Positions 1 through 64,000 of a stretch of DNA of 64,000 nucleotides are shown one piece after another. This DNA is from an uncultured Armatimonadetes bacterium (lineage in GTDB: Bacteria; Armatimonadota; UBA5829; DTJY01): the NCBI GenBank assembly GCA_937875395.1, contig CALNCU010000227.1, positions 1,297 through 65,296 on the forward strand. Direction: 5' to 3'. The notes beneath the pieces were generated by a model, which saw only the letters and a list, made by a program, of their open reading frames with translations, did no database searches and was not told the origin of the DNA. Both the position numbers and the translations under genes were made by a program. How positions within the stretch are numbered: position 1 is the stretch's first letter; every line of letters starts with the position of its first letter.

Positions 1-20
1 TCTGTTTTTACGGTTTTGGG

Positions 21-1319
21 TTATATATCCTGCGCGCGGGTATCCGCCTCTTTCCAGTTGCCGCGGGTGAAATCCGGGAAGGAGAGCGGTATGTTTTCGT
101 TGGTAATAGATATCTCAGAGAGCGCGCACGGAGCGCTCCATGCGGCTGCATCGTAGACGTCTATATCCGGCGCCATTCCGTTTCTGTAGAGCTGGATGAG
201 CCGGTAGTTCATTATAAAGTCCATGCCGCCGTGCCCGCCAAGCTCAAGGGCCTTCTCGCCGTGCTTCCTCCACAGGGAATGCTGGTACTGCTCTTTGTAT
301 GCATCCAGCTCTTCCCACTTATGCTCTTCGGATTTGCCGTCAAGGTAGACTCTGTGAGGCCATCCGCTGAATACTCCCTTTGTTCCCTGCACAAGGTTGA
401 GCCGGCTGTACGGCCTGGGGCTGACTACATCGTGCTCAAGCAGAATGGTGCGCCCCATCTCCGTCTGTATAAAAGAGAGGTTCATGTCTCCGCAAGAGTA
501 GGTCTCCTTAAGCTTTGGATCATCCTTTGCCAGCGTGGCATCCCTGTACTCCGACAGAGATGCGGAGAGGCTGCTCATGGAGACTATTTTTGTGAACCGG
601 TCGCCGCGGTTTACGTTCATATACCAGGCTACTGGGCCAAGGCCGTGGGTGGGGTACAGGTTGGCATCCCTGGTTTTGTGGGGTTCCCTGCGCCATAGAC
701 CCTCTCCCGTATCTCCCAGAAGGACGGCTCTAAGATCGTGGATGTATGCCGCCTCACCGTGGGTGATTGTACCAAGCAGGCCTTTGCGAACCATGCTCAG
801 CGCCAGCATCTCCTCTGCTCCGTAGCAGCAATTTTCAAGCATTATGCAGTGCTTGCGGGTGCGCTCTGATGTATCTACCAGTTTCCAGCACCCTTCTATT
901 GTAGTTGCCGCCGGGACTTCTACCGCAACATGCTTGCCGCACTCCATGGCGTATACTGCCACCGGCACGTGCATGTTCCACGGCGAGCAGGTGTATACCA
1001 GGTCTACATCACTGCGCTCGCAGAGTCTCTGCCAATCCGTCTCAATGGCGGGTTCCGGCTGTCCCTTTTCTACAACTTCATCCCTGGCTCTTGTTATGTT
1101 ATCTTGAGATATATCGTTAATGGCGGTTATCTGCGCGCCCTCTACTGCCAGCATCTCCTTAAGCTGCCCGTATCCGCGGCCGCCTAAGCCTATAAACCCA
1201 ACACGCACCACGTCCCGCTTCTCAAACGGCACTCCCAGCATTGTTGCTCCCTGCCGGGGCGGTACTATATCCACAGATGCCGGTGATTCTCTTTTGCTGC
1301 TTTCAAAATAGATTGCCAT
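21..1319 (-). CDS. Gfo/Idh/MocA-family NAD-binding oxidoreductase, GH109-like (alpha-N-acetylgalactosaminidase-like)
   Basis: N-terminal Rossmann GFIGLGGRG motif and ~430 aa length typical of GH109/Gfo-Idh-MocA. Start ATG at 1319 (MAIYFE) with GAGGGA RBS; the ORF-track start at 1373 is an upstream in-frame codon. Confidence 0.55.
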   Translation of the reverse strand: MAIYFESSKRESPASVDIVPPRQGATMLGVPFEKRDVVRVGFIGLGGRGYGQLKEMLAVEGAQITAINDISQDNITRARDEVVEKGQPEPAIETDWQRLCERSDVDLVYTCSPWNMHVPVAVYAMECGKHVAVEVPAATTIEGCWKLVDTSERTRKHCIMLENCCYGAEEMLALSMVRKGLLGTITHGEAAYIHDLRAVLLGDTGEGLWRREPHKTRDANLYPTHGLGPVAWYMNVNRGDRFTKIVSMSSLSASLSEYRDATLAKDDPKLKETYSCGDMNLSFIQTEMGRTILLEHDVVSPRPYSRLNLVQGTKGVFSGWPHRVYLDGKSEEHKWEELDAYKEQYQHSLWRKHGEKALELGGHGGMDFIMNYRLIQLYRNGMAPDIDVYDAAAWSAPCALSEISITNENIPLSFPDFTRGNWKEADTRAQDI

Positions 1320-1482
1320 TATTCTTCCATCCCTCAAATGGTTTGCACTGAACCGCTGCGCACAGCTGTTCAAAGCGTTAATTATAGAGCAGTGCTGTTT
1401 TTAATCCCTTTGGGCTGGCACCCCTCTGGTAGACTCCTTGCATTCTAAGCCGACTCATCCATAATGTCAAGGCTATCTTGGT

Positions 1483-2361
1483 TTAAAGTTTGCCCGGCAG
1501 CGCAACTATAACGGCGCAGGCCGCCGCCCAGAGAATAATATCTGCAAGGAGCGGCTTATCTAAGATGATAAGCAACTCTGGACTGCCGGCGCCCTTGCCC
1601 TTATGTACCAGCAGTATATACCGGAATATTCCGTATATAACAAACGGCAGAGTTGCCATAAGATAAGGGTGTTCCTCTCCGGTCTGGGAGAAGAATGTGT
1701 AGAGGGCATAGGCCATGATTGTAGATGAAGCGGTGATGTTTATTAGCTGATCCAGAAACGGAACAGAATATTCTGCCAGGCATAATCGGTGATCCGGCGC
1801 CTTCTCACGAAGGGATTCAAGCTCGTCACGGCGCTTGGCCAGGCTTATAAAAAGGGCAATGAGAATGGTACAGATAAGGAGCCACGGGGAGATGATTGCG
1901 CCTATAACGGTAGTTCCGGCAACCGCCCTAAGTACAAAGCCTGCTGCAACGGTTATAACATCAAGCAGCACCACCTGTTTTAGAACAGTTGTGTATGCCA
2001 GCGTGAGCGCCAGGTAAAAGATTGCCACGCAGCCAAACGCAGGGTCAAGCATAAAAGATGCGGATGTTCCCGCCAGTACAAGCAGGGCCGCAAAAGACCA
2101 GGCGGCGCCCGGGCCTAACATTCCGCTTGCTATGGGGCGCTTGCATTTTGAAGGATGCACACGGTCTTGCTCTCTATCCAGAATATCATTTACAATGTAG
2201 CCGGCGCCGGATAGGATGCAGAAGATTATAAACGCCGCAAGTGTTTTTGCGTAGTCTGCCGCAGGGTGGTACTTATCCAGAGTGAAGAGGAGCCCCGCAA
2301 AGATAAAAAAGTTCTTTGACCATTGGCGGGGCCTCATGCTTTGAATCAGGGCTGTTATCAA
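1483..2361 (-). CDS. UbiA-family prenyltransferase (decaprenyl-phosphate phosphoribosyltransferase-like)
   Basis: Multi-TM protein with the NDILDREQDRVHP Asp-rich motif of UbiA/DPPRS-type transferases. Codon at 2361 is TTG; an alternative ATG at 2337 gives MRPRQWSKN. Confidence 0.7.
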   Translation of the reverse strand: MITALIQSMRPRQWSKNFFIFAGLLFTLDKYHPAADYAKTLAAFIIFCILSGAGYIVNDILDREQDRVHPSKCKRPIASGMLGPGAAWSFAALLVLAGTSASFMLDPAFGCVAIFYLALTLAYTTVLKQVVLLDVITVAAGFVLRAVAGTTVIGAIISPWLLICTILIALFISLAKRRDELESLREKAPDHRLCLAEYSVPFLDQLINITASSTIMAYALYTFFSQTGEEHPYLMATLPFVIYGIFRYILLVHKGKGAGSPELLIILDKPLLADIILWAAACAVIVALPGKL

Positions 2362-2370
2362 CTTCTTTGC

Positions 2371-3279
2371 CTATTCATTCACCTGTACTTTTATAACGGA
2401 CTTTGCCGGTTTTTTTATGCCAAAGAAATCTGTGCAGGTGAGCGTTACGTTATAGGTGCCGGGTTTGGTAAACTGGTGGTACATCGTGCTCTCTGCAGAA
2501 TCTTCCCCTATGCCGTCGCTATCGTCAAAATCCCAGGAGTAAAGGACGCTGGATGTGCCGGATTTACACTTGCCGGTAAAGAGCGCCTTATCGTTTCTGG
2601 CAACTTCGCGGTTTGCTCCGGCGGTTGGCTCAAGCGGAGCGGAATCCTGCACCAGTTTTATCTGGGTTACTGTAAAGGGGTCTGTTCCATTCCCGCAGAT
2701 AACCAGCCGCGCAAGTTTGTACTCCTTTGCTTCAAGAGCGCCTTTAAGCAGCGTGAGGGGGAAGGAGACGGGGAGGCAGCCGTTATCTGCAGGGCTGAAA
2801 CCGCCTGTGTCAACCTGAAGTTCCATGCCTGTGCCGTCTTCAAGAAAAGCCATTACCTGCAGGCGTCCAACAGTCTTTCCGGGCTGGGCGTCTTTTTTTA
2901 TCTGCCCGGGGTCCGGCGCCAAAAGAGCGGCGGCCCACTCATCATCCCGGCTTTGAGCCGCGGCCTGCATGCCAAGCAGGCGGACCATAATCTGCAGGTA
3001 TGTGTGAGGTGTGTTAAAGGCTGCAGTAAGGTCTGCCGGTTTGGCAAAACTTAAGCATCCCCCGGTGTAGAGTTCTTTGGAATTAATCTCTATGGCCTGG
3101 TTGGAGAGTTTTGCCGTGCCCATGCCCCAGCCGGAGAGCTTCACCCCTTCTGGGAGTTGGGCGCCGCCTGCGTAGATAACAGTTGGTGCGGGAGCAGCCA
3201 CCTGTGCCCCTGCTGCTGTTAAAAGAGAGAGGCAGCACAGTATAAGAACGGTAAGAATTGCACTTTTCTTCAAGCTCAT
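2371..3279 (-). CDS. secreted hypothetical protein with C-terminal PKD-like domain
   Basis: Signal peptide (MSLKKSAILTVLILCCLSLLTAAGA), C-terminal WDFDDSDG...YNVTLTCTD PKD-like segment, AGAGGAG RBS 7 nt upstream of ATG 3279. Confidence 0.5.
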   Translation of the reverse strand: MSLKKSAILTVLILCCLSLLTAAGAQVAAPAPTVIYAGGAQLPEGVKLSGWGMGTAKLSNQAIEINSKELYTGGCLSFAKPADLTAAFNTPHTYLQIMVRLLGMQAAAQSRDDEWAAALLAPDPGQIKKDAQPGKTVGRLQVMAFLEDGTGMELQVDTGGFSPADNGCLPVSFPLTLLKGALEAKEYKLARLVICGNGTDPFTVTQIKLVQDSAPLEPTAGANREVARNDKALFTGKCKSGTSSVLYSWDFDDSDGIGEDSAESTMYHQFTKPGTYNVTLTCTDFFGIKKPAKSVIKVQVNE

Positions 3280-3311
3280 CGAAATACTCCTCTGATGAGT
3301 TGTGTGCCCGG

Positions 3312-4088
3312 TTAGACTACAAACTGCAACCGCTCTATATGCGTTGCATGTCCGCCGGGTTCTACATCTACTGCCACGGCAGAGAAGATGGAGGGACCGT
3401 CCGCCACCTCAAATCTGCTGGGCATATGGTTTAGAAACTTGTTTATAATCAGTTCCTTGCGAACCCCTATCACGGAATCTCTGGGGCCGGTCATGCCTGC
3501 ATCCGTAATATATGCCGTTCCGTTTGGAAGGATTCTTTCATCTGCGGTTTGCACGTGCGTGTGCGTGCCTATAACCGCAGATACCCTGCCGTCCATATAC
3601 CAGGCGAAGGCCACTTTCTCTGATGTGGCCTCGCCGTGGAAATCTACTATTATTACCTTTGTCTGAAGAGAGAGCAGCTTCAGGGCATCATCCGCAGATT
3701 TAAACGGATTGTCCAGGCTGTCCATAAAGACTCTTCCACAAAGATTGATTACGCCAACAGCCTGGCCGCCCTTAGTGGTATAGACCGCCCAGCCTCTGCC
3801 GGGAACGTCGCTTGGGTAGTTTGCCGGACGTACTATGGATTGTTCCTGGTCTATGTAGGTGTGCGAGTCTTTTTTTGACCAAGCATGGTTCCCAAGCGTT
3901 ATTACGTTTACCCCGGAGGCGAATATTGAGCTTGCCGTATCTTTGGTTATCCCAACTCCGCCTGCGGCGTTCTCTGCATTTGCAACTACAAAGTCCGGCA
4001 GGTACTCTTCACAAATCCTGGGGAGCATCTGCGCTACTGCGCATCTCCCCGGCTCTCCCACTATATCGCCGATGAATAGAATTTTCAA
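3312..4088 (-). CDS. ymdB: YmdB-family metallophosphoesterase (2',3'-cyclic-nucleotide phosphodiesterase)
   Basis: KILFIGDIVGEPG...GNHAW metallophosphoesterase motifs. Immediately downstream of rny as in Bacillus. Likely TTG start at 4088 (GGAAAGGTG RBS); the ATG at 4109 has no RBS. Confidence 0.8.
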   Translation of the reverse strand: MKILFIGDIVGEPGRCAVAQMLPRICEEYLPDFVVANAENAAGGVGITKDTASSIFASGVNVITLGNHAWSKKDSHTYIDQEQSIVRPANYPSDVPGRGWAVYTTKGGQAVGVINLCGRVFMDSLDNPFKSADDALKLLSLQTKVIIVDFHGEATSEKVAFAWYMDGRVSAVIGTHTHVQTADERILPNGTAYITDAGMTGPRDSVIGVRKELIINKFLNHMPSRFEVADGPSIFSAVAVDVEPGGHATHIERLQFVV

Positions 4089-4167
4089 CAAAGAGCACCT
4101 TTCCGGCATATGAAACGCATATCACAATGCGTTCCGGCGGACGGGGGATATCCCTCATCCTTATTAG

Positions 4168-5712
4168 TTACTTGGCGTAGTCTACGCTTCTTGTCTCCCG
4201 GATTACCGTCACCTTTATCTGGCCAGGGTATTCCATCTCTTCTTCTATCTTTTTTGCGGTATCATGCGCAAGCTTTGCGGCCGCTACATCGTCTATCTCC
4301 GTGGGTTTTACCATTACCCTTATCTCACGGCCTGCCTGGACTGCATAGGTCTTTTCTACGCCGGAGAAGGAATCTGCTATGGTTTCAAGCCGTTGCAGAC
4401 GCTTAACGTAGGTTTCCAGGGTTTCGCGGCGGGCTCCGGGCCTTGCGGCAGAGATGGCATCCGCCACGGAGACTATTACCGCTTCCATGGTCTCCTGAGG
4501 TTCGTCGCCGTGATGTGCGCCTACGGCCTTTATAACTTCAGGATGCTCATTCATTTTGCGGCAGATGTCTGCGCCTATGGTGGCGTGCGGGCCTTCTACC
4601 TCAAAGTCTACGGCTTTGCCCAGATCATGCAGAAGCCCGGCTCTTTTTGCAAGCGCTATGTTGCCCCCAATCTCCCCGGCTATGGCGCCGGCAAGGTGGG
4701 CCACCTCTATGGAGTGGTTCAGCACGCTCTGCCCATAGCTGGTTCTAAAGCGCAGGCGCCCAAGGAGTTTTATTATGTCCGGGTCCAGCGCGGTTACGCC
4801 CGTCTCAAAGATTGCCCGCTCTCCGGCCTCGCGCATTTTGGCTTCAACCTCTGCCTGGGCCTTGTTTATAACCTCTTCTATCCTGCCGGGGTGTATGCGT
4901 CCGTCAGAGATAAGGTTTGAGAGCGCAATCCTTGCAATTTCTCTTCTAACAGGGTCAAACCCGGAGAGCACAACTGCTTCCGGCGTATCGTCAATTATAA
5001 GGTCTACGCCCGTAAGCGTCTCAAAGGCACGGATGTTTCTGCCTTCCCGGCCTATAATCCTGCCCTTCATCTCGTCACCGGGCAGCGGGACTACCGAGAC
5101 GGTTGTTTCCGACGTCTGGTCTACTGCACAGCGTTGGATTGCAAGGGTTACTACCTCTCTTGCGCGCTTATCGGCCTCTTCCTTTGCCTGAGCCTCTATA
5201 TCCCGGATGAGGCGCGCTGCATCATGCTTGGCGTCATCCTCTATGGATTTTAGATATATGGTTCGGGCCTCGTCTTCTGAGAGCCCGGATATTCTTTGCA
5301 GTTCTGATCTCTGCTCTTTAAGCAGCGCTTCCAGTTCTACGCGCAGCTTTTCTGTATCCTGTTCTTTGCTTGTGAGGGAAGCTTCCTTCCGCTCAAGGTT
5401 TTCTAATCTTCTGTCTAGGGTCTCTTCTTTTTGCGTTAGCCTTCGCTCTAGCCTCTGAATTTCCGATTTTCTTTCACGGTTTTCATGTTCAATTTCGGCC
5501 CTCATTCTGTGGGCCTCGTCCTTTGCCTCCAGGAGAACTTCTTTCCGCTTGGTCTGAAGCTCCTTATCAGTCTGTTCCCTTAGCTGGAGGGCTTCTGCCA
5601 GTTTATCTTCTGCTTTGCGTCTTTCTGGTTTTAACCAGAACAGGAATCCAAGGACTAATATTACTGCCGATGCCAGAAGGCATGCGGCCATTTCTGTTAT
5701 TGTTGTAGACAT
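4168..5712 (-). CDS. rny: ribonuclease Y
   Basis: N-terminal TM helix, long coiled-coil, KH domain ([15 protein letters not shown]) and HD domain ([11 protein letters not shown]...LLHDLGK). 514 aa. GGGAGGTGAGG RBS. Confidence 0.9.
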
Positions 5713-5838
5713 AAGGTCTGCCTCACCTCCCGTAGTTTGGGTATGAGGTAGAGCGATTAGAACTTTTGTTCAGGCTAATTTGGGGGAGGCTGACGCCTCT
5801 GCCCGTGTAATTTTCTGGTTTGCGCCGAATCTGCGGGA

Positions 5839-6486
5839 TTATTCATCCTCATCATCGGCTGCAAGTTGGTTTACTGTTTTTTTTATAACATCCCATCCAA
5901 AACCCTGCCTCTGCAGGTAGGATGCCAGCCGCCTGCGTTTTACGCTCACATCCGGGCTGCGGTCTTTATCCCATTTTGCGCGCGCCGCGCGTGCGGCCAA
6001 TTTGTACTCTGTTTCTTCGTCTATCTCCGAAAGGGCCTCTTCTACCAGATCAGCATCTATGCCCTTTTGACGGAGTTCCCATTTGATACGTGTTTTCCCA
6101 ATGCTCCTGCCGGCAGACCGGCTTTCTACCCAGCTTTGGGAAAACCGGGCGTCATCCACAAGTCCCATTTCTGAAAGACGCACCAGCACTTCTTCTATAA
6201 TGTCTTCAGCAAAACCGGCCAGACGTAGGCGGCGGGCAAGCTCTGCCCGGCTTCGGGCCCGGTACTCCAGCAGGCGGAGTGCGCGTTCCCTTGCTTTTAC
6301 AAGGAGCTCTGTGCGCACAACTCTGCCAAGTTCCTCTTCGCTTATCTCCTGCCCAACGTGCAGGCCCAGATCGGCGATTACGGTTTCATCTACGCCAAGA
6401 GCAAACCTGCCGTTTATAAAGATGGAACGGCGGTTTCCCCTTCTTTCCTGCGCATCTATTGCCGTTATTTTTTGCCTGGGTGACAT
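5839..6486 (-). CDS. recX: recombination regulator RecX
   Basis: 215 aa, Arg-rich helical-repeat protein, directly downstream of recA. Typical RecX size and composition. Confidence 0.85.
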   Translation of the reverse strand: MSPRQKITAIDAQERRGNRRSIFINGRFALGVDETVIADLGLHVGQEISEEELGRVVRTELLVKARERALRLLEYRARSRAELARRLRLAGFAEDIIEEVLVRLSEMGLVDDARFSQSWVESRSAGRSIGKTRIKWELRQKGIDADLVEEALSEIDEETEYKLAARAARAKWDKDRSPDVSVKRRRLASYLQRQGFGWDVIKKTVNQLAADDEDE

Positions 6487-6501
6487 TTAACCCCGTCCAG
6501 T

Positions 6502-7530
6502 TTACTCCTCTGTTGCAGATGCCTTATCCGCAGGCAGAATGGCTATTCCCTCTGCACGAATTCTGGCTTCTATCTCTTCCATCAGTTCAGCGTGCTCTTC
6601 CAGGAACTGCTTGGCGTTCTCCCGGCCCTGGCCCAGACGGGTGTCTCCGTAGGCGAACCATGTGCCCATCTTTGAGACCATGCCCATCTCTGTGCCCATA
6701 TCCAGGATTCCGCCGGATTTGGAGATGCCTTTGCCGAACATGATGTCGAACTCCGCCTGTCTGAATGGCGGGGCAACCTTGTTTTTTACTACTTTTACGC
6801 GTACCCGGTTGCCAATCATGTCGCTGCCCTGCTTAAGGGTTTCAACGCGGCGAACCTCCAGCCGGACGCTTGACCAGAATTTAAGGGCGCGTCCGCCGGG
6901 TGTTGTCTCCGGGTTGCCAAACATTACGCCTATCTTCTCTCTTATCTGATTAATGAAGATAGCCGCAGTGTTGGATTTGGAGACGGACCCGCCTATCTTT
7001 CGGAGCGCCTGAGACATCAGCCGTGCCTGAAGGCCCATGTGGGAATCTCCCATTTCGCCTTCTATCTCTGCTTTGGGTACAAGTGCCGCTACAGAGTCCA
7101 GCACAACCACGTCTACGGCGCCGCTTCTGATAAACGCATCTACAATCTCCAGAGCCTCTTCTCCGGTATCCGGTTGGGAGATCAGAAGCTGGTCTACGTC
7201 TACGCCCAGGTTTTTTGCATACACCGGGTCTACGGCGTGTTCTGCATCTACAAAAGCAGCTATTCCGCCGCGCCGTTGCACTTCTGCCACAAGATGGTAG
7301 CCTAGTGTGGTCTTTCCGGAAGATTCCTGGCCGTAGATTTCTGTTATTCTGCCCCTTGGGATACCGCCTACGCCCAGCGCTATATCAAGCGCCAGGGAAC
7401 CGGTAGGGACAATATCCACCGCAAGGCGCGAGGAATCTCCCAAGCGCATTACGGTGCCTTTCCCAAATTGTTTTTCCAGGCGGCTGAGTGTAAGTTCCAG
7501 CGCCTGCTGTTTTTCTTTACCTTTTTCCAA
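6502..7530 (-). CDS. recA: recombinase RecA
   Basis: Walker [35 protein letters not shown] and other hallmark RecA motifs. 342 aa. Confidence 0.95.
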
Positions 7531-7643
7531 GGTACTCTCCTCTCCATGTGGATAGGAAGAATTATGCGGCTGCCGGCTACCGTAGGATTTATCCCGGCGC
7601 CTGCCGCCCGCATTATTGCCGTTTTGCCAAACCGCTCTATCTG

Positions 7644-8213
7644 CTAAGCCTTAAGCTCATACTCCGCCATTGCAGAATACACCGCGCCGGACGGAGTGAG
7701 CCGGCTCTTCATAATAGAGACGGTATCTACCGTGAAGGTACCTGCCTCCACATGTTTAAGTTTTTCAAGGGATGCGGAAAGCTTTTGCATCCCCACGGGT
7801 GTTTTAACCCGTCCTACCGTTATATGCGGGTTGAACTTTCGCTCTTCGCGCGGAAACCCTGCTTCTTCTGCAAAGGATTCCACCCGCCCGGCCAGCGTCT
7901 CCAGCTCTTTTACGCCGGATGTAACGCCAACCCACACAACGCTGGGCCTAACTATCTTTGGGAAGGCCCCCGCGCCGCCTATTGATACTGCAAACGGGGC
8001 AATTCCGCACGCCGCCTGCTCTACTGCGGTATTAAGAGCGGCCAGGCGCATAGGTTCTACTGCGCCTATAAACTTTATGGTTATGTGCAGGCTCTCTTCC
8101 GGTGCCCACTTTACATCTGCGCCGGATTCTTTAAGGCTGTTCCCTGCATCTGCCACCCTGTGCCGTATTCTCTCCGGCAGTCTTACCGCAATAAAGGTTC
8201 TAATCTTTTCCAT
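7644..8213 (-). CDS. thpR: RNA 2',3'-cyclic phosphodiesterase ThpR/LigT (2H phosphoesterase)
   Basis: Two H-x-T-x motifs (HITIKF, HITVGR), ~190 aa. ATG at 8213; the ORF-track first codon at 8219 is TTG and would overlap cinA by 20 nt. Confidence 0.75.
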
Positions 8214-9450
8214 GCTCAATAAGGTGCATTCTAAGCTGGTTCAGGGCCGCCTGCGATGCACGCCACTTTACATCCTCACGGTTTCCGCCCAGAATGTTTT
8301 TAGTACAGAGGTCGCCAAAGGGCGTTTTTATCCCAATGTAGACCAGCCCAACCGGTTTCTCCCGGGTTCCGCCTCCGGGCCCGGCAATGCCGGTTATCCC
8401 TATTGCTATATCTGCCCCCGTGCGTTCTGCCGCTCCGCGGGCCATGGCTTCCGCAACCTCCGGGCTTACGGCTCCCACTTTGCGTATCATGCCTTCCGGC
8501 ACGCCCAGGAGGGTTGTTTTTGCCTTGTTTGCATATGCCACAATTCCGGCCAGGAGGGTTTTGGAACTCCCCGGAACGTTTGTGATTCTGTGAGATACAA
8601 TGCCGCCCGTGCAGGATTCTGCAAGCGCCAGGGTAAGCCCGCGCCCTTCCAGCATGCGCACAAGAACAGATTCCAGCATGTCGTTATCAGTGCCGTAGAC
8701 ACAGCGGCCCAGAATCCCTCTGGCGCGAGCCTCCATGCCAAGAATCTTCTCTAAGGCAGAATCCTTATCCGGCGCCTTTGCCGTTATACGGAAGTGAACT
8801 TCGCCGGATTTGGCGTACGGTGCAATGGTGGGGTCTTTGCTGTGGATGAGGTCTTTAATCTTCTCTTCCGCTGCGGATTCCCCAATGCCTGCAACCTTGA
8901 GCGTTCTGGATAGAATAATTGCCGGTGCGCCGCCGGACTTTTTGCTGAGGTAGGGGATGACAGAGTCTTCCAGCATGGGGATGAACTCCCCGGGAGGCCC
9001 CGGAAGTGCAACGGCAATTTTACCGTTTTTTTCCAGGATTATCCCGGGCGCCGTGCCCGTGCTGTTTGCTATCGCAATGCTGGTTTCCGGCTTAAGGGCC
9101 TGTTTAAGGTTGCTCTCTGCAATATGTGCGCCCCGCCTTGCAAAGAAATCTCTTATGGATTTCTCGCTTGCGGGGTCTGCTACCATCTGCTCGCCAAAGA
9201 CCTGAGCAATGGTCTCTTTTGTAAGATCGTCCTCTGTGGGGCCCAGCCCGCCGATGGTTATAACAATGTCTGCCCGGCCTATTGCCTCTTTAAGTGCGTC
9301 TGCAAGGCGGGCGGTATTATCTCCAACCGTTACACGATAGTAAACATCTATTCCCAGAGTGGAGAGCTGCCTGCTTAAATACGGAGCGTTGGTATCTACT
9401 ATATCTCCCAGGAGCAGCTCTGTTCCCACCGAGATTATCTCAGCGCGCAC
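8200..9450 (-). CDS. cinA: competence/damage-inducible protein CinA (MoCF-binding plus PncC-like NMN deamidase domains)
   Basis: AEIISVGTELLLG N-terminus and C-terminal CinA/PncC domain. Probable GTG start at 9450 preceded by GGAGGA RBS (giving MRAEIISVG...); the ATG at 9477 lacks an RBS. Confidence 0.8.
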   Translation of the reverse strand: MRAEIISVGTELLLGDIVDTNAPYLSRQLSTLGIDVYYRVTVGDNTARLADALKEAIGRADIVITIGGLGPTEDDLTKETIAQVFGEQMVADPASEKSIRDFFARRGAHIAESNLKQALKPETSIAIANSTGTAPGIILEKNGKIAVALPGPPGEFIPMLEDSVIPYLSKKSGGAPAIILSRTLKVAGIGESAAEEKIKDLIHSKDPTIAPYAKSGEVHFRITAKAPDKDSALEKILGMEARARGILGRCVYGTDNDMLESVLVRMLEGRGLTLALAESCTGGIVSHRITNVPGSSKTLLAGIVAYANKAKTTLLGVPEGMIRKVGAVSPEVAEAMARGAAERTGADIAIGITGIAGPGGGTREKPVGLVYIGIKTPFGDLCTKNILGGNREDVKWRASQAALNQLRMHLIEHGKD

Positions 9451-9575
9451 AAAATCCTCCGGTCTATCCAAGGGCATTATACTTTACTGCTGTACTAAAT
9501 TCAAGGTTTATTTTGCTTCATGGGGCCTGCCCTGCGAGCCCCGGGTTGGTGAAAATAAACTGTATTTACTTGTTA

Positions 9576-9604
9576 ATTATACACACATATCCCGGCTCTT
9601 TCCA
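9576..9604 (-). promoter_or_regulatory. candidate sigma-70 promoter for cinA-thpR-recA-recX-rny-ymdB
   Basis: On the minus strand, TGGAAA (9599-9604) then a 17-nt spacer then TATAAT (9576-9581), about 95 nt upstream of the cinA GTG. Prediction by eye. Confidence 0.35.
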
Positions 9605-9620
9605 GTCCGGCACAGGTTGT

Positions 9621-10652
9621 CTAGAACACCTTCCCGTCACGGCTGCGGAGAAGGTAGAGGAAGAAGAGGCTTCCAAGGACGCTTGTTACTATGCCTATGG
9701 GAACCTCTCCGCCGGGGATGATCACCCGGGCAAGCACGTCTGCCCAGACGAGTATAAGACCGCCGCCAAGCACGCAGGCCGGGAGGAGCACCCGGTGGTT
9801 TGGCCCCACAAGTAGACGCATAAGATGCGGAACTATAAGCCCCACAAACGCAATAATCCCGCTTACGGCAACAGAGGCCGCCGCAAGGGTGGATGCCACC
9901 AGAAGCAGCAGAACCTTTGTGCGCTCAAGTGGAACTCCAAGGCTGTGCGCGGTTTCATCTCCAAGGGCAAGGATGTTAAGGTCTTTCCGCCAGGCCATTG
10001 CAACCCCGAGCCCTAAAAGGGTGTACGGCAGAAGCGCAATAACGTGCGGCCAATCCCGGTTTGCAAGGCTCCCCATAAGCCAAGAGACTACTTCGCGCAG
10101 TTCGCTTGATGGGCGCTGGAGAAGAATAAATGTAGTAAAGGCCTGCATAATCCCCCCAACCGCAATTCCGGTAAGGAGAAGGGTGCCCACAGGCACTCTG
10201 CCCCCGCGCCGTGAGAGCCAGTAGACAAGAAGGGAGACAAAAAGCCCGCCAAGGAGTGCCGCAAAACACATGGCGTTTAGCCCAAGTACGCTTATCTCTA
10301 TTCCAAGCGCAAAGACGGTTACGGCTCCAAGCGCGGCGCCGGATGAGGCGCCAACCACGTATGGGTCTGCCATTGGGTTGTGAAAGAGGGATTGCATAAG
10401 CGCCCCGGCGGTGGCAAGGGAGGCGCCCACCAATAGCGCAAGGGCTATGCGCGGCAGGCGGAGGTTCCAGATAATGGCATCGCTGCCGCCGGAGATGGAT
10501 GAGCCGGTGATGTGGCTTAGTACAACCCGGATTATCTCTTTTGGGGAGACATCCGCCGCCCCCACTCCGGCAGAGAGTACGGCGCTTACAAAAAGCAGCA
10601 CAAGGAGAGCCATGAGCACAAGGCCGCGCCTCTTAGATGATATCTTTCTCAT
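9621..10652 (-). CDS. FecCD-family ABC transporter permease (iron-siderophore/cobalamin type)
   Basis: ~10 TM helices and the FecCD/BtuC signature regions, 343 aa. Its start shares one nucleotide with the ATPase gene stop. Confidence 0.85.
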   Translation of the reverse strand: MRKISSKRRGLVLMALLVLLFVSAVLSAGVGAADVSPKEIIRVVLSHITGSSISGGSDAIIWNLRLPRIALALLVGASLATAGALMQSLFHNPMADPYVVGASSGAALGAVTVFALGIEISVLGLNAMCFAALLGGLFVSLLVYWLSRRGGRVPVGTLLLTGIAVGGIMQAFTTFILLQRPSSELREVVSWLMGSLANRDWPHVIALLPYTLLGLGVAMAWRKDLNILALGDETAHSLGVPLERTKVLLLLVASTLAAASVAVSGIIAFVGLIVPHLMRLLVGPNHRVLLPACVLGGGLILVWADVLARVIIPGGEVPIGIVTSVLGSLFFLYLLRSRDGKVF

Positions 10653-11458
10653 TACAACTCCTCCTCCGGCGTGTATGCCCTGTTGATTAGAACCATGGGC
10701 TGCCCGCTGTGCGGGTTGGATTGTACGGAGACCAACGTCCCGTAGACGGCGGAGAGGTTCTCTTCTGTTATTACCTCTCTTGGGCTGCCTTCCATGTAAA
10801 TTCTGCCCACAGAGAAGAGAAGGAGCCTGCGGCAGTATTCCGCTGCCAGGTTTAAATCATGGGAGACGCATAGCACGGCAAGGTTTTGCTCAATACTCAG
10901 GCGCGTGAGAAGGTTGAAGATATCCATCTGGTGCCCTATGTCAAGGTGCGCGGTGGGCTCATCCAGAAGAAGGATTCGCGGCTCCTGCGCAAGGGCGCGG
11001 GCAATGGTCACCCGCTGCAGTTCGCCGGAGCTTAAATTATCTATAGTCCTGTCCTGCAGGTGGGCTATATCTGTAAGTTTAATGGCACGATCAACTATCT
11101 CTGCATCCCTGCCGCCCGGCCTGTTAAGCCTTGATGCGTGGGGGTGGCGGCCCATCTCCACTACCTCACGAACCGTGAAGGCAAAGACGGGAACGCTTAT
11201 CTGCGGGACGGTGCCTATCCAGGCGGCCTGCTGCCGGGGAGTATATTCTGCAAGAGGGCGTCCGGCAAGCATTACGCTACCCCCCTTTAAGGGGAGAAGT
11301 CCGTTAAGCGCGCGGAGCAGAGTGCTCTTCCCGGAGCCGTTTGGGCCCACTATCCCCAGGAACTCCCCAGGGTATAGGGAGAGGCTTACGCCGCGCAGTA
11401 TATTGTGCCCGCCGTAGCCGCCCACAAGGCCGTCAGCCAGAAGGACAGGCTTGGTCAT
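10652..11458 (-). CDS. ABC transporter ATP-binding protein (FecE/BtuD-like)
   Basis: Walker A GPNGSGKST, ABC signature LSSGELQRV, Walker B LLLDEP. 4-nt overlap with the upstream substrate-binding-protein gene. Confidence 0.85.
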   Translation of the reverse strand: MTKPVLLADGLVGGYGGHNILRGVSLSLYPGEFLGIVGPNGSGKSTLLRALNGLLPLKGGSVMLAGRPLAEYTPRQQAAWIGTVPQISVPVFAFTVREVVEMGRHPHASRLNRPGGRDAEIVDRAIKLTDIAHLQDRTIDNLSSGELQRVTIARALAQEPRILLLDEPTAHLDIGHQMDIFNLLTRLSIEQNLAVLCVSHDLNLAAEYCRRLLLFSVGRIYMEGSPREVITEENLSAVYGTLVSVQSNPHSGQPMVLINRAYTPEEEL

Positions 11459-12453
11459 TTGGCGCCTCCCGTGCCGAATAGTTGCGGGTGAAGGGCGCGG
11501 GCCGCCTGCTCCAGCCCGTCAAAGAGTCTGGGGCCCGGGAGGGTTATGGAATCGTCATCAAGAAGATAGACCCGCCCATTTTTAACTGCAGAGACTGTGC
11601 GCCAGCGGCGGTCTTTTTGCAAGGTTTTAAGCGCGTGTTCCTGCGAGCATTTTGCCTCTCCGCCGTGTCCTGCCATTACAAAAATTACCTCTGGGTTGCG
11701 GGTAACTACCGTCTCCATAGAGAGCTGCGGCCACGGAACGCGCATCTCCCTTGCCATATTGCGGCCGCCCGCAAGGCGGATGATATTGTCTATATGGTTC
11801 TCCGGGCCGGCCGAAAAAAGGTCGCTCAGGCTGAAGAGAAAAAGGGTCTCCGGGCGGCTCTCTTCTGGCAGGGCGCCGGTTTTTTGCGTTACGGCATCCA
11901 GCCGGGCGGAGAGCGATGCGGCAAGGGATTCTGCGCGGGCATCTTCCCCCGCAACCCTGCCTATGAGGCGTATGGTGGAGAGCACGCCGTCAAGACTGGT
12001 TGGGTCTACGGCCACTACTGTAAATCCAAGGGAGGAGAGGCGGTCTATTATGTCGCGTTTTGTGCCGCGTGCAAGAAGCACCAGGTCCGGCGCAAGTTCG
12101 GAGACCTTTTCAACGTTTGGATCAAGGTAGCCTCCCACTTTTGGAAGCTTTTTAACTTCCGGAGGATAATCGCAGTAAGATGTTACGGCGGCAACCCTAT
12201 CGCCCGCGCCTATGCAAAAGAGTATCTCCGTGATGGCCGGGGAGAGCGAGACTATCCGCCGGGGCATTTTTTTTACTGTTACATCAACCCCGCGGCAATC
12301 ATGAACGGTGAGGGGGTAACCCTCTCCTTTGGTGCTTACAGGCATGGAGGATTGGGCGCTGCCAAGATACCTTAAAGTGCCGGGAAGTAGCGCAATAAGT
12401 AGAATAACCGCAGATAAGACTGCGGCAATTTTAATACCCTGCAAGCGGCACAT
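11455..12453 (-). CDS. ABC transporter periplasmic substrate-binding protein (BtuF/FecB class III)
   Basis: Signal peptide, class III SBP fold hallmarks (SLSPAITEILF...VGGYLDPNVEKVSELAPDLV). First gene of the SBP-ATPase-permease operon. Confidence 0.75.
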   Translation of the reverse strand: MCRLQGIKIAAVLSAVILLIALLPGTLRYLGSAQSSMPVSTKGEGYPLTVHDCRGVDVTVKKMPRRIVSLSPAITEILFCIGAGDRVAAVTSYCDYPPEVKKLPKVGGYLDPNVEKVSELAPDLVLLARGTKRDIIDRLSSLGFTVVAVDPTSLDGVLSTIRLIGRVAGEDARAESLAASLSARLDAVTQKTGALPEESRPETLFLFSLSDLFSAGPENHIDNIIRLAGGRNMAREMRVPWPQLSMETVVTRNPEVIFVMAGHGGEAKCSQEHALKTLQKDRRWRTVSAVKNGRVYLLDDDSITLPGPRLFDGLEQAARALHPQLFGTGGAK

Positions 12454-12517
12454 GAAAATCTACTCCTGTATTAGGATGCCGGTACCCCGCTTTGCTTGTC
12501 GAAGCATCGGCCTGGTA

Positions 12518-13369
12518 CTAGAACCCCAGGATAAGAGTTACAAAATAATAGAAGAGCGGGGCGGCAAAGAGCAGGCCGTCAAACCTGTCCAGTATTCCGC
12601 CGTGTCCCGGAAGCGCGCTGCCAAAATCTTTTATCCCTATGTCCCGCTTGATGGAAGATTCGACAAGGTCGCCTATAAAGCCTGCAATGCTTATTAGAAG
12701 CCCCAGGATTAATCCCTGTGTTAATGATATTCCAATCCCTCTTCCCATTGCAATGCATACGGCAATTGAAGATACAACACCTGCAGCAAGCCCTTCCCAG
12801 CTCTTCCCGGGACTGAGCACGGGGACTATTTTGTGCCTGCCCCACGTGCGCCCTACAAGGTAGGCGCCCGTATCTGCCGCCCATGCCGCAAAGACCACAA
12901 AAAGGACCAGCCATGCACCTGTGGGAATGCTCCAGGGGATACCGGAAAGGTTGATCTGTCCTGATATGCTTCTTATTGCCACAAGGTAGCTAAAGAGCCA
13001 GCCCACGTAGACGGCTCCAAGGAATGTGGCGCCCAGATTTTTTATGGGTGAGCGGTTGGGCCTGAGAAGCTCTACTACAAGGGCAGCAATAACAAAGAGG
13101 GTTAATACTCCGGAGAGACTGAAATTGGGGGCGTTGAACTTTTGACGGGCAGCCAGCATAAAGAGCATTACGGAAGCCAGCCCTACCCATTCCTGAGGTT
13201 CGGCGCCTGTCTTTCTTGTTCCCCGGTAAAACTCGTTTAGCCCTATTATGGAAATAAATCCTACGCCCAGAACAAACGGAAAGCCTCTCTCTGTAAATAC
13301 AAGGATAATAAGGAGCGGAATTCCAACCAGTCCGCTAATAAAACGTAAAAGCATAAAATTGTACCTCAT
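12518..13369 (-). CDS. cdsA: phosphatidate cytidylyltransferase
   Basis: Multi-TM protein with C-terminal CdsA signature SxxKRDxGxKDxGxxLPGHGGxxDRxD. Confidence 0.85.
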   Translation of the reverse strand: MRYNFMLLRFISGLVGIPLLIILVFTERGFPFVLGVGFISIIGLNEFYRGTRKTGAEPQEWVGLASVMLFMLAARQKFNAPNFSLSGVLTLFVIAALVVELLRPNRSPIKNLGATFLGAVYVGWLFSYLVAIRSISGQINLSGIPWSIPTGAWLVLFVVFAAWAADTGAYLVGRTWGRHKIVPVLSPGKSWEGLAAGVVSSIAVCIAMGRGIGISLTQGLILGLLISIAGFIGDLVESSIKRDIGIKDFGSALPGHGGILDRFDGLLFAAPLFYYFVTLILGF

Positions 13370-13571
13370 CCGTATCCCTGAACAGGGAACTGCGACAGGT
13401 AGATTATAACACGGGCGCCCGCTTTGCGCAAAGGTTGAGATTGCAAACTCTTTTGGTATTTAGCCTTCGCATAAAAGAATTGGCGCAGAGCTTTTGGTAA
13501 AACTCTACGCCGAAGTTGTGTTTATGTATGAAAGCGGAGGTTATTTGTATGCGGTAACCTACACATGGTAG

Positions 13572-16448
13572 TTATTGGAATTCCAGCACTCGGAAGCGTG
13601 ATGGGTTATGAAAGCTTCTTTTAAACAACAGTGCATATGAGCTTATTTCAATCGGTTTTTCTGCATATCTTTCCCGGCAAATGTTGAAGTTCCATCGGCT
13701 GGCCGGTTTGATATTGACAAGCCCCAGTTCTTTAAAGGGAATAGCTATTTCCAGAGTCCATGAATCTGCACCTATCTTTGTGGCTGCCTTATAATTGCCG
13801 TTCCATTTTGGATCGGATACAATTGCATCATAGATTGTACCTATAGTATTAACTACAATATGGTAATAGCTGGTGTTACCTGCCGGAGAGAGAAAGAACT
13901 CTATACAGTCATCCTCCCAGATATTTCTATCTCTTACCTTGTGCCTTGCCACTATACTACCGGGTAGCGGCTCAAGGCAGGTAACGCCTGCATATAGATT
14001 TTGATCATCATAACAAAGCCGAAATTCGGTCTGCTGCCGTGCAGGCTTGCCGCCAATAAGCATGAACCCTGTCATAGAATCTGCACTGCCCCATGCAGCT
14101 TCGTCAAGCAATCCATCTATCTTTATAGCGCCAGAGAGTCTTTTTACCTTAATGGGGAAGGGTTTTGCTGATAGGTCATTTTTGATCAGCCCAAGGTTGG
14201 TTAGATATGTGCTTATCTCTTCATCAATTGCTCTGGAAAGATTCTTAGGCATGGCGGGTATAAGCTTCTTTTGCCATTTTTGTAATTCGGTTATACTGTT
14301 TTGCAGGTAGAGATACTGTTCTTCTTTGCTCTTGCCGGGAATAGTGTAATCATTAAGCTTGGATGTGAAATCTGTATAGTCTTTTAAGGAGTCTAAATTT
14401 TCCACTCCTCCCACAGCCCTGACTATCGCCGCCTGATAGGATGCATCCTGGCTTTGTCTATCGGCATTCCAAAAGTAGTCGGCAGCGGTAATCCATGATG
14501 TCCCGGCAGCATCCTCTAGAGACGGCATAATTGGATTAATGATGTAACCCTTTATATCCATACTCTGCAAACCCTTCGTCCAGCGGAAAGGCGGTATAAA
14601 CACAGGTGCTTTACCTCTCTCCCAGGCACAAAAAACGTTGTCCCAGATCAGCGGCGGGCGCTTTGTGAGTTCTGTTACTTCGCGAATATTTTCTATTTCG
14701 TAAGGGCAGGAGATGAATTCTATTTCCTGTGGAAGTGCAGACAGGTGGCGCAGGTACGATTTTTGCCTAAAATCGCTGCTCTCTTCAGGCAAAGTAATAA
14801 AGCCGCCGTATACCAGGGGCACAATGCCAAAGTTTATATCAGAATGTTGTTTCTTAAGCCTCTTATATACTTCGCTTACAAAGTAGAGATGAGCCTTGCC
14901 CATATCGTTACCGAACTTCTCAATATCCGCCTGAACTATCAATCGCTCCTGGCCGATATTTTGTAAATCATCAAAACTGAGCCCGAAGTTGCGGAAACCA
15001 ATATTGTAAAGATCGCTCATCTTGCCTACTACTAAATTTATATCAGTATCAGATGAGTACTGGATTAGAGGAATGCCTCGAGGGAAGATTGCAATAGTCG
15101 GAGTGATAAAATTGTTACGGCATATTTTTAGATATTCGGCTAGCACTTTTCTATGGTTGTCATTCAGGGGTTTGCGCCAGTTGTGTTGGCGCGAATTATT
15201 CCCACCAAATATGTTATCCCAGAAAGCGCCATGGATCCATATGTAGTTGCATTTTAAATTAGCCAATCGTTCGATAGCGCGTTCCTTGTTGTCAAACCAC
15301 TGTGGTCCAATAGCAATTCCCCGGCGGCTAAAAACAGGCTTATCCAATATATTAGCCTCTGCCAGCAAGAGCTGATTATCATGCCTGACCAACAGTTGTT
15401 TTAATGATTGCAATGCGTAAAACCTTCCTTGTTCGCTGTTAGCACCTATGTATATTACAGGTTTTCCATCTTTGCGCATTATAGAAAGAAAATATCCTTC
15501 ATCACCCAAATCCTGCCAGGTTGATCCCGGGTAACACCGGGCCCGGCAATCGGCTATTTCTTTTACTGAACTGTCTCCCACGTATACAAGGCCGTTGCTA
15601 ATGTTAATATCTTTACCAGGTAAGGCAAAATTATGGGGGATGCCTTCTTCTTTTAGCCATTTGCTCAGTGCGTTCTTAAAAATATCATCTTTTTCCGGAA
15701 CAATTACCGACAGCTCGGTCAATTCAATTCTATCCTTGCCGCATTGCATCTTCCAGGGATGCGGAATCACTATCGGCCCGCTTAAAGCCTTTGCCTTCTG
15801 CATAATTGCACTCTTATTCAGAGGATTGCCAACCACTTTGATTTCTACATCATCAACCCATGCGGTACCGGTGCAGGCCGTCATGCCGACACTCGCCGTT
15901 ATCCATTTTGCTCCTTCCGGAACAATGATAGTCCCCTGGTATTTCTTCCAGTCAAAGGTGCCTTCTGTAGAGGCAATGTCCCAGTGTTTTATCTTGGCGC
16001 CTTTTTCATCCAAGGCAGATATTGTAAACCGCAGTTTATACCAGCTGCCGGGTCCCTTCTTTACATCCTGGGCCTTTAGCCAGGCCGATGCCTGTAGGGT
16101 AGATTGTGCTGCCGGAGCCATGAAACGTTTGGACATTACATTAATAAAACAAAGGCTTGTTAAGGTGTTGGAACCGGAAGGGGTGGCATATTTCCGCGCA
16201 TCAAGCTTCACTGCCCTTTTACCGGATTTAACAATATCATCCACCCAATAAATACCGCCTTCCAAGATGTTGCTCCGGTGAAAACCCCAGTCGGCCGGCT
16301 GACCGGGCTTGTCGGGATTTTCCGTTTCAAAGCCTGGATTAGCTATTAGATTATCATCCAGCCCCATATCATATTCAGCAGAATATACAACTACCGCTGA
16401 TGTCAAAAGAAAGAGCACAACTACCAGCAACTGTTTTAAGGCTTTCAT
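13572..16448 (-). CDS. secreted multidomain glycoside hydrolase-like protein (CBM4/9-like N-term, GH20b/GH84-type domain pair, C-terminal CBM9/DOMON-like domain)
   Basis: Signal peptide. EGYFLSIMRKDGKPVIYIGANSEQGRFYALQSLKQLL resembles the GH20b/GH84 N-terminal domain. FSRRGIAIGPQWF...SFDDL resembles the GH84 catalytic-barrel entry and a DD pair. C-terminal IKIDGLLDEAAW...NLYAGVTC is CBM9-like. GAGGAGG RBS. Family assignment tentative. Confidence 0.5.
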   Translation of the reverse strand: MKALKQLLVVVLFLLTSAVVVYSAEYDMGLDDNLIANPGFETENPDKPGQPADWGFHRSNILEGGIYWVDDIVKSGKRAVKLDARKYATPSGSNTLTSLCFINVMSKRFMAPAAQSTLQASAWLKAQDVKKGPGSWYKLRFTISALDEKGAKIKHWDIASTEGTFDWKKYQGTIIVPEGAKWITASVGMTACTGTAWVDDVEIKVVGNPLNKSAIMQKAKALSGPIVIPHPWKMQCGKDRIELTELSVIVPEKDDIFKNALSKWLKEEGIPHNFALPGKDINISNGLVYVGDSSVKEIADCRARCYPGSTWQDLGDEGYFLSIMRKDGKPVIYIGANSEQGRFYALQSLKQLLVRHDNQLLLAEANILDKPVFSRRGIAIGPQWFDNKERAIERLANLKCNYIWIHGAFWDNIFGGNNSRQHNWRKPLNDNHRKVLAEYLKICRNNFITPTIAIFPRGIPLIQYSSDTDINLVVGKMSDLYNIGFRNFGLSFDDLQNIGQERLIVQADIEKFGNDMGKAHLYFVSEVYKRLKKQHSDINFGIVPLVYGGFITLPEESSDFRQKSYLRHLSALPQEIEFISCPYEIENIREVTELTKRPPLIWDNVFCAWERGKAPVFIPPFRWTKGLQSMDIKGYIINPIMPSLEDAAGTSWITAADYFWNADRQSQDASYQAAIVRAVGGVENLDSLKDYTDFTSKLNDYTIPGKSKEEQYLYLQNSITELQKWQKKLIPAMPKNLSRAIDEEISTYLTNLGLIKNDLSAKPFPIKVKRLSGAIKIDGLLDEAAWGSADSMTGFMLIGGKPARQQTEFRLCYDDQNLYAGVTCLEPLPGSIVARHKVRDRNIWEDDCIEFFLSPAGNTSYYHIVVNTIGTIYDAIVSDPKWNGNYKAATKIGADSWTLEIAIPFKELGLVNIKPASRWNFNICRERYAEKPIEISSYALLFKRSFHNPSRFRVLEFQ

Positions 16449-16537
16449 TTTTCCTCCTCAAGCATAATTTGGGCATCCACCTGATATTGGGTGATTGCCG
16501 CATTTTGTAATGCCGTTTTGCGTAGATAAATTATGTG

Positions 16538-17260
16538 TTATAGTGTTGACGAACCGGATTCTTCCTTAATACCAACTCTTGAGCCTTTAAGATTTGAAGT
16601 AACCAGCCTTGCTTTTGTACATCCTTCTACATGGCCATCTATAAACAGGGCATTGGCAACCCCGTTATGCCTGGTAAGATCTATTGAACCACATGTTGAT
16701 ACATTTTTGTTAAATATATAAGAAGGATAACCCGACGAACCGGTGGTTTCAGCTATATAAATATAGTTTGATGGCTTATCTATCTTATAAAAATCCAAAA
16801 GGATGGTGTGGTAACCTGGCGCAAAACTAACCTGCACCTCATACCCGTCATCCACCGGGTCACCAAATATACCGTAAGTATATTGAGCGAAGCGCGTACC
16901 GGTTACTCCGTCTGGGCGTGGCCATGAAGCCGCCATATCTGTGATTTTGATATTACCTGGAGTGAGGGATGGACAGAAGCATATCTGAGGGGTTCCTATA
17001 TACTTGGTCTCAGATAGAACCCGGCCCCATTGCTTGCCATAAATCAACTTTGGTACAATACCATCCCAATCCTGGGCATACATGCTAAAGGCCACACCCA
17101 CCTGCTTAAGGTTGCTGGCACAGGTAGATAGCTTGGCCCTCTCCCTGGCTTTTGCAAATACGGGAAAGAGTATGGCTGCCAGAATGGCTATTATAGCTAT
17201 AACAACTAACAGCTCTATCAGAGTAAAGCCGTCTTTTGTCAATTTGGCATAACTTCTCAT
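16538..17260 (-). CDS. prepilin-type N-terminal cleavage/methylation domain protein with H-X9-DG (DUF1559) motif (type II secretion pseudopilin-like)
   Basis: [25 protein letters not shown] prepilin leader and TM segment. C-terminal [13 protein letters not shown] is H-x9-DG. AGGAGGG RBS. Confidence 0.8.
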
Positions 17261-17336
17261 AATGCCCTCCTAAGCTCATGAAACGAATCATAGTTGTGTA
17301 AGCCTATACTAACACCAAAATGGCGAATGGGGAATT

Positions 17337-17370
17337 GAGAATTATACTATTTGGTTGAGGATTATACTAT
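17337..17370 (-). promoter_or_regulatory. tandem 14-bp direct repeats GAG(A/G)ATTATACTAT, each containing a perfect TATAAT on the pseudopilin-coding strand
   Basis: Repeats at 17337-17350 and 17357-17370, 20 bp apart, 77-110 bp upstream of the pseudopilin ATG and just downstream of the AraC gene. No good -35 boxes, which suggests activator dependence. Confidence 0.35.
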
Positions 17371-17395
17371 CTTAGAGAAGATTTAAGCATGCGTA

Positions 17396-18289
17396 TTATG
17401 TATGATAACACTTTGCAATGAATTCTGAAGGGCTTACGCCTTCTCTCCGTTTGAACAGGTAGCTGAAGTAGTGCTCATCATCATACCCAACCATATGCGC
17501 CACCTGGCTTATACTGCAATCGGTCTCAAGCATTAACCTCTTGGCTTCTGCTATTCGGTGATCTATTAGGTATTCTATTGGGGGTTTGCCTAGAATAGCT
17601 TTGAAAAGGTTGGTGAAGTAGCTGGGACTAAGATTGGCAATGGAGGCCAGCTCGTCTATTGTCATATCATTTGAGTAGTTTTCTACAATATATCTCTCCG
17701 CTCTAAGTATATTGCGTCTGCTTTTTAGGCGCTCAGGATTATCATCCTGTTCTGCATTTCTATGCTGTATAAGCATAAGCCCTAGGACGGACATGAGCTT
17801 GCCGTTTGCAAATATACAGGATTCAACGGCGTTCGATTTTAGCTTGGCTAGAAGAATATCTGCACAAAGAGATCTGGCCTCTACATCATTGTGCAGGCGT
17901 ACAAGCCTGGGCCAGTTGCTGCCGTTTGCAAAGCGGGGGGTTACAGTCCTTACCAAGTCATTCTGGGAGAAGAAATCCATATGGATAAAGTAGCGGCCGA
18001 AGGGTACAGTGCCCAGCGCTTTTACATAGAATGACTCTCCAGGAAATACGGTAACTACATCGCCCTTCTCTATGGGGATTTCGTTTCCATCTATCACTAT
18101 AATGCCTGTGCCCCTGTAGACAAGTTGCAGGTCATGATCCGGGATTGCCGGAGTCAGACGGCTGGCATTTCCGGGGTTTAATTCCATTCTGCCGGTAAAT
18201 GCAATATTCGGCGAGATTTTGGCTATGCTACATCCATCCAGATCATGCACTGTCTGCATTACTCTCCTCCGCAGGGGATCGCTCAGCAT
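17396..18289 (-). CDS. AraC-family transcriptional regulator with N-terminal cupin-like sensor domain
   Basis: C-terminal dual HTH (ELASIANLSPSYFTNLFK...SQVAHMVGYDDEHYFSYLFKR). Divergent from hisF and upstream of the pseudopilin gene. Confidence 0.8.
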   Translation of the reverse strand: MLSDPLRRRVMQTVHDLDGCSIAKISPNIAFTGRMELNPGNASRLTPAIPDHDLQLVYRGTGIIVIDGNEIPIEKGDVVTVFPGESFYVKALGTVPFGRYFIHMDFFSQNDLVRTVTPRFANGSNWPRLVRLHNDVEARSLCADILLAKLKSNAVESCIFANGKLMSVLGLMLIQHRNAEQDDNPERLKSRRNILRAERYIVENYSNDMTIDELASIANLSPSYFTNLFKAILGKPPIEYLIDHRIAEAKRLMLETDCSISQVAHMVGYDDEHYFSYLFKRREGVSPSEFIAKCYHT

Positions 18290-18370
18290 TGTGTTGCTAT
18301 ATTATAATCTATTTCAGAATTTTGGGGAAGATTGGATTAGGGGATTCCTGCTTTTGGCAGTTTTTATCCG

Positions 18371-18400
18371 TTGGCAAGCGGCAGGGCTGTGTGATATAAT
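18371..18400 (+). promoter_or_regulatory. candidate sigma-70 promoter of hisF-hisI
   Basis: TTGGCA (18371-18376), 18-nt spacer, TG-n-TATAAT (18392-18400). ATG 30 nt downstream. Confidence 0.45.
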
Positions 18401-18429
18401 TTACTGTTTAATGTATGCTGGAGAAGTAA

Positions 18430-19200
18430 ATGCTTGCAAAACGAATAATCCCCTGTTTTGATGTAAAAGAGGGCCGCGTGGTAAAGGGCACAAAGTTTGT
18501 GAACCTGAAGGATGCCGGCGACCCGGTAGAACTTGCCGCCCTTTACGATAAAGAAGGCGCGGACGAGATAATCTTTCTTGATATTACAGCCAGCCACGAG
18601 AAGAGAAAGACTATTATAGACGTGGCAAGCCGCACGGCGGAACAGGTTTTTATACCGTTTACGGTGGGCGGCGGCATAAGCACGGTTGAAGATTTCAGGC
18701 AGATTTTAAAGGTGGGGGCGGATAAGTGCTCTATAAACACCTCTGCCGTGCAGACCCCCAACCTTATAAGAGAAGCGGCGGATAAATTTGGCTCGCAGTG
18801 CGTGGTTGTGGCAATAGATGCCAAGCATAATGATTCCCGCCCCGGAAACTGGGAGGTCTACATTCACGGCGGCCGCACAGCCACGGGACTGGATGTCTTA
18901 AAATGGGCCGAAGAGGTGGAAAAGCTGGGCGCCGGAGAGATCCTTCTTACCAGCATGGATGCAGACGGCACCAAGGCCGGGTATGATATCCCTCTCACCC
19001 GCGCCGTTGCAGATAGCGTGGGCATACCGGTAATTGCATCCGGGGGCGCAGGCACGCTTGAGCACCTGTATGATGGACTCACCGCCGGCGGAGCGGAGGC
19101 GGCCCTTATAGCCTCCATGGTTCACTACAAGATACACAGCATAAAAGAGATTAAAGATTACCTTGGCGCGCGCGGAATTGCGGTGCGTCCCGTTTTGTAA
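18430..19200 (+). CDS. hisF: imidazole glycerol phosphate synthase cyclase subunit HisF
   Basis: [16 protein letters not shown]...[13 protein letters not shown]...GGGI full-length HisF signature, 256 aa. Confidence 0.95.
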
Positions 19201-19209
19201 GGAGAAGAT

Positions 19210-19593
19210 ATGCAGATTCCGGATGAGGTTAAATTTGGGGCGGACGGTCTTATCCCGGCTGTCATTCAGGATTCGCACGACGGCCAGGTGCTTATGGTAG
19301 GCTTTATGAACCGCGATGCGCTTGAAAAGACTCTTGCAGAAGGCAAGGTCTGCTTCTGGAGCAGATCCCGGCAGAAATTCTGGCTTAAAGGAGAATCTTC
19401 CGGCAATTTCCTTTTGGTAAAAGAGGTGCTGGTAAACTGCTACGTTGATTCCCTTCTTATAAAGGCAGAGCCGGTAGGCCCCACATGCCATAACGGTTAC
19501 CAGAGCTGCTATTACAGAAAGATAGAAGAGGACGGCAGCCTAAAGATAATTGCCCCGCAGCTCTTCAACCCAAAGGACGTCTACGGGAAGTGA
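19210..19593 (+). CDS. hisI: phosphoribosyl-AMP cyclohydrolase HisI (no HisE fusion)
   Basis: GLIPAVIQD...FWSRSRQKFWLKGESSGN...CHNGYQSCYY. 127 aa, 9 nt after the hisF stop. Confidence 0.9.
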   Translation: MQIPDEVKFGADGLIPAVIQDSHDGQVLMVGFMNRDALEKTLAEGKVCFWSRSRQKFWLKGESSGNFLLVKEVLVNCYVDSLLIKAEPVGPTCHNGYQSCYYRKIEEDGSLKIIAPQLFNPKDVYGK

Positions 19594-19609
19594 CGGGTGG
19601 CGGGGTGCC

Positions 19610-19638
19610 TTGACCAAACCCTTCAATTCTGATAAACT
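19610..19638 (+). promoter_or_regulatory. candidate sigma-70 promoter of the orphan PorD-like ferredoxin gene
   Basis: TTGACC (19610-19615), 17-nt spacer, TAAACT (19633-19638). ~100 nt 5' UTR. Confidence 0.35.
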
Positions 19639-19737
19639 AATATGGTTTTGAGTTCCGGCCAATGTATTTGGCAGGCGGAACGGAGTATATTTAGATTTGG
19701 CCCTGCAAAACGGGTTTCAATAGCATAGGAGAAATCT

Positions 19738-20076
19738 ATGGCAACAGATGTAAAATCAAAGAAGGACGTCGAAGAGAAAAAGGAGCCGGGCTGGAAGGAT
19801 CTCCCCATAGGTGGGCTGATAGAGAAGCCGGGCACGTCTGAGGCATACAAGACCGGTGACTGGCGCACCCAGCGCCCGGTATGGGATTCTGAAAAGTGTA
19901 TAAACTGCCTTATCTGCTGGATATACTGCCCGGACAGCGCAGTTATAGTGGAAGACGGCAAGGTAAAGGGTATAGATCTTGACCACTGCAAAGGTTGCGG
20001 CATCTGCGCACAGGAGTGCCCGCCCAAGTGCAAGGCATATACTATGGTGAACGAGTCTGAGTTCCGCGGCAAGTAA
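19738..20076 (+). CDS. 2x[4Fe-4S] ferredoxin, pyruvate/2-ketoacid:ferredoxin oxidoreductase delta-subunit (PorD)-like, orphan
   Basis: Two cluster motifs, [12 protein letters not shown] and [12 protein letters not shown]. 112 aa with a PorD-like N-terminal extension. No porA/B/G nearby. Confidence 0.7.
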
Positions 20077-20128
20077 ACCGCATATATATTAGTACTCTGT
20101 AAACCTGGATTTGCAAGTTCAAACAAGG

Positions 20129-20169
20129 CTTCGGCAGCGACGTGCTTTGCACTCTGCGACCGAAGTATC
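20129..20169. repeat. REP-like imperfect palindromic element, copy A (subtype 1)
   Basis: cttcggcagcgacgtgctttgcactctgcgaccgaagtatc: outer stem CTTCGG/CCGAAG, inner stem GTGC/GCAC. Related copies at five other positions. Confidence 0.6.
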
Positions 20170-20196
20170 GCCCCGGGGGATTTTTACCGTCCTGGG

Positions 20197-20238
20197 CTTC
20201 GGCAGCGGTGTGCCAAGGCACTCTTCGGCCGAAATATC
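20197..20238. repeat. REP-like element, copy B (subtype 1, diverged 3' arm)
   Basis: cttcggcagcggtgtgccaaggcactcttcggccgaaatatc. First 11 nt identical to copy A; inner stem GTGCC/GGCAC. Confidence 0.55.
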
Positions 20239-20323
20239 ATCAACCATAGTTAAATTGGTGAAGCACTAGATTAGAGAAGCCATCCGTTTCTGTAACAACG
20301 GGTGGCTTTTTGTTTGCCGGCTT

Positions 20324-22645
20324 TTATGACTTTGCCAATTTTTGCTCGCCCTGTGTTCCCTCGTCACGTTTAACAACAAGAAGGGCTATGTCATCCTGTA
20401 TCCTGCCGCCGCAATACCCGCAAACGGCCGAATGCACCACCTGCGCAATCTTCTCCGGTGGATGGATGCGCGCTCTGCTCACCACTTCTGCCAGGCGTTC
20501 CGTCTCAAACGGGCGGCGGTTTCTTCTGGCTTCAATTACGCCGTCCGTATAGCAGATGAGTACGTCGCCGTCATGCAGCGTGCACTCGGCGCTTGGATAT
20601 TCCTTATCCATAAAGATGCCCAGCGGCGGGGCAGGGCCGGCATCGGAGAGCCACCTTATGCTGCCATCTGCATTTGCAACCAGGCCTGGCGGATGACCGG
20701 CATTTGCATATACCAGCCGCCCGGTATCCGGGTCCAGAATGCCAAAGAACATTGTAACAAACCCCAGGTCGCTGCCTATATCTACAAGGGCGTTGTTGGT
20801 TCTTTTAAGGATTACGGATGGGTCTGAATCCTCGTAGGAATAGGCTCTTAAGGTGTATTTGCCCATGGCCGTAAAGACCGCTGCTTCCAACCCCTTCCCG
20901 GAGACATCTGCCGTCACCAGCCCTATCCGTCCGTCCGGCAGGTTTATAATGTCATAAAAATCTCCGCCCAGGTCTGATACCTCAAGCGCTGCAAAGTATG
21001 CGCTGGCCAGACTGAACTTTCCCACGCTCTCCGGTACGGAAGGCAGCATATTCTTTTGAAGTGACTGCCCAATATTCATCCACTTTTCAAAGGCCTCTGC
21101 ATTCTCTATGGCCGCTGCCGCCAGAGATGCCATCTCCGTTGCAGATTCCACGGTGTCCTTGTCCAGATGAAGATTGTTTCCGGGGTTATCCAGGATAGCC
21201 AGGCCTACCGGGTGCTTGCGATATATAAGCGGCAACGCGGCGAATCTTTCCAGGCCAAGGTGCAGGGCAAGTGTTCTTGGCATATGATGGCTGTCGGCAT
21301 TAAAGGTTAATATGGCCGGAGCTTTTGCTTTTTCAAACTGCAGAAGGTAGGATGAATCTATCACCAAGCTGTCAAACTGCTGGCTATCGGCAAGCCCGTA
21401 TCCGGCGGCAAGAACCAGCTTGCATCCCCTTTTAAGCATAATGGCACACCGTTTTACACCGCATTCAGATGCCAGAGCCTTTGCAATTATCTTAAGACGT
21501 TTGTTAAGATCGGCATGCACTATTATCCCCTGCGCCACGGAGTAGAGAGATGAGGCTCTCTCTGCCAGGCGGCGCTCGGCGGACAGGGTTATATGCAAAG
21601 CATCTGTCCTCTCTTTTAAATCCTGGGCCATCTGGTTAAAACTTTGCGCAAGTACCTCCAGCTCGTCACCGGTTTTTACATCTGCACGGGCATCAAAATT
21701 GCCGTTTCCAAACTCTCTGGCAGTCCTTGAAAGACGCCGGACGGGCCGGGCAAGCTTGGCCCCTATGCGGCTTGCAAGGGCTGCGGTAATGCTTGCAGTG
21801 AGGAATACCATGCCAAGCAGTATGCAGATATACCGCCGGTGTATTGAGAACAGGTGCCTCTCCGGAAGCAGGGTCAGCGCCGCCCATTCTGTATTAGGCA
21901 CGGGTATTAAGGAGCCTATTGCAGTAGTGCCGTCCGGCAGCCTGAATTTGCTGCCGCGGGAGGCATGGTGCAAGTCGGAGACGCGGCGAATGCTACCCCA
22001 CGGCGCAGATTTTGCAATTCCCCTTGAAAGGATAGCTTTACCTTCACCATCTATAAACGCAAGGCCGGGTATACCCTCGCTTAGATTCCGGGAGAGCATG
22101 GTATCTATAATATCTTCGCAGGAAACGCCTACAACCACGCCGCAAAGCCTCCCCTTACCGTCCTTTACTGCCGAAGCCACGCAAAAGATGTTTCCGCCGG
22201 GCATGCCGGAATCAACTCCGCAGCCGACTGCTATATCTTCTCCGTCAAATATCCTTTTTGCAAGGTCGTGCATGGTGGATTTCAGCGTTGTTAAGTACGG
22301 GGCATCGGCGGCGACTACTCGTCCGTGTGCATCCAATACCATGCAATGGATAAGCTTTTCGCTCTGTATCACTGCGCCGGATAGATACGCCTTCCCCAGC
22401 TCTCCGCGGCCTGCACCTTTCTGCAGGAGTGTTGCTCCCAGCGCGCGCTCAAGTTCCGCCATATCCATAAGATATGATGAGCACGCGGCGGCTGCTTCCA
22501 AAGCCTTGTTCTGCTGGACTGCAAGCATTCTGTGGCGGTGTTCTTTGTATCTGGAAATTTGAGAGACGATGCTGCATGTGAGCGAAGGTAGTACCACAAT
22601 TATGCATGCCAGCAGCAGCTTGTAACGTAGACTTGAAGTATGCAT
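20324..22645 (-). CDS. sensor-domain/HAMP/GAF-containing PP2C-family serine phosphatase (RsbU/SpoIIE-like)
   Basis: N-terminal TM-flanked extracytoplasmic sensor region, HAMP (RPVRRLSRTAREF...), central GAF-like region, C-terminal SpoIIE/PP2C (SGDFYDII...GLVTADVSGKG...YTDGVIEA). ATG at 22645. Confidence 0.75.
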   Translation of the reverse strand: MHTSSLRYKLLLACIIVVLPSLTCSIVSQISRYKEHRHRMLAVQQNKALEAAAACSSYLMDMAELERALGATLLQKGAGRGELGKAYLSGAVIQSEKLIHCMVLDAHGRVVAADAPYLTTLKSTMHDLAKRIFDGEDIAVGCGVDSGMPGGNIFCVASAVKDGKGRLCGVVVGVSCEDIIDTMLSRNLSEGIPGLAFIDGEGKAILSRGIAKSAPWGSIRRVSDLHHASRGSKFRLPDGTTAIGSLIPVPNTEWAALTLLPERHLFSIHRRYICILLGMVFLTASITAALASRIGAKLARPVRRLSRTAREFGNGNFDARADVKTGDELEVLAQSFNQMAQDLKERTDALHITLSAERRLAERASSLYSVAQGIIVHADLNKRLKIIAKALASECGVKRCAIMLKRGCKLVLAAGYGLADSQQFDSLVIDSSYLLQFEKAKAPAILTFNADSHHMPRTLALHLGLERFAALPLIYRKHPVGLAILDNPGNNLHLDKDTVESATEMASLAAAAIENAEAFEKWMNIGQSLQKNMLPSVPESVGKFSLASAYFAALEVSDLGGDFYDIINLPDGRIGLVTADVSGKGLEAAVFTAMGKYTLRAYSYEDSDPSVILKRTNNALVDIGSDLGFVTMFFGILDPDTGRLVYANAGHPPGLVANADGSIRWLSDAGPAPPLGIFMDKEYPSAECTLHDGDVLICYTDGVIEARRNRRPFETERLAEVVSRARIHPPEKIAQVVHSAVCGYCGGRIQDDIALLVVKRDEGTQGEQKLAKS

Positions 22646-22814
22646 TATTCACCAGAATGCAAAAGTGTTGAAGCTTATGAACTTTGCAGTAAGCCATGTA
22701 TGGATAGGCGGTTGCCAATAGCTATAGTATTATATTACCCATTACTCTATATATTAAACCATTGTTTCCATAAAGGCAGATTGGGCGTATAATAAGCAAA
22801 TAGAAAGGATACAG

Positions 22815-24011
22815 ATGTCTGAACGCAAGAGCAACCGGTTTGGAATAAACCGTACGGTGCTTGTGCTGGGGTTTGTCAGCCTGCTCACGGATATTTCCAG
22901 CGAAGGGATATATCCACTTATACCGCTCTTTCTAACCAATGTGCTGCATACGCAGATACTTGCTGTTGGGCTTATAGAGGGGATAGCAGAGAGTACGGCA
23001 AGCGTGCTGCGAGTGTTCTCCGGGTGGCTCTCCGACAGGCTGGGGAGCCGAAAATGGATTATTGTGGCAGGCTACGGGCTTTCGTCGGTCAGCAAACCGT
23101 TCCTTGCCTGGTCAACCAGCTGGCCGCAGGTCTTTGGGATCAGGTTTGCAGACCGCTTGGGGAAGGGGATTAGAACCGCGCCGCGGGATGCGCTTATAGC
23201 AGATGTGGCTCCACCCCACTCAAGGGGATTAGCCTTTGGTTTCCACCGGGCAATGGATACGCTGGGAGCCGTGGGAGGCCCGCTCATTGCTTTCTGGCTC
23301 CTGAAATCCATGCATTTGGGATACAGGAGCATCTTTCTGCTCTCCGCCGTACCTGCCCTGCTTTCCATAGCCATACTTCTAATCTTTATAAGAGAGCCCG
23401 TTCATCGCGCGCGCATAAACGGCGCCCTTCCATCCTTTAAGTTATCGTCCCTAAGCAGTAGTTTCAAGCGGTTCCTTTTTATCTCCGTGATCTTCTCCCT
23501 TGGCAATTCAAGCGATGCCTTTCTTATACTCAGGGCGCAGAATATTGGTGTTGGGGCAGAGCGTGTGCTTCTTATATATGTGCTCTTTAATAGTGTGGAG
23601 GCGGCGCTTGCCACTTTTGCCGGTGCAGTATCTGATAAGTTTGGAAGAAAAAGGGTAATACTTACGGGTTACATTGTGTTTGCTGCAGTCTATGCCGGGT
23701 TTGGGCTTGCGCAGACTGCCGGGGAGGTGTGGATGCTCTTTGCGCTCTACGGATTGTACAACGCGCTCACCAACGGAGTGCAAAGAGCGTTTGCGGCAGA
23801 TATTATAGCCCCGGAATTCAGAGCCACGGGACTTGGATTATACCATACGCTTACCGGACTTTCGCTGCTCCCGGCAAGCCTACTTGCAGGGTATCTATGG
23901 AAAGCAATAAGTCCATCTGCGCCGTTCTTCTACGGCGCCGGCGCTGCCGTAGCTGCCGCCATACTCCTTGCCGTGCTGCTTAGAAGGCCTTCTACTTATA
24001 CCGGTACGTAA
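22815..24011 (+). CDS. MFS transporter
   Basis: 12 predicted TM segments with MFS-type loop motifs ([22 protein letters not shown]). AAAGGA RBS. Confidence 0.8.
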
Positions 24012-24210
24012 TTCTGCCGCGGGTGAGATCGTAAGGAGAGAGTTCCACCTGCACCCTGTCTCCCGGCAGGATTCTGATAAAGTGCATTCTCATCTTGCCG
24101 GATACGTGGGCAAGCACTTGATGCTCATTTTCAAGGGTTACTCTGAAAACGGCATTTGGAAGCGCCTCATCCACAACCCCTTCTACGCGTATTGCTTCTT
24201 CCTTGGGCAT
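23992..24210 (-). CDS. infA: translation initiation factor IF-1
   Basis: 72-aa S1-like protein ([72 protein letters not shown]). GAGGTGG RBS. The ORF-track N-extension to 24372 was rejected. Confidence 0.9.
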
Positions 24211-24445
24211 ACCTTTAACCACCTCTGGATAATTATAATCTGGTACTCCGCCAAAAAAGTTATGATGGTTAAGGCCATGGTGCGCCTTGCGGCTTATGTG
24301 CCGAAGCATCAACCCTGTAATTTGGCAAAGTATTAACGGAACCGGTAAGCAATGCCGCCTGCCGGCCCTCAATGGTTAAATGTTCAACAATTAAGCGTAT
24401 ATGTCCTTCTTGGATAAAAAATATAGTAAATTATGCCGCCTGTTG

Positions 24446-24922
24446 CTAAAAACTAAACGAAAGCCCCGCGCCAATCCAAAGCATATCCGGGTCTGACACC
24501 CATTTTATTGGGTTGAACTCTGTGCTCAGGCTGGTAGCTTTAAGGGTTATTGAGACCCCTGCAGAGGACTTTACTATCCCCATGCCAACTTCCAAGCCGC
24601 TAACAAATCCCCTGCTGAACGGAGGATTATCGGCAGTTGGGTCTACATACCCTATGGCAAGCCCCACGGATACGGGCAGAACCCCAAGTGCGTTGGATAG
24701 TCCGGCTGCCTGTATTAATCTGTATGATCCAGTACTTACATATGATATATCCGTTATCTCCGGCCTGCTTGTGATAAGCGAAACTCCCCATCCGCCGCTG
24801 GAGGTTTCAATATCCGCCACCCCAAAGGCGCTTACGCTCTGCCCCGCTGCAGGAGCGGCGCCTGCAAGCAAAAACAACCACAGCACAGGCAGAATCATAG
24901 CTTTTTCAAACAAATGCAACAT
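24446..24922 (-). CDS. small outer-membrane beta-barrel protein (OmpW/OmpA-like porin family)
   Basis: Signal peptide, alternating amphipathic beta-strands, C-terminal ...GLSFSF aromatic terminus typical of OMPs. 158 aa. Confidence 0.55.
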   Translation of the reverse strand: MLHLFEKAMILPVLWLFLLAGAAPAAGQSVSAFGVADIETSSGGWGVSLITSRPEITDISYVSTGSYRLIQAAGLSNALGVLPVSVGLAIGYVDPTADNPPFSRGFVSGLEVGMGIVKSSAGVSITLKATSLSTEFNPIKWVSDPDMLWIGAGLSFSF

Positions 24923-25163
24923 ATCAGCCCTCCTGTCCGTTCATGAAAACGCAAATGCCGTGTGTGCAGATATACCCGGGTATGTGCGGGTATACTGAAT
25001 ATAGGTAATAACTACAATATACAGGTTACCCAACAATGCAGATAAACAATACCGGGAGGCAAGCTAGGCATGGGTTACAAGGCAATAATCTCTGTTGCAG
25101 ATAAAGTCTGCCTTGGGCCTGCCGGATACCTGGAAAAAGGCAGGCATGCAGGGGATTTAAAGA

Positions 25164-26492
25164 TTAGTTATTTGTACGTTCCCTGCCCAGCAGGGTTATA
25201 GTTGAAGGGTCTTTCAAGTACTTTTTGGCAGCCCTAAGCACGTCTTCGCGGGTTACCGCGCGCACCCTGTCTGCGTACAGAAAATCGCTCTGGTAACCCA
25301 GGCCTATTGCCTCAGCCCACCCAAGCGCAAAGGCCCGGTCGCGGGTTCGTTCGTGGCTGAGGGCATGCCGCCCTATAAGGTATCCCTTAGCTCGCATAAG
25401 GTCTGCATCCGTAAAGGCGCCGGAGCGTAATTCTTCCACCTTGCGCAGAATGGTTTCCTTAACGGATTTTACAGTCTGCGGCGTGCATCTTCCGGCATCC
25501 AGCCCAACATAGGCTACCAGATGACTTGCCCACCTGAGCGCCGGGTACAGGCTTCCTACCTGGTAACCTATGCCCTGCCGCTCCCTGAGTTCTGTGAACA
25601 GAAGAGAGCTTTTGTTTCCGCCAAGAAGAACATTTGCCACGCACATGGGCGCATAATCCGGGCCGTCCAACCCGGGCGCGGGATATCCCACCATAACATA
25701 AGATGCCGGTGTAGTTGATTCTATTGATATCTCCCTGGGGGTGTATTTAGGCTGGGTGGGTTGCGCGTGCGTGCGGAACCTTGGCATGCTCCCAAAGCTT
25801 ATGCCTACCTGGCGTTCTACACTGGCCGGGTCTACATCTCCCACAACAGAGATTACTATCCTGTCTGCAGAGAAGTTTCTTTCATAGAAATCCGCTATCT
25901 GGTTGCGGGATATTGCCTGAAGGGCGGAAGGGCTGCCAAGGTAGGAGCGGCCGTAGATTCCTCCGTTATGCAATGCTCCGCGGATGGCGGTGTAGGCTTT
26001 GTTAAACGGGTCTTCCTCCTGCTCCTTTATCTGTTTTAAGATGGACGACCGGGAGTACTCTATTGCCACGGAGTCCAGCCGGGAGTTCTTTATGGAGTCC
26101 GCTATCAAGCTTATGGCCTCTTCGCAGAAGGATGGGAGAGTTACTGCATGCACCTCAAGATAGTTCCACTGCCAGATGGAGTGTATGTTCCCTCCCACGC
26201 CGGATACAAGCCGCGCCAGTTTTATGTTGGAGTGCGTTGTAGTCCCTGCAAGGATAGACCCTGCAAGGAGCTGGCCTATGCCGGCGTTTGCGGGGGTTTC
26301 ATCTGCGGCGCCCGTGCGGATAAAGACCTGTATTGCGGCCACCCGGGAGCCTTCTTCCGGGTGAATAAGCAGGGTTACGCCGTTTGCAAGTATCTGTTTT
26401 GTTACTCCGCCGGTCTCATAGACCGCGCCCGCCCCGGCCTGCAGGGAGAGGAATGTTGCCAATATGCAGATGGTGAGTAATAGCTTTCTCAT
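25164..26492 (-). CDS. M16-family (insulinase-like) peptidase subunit lacking the HxxEH motif (probably non-catalytic partner)
   Basis: Signal peptide, M16 N- and C-domain architecture, but no HxxEH zinc motif. Paired with the upstream active M16 gene. Confidence 0.75.
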   Translation of the reverse strand: MRKLLLTICILATFLSLQAGAGAVYETGGVTKQILANGVTLLIHPEEGSRVAAIQVFIRTGAADETPANAGIGQLLAGSILAGTTTHSNIKLARLVSGVGGNIHSIWQWNYLEVHAVTLPSFCEEAISLIADSIKNSRLDSVAIEYSRSSILKQIKEQEEDPFNKAYTAIRGALHNGGIYGRSYLGSPSALQAISRNQIADFYERNFSADRIVISVVGDVDPASVERQVGISFGSMPRFRTHAQPTQPKYTPREISIESTTPASYVMVGYPAPGLDGPDYAPMCVANVLLGGNKSSLLFTELRERQGIGYQVGSLYPALRWASHLVAYVGLDAGRCTPQTVKSVKETILRKVEELRSGAFTDADLMRAKGYLIGRHALSHERTRDRAFALGWAEAIGLGYQSDFLYADRVRAVTREDVLRAAKKYLKDPSTITLLGRERTNN

Positions 26493-26498
26493 ATCAGC

Positions 26499-27824
26499 CT
26501 ACGGGTTCGCCTTATCCGGTTCCATTATAAGACGTATTTCGCCGCCCTTAAAGTATTTTTTTGCAGACTCTCTTATATCCTCCGCAGAGAGGCTTCGCAC
26601 GGTGGGGGAGTAACGGATGGACATATCAAAAGTCCCCACCATATCGTAAATACCAAGGAGCCTGGCCTGCCCGGAATAGGTCTCCTGGTCAAAAAGGTCT
26701 CCGCCTTCCGCAATTCTTTTTGCGGCCAGAAGCTCCGGTTCAGAGACGGGTTCTTCTGCCAGGCGTTTAAACTCTTTGAGTATCACTTCTGCGGCGGCAT
26801 CAAGACAGCCCGCATCTACTGCGGCAAGTACGGAGATGGTTGACGGATGCTTTTGGGTGATGAAATTTGTAGAAACCCTGCCAAATTGTACGCCCGCCCT
26901 GCCAAGCGCAGATGAAATGCGCCCGCTCTGCGTATCCCCCAGGATGGCGAGCATTACATCCATGGCGCAGGATTCCTTTAAGTCAGATGCGGCAGGGCCC
27001 ATGTATCCAATAACCACGTAAGCCTGCGATGCGGCGGATTTTATGCGGTCCATCCGGGGTTCTGTAACAGGCGGCTCTTTTGGTGTGCTCTCTAACGCAC
27101 AGGTCTTTGGGGACGGCCTTATGCCGGAGAAGGCCTTCTTTACCATCTCCGCCGCCGCCTCTCTGGACACGTCTCCGGCTATAACAACGGTGATGTTTTG
27201 TGGGATATAGTATTTGTTGTAGTAGTCCACCAGGTTGCTGCGGGTAAGCTTTGCCACGCTCTCCCTTGTCCCCGTGAGCGGGAGCCTATAGGGGTGGGCG
27301 GTATATGCCGTGCGCGCAAATGCGTTCATGGCGCATACGGATGGATTGCTCTCTTCCCTTGCAATCTCGTCCAGAACTACGCGGCGCTCCCTTTCAATAT
27401 CGTCCGGAAGGAAGCGCGCCCCGGTTATGGCATCGCCCAGCATGGCAAGGGTGGCCGGAAGGTACTCGCTGGCTACGGTGGTATAAAAATGCACCCAGTC
27501 TTTAGATGTGCCGCCGTTCAACTCTGCGCCCATGCCCTCTATTTCTCGGTCTAACTGTCCTGGGCCTAACTTATCCGTAGATTTAAAGATCATGTGCTCT
27601 ACAAAGTGGGAGACGCCGTTTGTTGCATCCGTCTCGTTCACGCTCCCGGCGCGCACCCATATATCAATCGCGGCAAGGTTTATATCATGCCCTTCGCGGA
27701 CTATTACCTTTATGCCGTTTTCAAGCGTTGTGGCGCAGACGGTATTGGCATCGCCCGCAAGAAGCGGGGAAGCAAATACGGCAAGGGTTAGAATTATGGC
27801 GATTATGCAACTACCTGAACGCAA
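26499..27824 (-). CDS. M16-family zinc metallopeptidase (active subunit)
   Basis: HFVEHMIFK is an HxxEH zinc-binding motif, with a downstream E. Signal peptide. TTG start codon at 27824. Confidence 0.8.
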   Translation of the reverse strand: MRSGSCIIAIILTLAVFASPLLAGDANTVCATTLENGIKVIVREGHDINLAAIDIWVRAGSVNETDATNGVSHFVEHMIFKSTDKLGPGQLDREIEGMGAELNGGTSKDWVHFYTTVASEYLPATLAMLGDAITGARFLPDDIERERRVVLDEIAREESNPSVCAMNAFARTAYTAHPYRLPLTGTRESVAKLTRSNLVDYYNKYYIPQNITVVIAGDVSREAAAEMVKKAFSGIRPSPKTCALESTPKEPPVTEPRMDRIKSAASQAYVVIGYMGPAASDLKESCAMDVMLAILGDTQSGRISSALGRAGVQFGRVSTNFITQKHPSTISVLAAVDAGCLDAAAEVILKEFKRLAEEPVSEPELLAAKRIAEGGDLFDQETYSGQARLLGIYDMVGTFDMSIRYSPTVRSLSAEDIRESAKKYFKGGEIRLIMEPDKANP

Positions 27825-28024
27825 GAGCCGGTATCTCCACTAAGTTGATGCTATATTGTAGCCGATAATTTAAGACTATGCACGTTCCTTGCCTGCCCCA
27901 AGGATATTGGGAAGATATGGGCGGCTTCTGTTTACGCCAAGCGATGCAACTATAATCAGCATGGAGAGGCGCCCGGGATTTACAAGCAGGCCTTAGCATC
28001 CTTTAATAAACGGGCATACATCGG

Positions 28025-28054
28025 TTGACAAAGGCGCCGGGTGCGTGATAGACT
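28025..28054 (+). promoter_or_regulatory. candidate sigma-70 promoter of hpf
   Basis: Perfect TTGACA at 28025-28030, 18-nt spacer, TAGACT. ~85 nt upstream of ATG. Confidence 0.3.
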
Positions 28055-28140
28055 TTAAACGGGTATAACGTTTCCGGTGGGCTCAAGCCTTCACTCCGGC
28101 TTTTTGCCCGCCAAGCAGAAGAAAGGAGCCACGCCGGTCT

Positions 28141-28680
28141 ATGAAAATCACCGTTAAGGGAAAGAACCTGAATGTTACTGATACCCTGAAGCTCTATGCT
28201 GAAAAGAAAGTAGCCAATCTGGGGAAGTATTCTCAGAATATCAGAGAAGCTGTTGTTACCCAGAGCGTTCAAAAGAACCGGCACATTGTAGAGATTCAAC
28301 TTGAGGGAGGCGGTCTTATTCTGCGGGCTGAAGAGAGCTCGGAGAACATGTATGCCTCTATTGATCTGGCCGTAGAAAAGCTTGAGACCCAGCTTAGGCG
28401 TTTCAAGAGCAAGCTGCTTGAACGGTTGCATCCGGAAGCGCCGCCCAAGGAGCTGGCTGCACTGGCAGCCGAAGAGAGCGGCGCCGTTGAAGAATACACG
28501 CCCAGAATAGTCAGAACAAAGAAGTTCCCGCTTAAGCCCATGTCTCAGGAAGAGGCGGCCTGGCAGATGGAACTCTTGAACCACGATTTCTACATATTCT
28601 TAAACGCCGATACAGAAGACGTAAACCTTATATATAAAAGAAAAGACGGAGACTTCGGCCTTATAGAGCCGGAATCATAG
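28141..28680 (+). CDS. hpf: ribosome hibernation-promoting factor (long HPF)
   Basis: MKITVKGKNLNVTDTLKLYAEKK... N-terminal RaiA/HPF domain plus C-terminal dimerisation extension. GAAAGGAG RBS. Confidence 0.85.
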   Translation: MKITVKGKNLNVTDTLKLYAEKKVANLGKYSQNIREAVVTQSVQKNRHIVEIQLEGGGLILRAEESSENMYASIDLAVEKLETQLRRFKSKLLERLHPEAPPKELAALAAEESGAVEEYTPRIVRTKKFPLKPMSQEEAAWQMELLNHDFYIFLNADTEDVNLIYKRKDGDFGLIEPES

Positions 28681-28684
28681 CGCC

Positions 28685-30641
<1,957 letters not shown>

Positions 30642-30699
30642 CAAAAACCTGAAGAGAGGGGCGGGTGTTATTCATCCGTCCCTCTTTTTTATATGAGAG

Positions 30700-31632
30700 A
30701 TGATACCTACAGTTACCCTTAACCCATCACTGGATAGAAGCGTGTATGTAGAAAAGCTTCTTCCGCACGATACCAACCGTATCACCAAGGTTGAAACGGA
30801 TGTCGGCGGAAAGGGCTTAAATGCATCACGTGTCTTAAAGGAACTTGGCTCAGACACCGTATGCCTGGGGTTTGCAGGCGGGGATATTGGCCGGTTTATA
30901 GAGCACACCCTCAACACAAATGGAATCCCTACGGATTTTGTTTGCGTAGAAGGGGAGACGCGGATGAACATAGACATCCAAGAGGCATCCGGCGCTCCCC
31001 CCACGGCACTCAACGAGAGCGGCCCCCAGATTCTGCCGGATGAGCTGAAGAAGCTCTTTGCAAAGGTTAAAAAAACAGTCCGCCAATCCGGCATGATTAT
31101 CTTTGGCGGAAGCCTTCCGCCCGGCATCCCGGAAGATACCTATGCCCGGCTGCTGGCCGTTGCAAAAGAGGCGGGCGCCAAAACAATCCTGGATGCAGAA
31201 GGGGAGCCCATGCGCCTTGGCATGGAGGTGTTACCCTTTATGATAAAACCCAACCGTGATGAAACCCTGCGCCTCACAGGCGTAGATATCCAATCCAACC
31301 AGGATGCGCTGCGCGCGCTTGATATATTTGCCCAAAAAGGCATAGAACTGCCGGTAATATCCATGGGCGCCCGCGGAGCAGTGGCGCGCCTGGGTGGAGA
31401 GGCGTTTCTGGCAATCCCCCCAAAGGTGAAGGTTGTAAGCACCATAGGCTCCGGCGATTCCATGGTTGCCGGTATTGCGCACATCCTAAACCGGGGTGGT
31501 TCCCTTCCAGATGCGCTCAGGTGGGGTTCGGCAGCCGGGGCCGCCACCGCCATGACGGGCGGCACGGAGATAGGCCATAGCAACCAGATACTTGCACTCC
31601 TTGACAAAGTCTCTATAGAACAGATAGCATAA
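30700..31632 (+). CDS. 1-phosphofructokinase / tagatose-6-phosphate kinase family (PfkB)
   Basis: TVTLNPSLDR...GGKGLN...GSGDSMVAG matches the FruK/LacC/PfkB-family pattern. Confidence 0.75.
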   Translation: MIPTVTLNPSLDRSVYVEKLLPHDTNRITKVETDVGGKGLNASRVLKELGSDTVCLGFAGGDIGRFIEHTLNTNGIPTDFVCVEGETRMNIDIQEASGAPPTALNESGPQILPDELKKLFAKVKKTVRQSGMIIFGGSLPPGIPEDTYARLLAVAKEAGAKTILDAEGEPMRLGMEVLPFMIKPNRDETLRLTGVDIQSNQDALRALDIFAQKGIELPVISMGARGAVARLGGEAFLAIPPKVKVVSTIGSGDSMVAGIAHILNRGGSLPDALRWGSAAGAATAMTGGTEIGHSNQILALLDKVSIEQIA

Positions 31633-31663
31633 GATACCTGCAAAAAAGATACGGATAAGGCTT

Positions 31664-31984
31664 ATGGATATTGGGGACTTCAAAAATCTGGTAAAAAAGG
31701 CTTTTGGTGAGAACCTGGATCACGCCACGCCGGAGAATGTTAAGGAGTTTCTAGATAATATGACCGCCTGCGGGTTGGAATCAGCCATTGACGGCCGTGC
31801 GGTGCTGGATGAGGATGCCTCTTTATACGAAGAAATAGTAAAAGATTTCTTCTCCAAAGTGCTGGATATGCCCAAGGAAGATGCGCTTATAGTGCTATGG
31901 CTGCTTGCCTTTGATCTGGTATTTTCTGCCATAGAAGCGCAGCAGGCAGACCGGTTTAAATCAATATTCGGCGATTTTAAATAA
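31664..31984 (+). CDS. hypothetical protein (106 aa)
   Basis: ORF with plausible codon usage between the 1-PFK-family gene and the ECF sigma gene. No motif I recognise. Confidence 0.35.
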   Translation: MDIGDFKNLVKKAFGENLDHATPENVKEFLDNMTACGLESAIDGRAVLDEDASLYEEIVKDFFSKVLDMPKEDALIVLWLLAFDLVFSAIEAQQADRFKSIFGDFK

Positions 31985-32113
31985 ACAACCCCTGCCGGAT
32001 ATTAAAAGACAGGGAACAATCCGCCGGGAATCACCGTAGATGTGGGTGTGGATGGTTTCTTTACCACTGTTTTCCTATCTCTTTAAAAACCTCCACAATA
32101 CTATCCATTAGCA

Positions 32114-32142
32114 ATGAACAATTCTACAATTGATACGTCTAT
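32114..32142 (+). promoter_or_regulatory. candidate ECF-type (sigma-E-like) autoregulated promoter
   Basis: tGAACaa ... cGTCTAta. The 18 nt between AAC and TC match the GGAACTT-N16-TCTGA architecture. ~30 nt upstream of the sigma-gene GTG. Confidence 0.3.
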
Positions 32143-32175
32143 AACACTGGGTGCGCGCCGTGCCCGGGGTAAAGG

Positions 32176-32766
32176 GTGGACTATTTGGTAAGCACAGATG
32201 CCATTCTGGTGCTCCGATGTCAGGAGGACGACAGCCAGGCCTTCGATGAGATAGTTCGGCAGTACAAGGATGGGATTTATAACTATATTCTAAGGATGAT
32301 CTCAAACCGTGACGATGCGGAAGACCTGGCCGTGGAGGTCTTTGTAAGGGCGTTTGCCGCTATAAAGAGCTTCAGGAGGGATTCCAACCTGCGCACATGG
32401 CTCTACCGTATAGCCACCAACCTATGCATTGATAAGTACAGGCGGTATGGTATTGAGCGGAAAAAGCTTGTGCCGCTTGAGCGCGAGTACGGCGATGGCG
32501 AGATCAGGCCGATGGATCTGCCGGATACAAGCTTTGATCCAGAGAAGCTGCTTGGGCAGAAAGAATTGAGCGATCAGATACACCGGGCCATCGCAAAGCT
32601 GCCGGAAAAGCTCCGTGCCCCCATACTCATGTATGATATGGAGGACATGTCCTACGGGCAGATTGCAGAGGTTCTGGGCTGCCCTATAGGCACCGTGAAA
32701 TCCAGAATATTCAAGGCAAGAACGCAGCTTAGGCGCATGCTTCTGCCGTATGTGCAGAATACGTAG
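32176..32766 (+). CDS. ECF (sigma-70 family group 4) RNA polymerase sigma factor
   Basis: Region 2 (DAEDLAVEVFVRAF...RTWLYRIATNLCIDKYRR) and region 4 (MSYGQIAEVLGCPIGTVKSRIFKAR). GTG start at 32176. Confidence 0.85.
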   Translation: MDYLVSTDAILVLRCQEDDSQAFDEIVRQYKDGIYNYILRMISNRDDAEDLAVEVFVRAFAAIKSFRRDSNLRTWLYRIATNLCIDKYRRYGIERKKLVPLEREYGDGEIRPMDLPDTSFDPEKLLGQKELSDQIHRAIAKLPEKLRAPILMYDMEDMSYGQIAEVLGCPIGTVKSRIFKARTQLRRMLLPYVQNT

Positions 32767-32784
32767 AGTGCTGTTTGAAAGTGG

Positions 32785-33294
32785 GTGTGCAGTATGAACT
32801 GCAAAGAGTGTTACAGATACCTGGGCGAATATGTAGACCGGACGCTTGATGATTGCGCCCTGGCAGAGATGGAGGCTCATATTAGGGTGTGCCCCAAATG
32901 TGCATCTCTAGCTGCAGAACTGGGGGGCGTGGCATCTCTGGTGAAATCGCTTGATAGACAGGCAGCGCCTTCAGGGTTTGAGGATAGGTTGAACGCGCAG
33001 ATTCTCCATCGCAAAGAGGAGGCAAAGCCAGGCCTGCTAAGAAGGTTGCTCCTGGGGGTGCCGCCGGAAGTATACGGATACCGCCGTTCCCTGGGGCCTG
33101 CGCTTGCCACGGTACTGCTCACCGCAGCAGTTGGAACATCGCTTATGTTCACAAATTATAATGCAAGCGGCGATGCTGCATACATAAACGCAGTACAGCA
33201 GCAGCATGTAACCTTTGCATCGGCAAACCCCCTGTCGGACGAATCAGCACTCATCTTAAGCGACCGGATGAAAGAGTTGAATGAGCCTCTTTAG
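32785..33294 (+). CDS. anti-sigma factor with zinc-finger (zf-HC2/ZAS) N-terminus and single TM
   Basis: CKECYRYL...HIRVCPKCAS HxxxCxxC motif and a TM helix (LATVLLTAAVGTSLMF). Immediately follows the ECF sigma gene. Confidence 0.6.
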   Translation: MCSMNCKECYRYLGEYVDRTLDDCALAEMEAHIRVCPKCASLAAELGGVASLVKSLDRQAAPSGFEDRLNAQILHRKEEAKPGLLRRLLLGVPPEVYGYRRSLGPALATVLLTAAVGTSLMFTNYNASGDAAYINAVQQQHVTFASANPLSDESALILSDRMKELNEPL

Positions 33295-33339
33295 GGCGCA
33301 TTCCAACAAATCTTTCCCCCGGATTTTATTGGGAAGGTA

Positions 33340-34320
33340 ATGAGATATTTATTAACATTTACATATATTCTTACTCTGGCATTTGCGTATGCCCCGGCTT
33401 CATCTGCCGCGCCCAGCGGCTCCCTGGTGCTAAAACGCATGCTTGCATCTGAAGGCAGCAGGGCCTATGTGGGAACGCAGGTGACCACCCTTGCCGCAGA
33501 TTCCAACGTCACATCAGAGCAGAAGGTGGCGCGCTATGGTTACAAGGGCATGCGGATGGAATATCTAAGCCCGCAAAGGCTCAAAGGCGAAGTGATTGCA
33601 GACAATGGCAAAGTTATAATGCACTATATCCCCAGCCGCAAAGTGGTTCGCACCCATCCCTCCAGGCTTGCCATGCAGCGGCAGAGATTAATGCAGATGA
33701 GCAGGGGGAATCTAAAGGCCAAGCTGGTGGGCAGTGACAGAATTGCAGGGCGCAGCGCCTACGTAATAGAGGTTAGTCCGGTGCGGAGCAGGGTGCTTAC
33801 CAGAAAGTTTTGGGTAGATACCGCCACATGGGTGAAGCTGAAAACGGAAGATATAGGCCCAAACGGCGCCGTTATATCTACATCTTACTTTAAAAAAATA
33901 AAATATGTTCCCTCCATCCCTGCCTCCATGTTTAAGGTGAACCCGCCGGACGGTGTAAGGGTGAAGCGCGGGCCGGCCTCTGCGTCCAGGCTGCTCTCAC
34001 TGGAGCAGGCGCAGGACAAGGCGGGGTTCCGCGTGCTAAGCCCCTCATATCTTCCGCCCGGATTCCGGTTTGCAGGCGCCACGGTTACCCGGTTCCGCGG
34101 GGACAATATGGTGGCGGTAAGATACACGGACGGCATGACATCGTTCTCCATTATGCAGGTGCCGGATAATGCGCTTAAACCCAGGTTCCAGCGGCGTCTT
34201 AGAGGCGGGCCGGAGCGTACGGGCGCGGGTTATTCCTGGAAACAGAACGGCATAAGCCTTACCATTATCGGGCGCATCCCCTACAACCAGATAACCAATA
34301 TAGCAGACTCCGTAAAATAG
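33340..34320 (+). CDS. secreted LolA-like / RseB-MucB-like domain protein (sigma-E module accessory)
   Basis: Signal peptide. Its size and its position after the sigma/anti-sigma pair are typical of RseB-like or DUF4367 LolA-fold proteins. No strong motif. Confidence 0.45.
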   Translation: MRYLLTFTYILTLAFAYAPASSAAPSGSLVLKRMLASEGSRAYVGTQVTTLAADSNVTSEQKVARYGYKGMRMEYLSPQRLKGEVIADNGKVIMHYIPSRKVVRTHPSRLAMQRQRLMQMSRGNLKAKLVGSDRIAGRSAYVIEVSPVRSRVLTRKFWVDTATWVKLKTEDIGPNGAVISTSYFKKIKYVPSIPASMFKVNPPDGVRVKRGPASASRLLSLEQAQDKAGFRVLSPSYLPPGFRFAGATVTRFRGDNMVAVRYTDGMTSFSIMQVPDNALKPRFQRRLRGGPERTGAGYSWKQNGISLTIIGRIPYNQITNIADSVK

Positions 34321-34535
34321 TTTAGCAGGCATCCTGCGGTCTTGCCCTGTCACTGGATTTGGATGATCTGATAGGGGGCATCAAGGGCTTGCGGCCCGCT
34401 GCGGGAGGATTAAGCAACCTGTCTATCTGAAAGACCGGGTGCCAATGAATTCCACCTGCAAGACTGGACAGGGTGAGTATTCTATGATACATTCTCCTTA
34501 CTGCTGCAGTATGTTTTGGCAGTGAAGGTGCAAGG

Positions 34536-35360
34536 ATGGAAGATTCCCCAAACTACCGCGTGCTTGCCGTGGATGACGAACCGGTAGTACACAGAATGCT
34601 GGAGACAATAATAGGGAGCTGCGGCCTCCCCGTGACGCTTGAAGGTACGGCCCTAAGCGGAGAAGAAGCGCTGAATTTGGCGCGCCGAATTCTGCCGGAT
34701 ATCTGCATCCTTGATATTCGCATGGAAGGCATGGATGGGCTGGAACTTGCCCGCCGACTTAAAAATGTCCCCGGCATCTCCCCCAGAATCATCTACCTCA
34801 CCGCTTACGACAGGTTTGAGTATGCGCAAAAGGCTGTGCACCTGGGCGCCGTAGAATACATTCTAAAGCCCATAGATCGCAGAGAGCTCACCCTGGCGCT
34901 TGGGCGAGCGGTAAACTCTTTGCAGGCAGAACGGCTGAACCGGCTGCAAGCAGAAAAGGTGCGCCGCAAGCTTAAAACCGTGCTGCCGGGAGCGCTCCCT
35001 TCTGCCAAATTACCCGCACAGAGCCGGAATGCAGAGATTGCCGCTACTGTTCGCACCTACATAGAGCAGCATTATGCAGAAAATATATCGCTTGAAGATG
35101 CGGCATCCGGCCTGGAACTTAGCCCGGGGTACGTTGGGCCAGTCTTCAAATCAATATGCGGGCTCTCCTTCCGGGCATACCTCAGGTCTGTACGGATTGC
35201 AAGGGCCGCAGAACTTATGGCAGACCAGAGCCTTAACCTGTCCCAGATAGCCCAGATGGTAGGCTATGAAGATTTAAACTATTTCAGCCAGGCGTTTCTT
35301 AAAGAGACCGGAGTGCGCCCAAGCGAATACAGGGGAGGTGGCCGCAGGTGGGCCAAGTAA
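34536..35360 (+). CDS. two-component response regulator with AraC-type HTH output (YesN-like)
   Basis: Receiver domain (VLAVDDEP...DICILDIRMEGMDGLEL...IIYLTAYD...KP) plus C-terminal AraC HTH (SQIAQMVGYEDLNYFSQAFLKETGVRPSEYR). Confidence 0.85.
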   Translation: MEDSPNYRVLAVDDEPVVHRMLETIIGSCGLPVTLEGTALSGEEALNLARRILPDICILDIRMEGMDGLELARRLKNVPGISPRIIYLTAYDRFEYAQKAVHLGAVEYILKPIDRRELTLALGRAVNSLQAERLNRLQAEKVRRKLKTVLPGALPSAKLPAQSRNAEIAATVRTYIEQHYAENISLEDAASGLELSPGYVGPVFKSICGLSFRAYLRSVRIARAAELMADQSLNLSQIAQMVGYEDLNYFSQAFLKETGVRPSEYRGGGRRWAK

Positions 35361-36556
35361 AGCTTTCAGATATTGTAAACCTCCCTGCCTTTGAAGAGGC
35401 CGGCCGTCTCTTCCACAGGGCTACCGGCATGAGCCTCTCCTTTAAAGATGATTCCGGCCAGGTGTTCTTCTACCCGGCGGAGGAGCGGTGCGATTTTTGC
35501 CGCCTTATCCAGAGCACCCGGGAAGGAAAGAGCCGGTGCGCGCTTTCAGATAAAAAGGCCGCAGAGCGCGCGCTTGAAGGCAGAAAACCCATCTCTTACA
35601 CCTGCCACGCAGGCCTTGTAGATGTTGTGGTGCCCGTAGTTGTGGGGGGAGAGCGGGTAGGGTGCTTTTATAGCGGGCAATCTTCCCTTACCCCGCCTAC
35701 AACAATGGGTTACCAGGAGATTATCCCCAAAATTGCAGACCTTGGGCTGAACCCAGATGATGTATGGAACGCCTACATGAAGGTTCCGCTTGTAGACGGC
35801 AGGCGGCTCTCCGTAGCAATGGGGCTTTTAAGCGTTATCTGCAACCACCTTGTAGAAGGGGAGATAGCATTAAGGCAGGAGAGGGCGCTGACCGTAGAAC
35901 AGAAGAAGCTAAGGCGCGCGGCAGAAGAGAGCGCCCGCCTTGAACACGACTTGAGAGAGATGGAACTCAGGCTTCTGCAGGCGCAGCTTAACCCCCACTT
36001 TCTATTTAACACCCTGAACCTTATAGCAGGGCAGGCCATGATGGAAGACGCCCCGGAGACCGCCCACCTGGTTCAAGAACTCTCCCGCCTCCTTAGAAAT
36101 TCGCTCTCAAGCATAGGGAAGATTGTGCCCCTCTGCGAAGAGGTAGAGAGCGCCCGGGCCTACGTAGAAATATTCAGGGCGCGCTTTGAGCGGAACGTAG
36201 AACTCATTTTAAGCCTTTCAGAGAACCTGAAGAGCGTAGATGTCCCGGCGCTTATACTGCAGCCGGTTATAGAAAACTCGCTCAGGTACGCCGGGGGCTC
36301 GCTCCTTCTTAAAATCCGCACAGAAGAGAGGGATGGCTGCATCTGCATCTCCGTGGAAGACAACGGCCCCGGAATCCCTGAAAAACGGCTGGCAGAGATT
36401 ACGGCATCCCTTTGCAGCAAAGATCACAAAGGCAAGCTTACAGGTCTCTCCGGGCTCAACAGACGCCTTAAGTACTACTACCCGCACGTACCGGATATTT
36501 CAATAGCAAATCTTGATCCCGGGCTCTCTGTTGCCATTGCCATACCCTTAAAATAA
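35348..36556 (+). CDS. cytoplasmic sensor histidine kinase with N-terminal PocR-like ligand-binding domain (YesM/LytS-type His_kinase + HATPase_c)
   Basis: No TM helices. N-terminal 170 aa resemble a PocR domain, followed by LNPHFLFNTLNLI (His_kinase) and a C-terminal HATPase_c (DNGPGIP...GLSGL). Overlaps the response-regulator gene by 13 nt. Confidence 0.8.
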   Translation: MGQVKLSDIVNLPAFEEAGRLFHRATGMSLSFKDDSGQVFFYPAEERCDFCRLIQSTREGKSRCALSDKKAAERALEGRKPISYTCHAGLVDVVVPVVVGGERVGCFYSGQSSLTPPTTMGYQEIIPKIADLGLNPDDVWNAYMKVPLVDGRRLSVAMGLLSVICNHLVEGEIALRQERALTVEQKKLRRAAEESARLEHDLREMELRLLQAQLNPHFLFNTLNLIAGQAMMEDAPETAHLVQELSRLLRNSLSSIGKIVPLCEEVESARAYVEIFRARFERNVELILSLSENLKSVDVPALILQPVIENSLRYAGGSLLLKIRTEERDGCICISVEDNGPGIPEKRLAEITASLCSKDHKGKLTGLSGLNRRLKYYYPHVPDISIANLDPGLSVAIAIPLK

Positions 36557-36599
36557 ACGGCGGCATCTGGCAAAACATGTAATAATCCTGCCTTTTTCC

Positions 36600-36644
36600 A
36601 TGGTTATATGCCCCTCATGGTGATATTCTGAGTATACGGTATAT
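36600..36644 (+). promoter_or_regulatory. triple direct repeat (ATGGTTATAT / ATGGTGATAT / ACGGTATAT) upstream of the DegT operon, candidate binding sites for the AraC-type response regulator
   Basis: Copies start at 36600, 36617 and 36636 (17- and 19-bp periodicity), 37-80 bp upstream of the DegT ATG. Confidence 0.35.
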
Positions 36645-36680
36645 TGGATTTGTTCGTTCAGAGATCACAGGAGGTTTCTT

Positions 36681-37946
36681 ATGGCAGTAGATAAAGATAA
36701 GTTCACCGGTTCAGACACGGAAGGCGGCATAACAAGCAGCTATGCAATGGATGATGGCGTAGAGCTGAAAGTCTCTTATTCCTACATGGGTTCCATCTAT
36801 GATGAAGATGAAAAGCAGATGGCGCTTGCGGCAATGGCGCAGGATACGCTCACCATGGGCCCGCAGGTAAAGGCCTTTCAGGATGAATTTGCAGCAATGA
36901 GCGGCGTAAAGCATGCCTTTGCAACCACAAACTGCACCACCGCAATGCACGTGGCAACCCAGGCCCTTGGCATAGGCCCCGGCGATGAGGTTATAGTCAC
37001 CCCAAACACGTTTATTGCCACATCCCTTGTAATTCTGAAGGAGGGCGCCACCCCGGTCTATGCAGATATAGACCCCAAAACCTTCAACATAGACCCAAAA
37101 GAGATAGCAAAAAAGATTACGCCTAAAACCAAGGCCGTCTATGTGGTGCACTACGGCGGGCAGAAGTGCGATATGGACCCCATAATGGAGATTGCAAAGA
37201 AGCACAACCTCTACGTGCTTGAAGACTGCGCGCATACCCCCGGTTCTTTGTACAAAGGCAGGCGTGCCGGCAGCATAGGAGACGTGGGATGCTTCAGCTT
37301 CCACTCCCTGAAGAACATGACCACCTGCGGAGAGGGCGGCATGATTACCACTAACAGGGATGATTTGGTAGACCCCATAGAAAAGCTCCGCTGCATGAAT
37401 CTTGATCACTGGAAGAACCAGGCGGATTACTGGCTCCCCTCTCACTTTGACGTTGTAGACGTAAACGGCCGCTGGGGAAACAACTATCGCATGAACGAAA
37501 TTCAGGCGGCAGTGGGGCGCGCTCAGCTTAGAAAGCTTGAGATGCTGAACAAGACCAGGCAGGAGAAGGGCCGCAGAATATCAGACGGCATACAGGGGAT
37601 AAAGGGCATAACTCCGGTTTACGAAGACCCTAATTGCTATCACACCTACCACCTTTACACCCTTTGCATAGAGGAAGAGGAGCTTGGGGCAACCAGGGAC
37701 GACTTTATGAGAGTGCTCTACCGTGAAGAGGGCGTACAGGGCATACTTCACTACCAGCCCACCTACCACTTCACCGGCCTGAAGAAGATGGGCTACAGAG
37801 ATGATATCTGCCCAATAGCAGAGAAGTTTTTCTACAGAAGAGAACTTAACCTGCCCATGCACCCAAGGCTTACGGACCAGGAGATAAAAGATACCATAGC
37901 AGGCATAAAGAACGCCGCAGAAAAAGTTCGCGGTATGAGGGGCTGA
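36681..37946 (+). CDS. DegT/DnrJ/EryC1/StrS-family PLP-dependent sugar or cyclitol aminotransferase
   Basis: GPQVKAFQDEFA...GDEVIVTPNTF...FSFHSLKNMTTCGEGG PLP-lysine motif. ~35-aa N-terminal extension. AGGAGG RBS. Confidence 0.85.
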   Translation: MAVDKDKFTGSDTEGGITSSYAMDDGVELKVSYSYMGSIYDEDEKQMALAAMAQDTLTMGPQVKAFQDEFAAMSGVKHAFATTNCTTAMHVATQALGIGPGDEVIVTPNTFIATSLVILKEGATPVYADIDPKTFNIDPKEIAKKITPKTKAVYVVHYGGQKCDMDPIMEIAKKHNLYVLEDCAHTPGSLYKGRRAGSIGDVGCFSFHSLKNMTTCGEGGMITTNRDDLVDPIEKLRCMNLDHWKNQADYWLPSHFDVVDVNGRWGNNYRMNEIQAAVGRAQLRKLEMLNKTRQEKGRRISDGIQGIKGITPVYEDPNCYHTYHLYTLCIEEEELGATRDDFMRVLYREEGVQGILHYQPTYHFTGLKKMGYRDDICPIAEKFFYRRELNLPMHPRLTDQEIKDTIAGIKNAAEKVRGMRG

Positions 37947-38617
37947 TGTCCGCAGGCATTAGAGACATAAGCGGCTGGATATACGGCGGGATGTGGTCTT
38001 ACTGCCCGGAATACCCCGGGGCAGACATACAGGAGCTTCCACAGCCCGCCTTCCTGCCGCCTGATTATCCGGTCTACCTGCAAAAGTTTATCATAGGCGG
38101 GCAGACCGGAACCTATATAGAGACCAGGGCGCATGTAGACCCAAAGGCAGAACCCGTGACGGCTCTGCCGCTATCACAGTTTTTGCGCCCGGCAGTGGTA
38201 ATAAATGTTGGAGAGAAGGGGCCGGGCCGGGTCATCAGCGTGGCTGACCTTGAGCAGGCGAAGCCGGATATACATCCGGGCGATGCAGTCCTTCTCTCCA
38301 CGGGTTGGGATAAAAATTGGAATGAACCGTACTTTATAGAGGGCAGCCCGTACATAGAACATGAGGCCGCCCTCTGGCTCATAAAAAGAGAGATAGGGCT
38401 GCTTGCAAGCGATTTCCCGCGTTTTGATAACCCCTCCAGCATGCAGTTTCCGTGGGATGCGTTCTGGGAGCATGTAAATCTGCTTCTGGCGCCGGTTACA
38501 AACCTTGACGGGCTCTCCGGCAGGTGCGGAATGCTGGCAGCCTTTCCGCTTAAAATCCGCGGAGCATGCTCCACCCCGTGCCGTGCCGCCCTGCTTCTAA
38601 GCAAGGAGGATTTATAG
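37946..38617 (+). CDS. putative cyclase-family metal-dependent hydrolase (kynurenine formamidase-like fold)
   Basis: Its ATG shares the A of the DegT TGA stop. 223 aa with an HxD-like metal site. Family call moderate. Confidence 0.65.
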   Translation: MSAGIRDISGWIYGGMWSYCPEYPGADIQELPQPAFLPPDYPVYLQKFIIGGQTGTYIETRAHVDPKAEPVTALPLSQFLRPAVVINVGEKGPGRVISVADLEQAKPDIHPGDAVLLSTGWDKNWNEPYFIEGSPYIEHEAALWLIKREIGLLASDFPRFDNPSSMQFPWDAFWEHVNLLLAPVTNLDGLSGRCGMLAAFPLKIRGACSTPCRAALLLSKEDL

Positions 38618-38619
38618 TA

Positions 38620-40044
38620 TTGATTTCTTTAACAAAGAAAGATATTGTGCGGGGGCTTGTATCCCTTGGGCTGGAATCCGGCGACAAGGTGCTTATGCAC
38701 TCATCATTTGTGGCGCTGGGAAAGGTTGAAGGCGGCCCCAACACGGTAATAGACGCTCTTCTTGAGGTGCTGGGGGAGGACGGGCTTCTGGTTATGCCCA
38801 CATTTTCTGCCGGTTCGCCGTTTAACAGAAAGAACGCTCCCACCGGGCTGGGCGTCATTCCAGATGCTTTTTGGCGGCTGCCGGGCGTAGTGCGCAGCCT
38901 TCATCCTTCGCATTCCGTAGCTGCCATGGGGCCGGGGGCGGAAGATTTAATAAGGGATCATGAGAAGGCTCCCACGGCTTACGGAGAGGGCACTCCGTAC
39001 TGCAAACTTGCAATGGGGGGCGGCAAAGTGCTCCTTCTGGGCGTAGACCAGGATAGAAATACCACCCTGCACGCCGCAGAGGCCGCTGCCGGCGCTCCGT
39101 ACCTTAAAAACATAGAAGGCGCCTACATAGATGATAACGGGGATGAGGTTAAAATCCCCATCGCCGCCATGGCAGGGCCTCACCGGGATTTCATAGGATT
39201 AGATAAGCTCTTCCGTGAGAAGGGCATTATGCGCATAGGTCGTATAGGCAGGGCCGCATGCCGCCTTATGGATGGAGAGGCCATGCTCCTTGCAGCCATA
39301 GAGGCTCTTCAAAAAGACCCGGCGGCGGTGCTCTGCAACAATCCCGCCTGCTGGGATTGCGTGCGCCAGCGCGGGCAGATAAAGGCGGCCCGTCTGCTGG
39401 ACGAGTGCTTCACCCTTGCCGCCGTAGCCGGAGATATATCAGAAGATTGGGAAGATGTACACCGGGCGATTCTGGGTGAGGGAATCTCCGCCCTGGAGCT
39501 TACCGCAGAAGAGTATGAGCGCTGGAGTTCTGACTTGACTGATGCCGGCATAAGTATTTCCGCCATCCGCGGAGGCCTTAAGGGTAATGCCGCCGCAAAG
39601 CTTGCGGAGAGCCTGGGCGTGCCGTTTATTGTCCCTGCATCCTGCGAAGAGGATATGGCCGCCGCCGCAAAGCTCCCCGGACGGGTGATAGTAGAGAATA
39701 CAGGGGCATGCTCCGCCGTCTACAAAGAGGCTTACAACCGTGACGGCATGCCGGAGTTTGCCTTCAATCCCGCGCAATTTGCGGCTGTAGGAGAGAAGCC
39801 GTTTTTGCGGGTCTTTTACAGAGGAACGCTTAGAAAGCATACCGTTCATTTCTATCTAGACGATGGGCTGTTTAACGGAACCCCAACCCTTCCGGGCCAG
39901 GGGAACGGAGAAGTAAAAGAGATAATCTCCATGCTGCGCTGCCGCGGATACAATGGAGCCATCACACTCCGCGCGCGCAGTGGCGGCACAGCGGGGTTCA
40001 GGGAAGCGGCATTGGCTTTCTGGTACCTGTTGGATAACATGTAA
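38620..40044 (+). CDS. fusion protein: AAC(3)-family aminoglycoside/aminocyclitol N-acetyltransferase domain + xylose-isomerase-like TIM-barrel (sugar-phosphate isomerase/epimerase) domain
   Basis: N-terminal VLMHSSFVALGKVEGGPNTVIDALLEVLGEDGLLVMPTFS is a strong match to the AAC(3)/YokD family. C-terminal ...VIVENTG...HFYLDDG...GNGEV...LRCRGYNGAITL matches the xylose-isomerase-like barrel. TTG start at 38620 with AAGGAGGA RBS, 2 nt after the cyclase stop. Confidence 0.65.
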   Translation: MISLTKKDIVRGLVSLGLESGDKVLMHSSFVALGKVEGGPNTVIDALLEVLGEDGLLVMPTFSAGSPFNRKNAPTGLGVIPDAFWRLPGVVRSLHPSHSVAAMGPGAEDLIRDHEKAPTAYGEGTPYCKLAMGGGKVLLLGVDQDRNTTLHAAEAAAGAPYLKNIEGAYIDDNGDEVKIPIAAMAGPHRDFIGLDKLFREKGIMRIGRIGRAACRLMDGEAMLLAAIEALQKDPAAVLCNNPACWDCVRQRGQIKAARLLDECFTLAAVAGDISEDWEDVHRAILGEGISALELTAEEYERWSSDLTDAGISISAIRGGLKGNAAAKLAESLGVPFIVPASCEEDMAAAAKLPGRVIVENTGACSAVYKEAYNRDGMPEFAFNPAQFAAVGEKPFLRVFYRGTLRKHTVHFYLDDGLFNGTPTLPGQGNGEVKEIISMLRCRGYNGAITLRARSGGTAGFREAALAFWYLLDNM

Positions 40045-40061
40045 ATATTAAGGAGAAGAAT

Positions 40062-40850
40062 ATGAGCAAAGCAAGAATTATGTACAATATGACGGTTGAA
40101 GAGGTACGGGAAGGCTTAAAAGAGATGAAAACCGTATTTCTGCCCATTGGCGTAGTAGAGCAGCACGGCTACCACATGCCTTTAAGTGTAGACATACATA
40201 ACGCCTACGAGATCTCCAAGATGGCATCAGAGCGGTGCGGCTGCTTTGTGGCCCCTCCAGTGCACTACAGCTTCTCCGGCGGAAGCCTCCCCGGTACCAT
40301 AAACATCCCTCCGCAGCTCTTTTCTATGGTTGTTATGGAGATATGCCACAGCCTTGTTGTGCAGGGGTTCAAAAATATTGCAATAATCCTTGGGCACGGA
40401 GGCACAGAGAACGTGCGCGCATCCTTTGACGCAGCAGAGAACTTTCAGCGGCTTAACCCGGATGTCTCCGGCGTCACCATCTCCGTGGTGCCGTTCTGGG
40501 AATTCTCCCCAACATACATGAAATCCTTTGAAGAGGGAGATTTCCACGCCGGCAAGTACGAAACATCCCTTATGCTCTACTGGAAGCCGGAACTTGTTAA
40601 AATGGAGAAGGCGCGCCTTGATTCGCCAGAAATAGTTAAAATGATGCGCACAGACCAGGATGCCTTCCTTGTAAAGACAAAGGCGGTAGATCACAAGTAC
40701 GTAATACCAAAGATGGTTCAGCACCCGGCAATAGAGGTGGGTGTCATGGGTAATTTTGAAGGAGCAAGCGCAGAGCTTGGCAAAAAAATTGCAGAAGAAT
40801 GCGCAGACAGCCTTGCCAATATGGTTTGGCAGTTGGAGGGGAATAAGTAA
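40062..40850 (+). CDS. creatininase-family amidohydrolase
   Basis: VEQHGYHMPLSVD...ILGHGGTEN...HAGKYETS metal-binding pattern of the creatinine amidohydrolase / ArfB / MftE family. AAGGAG RBS. Confidence 0.75.
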   Translation: MSKARIMYNMTVEEVREGLKEMKTVFLPIGVVEQHGYHMPLSVDIHNAYEISKMASERCGCFVAPPVHYSFSGGSLPGTINIPPQLFSMVVMEICHSLVVQGFKNIAIILGHGGTENVRASFDAAENFQRLNPDVSGVTISVVPFWEFSPTYMKSFEEGDFHAGKYETSLMLYWKPELVKMEKARLDSPEIVKMMRTDQDAFLVKTKAVDHKYVIPKMVQHPAIEVGVMGNFEGASAELGKKIAEECADSLANMVWQLEGNK

Positions 40851-40851
40851 A

Positions 40852-41898
40852 ATGGTTAAATGGGGAATTATAGGCTGCGGAGGCATTGCCCGCCGCAGGA
40901 TGATACCGGCGCTGCCGGAGTGTAAAAACAGCCAGGTTGTTGCAGTTATGGATGTAGACAGGGCTGCCGCAGATGAAGTTGCCGCGCAGATAGGCGCCCG
41001 CGCCTATTACACAGAGGCGGAACTGCTGCGCAACCCGGATGTTCAGGCGGTATACATAGCAACCCCCGTCTTTCTGCATCACGACCAGGTAATTGCAGCG
41101 GCAAAAGCGGGCAAGCACGTACTGGCAGAGAAGCCCATTGCGCTTGCAGTCTCTGAGGCGGAAGAGATGATTGCGGCCTGCAAAGAGGCCGGAGTCTACT
41201 TTACGGAAGGCTACATGATGAAGTTCCACAGCCTTAATGAAGCCGCGCGCAGCATGGTGGCAAAGGGAGAATTGGGCAACATAGTCTTTGCCCGGGCGCA
41301 GCTCTCCTGCTGGTACCCGGATATAAAGGGCGCATGGAGGCAGGACCCAAAGCTTGGCGGCGGCGGATCTCTTATGGATATGGCCACCCACTGCTATGAT
41401 CTTCTTCAATATATAATAGGCTCCAAGATAAAAGAGGTCTTTGCATACACGGATACCCTTACGTTTAAGTACCCGGTTGAAGACAGCTCCACCACCATGC
41501 TCAAGTTTGAGAACGGCGCGCATGCGGTTGTGGATGCCTTCTTCAACGTGCCGGATGCAGCAGGGCAGGCTCGGCTTGAGGTCTACGGGAACAAGGGGAG
41601 CATACAATCGGAAGGCACCATAGGGCAGATGCCCGGCGGACGGATGTATGCATATATCTCAAGCGATTCCAAAGACTACGATCCGCAGCAAAACAAGGAG
41701 AGCCTGGATGTTGTTAAAAGAGAGGTAATGCGCAAACCCGTAAATATGTACGCGCAGGAGATGGATTACCTCTCCGGTTGCATAGATAAGGGGAAGGCCC
41801 CCGCATTCTCCACGGCGGAGGAGGGGCTGTTCATTCTGAAGGTGGCAAAGGCCGCCTATGAGAGCAGCAGAACTGGAGCCGGCACAAAGGTAGAATAA
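40852..41898 (+). CDS. Gfo/Idh/MocA-family NAD(P)-dependent oxidoreductase (inositol/sugar dehydrogenase-like)
   Basis: MVKWGIIGCGGIARRR Rossmann start plus C-terminal Gfo/Idh/MocA domain. ATG is 1 nt after the creatininase-like stop. The ORF-track N-extension was rejected. Confidence 0.85.
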   Translation: MVKWGIIGCGGIARRRMIPALPECKNSQVVAVMDVDRAAADEVAAQIGARAYYTEAELLRNPDVQAVYIATPVFLHHDQVIAAAKAGKHVLAEKPIALAVSEAEEMIAACKEAGVYFTEGYMMKFHSLNEAARSMVAKGELGNIVFARAQLSCWYPDIKGAWRQDPKLGGGGSLMDMATHCYDLLQYIIGSKIKEVFAYTDTLTFKYPVEDSSTTMLKFENGAHAVVDAFFNVPDAAGQARLEVYGNKGSIQSEGTIGQMPGGRMYAYISSDSKDYDPQQNKESLDVVKREVMRKPVNMYAQEMDYLSGCIDKGKAPAFSTAEEGLFILKVAKAAYESSRTGAGTKVE

Positions 41899-41930
41899 AA
41901 CGCAATATAAGCCGTAATATGGTTAGAAAA

Positions 41931-41965
41931 AGGATGCAGTCCAGAGCGGGCTGCATCCTTTTTTG
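41931..41965 (+). terminator. Rho-independent terminator after the Gfo/Idh/MocA gene
   Basis: AGGATGCAG tccagagcggg CTGCATCCT followed by TTTTTTG: a perfect 9-bp GC-rich stem, 11-nt loop and U-tract. Confidence 0.7.
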
Positions 41966-42022
41966 CAGAGTATGGTTACCAATCCCTCTTATGTGGAAAG
42001 AATTACGCGGAGGTACAGACCA

Positions 42023-42883
42023 ATGCGTATTACAAGAAAACTTGGGTTTGCGTTTATGTTGTGCATTCTTCTTTCCGGCGGGGTACAGGCGGCCGGGCCG
42101 TCGCTTGGCGGGCTGCACGTTTCGGACAGCTTGGATACGCTCTTTAACGCCATGCGCACCCCGGAGCTTATCCGCGCCCGCCGGATGAACGGCCCGCAGC
42201 TGGATCATGTATCCATGCTCTTCAACCGCCAGGGGGCAGTAATAGTTGCGCTCGCCCACTATGGAGATAAGGTGGAAACGGTTCTTACAGAATCAAAATC
42301 CATGGTCACGAATGACGGCTTAAAGGTTGGGGACCCACGCACGCTGGTTATATCTAAGCGAGGCCAGCCGGAGGAGATTGACGACAGTGACCCGCTGGTG
42401 ACGGAATACTGGTACTGGTCTCAGGGCATAAACTTTGGAATCAACAAAAAGCAGGACAGCATAGAGAATATCTTCATCTTCCCTGCCAGCAAACCTGCGG
42501 AGCGCATAGAGCATGTGGCGCTCCCGGAGAGCCGCGTTCCGGTCTCCTGCAGCCTTATAAAGAACGGCCGCAATGCGTACCTGGTGGGGACGGCTACAAA
42601 CAAACACGCCGTGCCGCTTTACGGGGTGCGCGTGGGGATTACCCTGCGGAATGAACGGAACCTGCCGGTGGATGTGGTTTTCTCAGAGATAGGCGGGCTG
42701 CTCCCCAATGCCAGCATGCCTTTTAAGGTAAGCCTGCCGTCAAGTTCCGGGTGGAACAGCTATTCCGTAAGCATACAGTCAAGCGCATTGCCTGAAGGCA
42801 TAGCGCCGCCAAACCCAAGAGCCTACTATGTAAACATGAAACAGGCCCTTTTTAAAGATGAGACATTCCTTACCAAACGCTGA
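42023..42883 (+). CDS. secreted hypothetical protein
   Basis: Signal peptide MRITRKLGFAFMLCILLSGGVQAAGP, GGAGG RBS 10 nt upstream. The ORF-track start at 41963 lies inside the upstream terminator hairpin. Confidence 0.45.
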   Translation: MRITRKLGFAFMLCILLSGGVQAAGPSLGGLHVSDSLDTLFNAMRTPELIRARRMNGPQLDHVSMLFNRQGAVIVALAHYGDKVETVLTESKSMVTNDGLKVGDPRTLVISKRGQPEEIDDSDPLVTEYWYWSQGINFGINKKQDSIENIFIFPASKPAERIEHVALPESRVPVSCSLIKNGRNAYLVGTATNKHAVPLYGVRVGITLRNERNLPVDVVFSEIGGLLPNASMPFKVSLPSSSGWNSYSVSIQSSALPEGIAPPNPRAYYVNMKQALFKDETFLTKR

Positions 42884-43011
42884 TATGTTTGCAGGACGGG
42901 CTCTTGTGCGGAGCCTGTCCTGCCTTGACTAGCATCCTCTGGGAAGGTATTATTTAATCATTCGGCAGCAGATAGATTGCCTGCCGGTAATCTTTCCAAG
43001 GGGGTAAAAGA

Positions 43012-43704
43012 GTGGCAGATATAAAGTTTGATAGAGATATACCCGTTCCCTGCAGGTACACGCCGGGGCCGGTTAAAATAGACGGCCGGCTGGAAGATGC
43101 AGCCTGGCAGAAGGCAGATAACCTTTTATTCTACGTGCCGGTTGCAAATGAGACGCCCATAAGTAAAACAGAGGCCCGCATTCTATGGGACGACAACTAT
43201 TTTTACGTAGGATTCAAGGCTTACGATAGGGATATTTGGAGTTACCTGGAAGATAGGGATTCCAATACATGCTCAGAGGATGTGCTGGAAGTATTCTTCA
43301 AGCCCTATGCAGATAAAGAGCCGTATTTCAACTTTGAGATAAATGCGCTAGGCACCGTGTATGATGCGTATAATCTGGTAAGGGGTGCAGGCGGGCAGGA
43401 TCAGCATCGCTGGCGGGCGTGGGACTGCAAGGGGCTTAAGACCGGGATATTTATAAAAGGCACGCTGAACGATCCGGCTATTGAAGATGAATACTGGCAG
43501 CTTGAGGTTGCAGTGCCGTTTGCAAGCCTGCCTTTGCTGGAAGGCAATGCTCCAAAGCCGGGCGATAAATGGATGTTCCATCTGGCACGCTATGATTATT
43601 CCATATACCTGCCAAAGGGCATGGAACTTAGCTCCTGCACTCAGATGAGCGCCTGCAACTTCCACCGGTGGGAGGATTGGCGCCCGCTTGTTTTTGAGAA
43701 GTAG
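43012..43704 (+). CDS. CBM9-like / DOMON-like carbohydrate-binding domain protein without signal peptide
   Basis: IDGRLEDAAWQKA...ILWDDNYFYVGFKAYD...EVFF...FEINALGTVYDA pattern, as in the C-terminal domain of the 13572-16448 protein. Confidence 0.5.
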   Translation: MADIKFDRDIPVPCRYTPGPVKIDGRLEDAAWQKADNLLFYVPVANETPISKTEARILWDDNYFYVGFKAYDRDIWSYLEDRDSNTCSEDVLEVFFKPYADKEPYFNFEINALGTVYDAYNLVRGAGGQDQHRWRAWDCKGLKTGIFIKGTLNDPAIEDEYWQLEVAVPFASLPLLEGNAPKPGDKWMFHLARYDYSIYLPKGMELSSCTQMSACNFHRWEDWRPLVFEK

Positions 43705-43775
43705 GGGTTAGCGTCCAGGCCTGTCAGCGGCGCCTCTGGCTTGCGGGCCGAAGCATCAATTAATATGGACTGATA

Positions 43776-44672
43776 TTAAAGGGAAGGGTCTCTTAAGGCT
43801 GCCTTTACCCCGCTCAGGTAAGAGTGCTGAAACACAATCTCTCTGCAGGAGGGCGATTCCGCCGCCTTCCTGCGGCATCTTTTAATAAGACTGCCGTTTT
43901 CTGCTATAACAGAGTGCAGAGCCATTGTTACCGGGTTTACCCCCATAAGCAGCTTTATCATGGGATCCTTATGCTTGCGGTAGAATCGCACTGTAGAGAC
44001 CCCCGACATATGCATCTTTTGGCACTTCTCTTCAAAGGGTACGGGGTGCCAGTGATAGTTTAGGGCGTGTATGTTATACGCTATGCGCATGCCGGATTTC
44101 TTTAACCTGTAGCCAAGTTCCAAGTCTTCATGCCCGTATCCGGTAAAATTCTCATCAAACATGCCCACCCTTACAAGGGCCTCTTTGGGCGCAGATGCGT
44201 TTCCGGTAAGAAAGAAGAGCCAGGAGAGCTCCTTTGTGCGTTCGGAATGAAGGCACCGGCTCTCCTCCGGGTATGCCATTACATGTTTGTATTCCTTCAG
44301 CGTATCTACCTGCACCTCCCGGCCTACAACGGCGGTGTTTCTTTTTGCCGAATGTATTTTTGCATGTTCTTCCAGAAGGTGCGGGTCTGCAAGTATATCT
44401 GCATCTGTGAAGAGGATTATATCCCCTTTAGCCTCGCAGATTCCGCGGTTCCTGGCCCCGGAGCGCCCCCGGTTCTCCCCGGTAATCATGCGCAGGTTGG
44501 GGATGTTCATGGCCTCAACCATCTCCCTGGTGCCGTCCGTAGAGCCGGAATCTGAAAGGAGAATTTCGTACGCATCCTTGGGGTAGGTCTGGTTAAGGAT
44601 GGTGGGGAGCACGTGCTCCAGCGTCTCTCTTCTGTTATATGTAGGCATGACTATGCTTATGCTTAATGTCAA
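43776..44672 (-). CDS. family 2 glycosyltransferase
   Basis: ISIVMPTYNRRETL...DSGSTDGT...FTDAD(DxD). TTG start at 44672 with GGAGG RBS. Confidence 0.8.
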   Translation of the reverse strand: MTLSISIVMPTYNRRETLEHVLPTILNQTYPKDAYEILLSDSGSTDGTREMVEAMNIPNLRMITGENRGRSGARNRGICEAKGDIILFTDADILADPHLLEEHAKIHSAKRNTAVVGREVQVDTLKEYKHVMAYPEESRCLHSERTKELSWLFFLTGNASAPKEALVRVGMFDENFTGYGHEDLELGYRLKKSGMRIAYNIHALNYHWHPVPFEEKCQKMHMSGVSTVRFYRKHKDPMIKLLMGVNPVTMALHSVIAENGSLIKRCRRKAAESPSCREIVFQHSYLSGVKAALRDPSL

Positions 44673-44992
44673 AGCGGGGCCTCCATAGTTGTTGATGCAG
44701 ATTTACAAGTAATAGTGTAGCATAATATTGCATGAAAGGGTGCATATTCCTGAACATGCACCGCATATTTTGCTTCCGATGCCTCTATGTTTAGGGGCAC
44801 ACTACCAATAGTATACTCTTTAAACAGGTTTTTCTCAATCGCCGTGTGCGCAACAGATTGAAGGCTGTAACGTTGACAGTGATACCAGTGAAGTGGTAAC
44901 ATGTTATACAATTACTTATGTTGATAGATAGTGATGAGTTAGTGTGGTCTGCATGTTTTATCCAGTAACTCGAAAATCTAGCGAGAAAGCTG

Positions 44993-46096
44993 ATGAAAAT
45001 AGGAGTAGACATAGGCTTCATAGTGCAGGATAAAAGGGGCATGGGGTCGTATGTAAGGAATATGATTCAACTCCTCTTATCAGATTATACGGAACATACC
45101 TACACGCTCTTCTACAGAGATAACCGTAACAACTCCAATATCATTAAATACCTGAATTCAATTTCTGCTGCCGCCGACTACAGGCTTCTTCCGCTCCGCG
45201 CATGCCGCAATGCAGATCTGGACGTCTGTCTTTTTCCATGGAATAGAGTAGATGCAGTCCCCAAACATTGCCGCATAGCCGCCACTATTCATGATGCTGC
45301 GCCGTTTGTCTACCCGCTGCGCGGTATGATGAGATATTTTGATCAGCGGAGCGATGAGGGAAGGTTTAAGCATGCTGCAAAAACGGCGCACCTTGTTTTT
45401 GCGGTGTCAAAGTTTGCGCAGGAAGAGCTGCAAAGGTATATGCACATTCCTGAAGATAGAATAAAGGTTACGCATCTGGGCATCTCAGATTTCTTTCGCC
45501 GGCACACCGTAACCAATGATGAACGGTTGCAAATAAGGCAGATTCTTGGTTTTGAGGGGGATTTTCTACTCTTTGTGGGCGCCAATGATGAGCGGAAGAA
45601 CGTGCGCCGGCTGTTGCAGGCATACTCTCTCTGGAAGAAGAACACCGGCATGCAGCATAAACTGGTATTATGCGGGGTTTCGCCCAGGGAAGCCGACATG
45701 TACAGCAACATAACCCATGAAGATGGAGTCTCCGACGGCTTTGTTTTTCTACCTACGGTGGGAGATAAACTGCCCGGCTTGTACCGGATGGCAGCTGCGC
45801 TTGTTGTTCCTTCCCTCTACGAAGCCTTCTGTTTTCCGGTACCGGAAGCCATGGCATCCGGCACGCCCGTCATATGCTCTAATGCCGCATGCCTACCGGA
45901 AATAGCCGGGGATGCAGCGCTCTATTTTGATCCGCTAAGCGTAGAGGATATGGCGCTCAAGATAGATACATATACCCGCAATGCAGATTTGCGGGCGGAT
46001 ATGATTAAAAGAGGCTTGCAACAGGTTGAGAAATATACGTGGGAAAAGACTGTTGCAGAGACTGTTTCAGCGCTTACCCAACTGGTGGTGAATTAG
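44993..46096 (+). CDS. family 4 (GT-B) glycosyltransferase
   Basis: C-terminal E-x7-E-like region (FPVPEAMASGTPVICSNA...EIAGDAALYFDP) typical of GT4/GT1. Confidence 0.8.
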   Translation: MKIGVDIGFIVQDKRGMGSYVRNMIQLLLSDYTEHTYTLFYRDNRNNSNIIKYLNSISAAADYRLLPLRACRNADLDVCLFPWNRVDAVPKHCRIAATIHDAAPFVYPLRGMMRYFDQRSDEGRFKHAAKTAHLVFAVSKFAQEELQRYMHIPEDRIKVTHLGISDFFRRHTVTNDERLQIRQILGFEGDFLLFVGANDERKNVRRLLQAYSLWKKNTGMQHKLVLCGVSPREADMYSNITHEDGVSDGFVFLPTVGDKLPGLYRMAAALVVPSLYEAFCFPVPEAMASGTPVICSNAACLPEIAGDAALYFDPLSVEDMALKIDTYTRNADLRADMIKRGLQQVEKYTWEKTVAETVSALTQLVVN

Positions 46097-46136
46097 GTTA
46101 TCACGGGTTTCTTGCCTTATAGAAAGAGTAATATGA

Positions 46137-47204
46137 ATGCCGAATAAGCTGATAAAAAAAGTGCTCCTAATACGGCAGGATGGACTTGGAGATACCTTGC
46201 TTATGACCCCGCTTATGGCGGCGCTTAAGCAGAATATAGAGGGCTTGGAACTCTCCGTTCTGGCTTCACCTATAGGCGCCCAGGCGCTTAAGGGCAATCC
46301 GGCAGTTGATAACCTGCTGGTTGTAGATGGTAAGAAACTATCTCCGTTCGGCTATCTTAAACTTGCTTTTAAGCTGCGGCGCAAAAAATACGATGTGGCA
46401 ATCAGCATTAGCGAAAAGTTCTGTCCGCGTCTGCTGACATGGCTTTCAGGGAGCCGCATACGCATAGGTTTCTTTCCCGGCACCACTCAGCCCCTTAAAT
46501 CCATACTCCTTCCCATGGTTTTTACGCACAGAATTCAATATCCCAATGATCCAAGCAGGTATTCCGACCTTCATGAGGTGGAAAGGTACATGGAACTTCT
46601 GCATCCGGTTGGAATAAAACTGAATGGCGGGGAACTAAAGATATATCTGCCTGAAGAGAAGCTTGCATGGGCAAAAAATTATATATTAAGTGCCGGGGGC
46701 GGCTCAGAGTTAATAGCATTACATCTGTCCCAAAAATGGGCTACAGAGGGTTGGCCGAAGGAATTTCTTGCAGAAATGATAGAGTATCTTCTGCGCAAAA
46801 TGCCCTATGCAGGCCTGGTGGTGACATATGGGGAATTAGAGGCTGAGTGGGTGAAGCCTGTTTTGGCCATGCTTCCCAAAGATCGCGTGCATATCTACTT
46901 CAGCAGGGATTTCTGCAACTGGGCCGCGCTGCTCTCGCAGTGCAAGGTGCTGATTACCATGGATACCGGCGCAGCCCACGTAGCCACAGCCCTTCATATT
47001 CCCATGGTTGATGTCTTTCCGTCAGAGCATTTTGAGCACTGCTCTTCCAGATGGTACCCATGGCATGTTCCCCACAGGGTTGTAAAACGAGAATTGCTTG
47101 CAAGCAGTTCTGATGATAAAAGCCGCAAGATTAAGCATTCCTTTTTGGAAAATATATTAGGCTCTACAAAGGAGCTTATGGCCAGCAGTTCTGAAAAAGA
47201 TTAA
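46137..47204 (+). CDS. family 9 glycosyltransferase (LPS heptosyltransferase-like)
   Basis: KVLLIRQDGLGDTLLMTPL N-terminus and TMDTGAAHVATALHIPMVDVF C-terminal motif of RfaF/RfaC-type GT9. Confidence 0.8.
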   Translation: MPNKLIKKVLLIRQDGLGDTLLMTPLMAALKQNIEGLELSVLASPIGAQALKGNPAVDNLLVVDGKKLSPFGYLKLAFKLRRKKYDVAISISEKFCPRLLTWLSGSRIRIGFFPGTTQPLKSILLPMVFTHRIQYPNDPSRYSDLHEVERYMELLHPVGIKLNGGELKIYLPEEKLAWAKNYILSAGGGSELIALHLSQKWATEGWPKEFLAEMIEYLLRKMPYAGLVVTYGELEAEWVKPVLAMLPKDRVHIYFSRDFCNWAALLSQCKVLITMDTGAAHVATALHIPMVDVFPSEHFEHCSSRWYPWHVPHRVVKRELLASSSDDKSRKIKHSFLENILGSTKELMASSSEKD

Positions 47205-47220
47205 AATATCAGGTGTTCAA

Positions 47221-48183
47221 TTGAAAGCTAAAACCGATAGAAAATTTGTAGCCGGCGTAATGCTGATGGGCAAAAAGCAGGAACGGTTTCTGCCGGCATG
47301 CCTGGCAAGCATAGCCGATGCGGTAGATTTGCTTGTGGTAAATGAAAATTCCTGCCAAGCAGAGAACAATAACTTAAGTGCGCTAAAGGATTCCGCGCTC
47401 TACCGGCAAGGCAAAGTCAAAATCATCCCATCGGAATTCAAGGGTTTTGGCTATTGTAGAAACCTGTGCCTGGATTATCTGCGCGCCAATCCCGTGCCGG
47501 GAATGTGGGTGCTCATAGTTGATTGTGATGAAGTACACGCTCCCGGTTTCACTGTGCTGACCAGAAAGATTCTCCCTAATCTGCCGCCGCATATAGGCAT
47601 AGTAGACGGCTACTTCCGGCATTTTGTACTGTCAGGCAGGTACTATGTATCTCTTGATAGACGCCACAATATGCTCTTCAGCTTTAACAAAGACATTTGC
47701 TGGGAAGGCAGCGTTCATGAAAAGCTGGTAAACATCCGAGGCGCCAGGATTGGACTACCGTACAGGTACTTTCATTATGGGTACCTGGCCCCGCTTGGTG
47801 ATTTGATGAAAAGATGGGAGTTATACGGCAGCCTGGGAGATGCTACATCGGCTGATCATACAGTTTATCCTAATGCAATTCTAGAGAGCGATGCTGCCAG
47901 GGCCATGCGTTTCAAGGGGTGGCATCCGGGTTATGCTCTTCGACTGCTTCAGACATATGAGGATGAGAACCGGGAAGCTGTGAGGCATTTTGAGGAAATG
48001 GTGAATGCGCATAATCCCGGACGTTCGAAGATGCTGCTTAAAGATCTGAACTATGAGATAAGGATGGCATGGCGGGGGCTGCAGTTTATGGGCAGGTTTC
48101 CGCTAGACGCAGAATTATGCCGCGGCTTGCTGGATATGACAGGAGATCAGTTGAGCCTCAGGCATAATTCCACCGGCACCTAG
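47221..48183 (+). CDS. hypothetical glycosyltransferase-like protein (possible GT2-like DxD fold)
   Basis: TTG start. LVVNENS...VLIVDCDEV DxD-like segment. Weak family evidence. Confidence 0.4.
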   Translation: MKAKTDRKFVAGVMLMGKKQERFLPACLASIADAVDLLVVNENSCQAENNNLSALKDSALYRQGKVKIIPSEFKGFGYCRNLCLDYLRANPVPGMWVLIVDCDEVHAPGFTVLTRKILPNLPPHIGIVDGYFRHFVLSGRYYVSLDRRHNMLFSFNKDICWEGSVHEKLVNIRGARIGLPYRYFHYGYLAPLGDLMKRWELYGSLGDATSADHTVYPNAILESDAARAMRFKGWHPGYALRLLQTYEDENREAVRHFEEMVNAHNPGRSKMLLKDLNYEIRMAWRGLQFMGRFPLDAELCRGLLDMTGDQLSLRHNSTGT

Positions 48184-49103
48184 CCAGGTATCCACCATTC
48201 CGGTACTTCGGCGGCATCCTTGCCTATATCTTGCAACCTACGCATAAGTTCTGAATTACTTTTGTTGAAGATGATAGTTTCGGGATGGTGCGCATATATT
48301 GTTACCGCATCAACATCCGGGGATTTCTTGCAGGCGTCTTCAATTTTATGAAGCGTCTGTTCTCCATCAACAAAATGATATGAAGCTATACATGCATAAG
48401 CGTTTTCATATGCGCTGATGAATTTGATCATATCATCTATAAGTTCAAGCTCCGCACCTTCAATATCAACTTTAATCATCTTCACCTTTGCGGGATCAAT
48501 ATCATAGTCTGTTACAAGCTCTTGAAGCCTGATTGCATCTGCATTGCGGGGACTATCATTGCCTACAAGCATTTTTCTGCAAAGGCGTACATTATAAATG
48601 CCGTTTACAGACATGTTGAAGTTGAAATCATCCGTGTAACAACTTTCCGGCTCAACCGCCAGCACGCTGCCGGAAGGTCCTACCAGCTTTGCAAAGTAAG
48701 CGGATGTGAATCCTTCAGTTGCTCCTATATCAACTACTACATCTCCATCCACCAGATTATCCAGCAGTAAATATCCTCGCAGTTCGCTGAGTAGATAAGT
48801 CAGGTGGCAATCTCTTGATATAAGCCTGACTTTGCCGGATTCCGTCAGCCATGTGTCATTGGCATTGTTATAGGTAAGTTTGGGAGCAAAGCCTGGAAAG
48901 AAGTATCCGAACCTGTTGTTAAAATCTATCTGAAAGCTCTTGGAGACTTCCGTGATAGTAAAATCCTGCTTTTTAAGGGTTTTCCACGCGTAGCGTCTCA
49001 TGTAACGCCTGAGTATAACCTGTGCCAGGGGATCTATATGCCGAACATATTTCCTGAAAAATCGGTTCTTAACAATATCCATGTTCAAGGGGTTCATATT
49101 CAT
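48180..49103 (-). CDS. FkbM-family SAM-dependent methyltransferase
   Basis: VVDIGATEGFTSAYFAKLVGPSGSVLAVEPE...IKVDIEGAELELI FkbM pattern. ATG at 49103; the 49109 codon is TTG. Convergent 4-nt overlap with the 47221 gene. Confidence 0.7.
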   Translation of the reverse strand: MNMNPLNMDIVKNRFFRKYVRHIDPLAQVILRRYMRRYAWKTLKKQDFTITEVSKSFQIDFNNRFGYFFPGFAPKLTYNNANDTWLTESGKVRLISRDCHLTYLLSELRGYLLLDNLVDGDVVVDIGATEGFTSAYFAKLVGPSGSVLAVEPESCYTDDFNFNMSVNGIYNVRLCRKMLVGNDSPRNADAIRLQELVTDYDIDPAKVKMIKVDIEGAELELIDDMIKFISAYENAYACIASYHFVDGEQTLHKIEDACKKSPDVDAVTIYAHHPETIIFNKSNSELMRRLQDIGKDAAEVPEWWIPG

Positions 49104-49193
49104 TTGCAATGCCTCTAAGAATCATATTATCTTCAAGTAATATAAAACCGGCAAAGAACCCCGGCATACTCAGTTATAGACGCGGGCTTAAGT

Positions 49194-50087
49194 TTATGAA
49201 GCGCGAAGGCTCGTCCGCACGGAATCAAAGTACTCAAAGCTTACAAGCAGCCGTGTGCAGAGGAGCGGTAAGCCGTGCAGAGGCTTGTCCCCGGCCTTCT
49301 TTACTACCTTTGTATAGAACGGTTTTCCAATGCGCAGTATGTCGTTCCATACAAAGCGGGCAAAGAATATGCCGGTTGACATGCGGGTTCTAAGGAATGG
49401 GCGCTTTCTAAGGTATATGACGGCACTTCTGCCGCTTGATTGCGCCTGCCTGCACAGCCGGGGCAGGTCCGTGCCCTTCCACCGGGTCTTATAGTGGTAG
49501 ACTATGGCTTTTGGGATGAACTTTTTAACAAGCCCCAGGTCTTTAAGCCTGTGTCCCAGTTCCAGGTCCTCCCAGCCGTATTCCGTAAAGTCTTCATCAA
49601 AGAGCCCCGCTTCAAGCAGGAACCTGCGCCGCACGGAGACGTTGCTGGTCCAGAAGAAGGATGTAGAGATATCTGCTATCTTGAACTTGGGGATAAGTTC
49701 CTTATCAAGATTGTCTATGTGGTTCACCCAGCCGTTTACCACGCTCCGCTGATCTGCCTGGTGTGCGGCCCAATGTTCTTTTAGCAGGTTTGCATCTGCA
49801 AAGGTATCATCGTCTATGAATAGGACTACTTCGCCCTCTGCGTTTCTTATCCCAAGGTTGCGGGCTTTGGAAAGTCCGGCGTTCTTCTCTTGCCGCAGGC
49901 ACTTTACCTGGCACTCATGCGCCAGTTCTTTTACCATATCGCTTGTGCCGTCCGTGCTTCCGTCATCTACAAGAACAAGTTCGTAGTCCTCAGGCGGAAA
50001 ATCAACCTTAAAAAGGGCTTCCAGGCACCGTTTAAGCAGGGCCTTCCGGTTGTAGCTGCAGATTTGAATGCTTATTTTTATTGACAT
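49194..50087 (-). CDS. family 2 glycosyltransferase
   Basis: ISIQICSYNRKALL...VDDGSTDGT...FIDDDT. Start ATG at 50087 (GGAG RBS), 17 nt after the msbA stop. The ORF-track N-extension would overlap msbA by 100 nt and was rejected. Confidence 0.8.
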   Translation of the reverse strand: MSIKISIQICSYNRKALLKRCLEALFKVDFPPEDYELVLVDDGSTDGTSDMVKELAHECQVKCLRQEKNAGLSKARNLGIRNAEGEVVLFIDDDTFADANLLKEHWAAHQADQRSVVNGWVNHIDNLDKELIPKFKIADISTSFFWTSNVSVRRRFLLEAGLFDEDFTEYGWEDLELGHRLKDLGLVKKFIPKAIVYHYKTRWKGTDLPRLCRQAQSSGRSAVIYLRKRPFLRTRMSTGIFFARFVWNDILRIGKPFYTKVVKKAGDKPLHGLPLLCTRLLVSFEYFDSVRTSLRAS

Positions 50088-50103
50088 GCTAATTCTCCGT
50101 TTA

Positions 50104-51945
50104 CTATTCGGCAAGAATAGGTTCTTTGTATTCTCTGTCATGGAACTGCATTTCATGGAGACGGCTGTAGAGCCCGCCCATTGCAAGCAGTTCTTTGTGG
50201 TTGCCATCCTCTACTATAGATCCACCGTCAAGCACAAGTATCCGGGTTGCATACTGGATTGTGCTTAATCTGTGGGCTATCACAAAAGTGGTTCTGCCCT
50301 GCATCAGCCTTTCAAGCGCCTGCTGAACCAGGTGTTCGCTCTCTGTATCCAGCGCGCTTGTGGCCTCATCAAGAACAAGAATTCTGGGATTTTTAAGCAG
50401 CGCCCTTGCAATTGCTATACGCTGCCGCTGCCCGCCGGAGAGACGTGTTCCGCGTTCCCCAACTACTGTATCAAGGCCGTCCGGCATGCTCTTTATAAAT
50501 TCAAGCGCGTTAGCCGCCCGGGCAGCCTCTATAACCTCTGCATCTGTTGCCCCAAGCTTGCCGGAGCGTATGTTATCTGCTATGGTGCCGCTGAAGAGGA
50601 GGGTCTCTTGCGGCACTATGCCAACTTGCTCTCTAAGCGATAATAACGTTACGCTGCAAAGGTCTTGTCCGTCTATAAGGATGCGCCCTGCCGTGGGGTT
50701 GTAGAACCGGGGAAGCAGGTTTACCAGCGTTGTCTTTCCGGCTCCGCTTGGCCCCACAAGAGCGATTACATCTCCCGGGCTTGCCTCAAAATTTATATTG
50801 GAAAGAACCGTCTTTTCTTCGTCGTCATAGTTGAATGACAGATTCTCAAAGCGGACATGTCCTTTAACGGGGGGCAGAGGCCGGGCATCCGGCACATCTT
50901 TAATGGTGGGCACGGTGTCCAGAAGTTCAAAGATGCGTTCCCCGGCGCCGTTGACTTTCTCTCTCAGCTGGTTCATTCTTGCAAGCCGGGTGAACTTGTT
51001 GCTGGCCTGTTGCGCCTGGAAAAGGAAGAACATGAATGCCGTTGGAAGCATGGCATTGCGAAGTACGGCTACTCCTCCTATAACCACGCCAAAGACCATT
51101 CCCAGAGTGGTTATAAACTCTATCCCCGGAGAGATTGTCTCTGCCACAAGAATCTGCCGCATGGCCTGTTTATAGTACATGCGATTGAGCTTGGCTACGC
51201 GCTTCTCTTCATAATCTTCCAGCGTGAACGATTGGATAACTTTAATCCCGGAGAGGAGCTCTGTAAGATGGCCGTTTAAGTCTCCCAGTTTATCCTGGAT
51301 GGCTATAACCAGTTTTTTTATAATGCGGCCCATCCCTGCAATTATAACGGCAACAAGCGGCGCCATTATAAGCGCTGCAAGGGTAAGCTTCCATGCTATC
51401 GCAAACATGGTTATCAGCGCTATGGTTATGGTGAGCGGGGCCTGTATAGTCTCTGCAAGGGGAGGGCCCAGCGAATCTTGCAGCACCGCCACATCCCATG
51501 TCATGCGTGTAAGAAGGTTTCCGCTTCTCTGCTTCTCAAACTGTGCGGGCGATAGTTTCAGCACATGGGAAAAGAGCGACTGTCGCAGATCCAGCGCTGT
51601 GCGGTATGAAAACTTTTGCATAAGATAAGTCTGCAGAGCTACGCTTGCGCATTTTATGAGGGTTATAGCAACTATTATTATGGAGATTCGTATAAGCAGC
51701 ATCATCTGGTCTGTGGTGCCTATAAGCTGCGTCAGATAGACTCCCACATCATAGTTGCCCACGCGCAGGCTGAGCCCGCGGCTTGCAAAGGATTCCGCCC
51801 CCAGGACAAGAAAGAGCAGGCTTGTATAAAGCACCGGGATGATGGCTGTTTCCAGCACCGTGGTGAGGGTCATAAATCCCAGGCCCAGGCCAAAAAATTT
51901 TCTGTGCGGGTGCGTATATTTTAATAGGCGCTGAAAAACGCTCAT
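50104..51945 (-). CDS. msbA: lipid A / lipid export ABC transporter (fused permease-ATPase, MsbA-like)
   Basis: 6-TM exporter domain plus NBD with GPSGAGKTT, LSGGQRQRIAIARAL, VLDEATSALD. 613 aa. Located within the lipid A gene cluster. Confidence 0.85.
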   Translation of the reverse strand: MSVFQRLLKYTHPHRKFFGLGLGFMTLTTVLETAIIPVLYTSLLFLVLGAESFASRGLSLRVGNYDVGVYLTQLIGTTDQMMLLIRISIIIVAITLIKCASVALQTYLMQKFSYRTALDLRQSLFSHVLKLSPAQFEKQRSGNLLTRMTWDVAVLQDSLGPPLAETIQAPLTITIALITMFAIAWKLTLAALIMAPLVAVIIAGMGRIIKKLVIAIQDKLGDLNGHLTELLSGIKVIQSFTLEDYEEKRVAKLNRMYYKQAMRQILVAETISPGIEFITTLGMVFGVVIGGVAVLRNAMLPTAFMFFLFQAQQASNKFTRLARMNQLREKVNGAGERIFELLDTVPTIKDVPDARPLPPVKGHVRFENLSFNYDDEEKTVLSNINFEASPGDVIALVGPSGAGKTTLVNLLPRFYNPTAGRILIDGQDLCSVTLLSLREQVGIVPQETLLFSGTIADNIRSGKLGATDAEVIEAARAANALEFIKSMPDGLDTVVGERGTRLSGGQRQRIAIARALLKNPRILVLDEATSALDTESEHLVQQALERLMQGRTTFVIAHRLSTIQYATRILVLDGGSIVEDGNHKELLAMGGLYSRLHEMQFHDREYKEPILAE

Positions 51946-52022
51946 GGTATATTAAAACTCCTGGCGCTATTATAGCGCATAGTTGGGTCAGGGGCAATCT
52001 ATGCCTGCTATATAGGGTAGAA

Positions 52023-53141
52023 TCAGCAGGGGATGTTGAACTCTTTTTGCAGGAACTCTGCCATGCGGGCGGATGCTCCCGGCCGGCCCATCCTCTCTAT
52101 GCCTATTCTGCCTCGTCTTTCACGTTCATCAGGGTTTTTAAGGAGCATAGATACCTCTGCCGCTATATCAGCAGGGGAATCTTTTACATAACGTACTGCG
52201 CCGCCAAGCATTCTTTCCTGATCTTTCATCCGTTTTACCGTTGTCTGCGGCCCTGTTCCGGCAAAGGATACCACCGGTTTTCCGCATCCGGCGGCCTGCT
52301 CGTTGGCAGTTCCGGCAAGGCCTATAAGAACGTCGGAGGATGCAACAATATCTTCAAAGCCGTCTTTTACTAATCTTACGGCATTGCGGCCCTTTTTTAG
52401 GACGGCGGATTCCAGCACCCATCCGTTGACTTTTACATATTCTGCCATACGTTCCGGCTCAAGCGAAGGAGCCAGTGCGCACACATAACAGGCACTCTCC
52501 GGAATCCTCTCTAAAGCTGCAAGTATGCGTGCAAAGTTTGCGTATGCCTCATCCCGGCTTCCGGGGAGTATGCCCACCATGGGGCTGTCTCCCAGCTTAA
52601 GGCCGCGTGGCGCAAGCTCATCCATAATGGGATTTCCCAAAAAGAGCGCATCAACGCCGTGCAATTTAAGGGTCTCCGCCGTATGGGCGTCACGAGTAAG
52701 CACCCGGCGCGCAAACTTCTTAAAGAGCCATTCTTCAAGCTTAAAATGCGGGTGGTTAAAATCTGACTTGGGCAGGGAGAGGTGGATTATATTTTTTTTA
52801 AAGGCAAGATACGCCAGAAACAGTAGAAACAGATCTCCCACAACAACCACGCAGTCTATGCAGTCCCTATGGGCTCTTAACGTTTTGTAGTACCGGATGT
52901 GCCTGAATGTATAGGGGATATCTTTAATAAAACCGGCAGCGCTCATGGTGGGGAACCCGCCGGACGGCGGAATTTGCCCCTCCGTAAGTACCGGTATTCC
53001 GTACTTAATATAGTCTCCGCCCACGGTAATCAGCGGCGCGCCGGAGATAGTAATGTCCGGGCACCTACCCATAAGGGCTTTGGCTATGGCGGCAGCCGAT
53101 CTATCTTCTCCATAACCGTTGCTTAGAAAACAGATGTGCAA
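52023..53141 (-). CDS. GT19-like glycosyltransferase, LpxB-related paralog
   Basis: GILPGSRDEAY and overall GT-B layout resemble LpxB, but the N-terminal GE-SGD motif is degenerate. TTG start with GGGAG RBS. Confidence 0.55.
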   Translation of the reverse strand: MHICFLSNGYGEDRSAAAIAKALMGRCPDITISGAPLITVGGDYIKYGIPVLTEGQIPPSGGFPTMSAAGFIKDIPYTFRHIRYYKTLRAHRDCIDCVVVVGDLFLLFLAYLAFKKNIIHLSLPKSDFNHPHFKLEEWLFKKFARRVLTRDAHTAETLKLHGVDALFLGNPIMDELAPRGLKLGDSPMVGILPGSRDEAYANFARILAALERIPESACYVCALAPSLEPERMAEYVKVNGWVLESAVLKKGRNAVRLVKDGFEDIVASSDVLIGLAGTANEQAAGCGKPVVSFAGTGPQTTVKRMKDQERMLGGAVRYVKDSPADIAAEVSMLLKNPDERERRGRIGIERMGRPGASARMAEFLQKEFNIPC

Positions 53142-53227
53142 CTTGATGCTCCCGTTTTGCCCCGCAGTTCTAACTGTGGGAATACACTCACTACTAGTGG
53201 CATGTAAACTTGAATTTGTCCCGGTAC

Positions 53228-53266
53228 CTTCGGCAGTGGCGCCTTCGGCTCTGCGACCGAAGTATC
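53228..53266. repeat. REP-like element, copy C (subtype 2)
   Basis: cttcggcagtggcgccttcggctctgcgaccgaagtatc, between the two GT19 paralogs. 2 mismatches to reverse-complemented copy F. Confidence 0.6.
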
Positions 53267-53333
53267 ACCCTCCGTAATTAATTTATCAAGCCACTATTGT
53301 GTTAATAAAAGATTATTGCCACAAATTTAAATT

Positions 53334-54527
53334 TTAATCGGCAAGGAGCGCTTCTGCAATAATGCCTGCTGCTCCTCTTTGCCTGGTAATCTCTGCCAGT
53401 TCGTGCGCAATATGCTCCCGCCTGCCGGAATTTGCCAGAAGATCTGCCGCTGCCGTTGCTACTCCGGCGGGGCGGAGGATTCCGCGCATCTCTGGCACTA
53501 TCTCTCGTCCGGCAATCATGTTGGGCAGAGAGACACACTTTACCTTCCTGTTCATGGCAAGGAACAGATTCCGTTTGATTAATCCCAGCGGGTAGACCTT
53601 TGGGAAGATGAACTCGGCCAGCCCGTCAAGGGGGATATATTCTGCCTTGTTGAGCGGCACCACAACAAGCATGGGCACATGCATTCCGGCTATCTGAAGG
53701 TTGTTTGTGCCGGGAATGGTTACAGCAAGGCTTGAGACGGATATGACTTCATGCTGGTTCTGGTACACTATTCTTACACGGCAGCCGGATTTGGCCAGGA
53801 TATCGCAAAAGCCATCGCCGGTCTCTATCTTAAAACCTTCCTTTTGCAAGAATTTAAGTATATGCGCACGGTCTGCAAAGGGTGAGAGCGCCACCACGGG
53901 ATATATCTCCGGGCGCATCTCCCAAAGCTTATTGGCCGAATGCAGCAGAAACGGGAGCATATATTCTATGTATGCAGGGCGGCTTCCCGGCAGAAATGTT
54001 ACCACGGTGGATTCCCGGCCGGAGCCTGTGAGCCGCCGGAGAATCTCCTCCCTGCCTGAGTTTATTTGAATACTGTCCAGACCCAGATGCCCCGCAACTG
54101 TAAGCTGATGGGGCAGGGCGCCTCTTTTTATGGATTCCTCCCGGGTGCGTTCGTCCGGGAGGAAGAACATGCTAAACTCCTTCACCCGGCGAACCTTGGA
54201 TACATACCCAAAGAGGGGGGCGCGCATCTTTTTTGCAATAAGCGCCGCATAAAACGTATCGCCGCCTAGAAAGAGCACCCTGTGCGGCTCTGCACATGAG
54301 GTTTTTTTATGCAGGTAAAGGTTTGAAAGCAGGCTTTTAACAGTTGTTACCCCGTCTATGCCGGGCTGCTTCTGCGCAAACTCTGCCTCCATGCCGCTTG
54401 CATACTGGCATGGGGTGATAACAAGGGTTACCCGCACGGATGCGTTGCGGGCTTTTAGCTCCCTTACAACGGGGGATACCCAGCCGGAGAGTTCTCCGGG
54501 CGAATTTGCGGTGATAAATACTTGCAT
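53334..54527 (-). CDS. lpxB: lipid-A-disaccharide synthase (GT19)
   Basis: N-terminal VFITANSPGELSGW (LpxB A-GE-SGD-like), LPGSRPAYIEYMLPF, NMIAGREIVPE. 397 aa. Confidence 0.75.
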   Translation of the reverse strand: MQVFITANSPGELSGWVSPVVRELKARNASVRVTLVITPCQYASGMEAEFAQKQPGIDGVTTVKSLLSNLYLHKKTSCAEPHRVLFLGGDTFYAALIAKKMRAPLFGYVSKVRRVKEFSMFFLPDERTREESIKRGALPHQLTVAGHLGLDSIQINSGREEILRRLTGSGRESTVVTFLPGSRPAYIEYMLPFLLHSANKLWEMRPEIYPVVALSPFADRAHILKFLQKEGFKIETGDGFCDILAKSGCRVRIVYQNQHEVISVSSLAVTIPGTNNLQIAGMHVPMLVVVPLNKAEYIPLDGLAEFIFPKVYPLGLIKRNLFLAMNRKVKCVSLPNMIAGREIVPEMRGILRPAGVATAAADLLANSGRREHIAHELAEITRQRGAAGIIAEALLAD

Positions 54528-54563
54528 CTATTTACACGGAAGCCGCCTGCATATCCTGTAAAA

Positions 54564-55472
54564 TTAACGGGTTATGCCAAGCCCCTTCCTTAAACCCTCT
54601 GCGTGTGCATGTATAAGATAGAACTTTTTAAGCATGGGAGGCCAGGCGGGCAGCCTGCCGCCGGATGAGCTTATGTACTCTTCATTAAGGTAACGGCGGA
54701 CCCAGCCCATTCTTTCAAATAGTCTATCATACTTGAGGTACCGGAGTCTAACCATCCTCTTTGCCATAGCGGATGGATGCTTGCAGAAGAACTTTCCGGC
54801 ATACTCCGCCCGCTCTTTTCTAAATGCAGCCTGGCTTTGCAGCGAGTACTTTCCAACTTTGCAGTGGAGGACGTATGCCCGCCTGTTTTTTATGCGTTTC
54901 AGGCCGGATTCCATCAGGCGCGTGCCAAGTTCCACATCCTCCCATGCCCATACAAACTCTTCATCAAAGCCGCCTGCGCTCTCAAGGCTTTTCCTTGGGC
55001 ATGATGCGTTTGCGGTTATAAAATACACTCCTCCAAAATCCAGGAATGCCATGGTTTTAATATCCCAGCGCAAGAACGGAGGGGCCTGTATATCTTCCTT
55101 GCGGGTCAGGTTTATTATTGGGCCGTCCATAATAATGCCGGGGTTGGTTTTGTGGGTTTCAACATGTTCCCGTATATACCAGGGCGGGGCAAAGGCATCG
55201 CTGTCTATAAATATTACAATCTCTCCCGCGGCCTCTGTAATTGCCTTGTTCCGTGCTATGCTCGGCCCCAGGGTTTTGGTGTTTGCAATATAGGCAAGGC
55301 GGCAGGGAGGGTTTAGATTGCGGATCATCTCTGCCGTGCCGTCCGTTGAGCAATCATCCACAATCACTATTTCGTACTTGTCTTTGGGATAGTCCTGTTC
55401 AAAAAGATGCTCAAGGCATTTTTTAAGAAGGGCCTCTCTGTTATATGTGGCGATGACTACAGTTGCATCCAT
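54564..55472 (-). CDS. family 2 glycosyltransferase
   Basis: ATVVIATYNREALL...VDDCSTDGT...FIDSDA. ATG at 55472 with AAAGGAG RBS. The ORF-track N-extension was rejected. Confidence 0.75.
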   Translation of the reverse strand: MDATVVIATYNREALLKKCLEHLFEQDYPKDKYEIVIVDDCSTDGTAEMIRNLNPPCRLAYIANTKTLGPSIARNKAITEAAGEIVIFIDSDAFAPPWYIREHVETHKTNPGIIMDGPIINLTRKEDIQAPPFLRWDIKTMAFLDFGGVYFITANASCPRKSLESAGGFDEEFVWAWEDVELGTRLMESGLKRIKNRRAYVLHCKVGKYSLQSQAAFRKERAEYAGKFFCKHPSAMAKRMVRLRYLKYDRLFERMGWVRRYLNEEYISSSGGRLPAWPPMLKKFYLIHAHAEGLRKGLGITR

Positions 55473-55489
55473 CCGCCGTTGTACTCCTT

Positions 55490-56536
55490 TTAAGTTCTTT
55501 GTTCGGCCAGTTCCCGGGCTGCGCGGGCTACCTGGTTTTCGTCTATGGCAAGAAGGCATTTAAAGTAGCGGCAGTTCCCTTTTATGCAGGTATTGGTGCA
55601 GCCGGAATTTTCAACCCGTATCACCCTGCTTGGCACGCCGTAGGGCTTCCACCGGTTGGGGAAATCCTCTTTCAGGGCAAAGATAGATACCACCGGCACC
55701 CCCACCGCTGCCGCTATGTGCCCAGGCCCGGAATCCGGGCAGATAAGCACATCCATGGCGGAGATTACCCCGGCCAGCTGACGGAGCCCGGTCTTTCCGG
55801 CAATATTTAAAACTCCTCCGCCAATCTCTTCTTCTACCTTTGCGGCAAGTTCAACCTCTTTGGGGCCGCCCATAATCACCAGCCTGTACCCCGGCCAGCC
55901 GCAGATAATCTTTCCAGCGGCGGCAAATTTATCTGTAGGCCAAATCTGCGGATTAATATTCATGCCCTTGCCCAGGTGCATCCCTACTACTTTCTCACCG
56001 GGCTTAATTCCAAGCTCTTTTAAGAATTCTTTCCCGCCTGCCTTTTCTTCTGCCGTAAGCCAGATTCCGGGCAGGACTTCCGGGATGGAGAGCCCCAGGA
56101 TGCGGGCATAATCCAACTGGCAGTCTACCCAGTGGCTGGTTGTATCTCCATGCAGAGAGCGCACCCGCACGGCATGCGTAAACAGAAAACTGTATGTAAT
56201 TCGCTCTGCCTGCCCAACCCTTACGGGGATGCCGGCAAGCGCGCAAATCCATGCCTGCGCAGAAGTGCTCCAGGGCATAACCGCCAGATCAAACCGCCCG
56301 CGCCTTACAAGACTAAGCTTGCGTGCAAAGGAGGCGTCTGCGCCTGGTTCCAAAAAGCCGTCTGCAAAGGGGTTGTTTTCCATAACCGGGCGCATGGCAG
56401 GGTTGATCCAGCAGGTTACAGAGCAATTGGGATAACACTTCTTAAAGGTTTCCATAAGCGTGGATGTAAGCAGAAGATCTCCTACGCCGCCCCTGGTAAG
56501 CACAAAGAGAATTCTCTGTATCTGTGGTGATTTCAC
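55490..56536 (-). CDS. family 9 glycosyltransferase (heptosyltransferase-like)
   Basis: RILFVLTRGGVGDLLLTS N-terminus and CPDSGPGHIAAAVGVPVVSIF C-terminal GT9 motif. GTG start. Confidence 0.75.
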   Translation of the reverse strand: MKSPQIQRILFVLTRGGVGDLLLTSTLMETFKKCYPNCSVTCWINPAMRPVMENNPFADGFLEPGADASFARKLSLVRRGRFDLAVMPWSTSAQAWICALAGIPVRVGQAERITYSFLFTHAVRVRSLHGDTTSHWVDCQLDYARILGLSIPEVLPGIWLTAEEKAGGKEFLKELGIKPGEKVVGMHLGKGMNINPQIWPTDKFAAAGKIICGWPGYRLVIMGGPKEVELAAKVEEEIGGGVLNIAGKTGLRQLAGVISAMDVLICPDSGPGHIAAAVGVPVVSIFALKEDFPNRWKPYGVPSRVIRVENSGCTNTCIKGNCRYFKCLLAIDENQVARAARELAEQRT

Positions 56537-56601
56537 TTATATGGTACTCTCCTGCGCGCAAGCCGGGTTTAACGGTTTAATCTGGTTGTATGCAAAGAGC
56601 A

Positions 56602-58173
56602 TTAACGTGCCCTGGAGGCCTTTCTATCAATCTTTCCTATAAGCCATTCTTTTTCATCAAAGCAGACTTTAAGCTTTATTCCGTGTTCTGCCAGTATTTT
56701 GGCATCATTTGGAGAGACTACCAGCGCGTAGTTGTCTGCACGCTTTGGAATTATCTTCATAAACTCTTTTAAATCACGGGCGACAACCATGTTGGGCCTG
56801 GAGTAGAAGAAGAGTCCGTACTCGCAGCGTATGCCATTAATAGTATACACAGGCCCCCCATCTGCAACCATGGCGGCATCTATTGCCGTCTGTTTTGGTG
56901 AGAAATACCGGTGCACCTTGGTGTACTCGTTAGGGAATAGGCAGAGCGTTGCCCCAAGCATAACCGCCATCACCGCCGGGCCCAGCCGGCTGTTTTTTAT
57001 GAGAGCCGCACCTGCAATGGAGTAGGCAACCAGTATTACTCCGGCAACCCATAAGGGATTTATGGCAGAGAGAACATGATTGGCGGCAGTGGCAGATTTT
57101 AAGCAGAAGAACGATGCAATCGCCGCCGCAATACCTATGGAAACTGTTGCAATCCCCTGAATCTTGCGGCTCTTTGCTTCTGTTACGGATGCGGCAATAA
57201 GTATGGCAAAAGCGGGGAGCATGGGAACTATGTAGTTGGGCAGCTTGGTCTTTGCTATGGAAAAAAGCACAAGCGGCGGAAGAATCCAGAGCCAGAGCAG
57301 GCGCCCCGCATCCCCCCTGTCCTTTATAAAAGATTTAGGCCACAGCAGCACCCACGGGAAGAATCCGGCGGCAATTATTACCAGATAGAAATACCAGGGG
57401 CCCTGGTGGTTGCAGACTGCCGTGGTGAGCCGCGCATACGTGTTTGTAGAGAGCGTAGGCTCAAGGAAGAGCGCGCCGTGGCGTTGAGCCTCTATAATAA
57501 ACCAGGGCATTACAACCGCGGCCCAGAGGAGTGCAGATATATATATTACCGGGTTAAGGAGCCTTTTGCGGTCGCTCCCGGTTATGGCGTACAGGAAGCA
57601 GACCATACAGGGCAACACAAGCCCCCACAGCCCTTTGTTCAGGGTGGCAAATCCGGCGGAGAGCCAGAATACAGGGTACAGGCGCCAGTCCTTCTTCTCC
57701 CACGCAACTATAAAGGCAAAGATTGCAAGCGTAACAAAAAAGGCCAGCGTGGCATCAAGGATTGCCAGCTTGCCCGTTGCAAAGAAGATAGGCGACGATG
57801 CAAGTATAAACCCTGCCACAATTCCGGTCCGCCTGTTAAAGAGCCGGGCGCCGAACGCCGCAGAAAGGTAGACCAGCCCAAATCCAAAGATTAGGGAGTT
57901 CAGCCGGGCGGAAACTTCAGATATCCCAAAAAGCTTAAAGCAGGCCGCCTGAATCCACATGCTGAGCGGCGCATGGATGAACCACGGTTCGTTGTGCCAG
58001 TAGAGCGTCCACCAGTCTTTGCGTCCAAGAAGCTCCTTTGCTACCTGGGAATAGAGCGCTTCGTCATTATCCGTGAGGGGATAGCCGCCCATCTTGAAGG
58101 CCAGCACCAGCAGCGTGAATACTCCAAGCGCCGCCCAGGGCAGATATTTATTTACCGATTCTGTTTTTTGCAT
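56602..58173 (-). CDS. GT83-family (ArnT/PMT_2-like) polyprenyl-phosphate-sugar-dependent glycosyltransferase
   Basis: PLTDNDEALYSQVAKELL...W...PLSMW periplasmic-loop motif of the ArnT/PMT_2 family plus ~12 TM helices. ATG at 58173; the 58200 codon is TTG. Confidence 0.75.
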   Translation of the reverse strand: MQKTESVNKYLPWAALGVFTLLVLAFKMGGYPLTDNDEALYSQVAKELLGRKDWWTLYWHNEPWFIHAPLSMWIQAACFKLFGISEVSARLNSLIFGFGLVYLSAAFGARLFNRRTGIVAGFILASSPIFFATGKLAILDATLAFFVTLAIFAFIVAWEKKDWRLYPVFWLSAGFATLNKGLWGLVLPCMVCFLYAITGSDRKRLLNPVIYISALLWAAVVMPWFIIEAQRHGALFLEPTLSTNTYARLTTAVCNHQGPWYFYLVIIAAGFFPWVLLWPKSFIKDRGDAGRLLWLWILPPLVLFSIAKTKLPNYIVPMLPAFAILIAASVTEAKSRKIQGIATVSIGIAAAIASFFCLKSATAANHVLSAINPLWVAGVILVAYSIAGAALIKNSRLGPAVMAVMLGATLCLFPNEYTKVHRYFSPKQTAIDAAMVADGGPVYTINGIRCEYGLFFYSRPNMVVARDLKEFMKIIPKRADNYALVVSPNDAKILAEHGIKLKVCFDEKEWLIGKIDRKASRAR

Positions 58174-58885
58174 TATTGTTGCCTTTAACCGAAAGCACAA
58201 GCTTTATGGGCATGGACATTGCTTCCAGTATCTTTTTAATAGACATTTTGCTTCTTCCTACCTGGCGGTCTGTAAAGACTGTGGAGACTTCTCCCAGCCG
58301 TGCCCCCTTCTTAAAGAGCCTGTATACAGATTCCGTCTGGAAGGCAAAACCCTGTGATATTATAGCATCCATATCAAGGTGTTTCAGGCAGTCCACTCTG
58401 TACGCCTTAAACCCGGCCATGGGATCTGTTAAGGGCAGGCCGGTTATTATGCGCACGTACATGCTGGAAATTCTGCTTAATATAAGCCTTCTGAGCGGCC
58501 AGTTGACTATAGTCGCCCGCCTGCCGGTGTATCTTGACCCAATTACAATATCTGCCTTATCCAGGGCGGCAATAAGCCTTGGAACATCGTCCGGGTTGTG
58601 CGACAGGTCTGCATCCATGCATACAAGAGCTTCGTAGCCGTTATCCATGGCGTACCGGAAGCCGTCCATATATGAGCCGGAGAAACTGCGCTTTCCTTCT
58701 CTCTCAAGCAGACGCACGCACGGGTCGCGTTGAGCTATGCCGCGCACTATCTCTGCCGTTTTATCCGGGGATGAATCATCTACTACAAGAATATCCGGCG
58801 GAGAGGGTAGATCCCGCAGCCGGGCTATAAGTTTTGCAATGTTATCTTCTTCATTAAGGGTGGGAACAACTATTAAACTCTTCAA
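58148..58885 (-). CDS. polyprenyl-phosphate sugar synthase-type GT2 (ArnC/Dpm1-like)
   Basis: LIVVPTLNEEDNI...VVDDSSPD...DADLSHNPDD...GSRY motifs of dolichyl/undecaprenyl-phosphate glycosyltransferases. TTG start. Confidence 0.8.
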   Translation of the reverse strand: MKSLIVVPTLNEEDNIAKLIARLRDLPSPPDILVVDDSSPDKTAEIVRGIAQRDPCVRLLEREGKRSFSGSYMDGFRYAMDNGYEALVCMDADLSHNPDDVPRLIAALDKADIVIGSRYTGRRATIVNWPLRRLILSRISSMYVRIITGLPLTDPMAGFKAYRVDCLKHLDMDAIISQGFAFQTESVYRLFKKGARLGEVSTVFTDRQVGRSKMSIKKILEAMSMPIKLVLSVKGNNNAKNRIGK

Positions 58886-58957
58886 TTTGTTTTTTTAAGG
58901 GCCGGATTTCGCGTGGGAAGCGCAGCCCGAATCTCCTTCTTAATCTACTGCAGAATA

Positions 58958-59584
58958 CTATTGCCGGTTAAGGGTTTTAGCTGCTTCTGCGGCTGTTGAT
59001 TCTTGCCGCCCGGGTCCACCGGCCGGGCTGCGTGGCTGCTTTGAAAACATGTTTACCAACAGATATGCCGTTAAAAGCCCAAATACGGCTCCCGCAGCTA
59101 CCTGAAACGGGTAGTGCGCATTAGCCTGCACTCTGGACCATGCTATGGCGCCGGCCCATGTGTACCATATAACAGTGGCTTTTGAAAACCGCAGTGACAG
59201 CAAAAATGCAAGCGCAATGGCACCTGCAGTATGCCCGCTTGGGAAGCCTTCGCCTCCGCCGCAAGGGCGCATGGCAATAGCCCCAAGGTCAAAGTGTTTA
59301 ATTAACTGGACAAAAAAGGTAACAATAATAAGTACTGTAAAAGCCAGCATCAGGTTACGCCAGTTTTTTATTGCTATTGCAGCAATTATAAGCGCCAGGT
59401 ATCCGCAGACCAGAAACAGCACGTTTCCCGTATCGCTCATGAAATGTGCAAAGTCCAGCACATGGCCCTTGGGGAATTTTGATAAGAAAAAGGCGGAGGA
59501 GATAATTACTGACAGGGCGATAGCCCCGCAATAGAGTGGATTCAGCCTATGTGCGCCTTTAAAACGATAATTCTGCAAGTTCAT
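58958..59584 (-). CDS. PAP2-family membrane phosphatase (candidate lipid A phosphatase LpxE/LpxF-like)
   Basis: PSGHTAGA and SRVQANAHYPFQVAAGAVFG acid-phosphatase motifs with 5-6 TM helices. Located in the lipid A locus. Confidence 0.75.
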   Translation of the reverse strand: MNLQNYRFKGAHRLNPLYCGAIALSVIISSAFFLSKFPKGHVLDFAHFMSDTGNVLFLVCGYLALIIAAIAIKNWRNLMLAFTVLIIVTFFVQLIKHFDLGAIAMRPCGGGEGFPSGHTAGAIALAFLLSLRFSKATVIWYTWAGAIAWSRVQANAHYPFQVAAGAVFGLLTAYLLVNMFSKQPRSPAGGPGRQESTAAEAAKTLNRQ

Positions 59585-59781
59585 CTGTCGCTCCTGTGGA
59601 CTGCTGCAAGGGACCGGATTTATAGCATAATAAGCGCAGAGCCTTCCTGTTATTCCCGGGATGATAAAGATTGCAGAGCTTATACAGTATACTCTTAAAC
59701 GGTGCTTAATGCAAGCAAAAAGTGGTCTGCCGCAGGTGAGCCCGGCACCGGTTGCCGGTGTAGTCGGAGGTGTTTATTCTT

Positions 59782-61452
59782 ATGATTATGAAAAAAGATA
59801 CTGTTAAAATGGCAGCGGCCGCCTGCAGCACAATGCGGCAATCCTGTGCAAGGTTTTGCCGGTCTAACGGTGATCTGCTGCTGATTCTGTTCTTTGCAGC
59901 GGCCGTGTTGCTTGCCAACATAGGGGTTGCCCGCGAGTTCTACTCCGACGATGAATACCTGTACGCCAAGATTGCCGCAGAGATGTTTCACAGGGGCGAT
60001 CTGTGGGTGCCCACGTGGCTGGGCAAGGCCGCCTTTTACAAGCCTCCCTTTACTTACTGGCTTATGATGCTGGGCTACTCCGTATTTGGAGTAAGCCTTA
60101 CTGCGGCCAGAATCTCCGTTGCCGCAACGGGGGTGTGCACGGCATGGCTTCTCTTTCTTCTTGGGCGACGGTTGTATGGCCGGGAAGGGGCACGGCTTGC
60201 CGGATTGCTCTTTATTACATCATTCGGTTATCTGTTTTACGGCAGGGTGGGGATGATGGATATGCCGTTTACCCTCTTTATTGCCGCCGCAATCTACTCT
60301 TTTTACCGGGCCTTTGAGGATGAATCCAAACAGCATGCAGCAGCGTTCTTTGTGCTTGCGGGGGCATCCACGCTTGTAAAGGGGCCGGTCTCTGCTGTGA
60401 TAATACTGATGTTTGGTGTTCTTATGCTGGTAATCTACGGACGTCCTGGACGCATCTTTAATGCCTGGGGCGCTGCGGGTATTGTTGCCGGTATTGCCCT
60501 GGTTTTGCTCTGGCCCGCCGCCATGTACTTCCGGGGTGAGTGGGGCGAGTGGTACAGGTTCTTTGTATTGCGGGAGAACCTGGGCAAGTTCACAGATCAA
60601 GCGTATTCCATCTTTAAGATGCTGCCGTATATTTTGCAGTACTTCTTTCCCTGGTCTCTGCTGTTTATTGCAGGTGCAGCGGTGCTCTTCCGGAGGGGAG
60701 CCTTAAGCGGCCGAAAATTTGTTTATCCGCTGTTTTGGATGCTTTGCGCAACGGCGGTCTTTATTATTCCGGCCGTAAAGCTTCCCTGGTATATGCTGCC
60801 GTCCCTGCCTGCGGCAGCCTTGTTTACGGCGGGGGCGTGGGTGGAGCTGAAAGGGAGCCGGCCTGCAAGGATTGGGGCGGCCGCTACCGTTATACCGGCG
60901 CTAATTTTACTGGCGGCATTACTTGTTGCGCTAAGGGTCTCCGGGGATGCCGGACTTTGCATTGTGCTTGCGGCGGCATTTGCGGTAAACTTGCTGCTCC
61001 TGCGCTTTTTGCTTGTAGGGGATGTTGCAAAAGGCGCGCTGGCTTACGGAGCCATGGTTATCCTTATAATCCTTGCCGGAGGATGTTTTACGTTTGACAG
61101 GCTCCCCGGAGAAGCAATTGCCATGATGGGTTCCCAAAGCGTGCCGGTAGGCGTTGTAAAAAAGCAGGTTTATCTATACAGCTACTACCTGGACAGACCG
61201 GTCAGGCAGATTTATGAGACTTCTCAGGCGGACGATATTTTATCACGCGGCGGCCGGGTGATTGTGGATGCGCACAACCTTGCAGAGTTTACCCGTGAAG
61301 GCAGCATCCAAAAGATTCATACGCTGCACAAGTGGCGTGAATGGAAGGAGACCATAATGCCCCGGGAAGCAGTTTGTGCCGTTGTTACAGGTAATATACT
61401 GCCTCTTCAGGAGCAGGTCTATCTTATAAAATCTGCAGAGTTGCGGCGTTAA
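59782..61452 (+). CDS. GT83-family (ArnT/PMT_2-like) glycosyltransferase, second copy
   Basis: YSDDEYLYAKIAAEMF...W...YKPPFTYW motif and ~13 TM helices. ATG at 59782, 12 nt after GGAGG. The 59770 codon is GTG. Confidence 0.75.
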   Translation: MIMKKDTVKMAAAACSTMRQSCARFCRSNGDLLLILFFAAAVLLANIGVAREFYSDDEYLYAKIAAEMFHRGDLWVPTWLGKAAFYKPPFTYWLMMLGYSVFGVSLTAARISVAATGVCTAWLLFLLGRRLYGREGARLAGLLFITSFGYLFYGRVGMMDMPFTLFIAAAIYSFYRAFEDESKQHAAAFFVLAGASTLVKGPVSAVIILMFGVLMLVIYGRPGRIFNAWGAAGIVAGIALVLLWPAAMYFRGEWGEWYRFFVLRENLGKFTDQAYSIFKMLPYILQYFFPWSLLFIAGAAVLFRRGALSGRKFVYPLFWMLCATAVFIIPAVKLPWYMLPSLPAAALFTAGAWVELKGSRPARIGAAATVIPALILLAALLVALRVSGDAGLCIVLAAAFAVNLLLLRFLLVGDVAKGALAYGAMVILIILAGGCFTFDRLPGEAIAMMGSQSVPVGVVKKQVYLYSYYLDRPVRQIYETSQADDILSRGGRVIVDAHNLAEFTREGSIQKIHTLHKWREWKETIMPREAVCAVVTGNILPLQEQVYLIKSAELRR

Positions 61453-62399
61453 GAGAGGCTATTGCGCACAAGGGCAAAGAGGAGCGGAAGCATTATCTCA
61501 TGGTGCCCGGTGAGAGAGTATGCGCTGCCGCTGCTCATGGTGGGGCGGTGCAGCACGTTTACCATAGGCCGGTAGTGCTGATTCATATCCATATTCACAG
61601 TGGTAAAATCTTTAACAGGCTCCTTTGAGAGGTTCCGGGCTGCATTTAGCGCTTTTACAAAGACCTCCGGGAGCACCACTGCCGAACCTATATTAAGGTA
61701 GACGCCTCCATCCCCCATATCGCCAATAACGGAGATAATAAGGCGGAAATCTGTAAAGCTGGCCTGCCCAAGCGCAGAACCGCTGGCTGTGGGGTGCATG
61801 TGTATGGTGTCGCCGCCTACTGCTATGTGCACGGTAACCGGCACTTCAAGCCGGGCCCCGGCGGCCAGAATGCTGTTTTTTTGGCAGGGGGCGTTCAGCT
61901 CTATAAGCTTTTTGCCAAGGGAGGCCCCCATGCCCATCCCGCACCCGGCGCCCTCTGTGATGGCTCCGTTCATGGCTTCTCCGGTCTCCCTTACCATGCC
62001 GAAGCGTCCGTTTTCAAGGCTTGCTGCCACGTCTTCAGAGGTTCGCCCTATTAGCGCCATCTCAAAATCGTGGATGCTGGCGCCGCCGTTCATGGCGACG
62101 GCGCTTATAATCCCCTGCTCCATAAAGTCTATAAGAAGGGGGGCGAGCCCGCATTTTACAACATGTCCGCCAATCCCCACTATTACAGGTTTCTTTTTTT
62201 TGTATGCGGTAACTATTGCCTGCACAACCTTGCGGAGTTCATTTGCCTTTAATATATCTGGCAGGCTGTCTAAAAATGCTCCAAGCCCCGCTCCAGGCTG
62301 GCAGACTTCTGCAAGTTTTGAGGAATCTACCTTGGTTGGGCGCTCTTCTATAGGGAAGGTATTTATGTTTTTTAGATCAGCAGGTGTATAGCGTTTCAT
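61449..62399 (-). CDS. hypothetical protein, possibly deoxyhypusine-synthase-like fold
   Basis: PVIVGIGGHVVKCGLAPLLIDFMEQGIISAVAMNGGASIHDFEMAL loosely resembles the DHS-like NAD-binding pattern. ATG at 62399 (MKRYTPADL); the ORF-track N-extension runs into the REP cluster. Weak call. Confidence 0.4.
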   Translation of the reverse strand: MKRYTPADLKNINTFPIEERPTKVDSSKLAEVCQPGAGLGAFLDSLPDILKANELRKVVQAIVTAYKKKKPVIVGIGGHVVKCGLAPLLIDFMEQGIISAVAMNGGASIHDFEMALIGRTSEDVAASLENGRFGMVRETGEAMNGAITEGAGCGMGMGASLGKKLIELNAPCQKNSILAAGARLEVPVTVHIAVGGDTIHMHPTASGSALGQASFTDFRLIISVIGDMGDGGVYLNIGSAVVLPEVFVKALNAARNLSKEPVKDFTTVNMDMNQHYRPMVNVLHRPTMSSGSAYSLTGHHEIMLPLLFALVRNSLS

Positions 62400-62445
62400 A
62401 ATTATAGTCCTGGCAGCACCCCGCCAAATTAATTTGCGGGTGGCG

Positions 62446-62478
62446 CTTCGGCTGCAAGTGTGAAGTACTGCTCCGAAG
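62446..62478. repeat. REP-like element, degenerate copy D
   Basis: cttcggctgcaagtgtgaagtactgctccgaag. Shares the CTTCGG...CCGAAG arms and a gaagta core. Confidence 0.4.
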
Positions 62479-62509
62479 CCTGGTGGCATGCAAATTTAAA
62501 TATGTCCTG

Positions 62510-62551
62510 GATACTTCAGTCGCAGAGTGCCTTGGCACGCCGCTGCCGAAG
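62510..62551. repeat. REP-like element, copy E (subtype 1, inverted orientation)
   Basis: Reverse complement is cttcggcagcggcgtgccaaggcactctgcgactgaagtatc, about 90% identical to copies A and B. Confidence 0.6.
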
Positions 62552-62573
62552 CAAGGGGCATCACCCCCAAGGC

Positions 62574-62611
62574 GATACTTCGGTCGCAGAGCCGGAGGCG
62601 CCGCTGCCGAA
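62574..62611. repeat. REP-like element, copy F (subtype 2, inverted orientation)
   Basis: Reverse complement is cttcggcagcggcgcctccggctctgcgaccgaagtatc, near-identical to copy C. Confidence 0.6.
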
Positions 62612-62702
62612 GCCCTGTTTGAACTTGCAAATCTACTAGTGATGGAGTAGTTATTTGATTACACAGCAATCTTATGACTATTGCAGGTTCTTTGTCAATA
62701 AT

Positions 62703-64000
62703 TCACAGAGGGTTTTGTTCCGTACCGGCAGATTTTTTTGCCGGGCGAACAAGAGTCTTTTTTAAGTTCCCGCAGGATACCTCTACTTCAAATACTCCAA
62801 TGAATTCGGAATCCCAGGTGATGGCGGCGTCTGCCCGGCCGTTGCTGCCTGTAATTGCCTCACCCTTCTCCGGGGTTCCTCCTGAGACTTTTATAAAGAC
62901 CTTTGCATCCTTTACGGGGTTCTTAAAGGCATCCCAAACGGTGACGGTGACCTGGCTGGCGCACGGTTCTTCACCAGAGACTTCTTCCAGAAGAGGAGTC
63001 ATATTTGCAGGAGGCCCCGCCGCCACCTCTATCTGCCGGGTTGTAATTCTATCCTTATACCGTGCCGTAATGGTGTAGGCGCGGGCAGTGCGTGCGGTGA
63101 AGCTGCCGGACTGGTCTACAAAGATGCCTCCGCCCTCCACGCTCCATATGGTATCCTTTGCGCAGGATTCGCTTACAGGCTGGCCCGTGGCGGGGTCTAC
63201 AAGCAGAAGGCGGCAGATGCTCCCCGCTTCTACGGGGTGGGTTGGGACATCAATCTTTATCTCCGTGCCGGCGTCTCCCTTAAGCGGGGTGCCCAGTACC
63301 GCAACGGCATTTGCAACCGGCCGTTCCCTCCCATCCGACGGGCTGTTTAGAACGCCGTATGCCGTTGCCAGGGTTGTAGACCCGCCTCCATCTAAATTCA
63401 TGGCCTGGACACATCCTTTGCCCAGCATAAGCTTTGCAAGTTCTTGCAGAGTCATCCCTCTGCTTTGGGGCTGCCGGCCGTCAACCGTAACCATAAGCAC
63501 CTTTCCATCTGATGTAGTGCCAATGGCCGTCCGCGGGTGCGCTGCTGTGTATATACTTGTGCCGAAACCTTCTTCTTTGGCACTGTTTACAATTGTTCCG
63601 TCTTTTATAAGACGCGGCCCGCCGCCCACAGCCTCTACAATGCTGTTCCAATCTTTGCCGTCATCTGATTTTAAGTTGAAGAGGATTGTCAGGTTTGTAC
63701 CGGGCTTCAGGTTCTCCTCCAACCACTTTGCCCCGGCCCCTGCGCTGGAGAGGACAAGGGTATCTTCACCCAAGGGCGTGTTGCCTTTACTGGCGCGTAC
63801 TTCTTTAACAGTCCCGGATATGGGTTCGCCCGGCCTTGGGGGATGGCTGGTGCAGACCACAACCTCTGTTCCCTCTGCATTGGTATGCGTAGAAACTGCA
63901 AAGGCGCGGGTGTAGGCCACTATCTTGTTCTTGCCCCGAAGGCGGTTCACGCCGCCCAGGGGACGGGATGCGCCGCCCTCCGCCGTGACGGAGGCTTCAA
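62703..64000 (-). CDS. phosphodiester glycosidase family protein (NAGPA / DUF2233-like), 5'-truncated by window edge
   Basis: RTAIGTTSDGKVLMVTVDGRQPQSRGMTLQELAKLMLGKGCVQAMNLDGGGSTTL signature. The reading frame stays open upstream of the GTG at 63950 to the window end, so the N-terminus lies outside the window. Confidence 0.6.
   Translation of the reverse strand, partial: EASVTAEGGASRPLGGVNRLRGKNKIVAYTRAFAVSTHTNAEGTEVVVCTSHPPRPGEPISGTVKEVRASKGNTPLGEDTLVLSSAGAGAKWLEENLKPGTNLTILFNLKSDDGKDWNSIVEAVGGGPRLIKDGTIVNSAKEEGFGTSIYTAAHPRTAIGTTSDGKVLMVTVDGRQPQSRGMTLQELAKLMLGKGCVQAMNLDGGGSTTLATAYGVLNSPSDGRERPVANAVAVLGTPLKGDAGTEIKIDVPTHPVEAGSICRLLLVDPATGQPVSESCAKDTIWSVEGGGIFVDQSGSFTARTARAYTITARYKDRITTRQIEVAAGPPANMTPLLEEVSGEEPCASQVTVTVWDAFKNPVKDAKVFIKVSGGTPEKGEAITGSNGRADAAITWDSEFIGVFEVEVSCGNLKKTLVRPAKKSAGTEQNPL

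Follow-up and report, generated by a model that had tools for sequence, protein, structure and literature searches.

The window analysed here, a 64-kb stretch of DNA, carries a family of hairpin-forming repeats in three short intergenic spacers. An earlier note on this DNA had placed these spacers at the convergent junction of a porD-like and an rsbU-like gene, between two tandem GT19 genes and between a DHS-like and a NAGPA-like gene. Pfam supports the labels for the Fer4, SpoIIE/RsbU, LpxB (GT19) and NAGPA genes, whereas the second GT19 gene and the DHS-like gene have no Pfam match at 1e-4. The first locus (20090-20269) has the layout U1-A-linker-B-R1, the second (53193-53296) the layout U4-C-R1-like and the third (62441-62642, minus strand) the layout U1'-F-linker-E-R4 followed by hairpin D, where A to F are the hairpin copies and U and R denote accessory modules to their left and right. 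The individual features, together with weaker candidates elsewhere in the window, are as follows:

12488-12509 (+): mini-hairpin ending TCGAAGCATC, a possible remnant (13.6 bits, E = 0.26, not significant)
20090-20127 (+): U1 left accessory module TAGTACTCTGTAAACCTGGATTTGCAAGTTCAAACAAG, a TIR-like composite end with an inverted match to 62599-62633
20127-20170 (+): REP copy A, apical GTGC-TTT-GCAC (65.4 bits, E = 1.1e-14; also pattern match and fold)
20171-20194 (+): inter-REP linker, variant LNK2, CCCCGGGGGATTTTTACCGTCCTG (LNK2 in 10 copies, LNK in 64 copies)
20195-20239 (+): REP copy B, apical GTGCC-AA-GGCAC (53.1 bits, E = 1.6e-11; also pattern match)
20240-20269 (+): R1 right accessory module TCAACCATAGTTAAATTGGTGAAGCACTAG, corresponding in inverted form to modules of the U2 type (R1 core in 23 copies)
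20274-20316 (+): intrinsic terminator with a 15-bp stem and U-run, outside the repeat family (-21.3 kcal/mol, z = -3.85)
24249-24333 (+): probable decayed small element (weak), made of U2, a an R1-like tail and, between them, a mini-hairpin that ends in CCGAAGCATC
43718-43758 (+): degenerate REP copy with a decayed 5' arm and an intact 3' half GCCGAAGCATC (21.7 bits, E = 0.002)
53193-53225 (+): U4 left accessory module CTAGTGGCATGTAAACTTGAATTTGTCCCGGT (from sequence and module search)
53226-53267 (+): REP copy C, apical GCC-TTC-GGC (57.7 bits, E = 1e-12; 93% complementary to copy F)
53268-53296 (+): R1-like right module CCCTCCGTAATTAATTTATCAAGCCACTA, also found 3' of a REP in L036
62441-62480 (-): hairpin D (9.5 bits, E = 2.9; fold -22.9 kcal/mol)
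62483-62508 (-): R4 right accessory module GACATATTTAAATTTGCATGCCAC, corresponding in inverted form to U4 and to the 5' part of U1
62509-62553 (-): REP copy E, apical GTGCC-AA-GGCAC (61.8 bits, E = 9.1e-14)
62554-62572 (-): conserved 22-23-nt linker GCCTTGGGGGTGATGCCCCTTG, which also forms a small hairpin (LNK family, 64 copies)
62573-62614 (-): REP copy F, apical GCC-TCC-GGC (66.4 bits, E = 5.9e-15)
62615-62642 (-): truncated U1 module CACTAGTAGATTTGCAAGTTCAAACAGG (from inverted match and module search)

The scores are those of a covariance model derived from 102 distinct copies and run over the window with filters off. The window was found to hold five strong copies (A, B, C, E and F), all with 53-66 bits and E-values of 1.6e-11 or less, and one degenerate copy. 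These five are among the six copies reported earlier, the coordinates and sequences of which agree with those read from the window, as do their two orientations (A, B and C on the plus strand, E and F on the minus strand). The sixth, copy D at 62446-62478, is a diverged hairpin that cannot be counted as a demonstrated member; its basal stem GCTTCGG/CCGAAGC is that of the family, but its interior differs and the terminal ATC tail is absent. A search with the pattern CTTCGGCAGYG-N10-30-GRCCGAARTATC gave four matches in the window against 0.00 expected from 100 dinucleotide-preserving shuffles, and copy E (62510-62551, minus strand) departs from this pattern by a single base in the 3' arm. In copy B the 3' inner arm has diverged, with CTTCGG replacing CTGCGA.

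The two subtypes proposed earlier are real. Copies A, B and E have an apical GTGC..GCAC, and C and F, with 2 nt of difference between them, have GCC-TYC-GGC; these are two of at least eight apical variants in the wider family. Three shorter motifs had been suggested to be remnants. One of these, at 43745-43760, is the 3' end of the degenerate copy at 43718-43758, while those at 12488-12509 and 24291-24311 are not significant alone; the latter hairpin (11.9 bits, E = 0.68) adjoins a match to the U2 core at 24249-24267. The R1-like module of 53268-53296 was also encountered in L038, which is the window's own locus in another assembly.

The REP unit is an imperfect hairpin of 39-42 nt. It consists of a 7-bp basal stem (GCTTCGG/CCGAAGY, the leading G pairing with Y), a conserved 2x2 irregular zone or internal loop (CA/GA) above it, a 4-bp stem (GCGG/CTGC) with G-T as the third pair in 89 of the 102 copies, a C/T mismatch, and an apical stem-loop that varies freely in sequence, with covariation. 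An unpaired ATC tail (GAT on the other strand) closes the unit, its positions A41, T42 and C43 being invariant in all 102 distinct copies, giving a tag of GAT(A/G)C on the 5' side of the hairpin in one strand and of (T/C)ATC on its 3' side in the other. Since the loci were picked by an exact lower-stem pattern, conservation of the lower half is partly imposed in this 102-copy alignment, in which 91% of cells at the 15 pairs are standard-paired compared with 36-41% when the partners are slid by 1-3 columns, and only the apical covariation is therefore an unbiased test of the fold. At the apex, pair 17-32 is CG in 61 and UA in 36 copies, pair 18-31 is CG in 33, GC in 31 and AU in 16, a full swap of GTGC..GCAC to GCAC..GTGC is seen, and the observed covariation score was reached by none of 500 shuffles. 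Single copies fold only modestly better than shuffled sequences (z of -0.8 to -3.0 as RNA and -0.5 to -2.0 as DNA), and both strands fold as single-stranded DNA with -8.6 to -11 kcal/mol.

The motif extends well beyond the window. Metagenome contigs were scanned with the lower-stem pattern, which yielded 116 contigs, nearly all of them non-redundant and the majority from four samples, with 252 pattern matches and 151 distinct sequences; after de-duplication, 232 copies remain in 109 non-redundant sources, the window included. The family is not part of a coding repeat, as only 39 of the 232 copies lie inside ORFs (about 83% lie outside) though ORFs make up about 84% of the DNA. Among the copies flanked by called genes on either side, 75 are in tandem, 33 in convergent and four in divergent contexts, as judged by a rough greedy method of ORF calling. 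Identical 39-42-mers recur at 16, 14 and 13 loci whose far flanks are unrelated, and around the commonest of these there are numerous variants differing by one or two substitutions. Contigs of other assemblies end within the REP array of the first locus, as expected of a multi-copy repeat.

No clean pair of filled and empty orthologous sites was found among the loci; elements are present in both relatives, with differing content or orientation, the exception being a polymorphism of the RAYT cassette described below. Mobility of the REPs is deduced from their copy pattern only. One candidate for an empty site, L152, joins window position 19743 to 20748 in inverted orientation and was rejected as unrelated to the repeats, probably being a chimera or an inversion, and the apparent insertions of L023 relative to the window are N-runs of a scaffold.

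The earlier note had proposed that the elements could be targets of a RAYT (REP-associated tyrosine transposase). Two HUH transposase sequences served purely as bait against all ORFs of at least 80 aa in the window and the loci. No RAYT was found by this search within the 64-kb window, and the sole match was an ORF of 159 aa on L130 (791-1270, minus strand). The protein matches Pfam Y1_Tnp (PF01797) with 26.6 bits against a gathering cutoff of 23, and the full NCBIfam model REP_Tyr_transpos (NF047646) with 77.9 bits against a curated cutoff of 80, compared with 23 bits for the IS200 transposase model. Other members of the clade score 82.5, 82.2, 75.1, 74.1, 71.9 and 63.2 bits with NF047646, again over the full model and in all cases far above their own IS200 scores. 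Its only match in the PDB is 4ER8, the E. coli TnpA-REP bound to a REP (E = 8.7e-8 over about 140 residues), to which the HUH motif (PEHVHMM/PEHMHCI) and the Tyr motif (NYIHRNP/DYIYINP) are aligned.

This RAYT gene lies between inverted copies of the family. In L130 and L141, read on the strand of the gene, the upstream side carries U1, two sense REPs, about 100 nt and then two antisense REPs (GATGC-TTCGG... and GATAC-TTCGG...) that stop 14 nt before the start codon, whereas on the downstream side sense REPs start at the stop codon itself and are followed by R1. Only one such RAYT locus was seen in about 700 kb of related contigs. The proteins of the window are annotated in two MAGs named 'Armatimonadota bacterium', GCA_003450055.1 (HAH8...) and GCA_041668005.1 (MFA666...), and the proteins adjacent to the RAYT on L141 are exact matches to MFA6665713.1, HAH87663.1 and HAH86012.1. 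As these neighbours carry accessions of the same two series, the RAYT locus is assigned to the species of the window. One JGI sample holds both the window locus and the RAYT locus, and exact-protein look-ups of the Fer4 and PRA-CH genes link the two via one shared sample only.

The RAYT itself is annotated in neither GCA_041668005.1 nor GCA_003450055.1; in one of these MAGs the accessions run consecutively across the site and in the other a contig breaks there. The locus is missing or split in public MAGs because the REP repeats break assemblies. In L048, from another metagenome, the locus is found without the RAYT cassette of about 810-890 bp, the junction falling within two near-identical direct 42-nt REPs; this state reflects either a genuine loss, by deletion or excision between REPs, or a collapse of the assembly, and not every strain demonstrably carries the RAYT.

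The partnership between hairpin and enzyme is conserved in other genomes. The closest source-named homologues of the RAYT, with 53-58% identity, are labelled Armatimonadota. Three homologues of 53-57% identity were examined, on L158 (a 5.4-Mb contig), L159 (GCA_054604175.1) and L160 (GCA_030649165.1), two of them from MAGs labelled Armatimonadota. All three have one minus-strand REP just upstream of the RAYT and one plus-strand REP just downstream, with the design CTTCGG-YAGCG ... CTCTGC-KW-CCGAAG-NATC and a different apex. In this comparison of sequences, it is the lower stem, the irregular zone and the tail that co-vary with the enzyme clade. The activity of E. coli TnpA-REP requires the tag and the bulge of the stem (PMC8266576), and by analogy recognition in the present system is likely to depend on the tag and the irregular zone.

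The elements of the window are thus very probably repetitive extragenic palindromes (REPs) of an uncultivated Armatimonadota bacterium, cognate to an apparently single RAYT (TnpA-REP) encoded elsewhere in the species, the two together forming a 'REPtron'; what is directly observed is the REP family with its structure, copy number and preference for intergenic sites, and its association with a RAYT in four genomes. A REPtron is a RAYT ORF between REPs in inverted orientation (PMC2817692), and both the general definition of a REP and that of a REPtron (PMC8266576, PMC2817692) describe what is found here. By analogy with the E. coli TnpA-REP, the HUH/Tyr enzyme would bind the folded single-stranded hairpin, reading the conserved lower stem, the irregular zone and the tag, and would cleave and rejoin the DNA beside it, the catalysis, the strand recognised and the cleavage site being predicted from that enzyme. 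REPs and arrays would over time multiply into gene-free 3' spacers, where they are tolerated. The REPs of this lineage build up mostly as head-to-tail doublets and triplets joined by the conserved 23-nt linker, many of the doublets residing inside composites of about 170 bp with inverted modules at their ends.

The repeat extends beyond the hairpin, as conserved flanking modules and linkers belong to it. Arrays are flanked by the accessory modules U1-U4 on the left and by R1 and R4 on the right, R1 being the inverse of U2, and R4 that of U4 and likewise of the U1 5' part. The modules also make up repeat families of their own, with 64 copies of the linker, 36 of U1, 31 of U3, 23 of R1 and 19 of R4 in the loci and none in a reversed-sequence control. 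U1 forms the left end of a U1-REP-linker-REP-R4 composite of 166-175 bp that occurs at 12 or more loci with unrelated flanks and has inverted ends (CTAGTRSYSTGTAAACTT ... AAGTTTACACGCCACTAG). Such composites invite the explanation that mobility belongs to a TIR-bounded MITE of about 170 bp (U1-REP-linker-REP-R4 or U2-REP-R1), which a classical DDE transposase acting on the terminal inverted modules would move in trans, with the hairpins as internal passengers and the RAYT association as secondary. This is highly improbable, however, because solo REPs devoid of modules occur, as at L046 (2247-2292) between a stop codon and the RBS of the next gene, because the REPs beside the RAYT in four genomes are bare hairpins, and because it is the design of the hairpin and not the modules that is kept between genomes with RAYTs of 53-57% identity. 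Further, no target-site duplication could be defined, and neither an autonomous partner nor a long ORF enclosed by these TIRs was seen in a non-exhaustive look. The TIR-bounded composites leave room for a second route of mobilisation, which may involve a classical transposase. Similarities of 430-480 nt in L056, L088, L119 and L140, suspected to represent a transposase gene, turned out to be non-coding repeat arrays.

A second alternative, just as improbable as the MITE, is that the hairpins are primarily functional RNA, acting as 3'-UTR stabilisers against exonucleases or as terminators and kept by selection at each locus. The location of the copies downstream of genes, between tandem and convergent ORFs, is in keeping with such a role, as are the covariation of the stem, the retention of one orthologous element in two species with about 80% identity between the flanking genes, and the fact that the G-U strand folds better as RNA than its complement, the CTTCGG...YATC strand being favoured because of its G-T pairs. 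The role of a bidirectional terminator put forward in the earlier note is, however, not supported. In the REPs the hairpin is followed by ATC and the linker and not by a T-run (U-run in RNA), and the first locus does not need such a role, as a separate canonical intrinsic terminator at 20274-20316 comes after its array. Both orientations are common, with 25 sense and 50 antisense copies in tandem contexts on the same gene calls, and the orientation of the elements is therefore not fixed with respect to the mRNA. Rfam gave no match at gathering score over the window and, at E-values up to 10 over the first locus, only a chance match to PyrR (E = 7.2). Identical copies at up to 16 unrelated loci and the flanking of the RAYT gene are moreover signatures of amplification at the DNA level. 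A secondary, co-opted RNA role of the REPs may exist alongside their status as RAYT partners. The intrinsic terminator, which lies directly after the composite of the first locus, was missed by the consensus scan.

REP neighbours within 200 nt form 83 direct pairs against about 13 truly inverted ones, with spacings of 22-24 nt. A CRISPR-like or other direct-repeat tandem array would share this mostly direct and narrowly spaced arrangement, but can be set aside almost entirely, since the spacers are one conserved sequence, GCCCCGGGGGTTGATGCCCCTTG or its variant ...GGGGGATTTTACCGTCCTGGG, instead of unique ones, the arrays are mostly of 1-3 units (115 of one, 54 of two and eight of three units, with two longer ones of four and seven), the copies are dispersed over more than 100 loci and no cas genes were noticed beside the arrays in a non-systematic look.

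As REPs with a cognate RAYT, the present elements can be compared with the known systems. With the E. coli REP/BIME elements and TnpA-REP (RAYT group 2; 4ER8; PMC8266576, PMC3479197) they share the long imperfect palindrome with an irregular zone and an unpaired tag at the foot, a high copy number, an intergenic location, an enzyme with alignable HUH and Tyr motifs and a gene placed between inverted REPs. They differ in the tag, which is GATNC/NATC and not GTAG, in the host, and in the enzyme clade, which straddles the NCBIfam cutoff with 63-82.5 bits. The assignment to REP/BIME-type elements in the earlier note thus holds as far as the REP is concerned, but not for a BIME in the strict sense, because BIMEs alternate REP and iREP while the arrays found here are mostly head-to-tail with a fixed 23-nt linker. 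The REPIN-RAYT system of Pseudomonas (PMC3116915, PMC3337134) is similar in that a single RAYT locus is seen with many non-autonomous copies, abundant 'master' sequences are ringed by variants with one or two substitutions, and doublets are the commonest cluster after singletons. REPINs, however, consist of two inverted REPs forming one long hairpin, whereas the present doublets are direct, and the group 3 REPs of Pseudomonas are short perfect palindromes in contrast to the long REP with an irregular zone described here. The GTAG and CGTC superfamilies of REPs and the 'TIRtrons' (Di Nocera et al. 2013, PMC3733652) have the same design of a hairpin with an unpaired tag and the same preference for tandem and convergent spacers, and some of their dimer spacers are structured; REPs fused to unrelated stem-loops also give rise to TIR-like composites (PMC3733652). 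The present tag fits neither superfamily (PMC3733652).

The pneumococcal BOX element has the organisation boxA-boxB(n)-boxC, with terminal modules of inverted complementarity and variable tandem internal units, and is intergenic and highly structured. The present composites resemble it in their modular build, with the difference that the internal unit is here a REP of the RAYT type. BOX is not known to be associated with a RAYT or to resemble the present REP family in sequence.

A more specific reading, which we put forward tentatively and lean slightly against, is that the present elements may represent a third, separate type of tagged REP, with the tag GATNC/NATC, that has evolved together with a RAYT clade of its own, encountered here mainly in Armatimonadota and placed at the margin of the current RAYT model, and that the enzyme may build head-to-tail arrays with a fixed structured linker, nested in TIR-bounded composites, instead of inverted doublets of the REPIN/BIME kind. 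If true, the system would provide a natural contrast for the study of how RAYTs choose the strand and the cleavage site and of how arrays are generated.

The REP-RAYT (REPtron) partnership is extended by the present analysis to the Armatimonadota. A full-text search of one literature collection under the older name of the phylum, Armatimonadetes, found no earlier paper on REPs in this phylum. The four genomes constitute a comparative set in which the lower stem, the irregular zone and the NATC tail are kept while the apex drifts, which points to the likely recognition determinants. There is also a practical consequence, as the REPs break short-read assemblies of this lineage and contigs end inside the arrays.

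A few observations concern related hairpins. A separate hairpin family with a GTAG/GCAG tag co-occurs in REP contigs and is not the family that flanks the RAYT. About half of the matches listed in a first scan of genome contigs were chance matches within genes of unrelated phyla. Among the matches listed was also a 1-kb contig binned as Synergistaceae, and since it carries the same REP family, this binning is probably an error. The matches listed further include a related REP family in other MAGs, and the MAG of L160 was also the source of one similar hairpin in that scan.

Several observations on the CTTCGG-type REPs, the main family of 39-42-nt hairpins with an ATC tail, come from contigs outside the window (loci designated by L-numbers). 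At one pair of orthologous intergenic spacers (L054 640-1070 and L112 7830-8130), whose flanks are 84-90% identical, one species carries a single sense REP, whereas the other carries two antisense copies at the same position, indicating that both the orientation and the content of the REPs turn over in situ. The composite element U2-REP-R1, in which a REP lies between a left and a right accessory module, is common to an orthologous site in two relatives (L046 3440-3640 and L082 2085-2285). The adjacent genes are about 80% identical and the REP hairpin differs by only one substitution; the composite has thus either persisted for long or been homogenised.

The cassette of the REP-associated tyrosine transposase (RAYT), about 810-890 bp in length, shows a presence/absence polymorphism (L048 ~3560-3650 as against L141 9621-10528) with its junction inside two near-identical direct 42-nt REPs; this reflects either deletion or excision between the REPs, or else an assembly collapse. 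Another strain difference, a 1.4-kb indel (L144 ~4925 as against L141 12170-13593), removes the 3' end of a Zn-ADH gene together with an SDR gene; two REPs are located within the absent segment and none at its ends.

A second hairpin family, carrying the classical GTAG/GCAG tag (CCGTAG-GGGCGGG-TCTCTGT-GCCCGCCC), was also observed, as was an approximately 190-nt non-coding module, situated between REP arrays and bearing the sequence of the left accessory module U3 at its end.

GTAG/GCAG hairpin family: L033 ~1521, L058 ~1586, L139 ~485, L141 ~13381 and others (13 sites in total)
Module of about 190 nt: L088 2290-2505, L119 ~1640-1830, also L056 and L140

No site of the GTAG/GCAG family was found in the window. 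Its members share contigs with the CTTCGG-type REPs, often as immediate neighbours, and the RAYT flanks carry the CTTCGG-type REPs and not this family. The module includes a long hairpin (GGGTAGTGCCGGAG...CTCCGGAGGCACTACCC) and occurs at a minimum of four loci with 83-85% identity. CTTCGG-type REPs and other hairpin repeats also make up most of a 1,088-bp contig (L010, JALHFZ010000232.1) from a MAG labelled Synergistaceae; the contig is probably a mis-binned Armatimonadota fragment.

Two further features were recorded in the window.

20274-20316: strong intrinsic terminator in the spacer where the Fer4 and SpoIIE genes converge
44518-44570, 49933-49985, 55324-55376: three-copy direct repeat of 53 nt

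The terminator, missed by the consensus terminator scan of the window, has a 15-bp stem (-21.3 kcal/mol) with an A-rich stretch on its 5' side and a U-run on its 3' side. Contig L152 (JGI 3300061531) fuses, in inverted arrangement, the start of the Fer4 gene with an internal part of the SpoIIE gene (window 19743/20748); the join omits the REP locus and does not lie at a repeat, and chimerism or an inversion probably accounts for it. Copies of the direct repeat, spaced ~5.4 kb apart and 68-74% identical, appear to represent a conserved motif of paralogous genes.

Follow-up and report, generated by a model that had tools for sequence, protein, structure and literature searches.

Gene content and organization of the locus

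The locus at positions 34536–41965 of the 64,000-nucleotide stretch of DNA analysed here (the window), part of a metagenome-assembled genome of an uncultured Armatimonadota bacterium, raises the question of which compound its genes process, and whether they make or degrade it. Gene calls and domain searches place seven genes here, all in the same direction, encoding a response regulator, a histidine kinase, a DegT aminotransferase, a cyclase-like protein, an AAC(3)–TIM-barrel fusion, a creatininase-like protein and a Gfo/Idh/MocA dehydrogenase (Table 1). The genes, domains, overlaps and strong terminator described in the initial annotation were recovered, and every domain assignment was reproduced with Pfam or, for the TIM-barrel half of the fusion, by structure. 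Of its interpretation, the domains and the five-gene unit stand, the two-component control is supported and the 3-amino-type specificity of the substrate is at most possible, whereas a canonical metal-amidohydrolase role for the cyclase and a triple promoter repeat do not stand. The most likely substrate of the five-enzyme set is a sugar or cyclitol that bears an amine.

Read from the sequence, the DegT stop and cyclase start codons share a TGATG overlap (37944–37948), the cyclase TAG is followed after 2 nt by the TTG start of the fusion gene (38615–38622), with AAGGAGG 10 nt upstream, and the creatininase TAA is followed after 1 nt by the ATG of the Gfo gene (40848–40854). The near-zero spacing proposed for the whole unit holds at these three junctions but not between the fusion and creatininase genes, where the gap is 17 nt and contains AAGGAG. 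The response regulator and kinase genes overlap by 13 nt. The arms of the terminator (41927–41942 and 41948–41963) are followed by a T run, and the fold of 41895–41975 has an energy of −30.8 kcal/mol (z = −5.8). Described earlier as the clearest terminator in the window, it is strong and among the clearest but not uniquely so, being third by stem energy in a window-wide scan, with a comparable terminator after an aldolase gene (~30645–30690).

No signal peptide or transmembrane segment was found in any product of the cassette. None of the genes reaches the NCBIfam equivalog cut-off for a characterised pathway, so each step below is assigned at the level of the family. In line with the initial annotation, no described pathway with this gene combination was found in the full-text literature or curated model libraries searched.

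Table 1 Features of the locus and the evidence for each.
Feature	Position	Strand	Evidence
Promoter-like site, TGGACA-17-TACATT with TG extension, 5′ of the response regulator gene (weak candidate)	34465..34493	+	consensus scan alone
Response regulator, receiver and AraC-type HTH output, 274 aa	34536..35360	+	Pfam
Soluble sensor histidine kinase, PocR, His_kinase (PF06580) and HATPase_c, 402 aa	35348..36556	+	Pfam
Conserved promoter box AAAACATGTAATAATC-N5-TTTTTCCAT, candidate AraC-type regulator site	36572..36602	+	orthologous intergenic alignment
Pair of direct CATGGT[T/G]ATAT repeats, 17 nt apart; lineage-specific, overlaps the −35 region	36599..36626	+	repeat search
Probable −10 hexamer TATATT	36641..36646	+	intergenic alignment
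DegT/DnrJ/EryC1-family PLP aminotransferase, 421 aa	36681..37946	+	PF01041, 367 bits
Cyclase family (kynurenine-formamidase fold), degenerate metal motif, 223 aa	37946..38617	+	PF04199, 85 bits
AAC(3)/Antibiotic_NAT acetyltransferase domain, residues 1–251, Group 1 (AAC(3)-IV-like)	38620..39372	+	PF02522
Xylose-isomerase-like TIM-barrel domain of the fusion, residues ~260–474	39397..40044	+	structure
Creatininase-family metal amidohydrolase, 262 aa	40062..40850	+	PF02633, 182 bits
Gfo/Idh/MocA NAD(P)-dependent sugar oxidoreductase, 348 aa from ATG 40852	40852..41898	+	PF01408, PF22725, PF02894
Intrinsic terminator: A-tract, GC-rich hairpin, T-tract; could act in both directions	41927..41964	+	fold, inverted repeat

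Catalytic motifs and folds of the enzymes

The DegT, AAC(3), Gfo and creatininase-like enzymes look active: the AAC(3) catalytic motif TxΦHΦAE (T148-T-L-H151-A-A-E154) is invariant in 69 sequences, the PLP-lysine motif of DegT is present (SFHSLK, residues 206–211), the Gfo protein has EKP at 93 and a D-x3-H motif (DMATH at 176), and the creatininase ligand pattern is present with E33-Q-H35, D44 (from the translation), GHGG111–114 and HAGKYE162–167. DegT scores below all NCBIfam equivalog cut-offs, and the creatininase-like protein below those for creatininase, MftE and IolN. The nearest solved relatives of DegT are biosynthetic (perosamine synthase, glutamine:scyllo-inosose aminotransferase as third-best, and QdtB). 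The closest solved structures to the Gfo protein, 1,5-anhydro-D-fructose reductase, aldose–aldose oxidoreductase and DgpA, have free sugars or glycosides rather than nucleotide sugars as substrates. The cyclase-like protein had been taken for a canonical metal amidohydrolase, but its His ligands are replaced, the motif reading Q53-T-G-T-Y57-I-E59-T-R-A-H63 instead of HxGTHxDxPxH. This degenerate pattern is common to 38 of 38 homologues neighbouring fusion genes, and a cyclase-like gene adjoins the fusion gene in 38 of 81 loci.

The N-terminal domain of the fusion protein (gene 38620–40044, TTG start) is AAC(3)-like as first proposed, with 181 bits to PF02522 and an E value of 1e-34 against the AAC(3)-IVa structure (6mn3). 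The likeness to this Group 1 Antibiotic_NAT enzyme (PMC8956665) lies in the fold, the family and the intact catalytic motif, and C239, C244 and C247 align with the Zn ligands (the Group-1 zinc-site cysteines) in its C-terminal extension. Of its five aminoglycoside contacts, however, the domain lacks E185 and D67, the latter through a deletion, and has His in place of C190; those retained are the acidic E249 position (D246) and an aromatic/hydrophobic residue at W63, and no others. Because E185 positions the 2-deoxystreptamine ring and D67 also contacts the bound aminoglycoside (PMC8956665), an aminoglycoside or 2-deoxystreptamine substrate cannot be assumed. The score against the AAC(3)-IV equivalog model is 154, compared with a cut-off of 420. 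Unlike AAC(3)-IVa, the domain is fused (in locus L092, adjacent) to a xylose-isomerase-like TIM barrel, has a cyclase-like gene as partner and sits inside a regulated metabolic operon rather than being a stand-alone resistance gene; a family-wide survey of Antibiotic_NAT enzymes makes no mention of fusion proteins (PMC8956665). The TIM-barrel half has no Pfam match in this protein, so its identity had to come from structure. Its characterised structural neighbours are IolE, AsbF, IolI, TM0416 and 3-keto-glycoside lyases and epimerases.

Conservation of the gene cluster

Neighbourhood comparison across Armatimonadota and four other phyla shows that the five genes form a genuine, conserved unit instead of being dispersed. 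At least six further Armatimonadota contigs have the seven-gene order (L001/L006, L003, L011, L013 and L088; the L011 contig ends before Gfo). The five enzyme genes also cluster, with their order rearranged, in Omnitrophota (L034), Verrucomicrobiota (L050), Planctomycetes (L080) and Victivallales (L072/L074), which argues for function rather than one inherited arrangement. DegT identity is 79–86% in Armatimonadota cassettes and 63–75% in other phyla. In L092 the order is ROK, cyclase, stand-alone Antibiotic_NAT, stand-alone AP_endonuc_2, DegT (73% identical) and creatininase, next to an AraC regulator and an apparent sugar ABC importer (two BPD_transp_1 permeases and a DUF3502 protein); these split genes are a Rosetta-stone version of the fusion. 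Regulators in other phyla are of the ROK type (L080, L092 and L093) or a GntR/LacI-type hybrid (L034).

Within 4 kb of the fusion, creatininase is found in 13 and DegT in 12 of the 81 loci. The core of fusion and cyclase-like genes often lacks DegT, creatininase or Gfo within this distance, so the two parts of the cassette may not always share a substrate. L091 keeps the creatininase-like and DegT pair without the rest of the cassette, L046 replaces creatininase with a FAA-family beta-diketone hydrolase plus Zn-ADH and Gfo genes, and gene content varies around distant fusion homologues. Among the 131 putative operon mates, amide hydrolases occur most often (Amidohydro_3, 11; Amidohydro_1, 10; Amidohydro_2, 4; M20, 3; polysaccharide deacetylase, 2). 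Other neighbours include a PIG-L deacetylase (L080 and L089), an N-acylglucosamine 2-epimerase (L025), a sulfatase whose C-terminal domain is that of N-sulphoglucosamine sulphohydrolase (L017) and NAGPA directly 5′ of the two-component system (L001); no IolB/C/D/J-type gene is among the annotated neighbours. The fusion family is vertically conserved in uncultured saccharolytic phyla of groundwater, digesters and rumen and is not on mobile elements. Just downstream of the cassette in the window lies a large glycosyltransferase/LPS-type cluster. The flanking glycan genes of the window adjoin the cassette in no other locus compared.

Proposed regulation of the DegT promoter

The PocR domain is a small-molecule sensor. 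In the kinase it scores 121.7 bits and is joined to an H-box (NPHF at residue 215); no hydrophobic segment exceeds 1.6 on the KD19 scale, and the kinase is thus considered soluble. The regulator (Response_reg, 85 bits; HTH_18, 70 bits) contains DD13–14 and LD60, and orthologues with 55–62% identity lie at the equivalent position in loci L001, L003, L011, L013, L088 and L090. The pair resembles YesM/YesN-type carbohydrate-sensing systems in its His_kinase (PF06580) and HATPase kinase and REC–AraC regulator. In contrast to these, the kinase lacks a membrane or extracytoplasmic part, which requires sensing to take place inside the cell, the regulator has a short sequence of 274 aa, and the operator box is proposed here for the first time.

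Alignment of orthologous intergenic regions revealed a conserved box, AAAACNTGTAATAATC, 109 nt upstream of the DegT start and unique within the window. When up to two mismatches are allowed, every match in 2.86 Mb (both strands) lies 93–109 nt 5′ of DegT, and only in kinase-bearing loci. L090 keeps the exact box although its two-component genes are inverted and 3.5 kb away, and the box is absent from L089, a locus without the two-component system. The proposed two-component control of the five genes is therefore backed both by a linkage that survives rearrangement and by a box that tracks the regulators. The triple GGT-N-ATAT repeat first reported for this promoter is instead two copies of an 11-nt element (36599 and 36616); it is not kept in orthologous promoters, where the upstream box is. 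What had looked like another copy, GGTATATT (36638), is missing the N and fits better as a probable −10 hexamer, which in our reading aligns with the A/T-rich hexamers TATAAT (L001), TATACT (L003) and TATTCT (L013). Matches to GGTNATAT are not rare in the window (11, compared with 6.4 expected).

Proposed function and alternatives

In the explanation to which we give an even chance, the operon is inducible, acts entirely in the cytoplasm and serves the catabolism or salvage of an amine-bearing carbohydrate, be it an N-acylated amino sugar, an amino-sugar glycoside or an aminocyclitol. One argument for it is the exclusive occurrence of the box at DegT promoters of loci with the two-component system. 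Degradation is favoured over synthesis by the regulators in other phyla, which are of sugar-catabolic type, by the recurrent neighbours, which are amide hydrolases and amino-sugar enzymes, by the substrates of the closest solved Gfo relatives and by the importer beside the split L092 version; the characterised TIM-barrel neighbours also fit this explanation. In the order of steps that we infer, the soluble PocR kinase would bind the compound or an early intermediate in the cell and phosphorylate the regulator, which would bind the AAAACNTGTAATAATC...TTTTTCCAT box, some −80 to −50 from the inferred start site, and activate a promoter whose −35 is poor. One translationally coupled transcript, ending at the hairpin 41927–41964, would carry the five genes, with two sub-modules: DegT, creatininase-like and Gfo proteins, and the cyclase-like protein with the fusion. 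The creatininase-family hydrolase may remove an N-acyl group or open a cyclic amide or diketone, DegT would convert the freed amine to a ketone, and the Gfo enzyme would interconvert ketone and hydroxyl. The TIM barrel may isomerise, epimerise, dehydrate or beta-eliminate a keto-sugar or inosose, while the fused AAC(3) domain would use acetyl-CoA to N-acetylate a remaining or newly exposed amine. The cyclase-like protein, with part of its metal site lost, may be an atypical hydrolase or a non-catalytic partner.

Several points run against this catabolic reading. A transporter, a kinase and a glycoside hydrolase are all missing from the cassette, and with them any visible way into or out of central metabolism. 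An acetyl-CoA-consuming step in catabolism is unusual, though not unknown: lysosomal heparan-sulfate breakdown needs glucosamine N-acetylation. An operon that combines an acetyltransferase with amidohydrolases seems to work against itself, unless these enzymes have different amines or acyl groups as their targets. Finally, oxidation, transamination and N-acetylation is the canonical biosynthetic order for amino sugars.

This order is the basis of a rather unlikely alternative, biosynthetic tailoring, in which the ketone that Gfo makes from a sugar or inositol hydroxyl would receive an amine from DegT and AAC(3) would N-acetylate this amine, giving an N-acetylated amino sugar or aminocyclitol for a surface glycan, compatible solute or secondary metabolite, with the TIM barrel and hydrolases trimming or isomerising intermediates. 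N-acetyl amino sugars and inosamines are canonically made by such trios (WbpB/E/D, NtdC/A and StsC-type enzymes), and Gfo–DegT neighbours resemble the oxidise-then-transaminate pairs NtdC/NtdA (kanosamine), WbpB/WbpE(/WbpD), GenD2/GenS2 and GnnA/GnnB, here with an N-acetyltransferase too. The biosynthetic DegT relatives, the nearby glycosyltransferase cluster and the lack of a transporter or glycosidase also fit. However, these known pairs are biosynthetic and usually come with nucleotidyl- or glycosyltransferases, and their acetyltransferases are left-handed beta-helix or GNAT proteins. This cassette has no nucleotidyltransferase, glycosyltransferase or exporter, its flanking glycan genes are not conserved, and the closest Gfo relatives use free sugars. 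The amide hydrolases, ligand-sensing or sugar-type regulators and L092 importer suggest the reverse, catabolic direction.

An improbable alternative is cleavage of an aminocyclitol ring (inosamine/streptamine-type), as an amino counterpart of the oxidative inositol route of the Thermotoga type. Here, DegT would convert an inosamine to an inosose and Gfo this to a diketo-inositol, the creatininase-family protein would open the ring like IolN, the TIM barrel would epimerise the keto-acid like IolO, and AAC(3), with its ring-acetylating relatives, would handle a second ring amine. The Thermotoga maritima pathway (NCBIfam NF041098) comprises the Gfo-type dehydrogenase IolG, IolM, the creatininase-family hydrolase IolN and the TIM-barrel epimerase IolO; it was reportedly described by Rodionova et al. 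in 2013. Both operons combine Gfo/Idh/MocA, creatininase and xylose-isomerase-like families, but this one adds DegT, AAC(3), a cyclase-like protein and PocR two-component control and lacks IolM. The creatininase-like protein matches the model for IolN, 3-dehydro-scyllo-inosose hydrolase (E 2e-21), the best NCBIfam match of Gfo is IolG, an inosose transaminase is among the nearest DegT relatives, the L046 replacement includes a beta-diketone hydrolase, and AAC(3) enzymes acetylate N3 of 2-deoxystreptamine (PMC8956665). These scores nevertheless fall far below the cut-offs (IolN, 76 versus 245; IolG, 148 versus 355), creatininase and MftE models outscore IolN, the ring-positioning E185 is not conserved, no IolB/C/D/J-type gene is among the annotated neighbours, and a hexosamine suits the ROK, PIG-L, 2-epimerase and NAGPA neighbours better than a cyclitol does.

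Quite doubtful is antibiotic sensing and inactivation, in which the kinase would detect an intracellular aminoglycoside-type antibiotic, AAC(3) would acetylate it, and its deamination, oxidation and cleavage would fall to the remaining enzymes, for resistance or 'subsistence': the closest similarity to the broad-spectrum resistance enzyme AAC(3)-IVa, the intact motif and zinc-site cysteines, a cytoplasmic sensor with no importer needed, adjoining PIG-L deacetylases, a barrel fold shared with 3-keto-glycoside lyases, and the direct action of Gfo/DegT pairs on aminoglycoside pseudo-oligosaccharides in gentamicin and kanamycin biosynthesis are set against the altered substrate contacts, the low equivalog score, and vertical conservation off mobile elements with sugar-type regulators.

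The operon was also compared with 3-keto-glycoside cleavage systems, namely the C-glycoside deglycosidase DgpA with DgpB/C, the Bacteroides/Agrobacterium 3-keto-glucoside lyase/hydratase and the YcjR epimerase. Unlike the operon, these lack an aminotransferase, acetyltransferase and amidohydrolases, and the operon's own barrel, at ~215 aa, is smaller and forms a fusion with AAC(3).

A compact operon under the proposed control of a PocR-type two-component system

Seven genes, all on the forward strand, make up an operon at positions 34536-41965. The tight junctions described in the initial annotation were found as reported: the DegT stop and the cyclase-like start share TGATG at 37944, TAG-TA-TTG lies at 38615 with AAGGAGG upstream, and TAA-A-ATG lies at 40848. 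The fusion and creatininase-like genes are separated by a 17-nt spacer that contains AAGGAG, and the kinase gene overlaps the regulator gene by 13 nt. The 3' end of the operon is a terminator composed of an A-tract, a hairpin and a T-tract (fold of 41895-41975, -30.8 kcal/mol, z -5.8). This terminator is strong, as had been claimed, but it is not the single clearest one in the window, where it ranks third in a window-wide scan. An equally clear intrinsic terminator lies directly 3' of the class II aldolase gene (30645-30690; stem of -21.9 kcal/mol, T6). The G+C content of the cassette is that of the remaining window. A riboswitch or attenuator in the operon leader was considered and rejected, with no match in Rfam.

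Genes of the operon, with window positions and the domain matches that assign each product to a family
Product	Position	Strand	Domain evidence
Response regulator	34536-35360	+	Response_reg + HTH_18/AraC (Pfam)
Histidine kinase	35348-36556	+	PocR 121.7 bits, His_kinase PF06580, HATPase_c (Pfam)
DegT aminotransferase	36681-37946	+	PF01041, 367 bits
Cyclase-family protein	37946-38617	+	PF04199, 85.4 bits
AAC(3) fusion, TTG start	38620-40044	+	PF02522, 181.4 bits, N-terminal half only
Creatininase-family protein	40062-40850	+	PF02633, 181.7 bits
Gfo/Idh/MocA oxidoreductase	40852-41898	+	PF01408 104 bits, PF22725 111 bits, PF02894

The adjacent genes for a PocR, PF06580 and HATPase_c kinase and a REC and AraC HTH regulator give the two-component system a YesM/YesN-like composition, and both the phospho-acceptor region of the regulator and the H-box of the kinase are present. 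In contrast to YesM, which senses from a membrane anchor, the cassette kinase has no transmembrane segment (KD19 maximum of 1.58, within the PocR domain). Since none of the seven products contains a membrane-grade hydrophobic segment, the kinase is predicted to be soluble and the pathway cytoplasmic.

The triple GGT-N-ATAT direct repeat that the initial annotation placed in the promoter does not hold up: only two exact copies are present (CATGGTKATAT, 17 nt apart), and the third lines up with -10-like hexamers in orthologous promoters. The motif was rejected as an operator because it is common in the window and absent from the orthologous promoters. Alignment of the kinase-DegT spacers reveals a conserved AAAAC-N-TGTAATAATC followed by TTTTTCCAT (36572-36602), and the upstream AAAACNTGTAATAATC box is a conserved promoter element that is unique in the window. 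A search of 2.86 Mb (91 loci and the window, on both strands) gave seven matches to the box with at most two mismatches, every one of them in a kinase-bearing cassette at 93-109 nt upstream of DegT. An exact box precedes DegT in contig L090, where the kinase genes are located elsewhere, and the box is absent from the kinase-less cassette of contig L089. This exclusive association with the DegT gene of kinase-bearing cassettes provides good comparative evidence that the box is the operator to which the regulator would bind. Given a ligand, the soluble PocR kinase, the REC-AraC regulator and the 16-nt box would constitute a potential biosensor triplet.

An AAC(3) domain fused to a sugar-isomerase-like barrel

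The N-terminal domain of the fusion protein is AAC(3)-like by profile search, in agreement with the first assignment: residues 43-248 of the 492-aa ORF match PF02522 with 181.4 bits against a cut-off of 25. The closest solved structure to the N-terminal ~250 residues is that of AAC(3)-IVa (6mn3, E 1e-34). The Antibiotic_NAT catalytic motif, TxΦHΦAE with its His/Glu dyad (PMC8956665), reads T148-T-L-H151-A-A-E154, and T148, H151 and E154 are invariant among 69 family members. In AAC(3)-IVa, the His/Cys/Cys zinc ligands sit in the Group-1 C-terminal extension (PMC8956665). A conserved, linker-looking stretch of the fusion protein, C239-x4-C244-x2-C247, aligns with these ligands, and its three Cys residues are conserved at 90% or more in the fusion family.

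The aminoglycoside contacts of AAC(3)-IVa are W63, D67, E185, C190 and E249, of which E185 is critical for positioning the 2-deoxystreptamine ring (PMC8956665). In the alignment, W63 is replaced by F62, which varies across the family, D67 falls in a deletion, E185 corresponds to A183 at a variable position, C190 to the invariant H188, and the substrate-contacting E249 to the invariant D246. The NCBIfam AAC(3)-IV equivalog is not reached (153.8 bits versus a cut-off of 420). With the catalytic motif and the zinc-position Cys residues present and the contact residues altered, this domain appears to be a competent acetyltransferase of the AAC(3)-IV lineage, with a pocket unlike that of the resistance enzyme.

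The C-terminal ~215 residues of the window protein have no Pfam match, PF01261 included (none at E<=0.01). In precomputed Pfam data, PF01261 is annotated in ~20 among the 120 homologues listed, at 40-46% identity, and it matches weakly the stand-alone barrel gene of a split cassette (contig L092). A barrel model built from 69 sequences (pLDDT 97) contains eight beta/alpha units, a predicted (beta/alpha)8 fold closest to the sugar isomerase/epimerase barrels. The full-length fusion model is as confident (pLDDT 96.7, pTM 0.92), which suggests that the two domains hold a fixed arrangement. As candidates for the Glu-Asp-His-Glu metal ligand set of such barrels, the family alignment offers the invariant acidic residues E262, D415, E431 and E434 and a near-invariant N360; no His is invariant in the C-terminal domain.

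Partner enzymes

The cyclase-like protein matches PF04199 well above the cut-off (85.4 versus 23.1 bits) and scores 31.5 against the arylformamidase model, for which the cut-off is 223. The binuclear-metal motif of cyclases and kynurenine formamidases is HxGTHxDxPxH; here it reads QTGTYIETRAH, which retains no more of the ligands than the acidic residue and the final His. The pattern [Q/M/H]-x-G-[T/S/C]-Y-Φ-[E/D]-x3-H is common to all 38 homologues encoded beside fusion genes: the first His is replaced by Gln or Met and kept in a few, and the second is Tyr in 38 of 38. This consistency indicates a distinct subfamily, in which Tyr replaces at least one His ligand. The protein may be either an atypical hydrolase or a non-catalytic subunit.

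The catalytic signatures checked in the other partners are intact, as is the AAC(3) dyad. DegT carries the PLP lysine K211 within SFHSLK, and Gfo, with its N-terminal Rossmann and C-terminal domains, has EKP93 and DMATH176-180 (D-x3-H). The metal-ligand pattern known for the creatininase family is present in the creatininase-like protein (E33-x-H35, D44, G-H112-GG and H162/E167). None of the cassette proteins reaches a curated equivalog threshold. For DegT, the best equivalog is PseC (288.6 versus 423.5), and PseC, WecE, ArnB, DesI and RfbH are all unreached. The creatininase-like protein scores 119.7 versus 235 for creatininase, 99.9 versus 172 for MftE and 76.3 versus 245 for IolN; a creatininase or mycofactocin function was rejected on these scores. 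The closest solved relatives of Gfo are 1,5-anhydrofructose reductase, aldose-aldose oxidoreductase and DgpA, which act on free sugars or glycosides.

Distribution and synteny

A protein search returned 661 fusion homologues, and 267 species-level genomes carry one. They belong to Armatimonadota, Verrucomicrobiota, Planctomycetota/Phycisphaerae, Lentisphaerota/Victivallales, Omnitrophota, Ratteibacteria, Hydrogenedentota and a few Firmicutes. In 81 non-redundant loci, the genes counted at no more than 4 kb from the fusion gene are cyclase-like (38), Gfo (23), creatininase (13), Amidohydro_3 (13), DegT (12), response regulator (5) and histidine kinase (4) genes. These counts rest on basic ORF calling and BLAST clustering, over contigs many of which are short. 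Amide hydrolases of several superfamilies are the most frequent of the additional operon mates, and PIG-L, N-acylglucosamine 2-epimerase, an N-sulfoglucosamine sulfohydrolase-type sulfatase and NAGPA recur nearby. Scanned against NCBIfam, the recurrent neighbours (Amidohydro_2/3, NAGPA, PHP-like) received no specific name. The 'Amidohydro_1' gene of contig L034 was set aside as irrelevant to the pathway, being an ordinary dihydroorotase by NCBIfam.

The complete seven-gene order is also found in Armatimonadota contigs L001/L006, L003, L013 and L088, and L011 keeps it through the creatininase gene, where the contig ends. L090 retains the kinase and regulator, inverted and 3.5 kb upstream. L089 lacks both, has an inserted URO-D-like gene and ends its operon with a PIG-L deacetylase. 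The five enzyme genes also cluster in other phyla, where neither their order nor their orientation is constant: Omnitrophota (L034), Verrucomicrobiota (L050), Planctomycetes (L080) and Victivallales (L072/L074). The regulators of these other-phylum cassettes are of the GntR/LacI type or ROK. The split version in L092 consists of ROK, cyclase, stand-alone Antibiotic_NAT, stand-alone AP_endonuc_2, DegT (73% identical) and creatininase genes, and adjoins an AraC regulator and a sugar-kind ABC importer (two BPD_transp_1 permeases and a DUF3502 protein). In L091, DegT and creatininase form a bare pair. The cassette can be read as two sub-modules, [cyclase-like + AAC(3) + TIM] and [DegT + creatininase ± Gfo], that were joined repeatedly.

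DegT is 79-86% identical within Armatimonadota and 63-75% identical in Firmicutes, Planctomycetes, Omnitrophota, Verrucomicrobiota and Lentisphaeria. In the same loci, the fusion protein is 57-63% identical within the phylum and 37-41% across phyla. Conservation of DegT so far above that of its operon mates points to either strong constraint or recent exchange of a DegT(-creatininase) sub-module.

URO-D-like (PF01208) genes recur beside the cassette (L003, 1-2265; L009, 7005-7967; L010, 6904-8031), and L089 has one (8109-9140) within the cassette itself, flanked by DegT and the cyclase-like gene. Their presence could mean that the pathway of some lineages includes a decarboxylation or (de)methylation.

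Proposed function

The reading we favor, at about an even chance, is that the cassette encodes an inducible pathway that breaks down or salvages an N-acylated amino sugar, amino-glycoside or aminocyclitol. It is preferred on the basis of the intact signatures, the free-sugar relatives of Gfo, the amide-hydrolase mates, the amino-sugar neighbours, the ligand-sensing regulators of sugar type and the one importer. In such a route, we infer that deacylation would be followed by transamination to a ketone, keto/hydroxyl redox, isomerisation or elimination by the TIM barrel and, finally, N-acetylation of a further amine; both this order and the substrate are conjectural.

That the cassette is instead biosynthetic is unlikely. 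The classical logic of oxidation, transamination and acetylation fits such a pathway, but the cassette contains no nucleotidyl- or glycosyltransferases and has no conserved envelope neighbours. Somewhat less likely still is a cyclitol ring-cleavage variant of the Thermotoga inositol pathway, in which Gfo, creatininase-family and TIM-barrel proteins likewise occur together. Several of the characterised structural neighbours of the barrel have carbocycle substrates, yet all model scores fall far under their cut-offs, as illustrated by Gfo against the IolG (inositol 2-dehydrogenase) equivalog (147.7 versus 355). A plain iol operon was rejected because no equivalog cut-off is reached; IolB/C/D/E/J-type genes have no match among the seven genes or their immediate flanks, where just a weak IolG-like match and an IolE-like fold were found. 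Antibiotic inactivation is improbable, given the altered AAC(3) pocket and a conservation that is vertical and non-mobile in saccharolytic uncultured phyla.

All parts of the cassette belong to known families, and its overall logic, that of a regulated sugar-conversion operon, is familiar. What is most interesting is how widely, across phyla, the fusion of an AAC(3)-IV relative with a sugar barrel is conserved; in databases this fusion is named just 'AAC(3) family N-acetyltransferase'. A family-wide study of Antibiotic_NAT makes no mention of fusion proteins (PMC8956665). Full-text literature searches found neither the gene combination nor any related pathway described, and returned nothing relevant on the Art22 isomerase. 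We tentatively suggest, as a possibility short of an even chance, that the pair of cyclase-like and AAC(3)::TIM proteins is an uncharacterised metabolic module, which Armatimonadota, PVC phyla, Omnitrophota and others carry in at least 267 species-level genomes. The module may perform the native, non-resistance job of Group-1 AAC(3), combining in one polypeptide acetyl-CoA-dependent N-acetylation with keto-sugar/inosose isomerisation or cleavage. With DegT, the creatininase-like hydrolase and Gfo added, it would make up a new pathway of amino-glycoside or aminocyclitol catabolism, perhaps extending to aminoglycoside-like natural products, induced by the intracellular PocR kinase via the newly defined operator.

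To our knowledge, AAC(3) enzymes are known almost solely as aminoglycoside-resistance determinants, their origin and native role being an open question, and very few pathways have been characterised in Armatimonadota. A close AAC(3)-IV relative that is hard-wired to a sugar-isomerase barrel in a regulated metabolic operon, and conserved in several little-studied phyla, may have a housekeeping role, for which it is a testable candidate, and could plausibly have served as an evolutionary reservoir. The cassette offers a well-delimited target for a new amino-sugar or aminocyclitol pathway in this phylum.

Genomic surroundings

Functional links to the downstream glycan/LPS cluster and to the upstream PfkB-aldolase-PfkB genes were rejected, as neither is kept beside the cassette elsewhere. 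The class II aldolase (29691-30641) looks like a housekeeping enzyme, since all 120 homologues listed are at least 84% identical. Directly upstream of the two-component genes (32176-34320) is a trio encoding an ECF-type sigma factor, a zf-HC2 anti-sigma factor and a MucB/RseB-like protein, which is not kept beside the cassette in other genomes. The glycan/LPS-type cluster (43776-61452) is large, with three GT2, a GT4, a GT9 heptosyltransferase-like protein, an FkbM methyltransferase, an ABC exporter, an LpxB-like protein and two PMT_2, from which the host is likely a diderm with a complex surface glycan.

Immediately 3' of the operon terminator (41963-43704) are two genes, one for a 306-aa protein that has a hydrophobic N-terminal segment but matches nothing in Pfam, the other for a 230-aa CBM9-like protein. 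Genes with a CBM9 domain are likewise found no more than 10 kb away from the cassette in L088 and close to the fusion-cyclase pair in L086. A further N-acetylhexosamine-related locus is found on the reverse strand at 13575-18289 (G+C of 0.44 versus ~0.52); it encodes a 958-aa NAGidase (beta-N-acetylglucosaminidase)/GH20b with CBM9 modules, a prepilin-type DUF1559 protein and an AraC regulator. The reverse strand also carries a NAGPA (phosphodiester glycosidase) gene at 62706-63950, 21 kb away from the cassette, and in L001 (4100-5842) one sits directly upstream of the response regulator gene on the same strand, a neighbourhood that possibly hints at the source of the natural substrate.

L087, a 98.7% identical metagenome contig, is colinear with window positions 34984-40535 and then continues inverted from 44038 to 43106. 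The join (5541-5551) coincides exactly with a perfect inverted repeat of 11 nt, CCTTTGAAGAG / CTCTTCAAAGG, at window positions 40525-40535 and 44028-44038, and is either a strain-level inversion or an assembly chimera. If real, the inversion would truncate the creatininase gene and part Gfo from the operon. Finally, the reverse strand encodes at 20324-22645 a 773-aa protein with weak dCache, HAMP, GAF and SpoIIE/PP2C phosphatase domains. This protein belongs to the partner-switching type of membrane sensor phosphatases and is unrelated to the cassette.

Follow-up and report, generated by a model that had tools for sequence, protein, structure and literature searches.

Two LpxB-like glycosyltransferase families encoded together in a predicted lipopolysaccharide gene cluster of an Armatimonadota bacterium

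Of the envelope pathways, lipid A assembly is seen as well understood and highly conserved, with a single LpxB step. A 64-kb stretch of DNA from an uncultured Armatimonadota bacterium (hereafter the window) carries two neighbouring minus-strand genes whose products both resemble LpxB, which raises the question of whether the pair is a housekeeping lpxB with a divergent duplicate, as had been proposed, or two enzymes of another kind. The upstream gene, P1 (53334..54527), has an ATG start and encodes an LpxB-like GT-B protein of 397 aa, from an unnamed family, with the motifs SPGELSGW, LPGSR and NMIAGREIVPE. The downstream gene, P2 (52023..53141), starts at TTG and encodes a GT-B protein of 372 aa with the motifs FLSNGYGEDRSAAA and ILPGSRDEAY. 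Both reading frames, the start codon of P2 and all of these motifs are as given in the original prediction.

Family membership of P1 and P2

P1 had been taken for canonical lpxB. On the lpxB equivalog model TIGR00215, however, its 48 bits are below the cutoff of 190.25 and it is not a member, while the lpxB of locus L070, used as a positive control, reaches 306 bits. P1 is also a non-member of TIGR03492 (39 bits), and it scores 526 bits on an HMM built from its own family versus 91 bits on a canonical LpxB HMM. The Pfam LpxB profile (PF02684) matches P1 above its gathering score (50.4 versus 22.6 bits), over residues 146-369 only. The P1 family is labelled "hypothetical protein" at NCBI, and some of its members are annotated by JGI as lipid-A-disaccharide synthase; a Pfam LpxB match by itself mislabels P1-type proteins in this way.

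P2 belongs over its full length to TIGR03492, an NCBIfam hypothetical equivalog, from which it shows no differences (276 bits, cutoff 219.2; residues 5-367 aligned to profile positions 2-395 of 396). One of the possibilities raised for it, a lipid-A-disaccharide-synthase-related protein of unknown function, is therefore its curated assignment, and a protein identical to P2 (MFA6665696.1) is already named lipid-A-disaccharide synthase-related at NCBI. P2 has no match at E<=1 on TIGR00215 or PF02684; some of its homologues have a precomputed PF02684 match. Literature searches on TIGR03492 and the lipid-A-disaccharide synthase-related protein, and on LpxB paralogs/lpxB2 and Armatimonadetes LPS, found no paper on function in the library searched.

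The N-terminus of P2 is not degenerate, as had been thought: N8, G11, E12 and D13 are invariant or near-invariant across the family. The TTG start is supported by homologues, whose first residue falls at this same place (MHICFLSNCYGED...); an L start is likewise recorded by one gene caller. The sequence GGGAG lies 8 nt upstream of the TTG. The next ATG corresponds to M24, and starting there would cut off the invariant N8/G11/E12 motif. Both genes are under strong purifying selection, and about 8 independent assemblies carry them intact. P2 appears split in one older MAG. The record there is flagged 'partial' and contains two pieces, each 100% identical to the window P2, with a gap of 20 residues between them, which points to a scaffold gap rather than a frameshift. 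Pseudogene status had been named in advance as an outcome to look for; neither gene is a pseudogene, and for P2 the idea is rejected on its full-length conservation and intact copies.

The description of the pair as tandem GT19 paralogs stands in one part. Profile-profile comparison with hhalign places both proteins in the LpxB (GT19-like) GT-B superfamily, with homology to LpxB spanning their full length (canonical LpxB versus P1, E=1e-40; versus P2, E=8e-22; P1 versus P2, E=1.8e-22). A recent tandem duplication, on the other hand, is rejected. P1 and P2 share about 18% identity (24% over 118 aa by BLASTP), and their identity to canonical LpxB is 22% and 18%, respectively. In a neighbor-joining tree of 79 sequences, canonical LpxB, P1 and P2 form separate deep clades (support of 99, 82 and 100, respectively, in 100 bootstraps), with neither P1 nor P2 inside the canonical clade. 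With an identity of about 18%, P1 and P2 are thus ancient superfamily relatives and not recent paralogs.

The GT-B fold of E. coli LpxB (PDB 5W8X; CAZy GT19; PF02684; TIGR00215) is common to both proteins. Their AF2 models are confident GT-B folds (pLDDT 92.1 for P1 and about 92 for P2), with two predicted Rossmann-like domains and a nucleotide site in the C-domain, and E. coli LpxB is found at ranks 2-4 of the Foldseek matches to P1. The C-domain L-P-G-S-R, with its essential Arg, and the G-T motif are LpxB-like in P1 and P2 and kept in all three families: P198-G199-S200-R201/T277 of LpxB corresponds to P180-G181-S182-R183/T274 in P1 and P193-G194-S195-R196/T278 in P2. In the N-domain, both have a conserved Glu within a Gly-rich loop and an Asp near the predicted base. 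These invariant residues (E12 in both; D90 in P1, D103 in P2) fall 0-4 columns from E. coli E15/S17 and D98; the register of the loop and of the catalytic Asp shifts with the aligner (MAFFT versus hhalign). The full set of invariant positions in P1 is N8, S9, P10, G11, E12, S44, G45, E47, G88, D90, G181, S182, R183, P272, G273, T274, N336 and E346.

The following features set the proteins apart from LpxB or from each other. First, P1 alone of the two keeps the swap-segment motifs LPN (N316) and AGRE..PE (E326), at its invariant N336 and E346; P2 lacks them, with R/F and G in the two columns, and has motifs of its own (PPSGGF, KSD..PH..E and GxGPQT). Second, P1 carries a family-specific insertion of ~23 aa in the swap region. 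Third, canonical LpxB has an invariant Glu that binds ribose (E281), which is not kept in the window P1 (Q278) or P2 (Q282). In the P1 family this position is E in 17 sequences, Q in 16 and H in one, and the window P1 belongs to the 'Q-type' subclade that makes up this half of the family. In P2, Q282 is found in 32/32 sequences with E281 one position before it, giving an invariant E-Q at the E. coli E281 site. Because of the Q at this site, nucleotide binding in P1 and P2 would differ from that of canonical LpxB and could be weakened. Nevertheless, the retained donor-site motifs and the confident models make it likely that both are catalytically competent.

It is very improbable that P2 is not a transferase at all but a UDP-sugar 2-epimerase or hydrolase-type enzyme on a GT-B scaffold. 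This reading draws on a phmmer match to an epimerase C-domain, itself weak (E=0.014), and on N-domain positions that are invariantly acidic, His or Lys (D103, K125, H132, E136, D151). However, the same epimerases head the structural matches of P1, which is clearly LpxB-like, so the similarity, confined to structure and no greater in P2 than in P1, is generic to the subfold. Pfam Epimerase_2 (PF02350) has no match at E<=1 in P1 or P2, whereas the sequence-profile homology of P2 to LpxB is full-length, its LPGSR and GT motifs agree with LpxB, and its repeated fusions to glycosyltransferases (see below) fit a transferase step.

The gene string and its recurrence in other lineages

The pair lies in a string of minus-strand genes, headed in the window by a GT9 heptosyltransferase-like gene (55490..56536; Pfam Glyco_transf_9, 87 bits) whose matches to heptosyltransferases II/III are below threshold. 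Directly upstream of P1 is GT2a (54564..55472; Pfam Glycos_transf_2, 110 bits), a soluble family-2 glycosyltransferase; its start is probably at 55472, with the mechanical ORF extending to 55559 and the gene calls in L001 and L002 giving 302 aa. Directly downstream of P2 is an ABC exporter of 613 aa (50104..51945; Pfam ABC_membrane and ABC_tran). Its best NCBIfam match, MsbA_lipidA (TIGR02203), is at 507 bits, under the cutoff of 602, and it is described here as MsbA-like, not MsbA. Given this sub-cutoff score, the exported lipid might differ from ordinary lipid A-core. The exporter is followed by GT2b (49194..50087; Pfam Glycos_transf_2, 108 bits), of the same subfamily as GT2a, with a start probably at 50087 (mechanical ORF to 50207; 297 aa in the L002 gene call). 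The order GT9-GT2-P1-P2-ABC-GT2 is also found in L001 and L007. The window as a whole encodes two GT9s, a GT4, GT2s, a PAP2 phosphatase, two ArnT-like proteins and a GT2 resembling polyprenyl-P glycosyltransferases. Going by these predicted products, the surroundings are those usual for LPS core and lipid A modification, and the locus appears to sit in a gene cluster of that kind in this Armatimonadota bacterium.

The 192-nt spacer between P1 and P2 (53142..53333, minus strand) contains one REP-like palindromic repeat, so the REP element that had been noted between the genes is confirmed as a dispersed palindromic repeat. The unit is ~40 nt long (GATACTTCGGTCGCAGAG...C(G)CTGCCGAAGC) and lies at 53227-53266(-); its arms, CTTCGG(TC)GCAG and CTGC-CGAAG, pair together. 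With further intergenic copies at 62510-62552(+), 62574-62614(+), 20127-20169(-) and 20195-20238(-), there are five copies in three intergenic regions of the window. A 36-nt pattern of the repeat, with 3 mismatches allowed, was found twice versus 0 expected from shuffles. Like REP elements, the repeat is short, imperfectly palindromic, dispersed, strictly intergenic, and present singly or in tandem pairs in either orientation; unlike enterobacterial REPs, its sequence is unrelated to theirs and it is known from five copies in a single 64-kb window. The spacer and repeat have no match in Rfam, and the fold z-score of -2.4 is accounted for by the repeat hairpins, so a structured RNA or riboswitch is rejected. 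No intrinsic terminator was found in the 192 nt, and the promoter-like match there is weak (9/12). In relatives the genes overlap or lie <=40 nt apart (a spacer of 39 nt); the long, repeat-bearing spacer is thus lineage-specific.

Duplicated enzymes of this type had been considered uncommon. However, a P1 gene is found within 6 kb in 33 of 80 P2 loci from reference genomes; over the same distance there is an MsbA-like gene in 27, a GT2a/b-type gene in 41 and canonical lpxB in 12. P1/P2-type enzymes are found in Armatimonadota, Aerophobetes, Negativicutes, Halanaerobiales, Margulisbacteria, WOR-3 and others, and the P1-P2 pair recurs with an MsbA-like exporter and one GT2 subfamily in the first four of these groups and others. 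Q-type P1 genes abut or overlap P2 in 12/12 cases. Q-type loci without canonical lpxB within 10 kb include a complete Armatimonadota chromosome. The remaining 47 of the 80 P2 loci have no nearby P1, including all Brevinematales, where P2 occurs on its own outside any LPS context. P2 function thus does not depend on the module.

The same associations are seen in gene fusions. Three WOR-3 MAGs have GT2-GT2-P2 fusions, and the window GT2b matches both of their GT2 domains full-length (115-120 bits). Further P2 fusions are GT2-P2, P2-GT2 and Wzy_C-P2, the last being a fusion to an O-antigen-ligase-type domain. In P0413 an orthologue of the window GT2a (52% identity over the full length) is fused to P1, so that the same GT2 subfamily is fused to P1 and to P2 in other lineages. 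One fusion joins P2 to a UshA-like UDP-sugar hydrolase/nucleotidase, which fits a UDP-linked donor; this phosphoesterase is UshA/5'-nucleotidase-like, ruling out LpxH. Taken from comparative sequence, GT2a-P1-P2-MsbA-like exporter-GT2b appears to be an ancient conserved module, headed here by the GT9 gene.

The gene neighbourhoods also bear on an unlikely reading close to the original prediction, in which P1 is a highly divergent orthologue and the lineage's only functional LpxB, and P2 alone is accessory. In its favor, besides the Pfam score and the JGI labels, P1 keeps G-E, PGSR, GT, LPN and AGRE..PE, its top structural matches include E. coli LpxB, and neither the window nor the 10 kb around the pair at any Q-type locus contains a canonical lpxB. 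However, absence within 10 kb weighs little for a multi-Mb genome, and P1 falls well short on the lpxB equivalog model, groups in a clade of its own and has Q at an otherwise invariant Glu. A GT2-P1 fusion, furthermore, is not expected of a housekeeping LpxB. A row of canonical lpxB, P1, an msbA-like gene and P2 is found in 12 Bacillota/Halanaerobiales loci, where the true lpxB beside the P1 orthologue scores 180-230 bits against E. coli. The order in L070 is lpxC-fabZ-lpxA-lpxI-lpxB (TIGR00215, 306 bits)-P1-msbA-like-P2 (TIGR03492, 338 bits)-GT2-...-lptB-lptFG. Negativicutes are reported to have a standard lpxA-lpxI-lpxB cluster (PMC5007114, PMC2626281), yet Negativicutes loci L017-L026 carry Q-type P1-P2 pairs. 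Thus the P1 and P2 families both coexist with true LpxB in other phyla, and P1 is not supported as canonical lpxB.

The Bacillota/Halanaerobiales lineages with P1 and P2 also have lpxK, waaA and lpxL-type genes (PMC5007114, PMC2626281), so P1 and P2 appear as additions to a complete pathway and not as replacements. A role in standing in for missing LpxK or WaaA is ruled out in Bacillota, where the full lpxACDIBK/waaA set is present.

A proposed role in lipid A-proximal glycan assembly

The reading preferred here, with a probability of about one half, is that neither P1 nor P2 is the housekeeping LpxB and that both are LpxB offshoots that modify a lipid A-type acceptor. Each would be catalytically active and transfer sugar from a UDP donor with inversion, on the cytoplasmic side of the inner membrane, with lipid A disaccharide, lipid IVA, Kdo-lipid A or the inner core as the probable acceptor. 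Their LpxB ancestry would pre-adapt them to an acylated glucosamine headgroup. P1 and P2 would act in sequence with the two GT2 enzymes, the four together assembling a glycan close to lipid A; the product would then be flipped by the MsbA-like transporter. The working model is that of the LPS core transferases, WaaA (GT30), WaaC/WaaF (GT9) and WaaG (GT4), which are likewise cytoplasmic-face GT-B enzymes, are encoded with msbA and other core transferases as P1 and P2 are with an MsbA-like gene, and act sequentially on a lipid A-anchored acceptor before MsbA; P1 and P2 differ from them in belonging to other GT families. A lipid A/LPS genomic context is also what P1 and P2 have in common with LpxB itself.

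E. coli LpxB is a C-terminal-swapped dimer in which the active site is completed in trans (PMC5785501), and P1 and P2 might by analogy form an obligate heterodimer, one partner being catalytic and the other degenerate and substrate-presenting. The abutting or overlapping of P2 with Q-type P1, suggesting translational coupling, the restriction of the E-to-Q ribose-site change to that subclade and the P1 insertion in the swap region are in line with this. It is distinctly improbable, however: the essential Arg and the other donor-site residues are kept in both proteins, so that neither looks dead, and P2 lacks the LPN/AGRE motifs of the swap segment. More than half of the P2 loci have no P1 nearby, an ABC gene separates the two in Bacillota, and the correlation between E or Q and adjacency may merely mirror two clades.

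It is also quite unlikely that the module serves to make and export a lipid-A-like glycolipid distinct from ordinary LPS, with P1 condensing acyl-glucosamines, P2 and the GT2s extending the product and the MsbA-like exporter flipping it. The exporter's score under the MsbA equivalog cutoff would agree with this, as would the second msbA-related gene that Halothermothrix orenii has in its lpxK/kdtA operon (PMC2626281), the travelling of the module as a unit, at times away from lpx genes, and the Wzy_C-type membrane domains fused to or adjoining P2. On the other hand, divergent MsbA orthologues often fall short of equivalog cutoffs, the module has no independent acyltransferase set, the Bacillota genes lie between lpxB and lptB/lptFG, and the neighbours in the window are of LPS core and lipid A modification type.

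Significance for envelope biology

Two further LpxB-derived enzyme families are thus wired into LPS gene clusters, one of which (P2) has had a database name only and the other (P1) has been 'hypothetical' throughout. In diderm Firmicutes their genes lie directly between lpxB and lptB. A rather unlikely extension, with larger consequences, is that GT2a-P1-P2-ABC-GT2b forms a self-contained pathway that builds and flips either a glycolipid related to lipid A but so far undescribed, or an unconventional headgroup of lipid A, such as a backbone longer than the disaccharide or one carrying sugar in place of phosphate. The module would, under that extension, be widespread in diderm Terrabacteria and candidate phyla. 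If it were true, the Raetz pathway would not be the whole of lipid A assembly across much of bacterial diversity.

As for the acceptor-modifying role preferred above, the recurrence of P1 and P2 in LPS clusters with GT2s and an MsbA-like exporter suggests that the assembly of outer-membrane lipids includes undescribed steps. The two families offer specific genes to follow up by genetics and by mass spectrometry of lipid A, and would mark one or more conserved steps of outer-membrane glycolipid synthesis in lineages that are used to study the evolution of the two-membrane envelope.

Two LpxB-related families in tandem

Both genes are on the minus strand, at the very positions given in the original prediction: P1, encoding an LpxB-like GT-B protein (53334-54527; 397 aa, ATG start), and P2 (52023-53141; 372 aa, TTG start). 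All motifs quoted for them were found in the translations. The TTG start is credible, because P2 homologues share this first residue (MHICFLSNCYGED...), GGGAG is found 8 nt upstream, and starting at the next ATG would cost P2 an invariant motif. NCBI lists identical proteins from an Armatimonadota MAG under MFA6665695.1 for P1, named 'hypothetical protein', and MFA6665696.1 for P2, named 'lipid-A-disaccharide synthase-related protein'.

Over its full length, P2 belongs to the NCBIfam family TIGR03492, 'lipid-A-disaccharide synthase-related protein' (276 bits, cutoff 219), one of the options originally offered for it; a Pfam scan of P2 gave no significant match. P1 had been taken for canonical lpxB. 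Its match to Pfam LpxB (50 bits, above the permissive threshold) is confined to residues 146-369, it reaches 48 bits on the lpxB equivalog model against a cutoff of 190, and it scores 526 bits on a P1-family HMM versus 91 on a canonical-LpxB HMM. The P1 family has no curated model and is mislabelled, depending on the source, as 'hypothetical' or 'lipid A disaccharide synthase'.

By BLASTP, P1 and P2 are barely alignable (24% over 118 aa). At the profile level (hhalign), P1, P2 and LpxB are mutual full-length homologues (canonical LpxB vs P1, E = 1e-40; canonical LpxB vs P2, E = 8e-22; P1 vs P2, E = 1.8e-22). A joint neighbour-joining tree of 13 canonical LpxB (including E. coli, checked against PDB 5W8N/5W8X), 34 P1 and 32 P2 sequences contains three separate clades (bootstrap 99, 82 and 100, respectively), with between-family identity of 18-22%. 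From the separate clades and low identity, P1 and P2 are ancient relatives within one superfamily and did not arise as tandem paralogs in recent times. AF2 models confidently predict a GT-B fold for both P1 (pLDDT 92.1, pTM 0.90) and P2 (pLDDT 91.8, pTM 0.87). Both families are under strong purifying selection.

The 192-nt P1-P2 spacer contains one imperfect palindrome of ~40 nt (53227-53266, minus strand). Described earlier as a REP element, it is indeed a dispersed intergenic palindrome, of which two further intergenic regions of the window each hold a tandem pair (62510-62552 and 62574-62614, plus strand; 20127-20169 and 20195-20238, minus strand), with no matches in shuffled sequence and none to an Rfam family. 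The unit (~40 nt) reads GATACTTCGGTCGCAGAG - variable mini-hairpin - C(G)CTGCCGAAGC; copies within the window are exclusively intergenic, single or in tandem pairs. In relatives, P1 and P2 are 39 nt apart or overlap, which makes the long spacer an insertion specific to this lineage. No tRNA genes occur in the window.

Gene neighbourhoods with and without lpxB

P1 and P2 are part of the string GT9, GT2a (54564..55472, minus), P1, P2, MsbA-like ABC exporter, GT2b (49194..50087, minus), also found in related assemblies and a complete 3.78-Mb Armatimonadota chromosome. Mechanical ORFs of the glycosyltransferases GT2b (49194-50207) and GT2a (54564-55559) run 104 and 70 nt into the genes before them; judging by the conserved N-termini and by how these genes are called in identical contigs (L001/L002), the true starts are at 50087 and 55472. 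The surrounding cluster holds another GT9, a GT4, further GT2s, a polyprenyl-phosphate glycosyltransferase-like GT2, two ArnT-like proteins and a PAP2 phosphatase. None of lpxA, lpxC, lpxD, lpxK and waaA was found among the scanned window ORFs (most ORFs, 9.6-64 kb).

Just upstream of this LPS cluster, 36681-41898 encodes a DegT-type aminotransferase, a cyclase, an aminoglycoside N3-acetyltransferase-like protein, a creatininase-family protein and a Gfo/Idh/MocA oxidoreductase with a sub-threshold match to UDP-GlcNAc 3-dehydrogenase (118 bits), possibly a pathway for amino sugars, whether of the GnnA/GnnB type or another. In two other loci (L003 and L005) the P1-P2 pair likewise has DegT and Gfo/Idh/MocA genes at its flanks. 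At the cluster edge, 61449-62489 (minus) encodes a 346-aa protein with no Pfam match that is a strong member of the NCBIfam 'GSU2086 family' (405 bits against a cutoff of 250). Some 10 kb from the cluster, consecutive genes for an ECF sigma factor, a zf-HC2 anti-sigma factor and a MucB/RseB-like protein (32176-34320) resemble an RpoE-type envelope-stress module.

A scan for P2 relatives, with one genome per species, gave 543 confirmed stretches, from which 80 loci were kept and searched with family HMMs. Within 6 kb of P2 were found P1 (33/80 loci), an MsbA-like gene (27/80), the GT2a/b subfamily (41/80) and canonical lpxB (12/80). In Brevinematales, P2 stands alone. In twelve loci from Halanaerobiales and other diderm Bacillota, true lpxB, scoring 180-230 bits when compared with E. 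coli LpxB, is followed by a P1-type gene, which reaches 390-475 bits on the P1 HMM but just 15-40 with E. coli LpxB; next, in most cases, is an MsbA-like ABC gene, and last a P2-type gene. One operon (L070) reads lpxC, fabZ, lpxA, lpxI, lpxB (306 bits, TIGR00215), P1-type (41 bits), msbA-like, TIGR03492 (338 bits), GT2, epimerase, lptB, lptF/G. Between its lpxA and lpxI lies a 212-aa PEMT-type (phospholipid methyltransferase) gene (L070:4025-4663), a possible lipid A phosphate methyltransferase by analogy with Leptospira LmtA.

Published analyses credit the same lineages with lpxK, waaA and a late acyltransferase as well (PMC5007114, PMC2626281), so that P1 and P2 there supplement a complete Raetz pathway and do not stand in for absent steps. 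That P1 is the only LpxB of the window's lineage is unlikely; in favour of this reading, loci of its architecture carry no lpxB, and against it speak P1's own scores and clade, and its orthologues beside true lpxB.

The exporters linked to P1/P2 score best on MsbA models, below the equivalog cutoff of 602 (window 50104-51945, 507 bits; L070:8130-9938, 541 bits), and H. orenii is reported to have another msbA-related gene in its lpxK/kdtA operon (PMC2626281). The exporters may thus represent a flippase paralogous to MsbA instead of MsbA proper. A separate pathway to a lipid-A-like glycolipid, served by a dedicated flippase, is quite unlikely; the exporter's scores speak for it, the lipid A operons of Bacillota against it.

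Conserved residues

Key residues of E. coli LpxB, which acts as a C-terminally swapped dimer, are E15, S17, D98 (the predicted base), P198-G199-S200-R201 (R201 essential), T277, E281 (to ribose hydroxyls), F298 and N316 (PMC5785501). PGSR and the Thr are kept in both P1 and P2 families, whose nucleotide-diphosphate sites are intact. An invariant Asp (P1 D90, P2 D103) lies within a few columns of D98 and an invariant Glu (E12 in both) within a few columns of the E15 loop, both in an aligner-dependent register. P1 retains the counterparts of N316 and E326, and its swap region carries ~23 inserted residues (PLNKxExIPLDG) peculiar to the family. P2 lacks the N316/E326 segment; among its own motifs, PPSGGF, KSD..PH..E and GxGPQT are invariant. 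In their N-terminal loops, P1 (N-S-P-G-E) and P2 (N-x-Y/F-G-E-D) are closer to each other than to canonical G-E-x-S-G-D. The P2 N-terminus, previously called degenerate, is therefore a conserved family signature. An obligate P1:P2 heterodimer with one degenerate subunit is improbable; the swapped LpxB dimer speaks for it, the intact sites of both families and the solitary P2 of Brevinematales against it.

The E281 column holds E throughout canonical LpxB and Q, after an invariant E, throughout P2; P1 is divided between E and Q (Q278 in the window). Among 28 P1 genes of the reference loci, the 12 of Q type all share the window's arrangement, adjoining or overlapping P2 in loci that lack lpxB, and all 16 E-type genes have the Bacillota architecture, with lpxB immediately upstream in 12. 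This clean split may simply reflect two clades.

Fusions and proposed function

An exhaustive profile search found ~630 P2-family clusters at E<=1e-30. The top matches include GT2-P2, GT2-GT2-P2 and P2-GT2 fusions, four proteins joining a Wzy_C (O-antigen-ligase-type) membrane domain to P2, and one UshA-like UDP-sugar hydrolase/nucleotidase-P2 protein. The last, a single cluster representative (P0317, 650 aa), has its UshA/5'-nucleotidase-like calcineurin phosphoesterase N-terminal to the TIGR03492 domain. In three WOR-3 MAGs, GT2-GT2-P2 is an uninterrupted frame of ~1,060 codons (L028:8018-11203, L037:174-3401, L039:8030-11191), with GT2 domains matching GT2a and GT2b over their full length. 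A near-identical low-complexity linker follows each GT2 domain, with an MsbA-like gene close by on the other strand.

Among the matches listed, the P1-family profile search gave MAG proteins only, and each NCBI name shown for the 120 listed is 'hypothetical protein'. In the one P1 fusion found (P0413), 300 residues of a GT2a orthologue (52% identity) precede a Q-type P1 (54% identity); P2 and ABC genes lie 6 kb further on. P1 and P2 have thus each fused independently to the same GT2 subfamily, strong evidence that P1, P2, GT2a and GT2b act in one pathway. A non-transferase role for P2 is very improbable, given its PGSR motif and GT2 fusions.

P1 and P2 show conserved linkage and fusion with GT2 transferases, and are linked to an MsbA-like exporter, to O-antigen-ligase-type domains and, in Bacillota, to core lipid A and Lpt genes. 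With a probability of about 0.5, both would be active inverting UDP-sugar-dependent transferases that, together with GT2a and GT2b, act one after another on a lipid A-type acceptor; these steps would take place on the cytoplasmic side of the inner membrane, ahead of flipping. Since both descend from LpxB, it is plausible that they recognise an acylated glucosamine headgroup.

As the P2 family already has a name in NCBIfam, finding it here is nothing new; no papers on TIGR03492 were found. As far as the searched literature goes, the co-occurrence of three LpxB-like families in lipid A operons of diderm Firmicutes appears undescribed, as does the GT2-P1-P2-ABC module across many phyla. On comparative evidence, the module would mark a step that is conserved but has no assigned enzyme function, in a pathway generally regarded as complete.

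Follow-up and report, generated by a model that had tools for sequence, protein, structure and literature searches.

What do two ArnT-like glycosyltransferases, a lipid-sugar synthase and a PAP2 phosphatase do together in a bacterium of the Armatimonadota? We met this question in an Armatimonadota MAG, in a stretch of 64,000 nucleotides that was analysed as a whole and that we call the window. The phylum is Terrabacteria-affiliated and, to our knowledge, its lipid A has not been described to date. Our answer, to which we give a probability of about 0.58, is that the locus codes for periplasmic LPS remodelling at the head of a lipid A/core operon, in which dephosphorylation would be followed by glycosylation from a polyprenyl-phosphate sugar. 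The locus and its surroundings are laid out as follows.

56602..58173, minus strand: GT83-1, ArnT-like GT-C glycosyltransferase of 523 aa (ORF and Pfam PMT_2)
58148..58885, minus strand: DPM1/Ppm1-type GT2 of 245 aa, TTG start (Glycos_transf_2)
58958..59584, minus strand: membrane PAP2 phosphatase of 208 aa (Pfam PAP2)
59585..59781, no strand: intergenic region of 197 nt that separates the divergent genes PAP2 and GT83-2, with the presumed promoters of both units
59782..61452, plus strand: GT83-2, second ArnT-like GT-C glycosyltransferase, 556 aa (Pfam PMT_2)
55490..56536, minus strand: GT9, heptosyltransferase-like, directly downstream of GT83-1 (Glyco_transf_9, 1.3e-24)
50104..55472, minus strand: context block from GT2 to MsbA-like (Pfam/NCBIfam searches), with the four genes below
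54564-55472, minus strand: context GT2
53334-54527, minus strand: LpxB-like
52023-53141, minus strand: LpxB-related TIGR03492
50104-51945, minus strand: MsbA-like ABC exporter

The four genes are a real, coherent module. An ORF check and Pfam searches find them where a preliminary description of this DNA had placed them and in the families that it had named, far beyond chance. On a metagenome contig with 99% identity, gene calls made independently at JGI give the same protein lengths, 208/245/523 and 556 (P0054). The description had given the gene order on the minus strand; to be precise, GT83-2 is a plus-strand gene, divergently transcribed from the PAP2-GT2-GT83-1 operon. The overlap that it had seen is there: the end of GT2, with its stop, and the beginning of GT83-1 share 26 nt; GT83-1 shares an operon with GT2 and is translationally coupled to it, and PAP2 is separated from GT2 by 72 nt. 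In the divergent spacer, AGGAG lies 7 nt ahead of the PAP2 ATG and GGAGG about 12 nt ahead of the GT83-2 ATG, and a promoter scan of this spacer yielded nothing above background. The whole window contains no PAP2 or GT83 gene beyond these. The two GT83 proteins share only 27% identity and are therefore old paralogues, not products of a recent duplication.

What links this module to LPS? It heads an 11-kb minus-strand LPS cluster composed of GT9, GT2, the LpxB-like pair and MsbA, and this context is conserved around GT83-1 orthologues, so that the link to LPS drawn in the preliminary description holds. In the loci examined, GT83-1 orthologues (47-54% identity) always lie within GT9-GT2-LpxB-like-MsbA clusters, with GT9 as a neighbour every time, and the order GT2-LpxB-like-TIGR03492-MsbA recurs in loci L001, L004, L005 and L006. 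Locus L002 preserves the GT83-2/GT2/GT83-1/GT9 arrangement, GT2/GT83-1 overlap included: its GT2 orthologue is 66% identical and likewise coupled to GT83-1, and a 47%-identical GT83-2 orthologue occupies the same divergent position.

From these parts we infer an acceptor, a position, a sugar and an order of steps. On the cytoplasmic face, the soluble GT2 would move a hexose from a nucleotide sugar onto undecaprenyl (polyprenyl) phosphate, and the lipid-linked sugar would then be flipped. Once MsbA has flipped core-lipid A, PAP2, whose active site would face the periplasm, could take a phosphate off lipid A, with the 1-position favoured because the best PDB sequence match of PAP2 is LpxE. GT83-1 would then place the sugar either where the phosphate had been or on an inner-core residue close by, and GT83-2 would carry out a second, distinct transfer, with this polyprenyl-P-sugar or a different one as donor. 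The phosphate is most likely stripped from, and the sugar attached to, lipid A or the inner core. Neither a nucleotide-sugar synthesis gene nor a flippase is evident within the module, which counts against this reading, as does a single PAP2 beside two transferases.

The first step depends on the GT2. It matches Pfam Glycos_transf_2 at 1.3e-30, and its closest PDB match is the P. furiosus dolichyl-phosphate mannose synthase (DPMS) 5MLZ (8.2e-26), with ArnC at 4e-11. Aligned with 5MLZ over the functional residues of DPMS (PMC5526996), it keeps E12, D39, R63, the DAD motif, H94, the acceptor-phosphate residues R117, R131 and S135, F177, and R202 and K208 of the A-loop, and departs from it at Gln93 (Ser), Lys178 (Ala) and G68-L69 of the guanine loop (S-F). 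Its scores stay below the NCBIfam equivalog cut-offs for ArnC (52/529 bits), PpgS (58/370) and AglJ (63/325), and prediction found no TM helix in its 245 aa. It resembles the human DPM1/Ppm1 catalytic subunits, which are TM-less and about 245 aa long. Thus, the GT2 is probably a polyprenyl-phosphate hexose synthase; mannose is our default guess for its sugar, which may also be a hexuronic acid, as with RgtE.

The candidate transferases both retain the catalytic GT-C residues in alignments. GT83-1 matches Pfam PMT_2 (1e-21, 78.2 bits against a cut-off of 26.1) and ArnT 5EZM in a sequence search of the PDB (8.5e-31), and consists of about 12 TM helices followed by a C-terminal periplasmic domain of ~110 aa. 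Its AF2 model (pLDDT 94.3) predicts the fold of ArnT, a GT-C membrane core with a C-terminal periplasmic alpha/beta domain: Foldseek aligns it with ArnT 5F15 at TM 0.83/0.80 (E 1e-22), and the next folds (OST/ALG/PMT) follow at TM ~0.5. ArnT residues D55/E56, D158, R270 and Y345 correspond to D37/E38, D140, R248 and Y314, all invariant among GT83-1 orthologues, whereas E84/K85 are replaced by I66/H67 and the Zn-site E84/H265/H267 of ArnT is absent here. GT83-1 also has LYS for the ArnT motif RYA and WFIHA for YFEKP; the essential Lys of the latter has become His, which counts against our reading. GT83-2 (PMT_2 at 2.7e-18, 67.1 bits against 26.1; 5EZM at 4e-19) is ArnT-like as read from its sequence only. 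It retains DE, LYA for RYA, AFYKP for YFEKP, the D of DM, and KLPWY, with R270 replaced by K. GT83-2 may make a second, different LPS transfer from a polyprenyl-P-sugar.

Could these enzymes act on something other than LPS? A Ppm1-type synthase can feed a PMT-like GT-C enzyme, as in Actinomycetota, and secreted proteins or a lipoglycan would then be the targets of O-mannosylation or of the building of another envelope polymer. The TM-less, DPM1/Ppm1-like GT2 and the affiliation of the host phylum are in keeping with this, and GT83-2 fits it most plausibly: its orthologues (33-44% identity) occur as solo genes, in unrelated surroundings without LPS genes, which counts against our own reading, and it weakly matches the Pmt equivalog model NF058602. 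Yet this match amounts to 29.9 bits against a cut-off of 800, GT83-1 gives no match to that model at all, and the ArnT model fits both proteins far better (110-125 bits). The GT83-1 model, at TM 0.83 to ArnT, reaches only 0.35-0.50 with Pmt structures, and its orthologues keep their LPS context. We therefore consider a protein or polymer target improbable. Unlike in the DPMS/Ppm1 systems, the partners of the GT2 here are ArnT-like and not of PMT/PimE type.

Relatives of these proteins are automatically annotated as 'Ara4N transferase-like', and the best PDB and plasmid matches, at 22-27% identity, are ArnT, as would be expected of a classical ArnT/ArnC aminoarabinose (polymyxin-resistance) system. 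That the module is such a system is very hard to believe. As an identity for the two GT83 proteins, ArnT was rejected, since NF009784 scores are 125 (GT83-1) and 110 bits (GT83-2) against a cut-off of 567. The conserved ArnT motifs are RYA and YFEKP, with their essential Tyr and Lys (PMC5377068), and these are not kept, GT83-2 matching them in part and GT83-1 having lost the Lys. The ArnC model is far from reached and the TM helices of ArnC are missing from the GT2. ArnA, ArnD, ArnE/F and any arnBCADTEF context are absent from the whole window, and its sole DegT aminotransferase (36681-37946), 19 kb away, reaches 230 on the ArnB model, whose cut-off is 631. Ara4N is unlikely as the donor sugar because dolichyl-phosphate mannose synthase, and not ArnC, is the better match to the GT2; the preliminary description, which had judged Ara4N improbable from the missing synthesis genes, is borne out by the lack of an ArnA/ArnB equivalog in the window, the DPMS-like GT2 and the altered ArnT motifs.

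The phosphatase is small, all-helical and membrane-bound, with ~6 TM helices (Pfam 1.5e-14) and a periplasm-facing site, as in Aquifex LpxE. Set against the tripartite motif KX6RP - PSGH - SRX5HX3D, it reads K96-x9-R106-P107, P115-S-G-H118 and S150-R-x5-H157-x3-Q161: it has the nucleophile His, the two Arg and the Lys, while the K-to-RP spacing (x9, not x6) and the last Asp deviate. The change from D to Q at C3 is common to its subfamily, and a variant C3 motif is tolerated among LpxEs (PMC6581854). Its closest PDB sequence match is Aquifex LpxE 6EBU (2.3e-5), too weak for a substrate assignment, with two acid phosphatases behind at 2-3e-3. The LpxE equivalog NF007159 is not reached (15.7 bits against 177), which is not decisive given the divergence among LpxEs. 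LpxE-type enzymes are unrecognisable by sequence; they are mutually only about 14-17% identical, and they also hydrolyse C55-PP (PMC6581854). A fold search returns the fold of membrane PAP2 enzymes and does not separate LpxE from PgpB.

Genomic context says more. A 42%-identical PAP2 homologue (P0048) adjoins lpxC-fabZ-lpxA-lpxI, with the same LpxB-like pair alongside (40%/50% identity). A GT83-like gene is divergently adjacent at three of five distant PAP2 loci, and PAP2 also occurs fused to a GT83 enzyme, in proteins with a GT domain nearer to GT83-1 (35% identity, 187 bits) than to GT83-2, for which the score is 114 bits. The joint action of phosphatase and transferase that had been proposed is thus strengthened: PAP2 is functionally coupled with a GT83-type enzyme. 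On this context, PAP2 is probably a lipid A phosphatase.

It is possible, if doubtful, that the sugars go to the inner core, with GT83-1 and/or GT83-2 acting like rhizobial RgtA/B/C on Kdo or another core residue and PAP2 serving as a general C55-PP/PGP phosphatase. In L004, L005 and L006, GT83-1 stands between two GT9 genes (core heptosyltransferase-like) with no PAP2 or DPM1-like GT2 nearby, and PAP2 is missing from L002, otherwise syntenic, as well as from L004 and L006; the phosphatase is therefore an accessory part. The several activities of LpxE-type PAP2s (PMC6581854) and a fold equally near PgpB would suit a general phosphatase. But the fusions and the recurrent adjacency argue for one common substrate, Und-P is restored directly in a Dpm1-type pathway, which can do without a C55-PP phosphatase, and the homologue next to Raetz-pathway genes speaks for lipid A.

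For remodelling of lipid A, the closest precedent would be the rhizobial/Aquifex logic, in which LpxE/LpxF act before RgtF (position 1) and RgtD (position 4'), with RgtE as donor synthase (PMC9393093). The parts are the same, namely a membrane PAP2, a GT2 lipid-sugar synthase and, after MsbA, ArnT-like GT-C transferases, which also number two in the window. In Oligotropha, rgtE-lpxE-rgtF are adjacent (OCA5_c19730-50; PMC7663294), much as PAP2-GT2-GT83-1 and the divergent GT83-2 are clustered here, a likeness at the level of gene families. The window differs in its one PAP2, in a GT2 whose nearest structure is a mannose synthase, in the His that replaces the conserved loop-1 Lys of GT83-1, and in its host, which belongs neither to Pseudomonadota nor to Aquificota; no NCBIfam model placed the GT83 proteins among the Rgt galacturonosyltransferases. 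The module is also comparable to Francisella FlmK/FlmF2/LpxF and Bordetella LgmA/B/C, in which lipid A is decorated by an ArnT-like GT-C enzyme together with a GT2 that makes the lipid-linked sugar. The GT2s there are ArnC-like and have TM helices, the groups added are amino sugars on a phosphate that is kept, and a deacetylase takes part, whereas the four genes here include none. We envision that the outer-membrane remodelling carried out by the module is of an ordinary, established kind, here in the Armatimonadota.

The module comprises four genes, which lie exactly where the preliminary description had placed them, and Pfam bears out the families assigned there (two PMT_2, one Glycos_transf_2 and one PAP2).

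Genes of the module in the window
56602-58173, minus strand: GT83-1, ArnT-like GT-C enzyme, 523 aa (PMT_2, 1e-21, Pfam)
58148-58885, minus strand: the GT2, DPM1/Ppm1-type synthase, 245 aa, TTG start (Glycos_transf_2, 1.3e-30, Pfam)
58958-59584, minus strand: the PAP2, membrane phosphatase, 208 aa (PAP2, 1.5e-14, Pfam)
59782-61452, plus strand: GT83-2, ArnT-like GT-C enzyme, 556 aa (PMT_2, 2.7e-18, Pfam)

The minus-strand order that had been claimed holds for GT83-1, the GT2 and the PAP2 and fails for GT83-2, which is on the plus strand and, as had also been said, divergent. Independent JGI gene calls on a metagenome contig of 99% identity give identical lengths for all four proteins. The PAP2 lies upstream, 72 nt from the GT2, whose 3' end shares 26 nt with the start of GT83-1, and a 197-nt spacer separates the PAP2 from the divergently transcribed GT83-2. 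The two GT83s share only 27% identity, and the window holds no further PAP2 or GT83 gene. A promoter and terminator scan of the DNA did not rise above shuffled background (19 vs 14.9±3.8; 26 vs 18.4±3.9). Past GT83-2, a convergent, deoxyhypusine-synthase-like gene of the GSU2086 family (61449-62489, minus strand; NF052581, 405 bits) overlaps its stop by 4 nt with its 3' end. Next to it, 62703-63950 (minus strand) encodes an NAGPA-type phosphodiester glycosidase domain (1.8e-41) followed C-terminally by a Big_1 Ig-like domain, a putative product that could act on phosphodiester-linked envelope sugars.

The PAP2 matches an NCBI entry from an Armatimonadetes bacterium MAG at 100% identity, and RecA is closest to a Capsulimonadaceae (Armatimonadota) genome (71%), otherwise to Bacillota and Actinomycetota (65-69%). 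A recA-recX-rny-ymdB block typical of Terrabacteria occupies 3312-7530 (minus strand). Horizontal transfer of the module is not indicated: its genes (GC 0.48-0.53, GC3 0.50-0.59) are close in composition to housekeeping genes of the window (0.51-0.54 and 0.54-0.59), with the PAP2 and the GT2 slightly lower. GC is lower (0.44-0.49) at about 12-18 kb (12000-18000), a stretch that encodes a 958-aa GH84-like N-acetylglucosaminidase with CBM9 and an AraC regulator.

On the same strand downstream of GT83-1, with short gaps, follow a GT9 heptosyltransferase-like gene, a GT2, an LpxB-like gene, a TIGR03492 'LpxB-related' gene, an MsbA-type exporter (507 bits to TIGR02203), another GT2 and an FkbM methyltransferase; one more GT9, a GT4 and a GT2 lie nearby on the opposite strand. 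The module therefore stands at the head of a cluster of ~18 kb for LPS core and lipid A assembly. For two GT2 genes (54564-55559 and 49194-50207, minus strand), the longest ORFs run 70 and 104 nt into the upstream genes; the JGI products are shorter (302 and 299 aa), so that translation probably begins at internal ATGs. The two adjacent, divergent LpxB-type genes may represent an atypical arrangement of lipid A disaccharide synthase in this lineage. The first scores only 50 bits to PF02684 and, to TIGR00215, 48 bits where the cut-off is 190; the second matches TIGR03492 at 276 bits. At metagenome loci L002/L003, a 739-aa GT2+LpxB fusion replaces the pair.

The LpxB-type pair and its counterparts
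52023-54527, minus strand: the pair in the window
1068-3595: counterpart at locus L091
13199-15418: counterpart at metagenome locus L002

GT83-1 has no orthologue among 185,579 GTDB species genomes; its orthologues occur in metagenomes only, as 14 clusters at E < 1e-120 among 5.8 billion. The order GT83-1, GT9, GT2, LpxB-like gene recurs in all five contexts inspected, followed by MsbA in four. At L002/L003, GT83-1 (54%) is still overlapped by the GT2 (66%) and accompanied by the divergent GT83-2 (47%), without a PAP2, and at L004-L006 it is sandwiched between two GT9 genes, without the GT2, the PAP2 or GT83-2. Both arrangements favour a plausible alternative, in which only the core is glycosylated and the PAP2 is merely a housekeeping enzyme. 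On the side of the phosphatase, a PAP2 homologue (P0048, 42%) adjoins orthologues of the LpxB-like pair (40% and 50% identity) and lpxC-fabZ-lpxA-lpxI. Orthologues of GT83-2 (33-44% identity) stand alone in unrelated surroundings. A tblastn search of plasmids returned only ArnT homologues at ~27% identity and generic PAP2s, and the neighbourhoods of the homologue P0050 and of a Paracoccus plasmid PAP2 were uninformative.

A further link between phosphatase and transferase came from distant relatives. A metagenome scan with a PAP2 subfamily profile found only five distant loci, too few for statistics, and at three of the five a GT83-like gene is divergently adjacent to the PAP2, in the same head-to-head geometry as the PAP2 and GT83-2 in the window.

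Divergent PAP2/GT83-like pairs on unrelated metagenome contigs
L100, 7975-10306
L101, 3-1639
L103, 1-1838

In addition, three protein clusters (P0015, P0016 and P0028; loci L087-L090) are outright fusions, polypeptides of 728-751 aa with an N-terminal PAP2 phosphatase and an ArnT-like GT-C. In P0016, labelled Deltaproteobacteria bacterium GWD2_42_10 and present on at least 24 contigs, the GT domain resembles GT83-1 (35%, 187 bits) more than GT83-2 (114 bits), and the N-terminal domain matches the window PAP2 (3e-12). Because GT83-like genes are few per genome, the three adjacencies in five loci and the fusions clearly exceed chance and indicate cooperation of the phosphatase with a GT83-1-like transferase. 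P0016 is a solo gene flanked by cox and glycolysis genes, a context unrelated to LPS, and so the fusion supports coupling and not the acceptor.

The PAP2 itself carries K96-x9-R106-P107, PSGH (115-118) and SRx5H (150-157), and then Q161 in place of the canonical Asp; all close subfamily members share this Gln, and more distant homologues keep the Asp. Crude hydropathy gives five segments, which with the helices of the AF2 model are read as about six, and on that model the motifs are read as facing the periplasm. Among PDB sequences, the PAP2 matches Aquifex LpxE best (2.3e-5), with two acid phosphatases well behind (2-3e-3). It falls below the NCBIfam LpxE model (15.7 vs 177 bits), and a fold search with the model did not discriminate between PgpB, LpxE and G6PC1 (all E ~5e-3 to 1e-2).

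The GT2 has no hydrophobic segments. Its closest solved relative is the Pyrococcus dolichyl-phosphate mannose synthase, DPMS (8.2e-26), well ahead of ArnC (4e-11) and GtrB-like sll0501 (6e-6). Interpreting the alignment with the residues from the DPMS structure paper (PMC5526996), we found that E12, D39, R63, the DAD motif, H94, F177 and the A-loop R202 and K208 (DPMS numbering) are kept, as are the polyprenyl-phosphate-binding R117, R131 and S135; Q93 is replaced by S, K178 by A and the guanine-loop G68-L69 by S-F. The conserved residues thus predict a polyprenyl-phosphate hexose synthase of DPM1/Ppm1 type. The description of RgtE goes no further than a bactoprenyl-phosphate GalA transferase of GT family 2 (PMC7663294).

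Both GT83s find a single PDB sequence match, Cupriavidus ArnT (GT83-1 8.5e-31, GT83-2 4e-19). The AlphaFold model of GT83-1 (pLDDT 94.3, pTM 0.93) superposes on ArnT with TM 0.83/0.80 (E 1e-22), and for OST, ALG, Pmt and Emb structures TM stays at 0.35-0.58. ArnT D55/E56, D158, R270 and Y345 map to D37/E38, D140, R248 and Y314 in GT83-1, all invariant among its orthologues; GT83-2 retains the equivalents of D55/E56, D158 and Y345 and has Lys for R270. With ~350-400 positions aligned, the ArnT equivalog model (NF009784) gives 125 and 110 bits for GT83-1 and GT83-2, against a cut-off of 567. The loop-1 motifs RYA and YFEKP define ArnT (PMC5377068); these sites read LYS and WFIHA in GT83-1, LYA and AFYKP in GT83-2. 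The ArnT-essential loop-1 Lys is His throughout the GT83-1 orthogroup, within an invariant PWFIHAP (residues 63-69) where the wider family consensus is PWFxKPP, a loss that by sequence comparison is clade-specific. The zinc ligands of ArnT are missing from both proteins. Fold and residues are thus ArnT-like, the ArnT model fails and the motifs are altered, so we regard both as competent-looking ArnT-fold enzymes that are not ArnT. Protein mannosylation of the Ppm1/Pmt kind, with which the type of the GT2 would agree, is unlikely for GT83-1, which does not match the bacterial Pmt model, and conceivable for GT83-2, which scores 29.9 bits against 800.

A classical Ara4N system can be rejected: the ArnT, ArnC and ArnB equivalog tests failed, the motifs are altered and the arn genes are missing from the window. 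The earlier proposal that the donor is probably not L-Ara4N therefore stands. Elsewhere in the window, an operon (36681-41898, plus strand) encodes a DegT-family sugar aminotransferase below the PseC and ArnB cut-offs, a putative cyclase, a 492-aa AAC(3)-like N-acetyltransferase, a creatininase-like hydrolase and a Gfo/Idh/MocA oxidoreductase; its make-up suggests tailoring of amino sugars or aminocyclitols, with no evident connection to the module.

The module is real and coherent, and its preliminary reading, removal of lipid A phosphate and addition of sugars from undecaprenyl-phosphate donors, is the best available. Around the observed families, conserved catalytic residues, operon structure, LPS context and PAP2-GT83 coupling, we infer the acceptor, its position, the sugar and the order of steps as follows. 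At the inner face, the soluble GT2 would load a hexose onto undecaprenyl phosphate, and the charged lipid-sugar would then be flipped. MsbA would bring core-lipid A to the outer face, where the PAP2 would remove a lipid A phosphate and GT83-1 would move the sugar onto the dephosphorylated site or a neighbouring core residue; GT83-2 would perform a second transfer. This logic is that documented in Rhizobium, Mesorhizobium, Caulobacter and Aquifex, where RgtF/RgtD follow LpxE/LpxF and RgtE is the synthase of the donor (PMC9393093, PMC6581854); in Oligotropha, rgtE, lpxE and rgtF are adjacent (PMC7663294). The module belongs to an already known kind of system and opens no new kind of biology. Modestly new are the host phylum, the coupling of a TM-less DPM1-type synthase with an ArnT-fold enzyme, the clade-specific Lys-to-His change of GT83-1, the Asp-to-Gln PAP2 subfamily and the wide recurrence of PAP2-GT83 pairs and fusions.

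We found no described lipid A for Armatimonadota, a Terrabacteria-affiliated diderm phylum. Tentatively, with a probability of roughly three in ten, we propose that Armatimonadota make a phosphate-depleted, hexosylated (possibly mannosylated) lipid A through a soluble DPM1/Ppm1-type synthase whose translation is coupled to that of a clade-specific Lys-to-His ArnT-like enzyme, and that the widespread PAP2-GT83 pairs and fusions are a general 'phosphate-for-sugar swap' couple far beyond Pseudomonadota and Aquificota. The recurrent pairs and fusions would offer a simple genomic marker of lipid A remodelling in metagenomes, and PAP2, soluble GT2 and GT-C a compact three-gene cassette, a candidate for lipid A engineering. 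If the proposal is true, Rgt/LpxE-type remodelling that replaces phosphate by sugar reaches Armatimonadota, and this uncultured lineage would carry a low-charge lipid A, probably with poor TLR4 recognition and resistance to cationic peptides.
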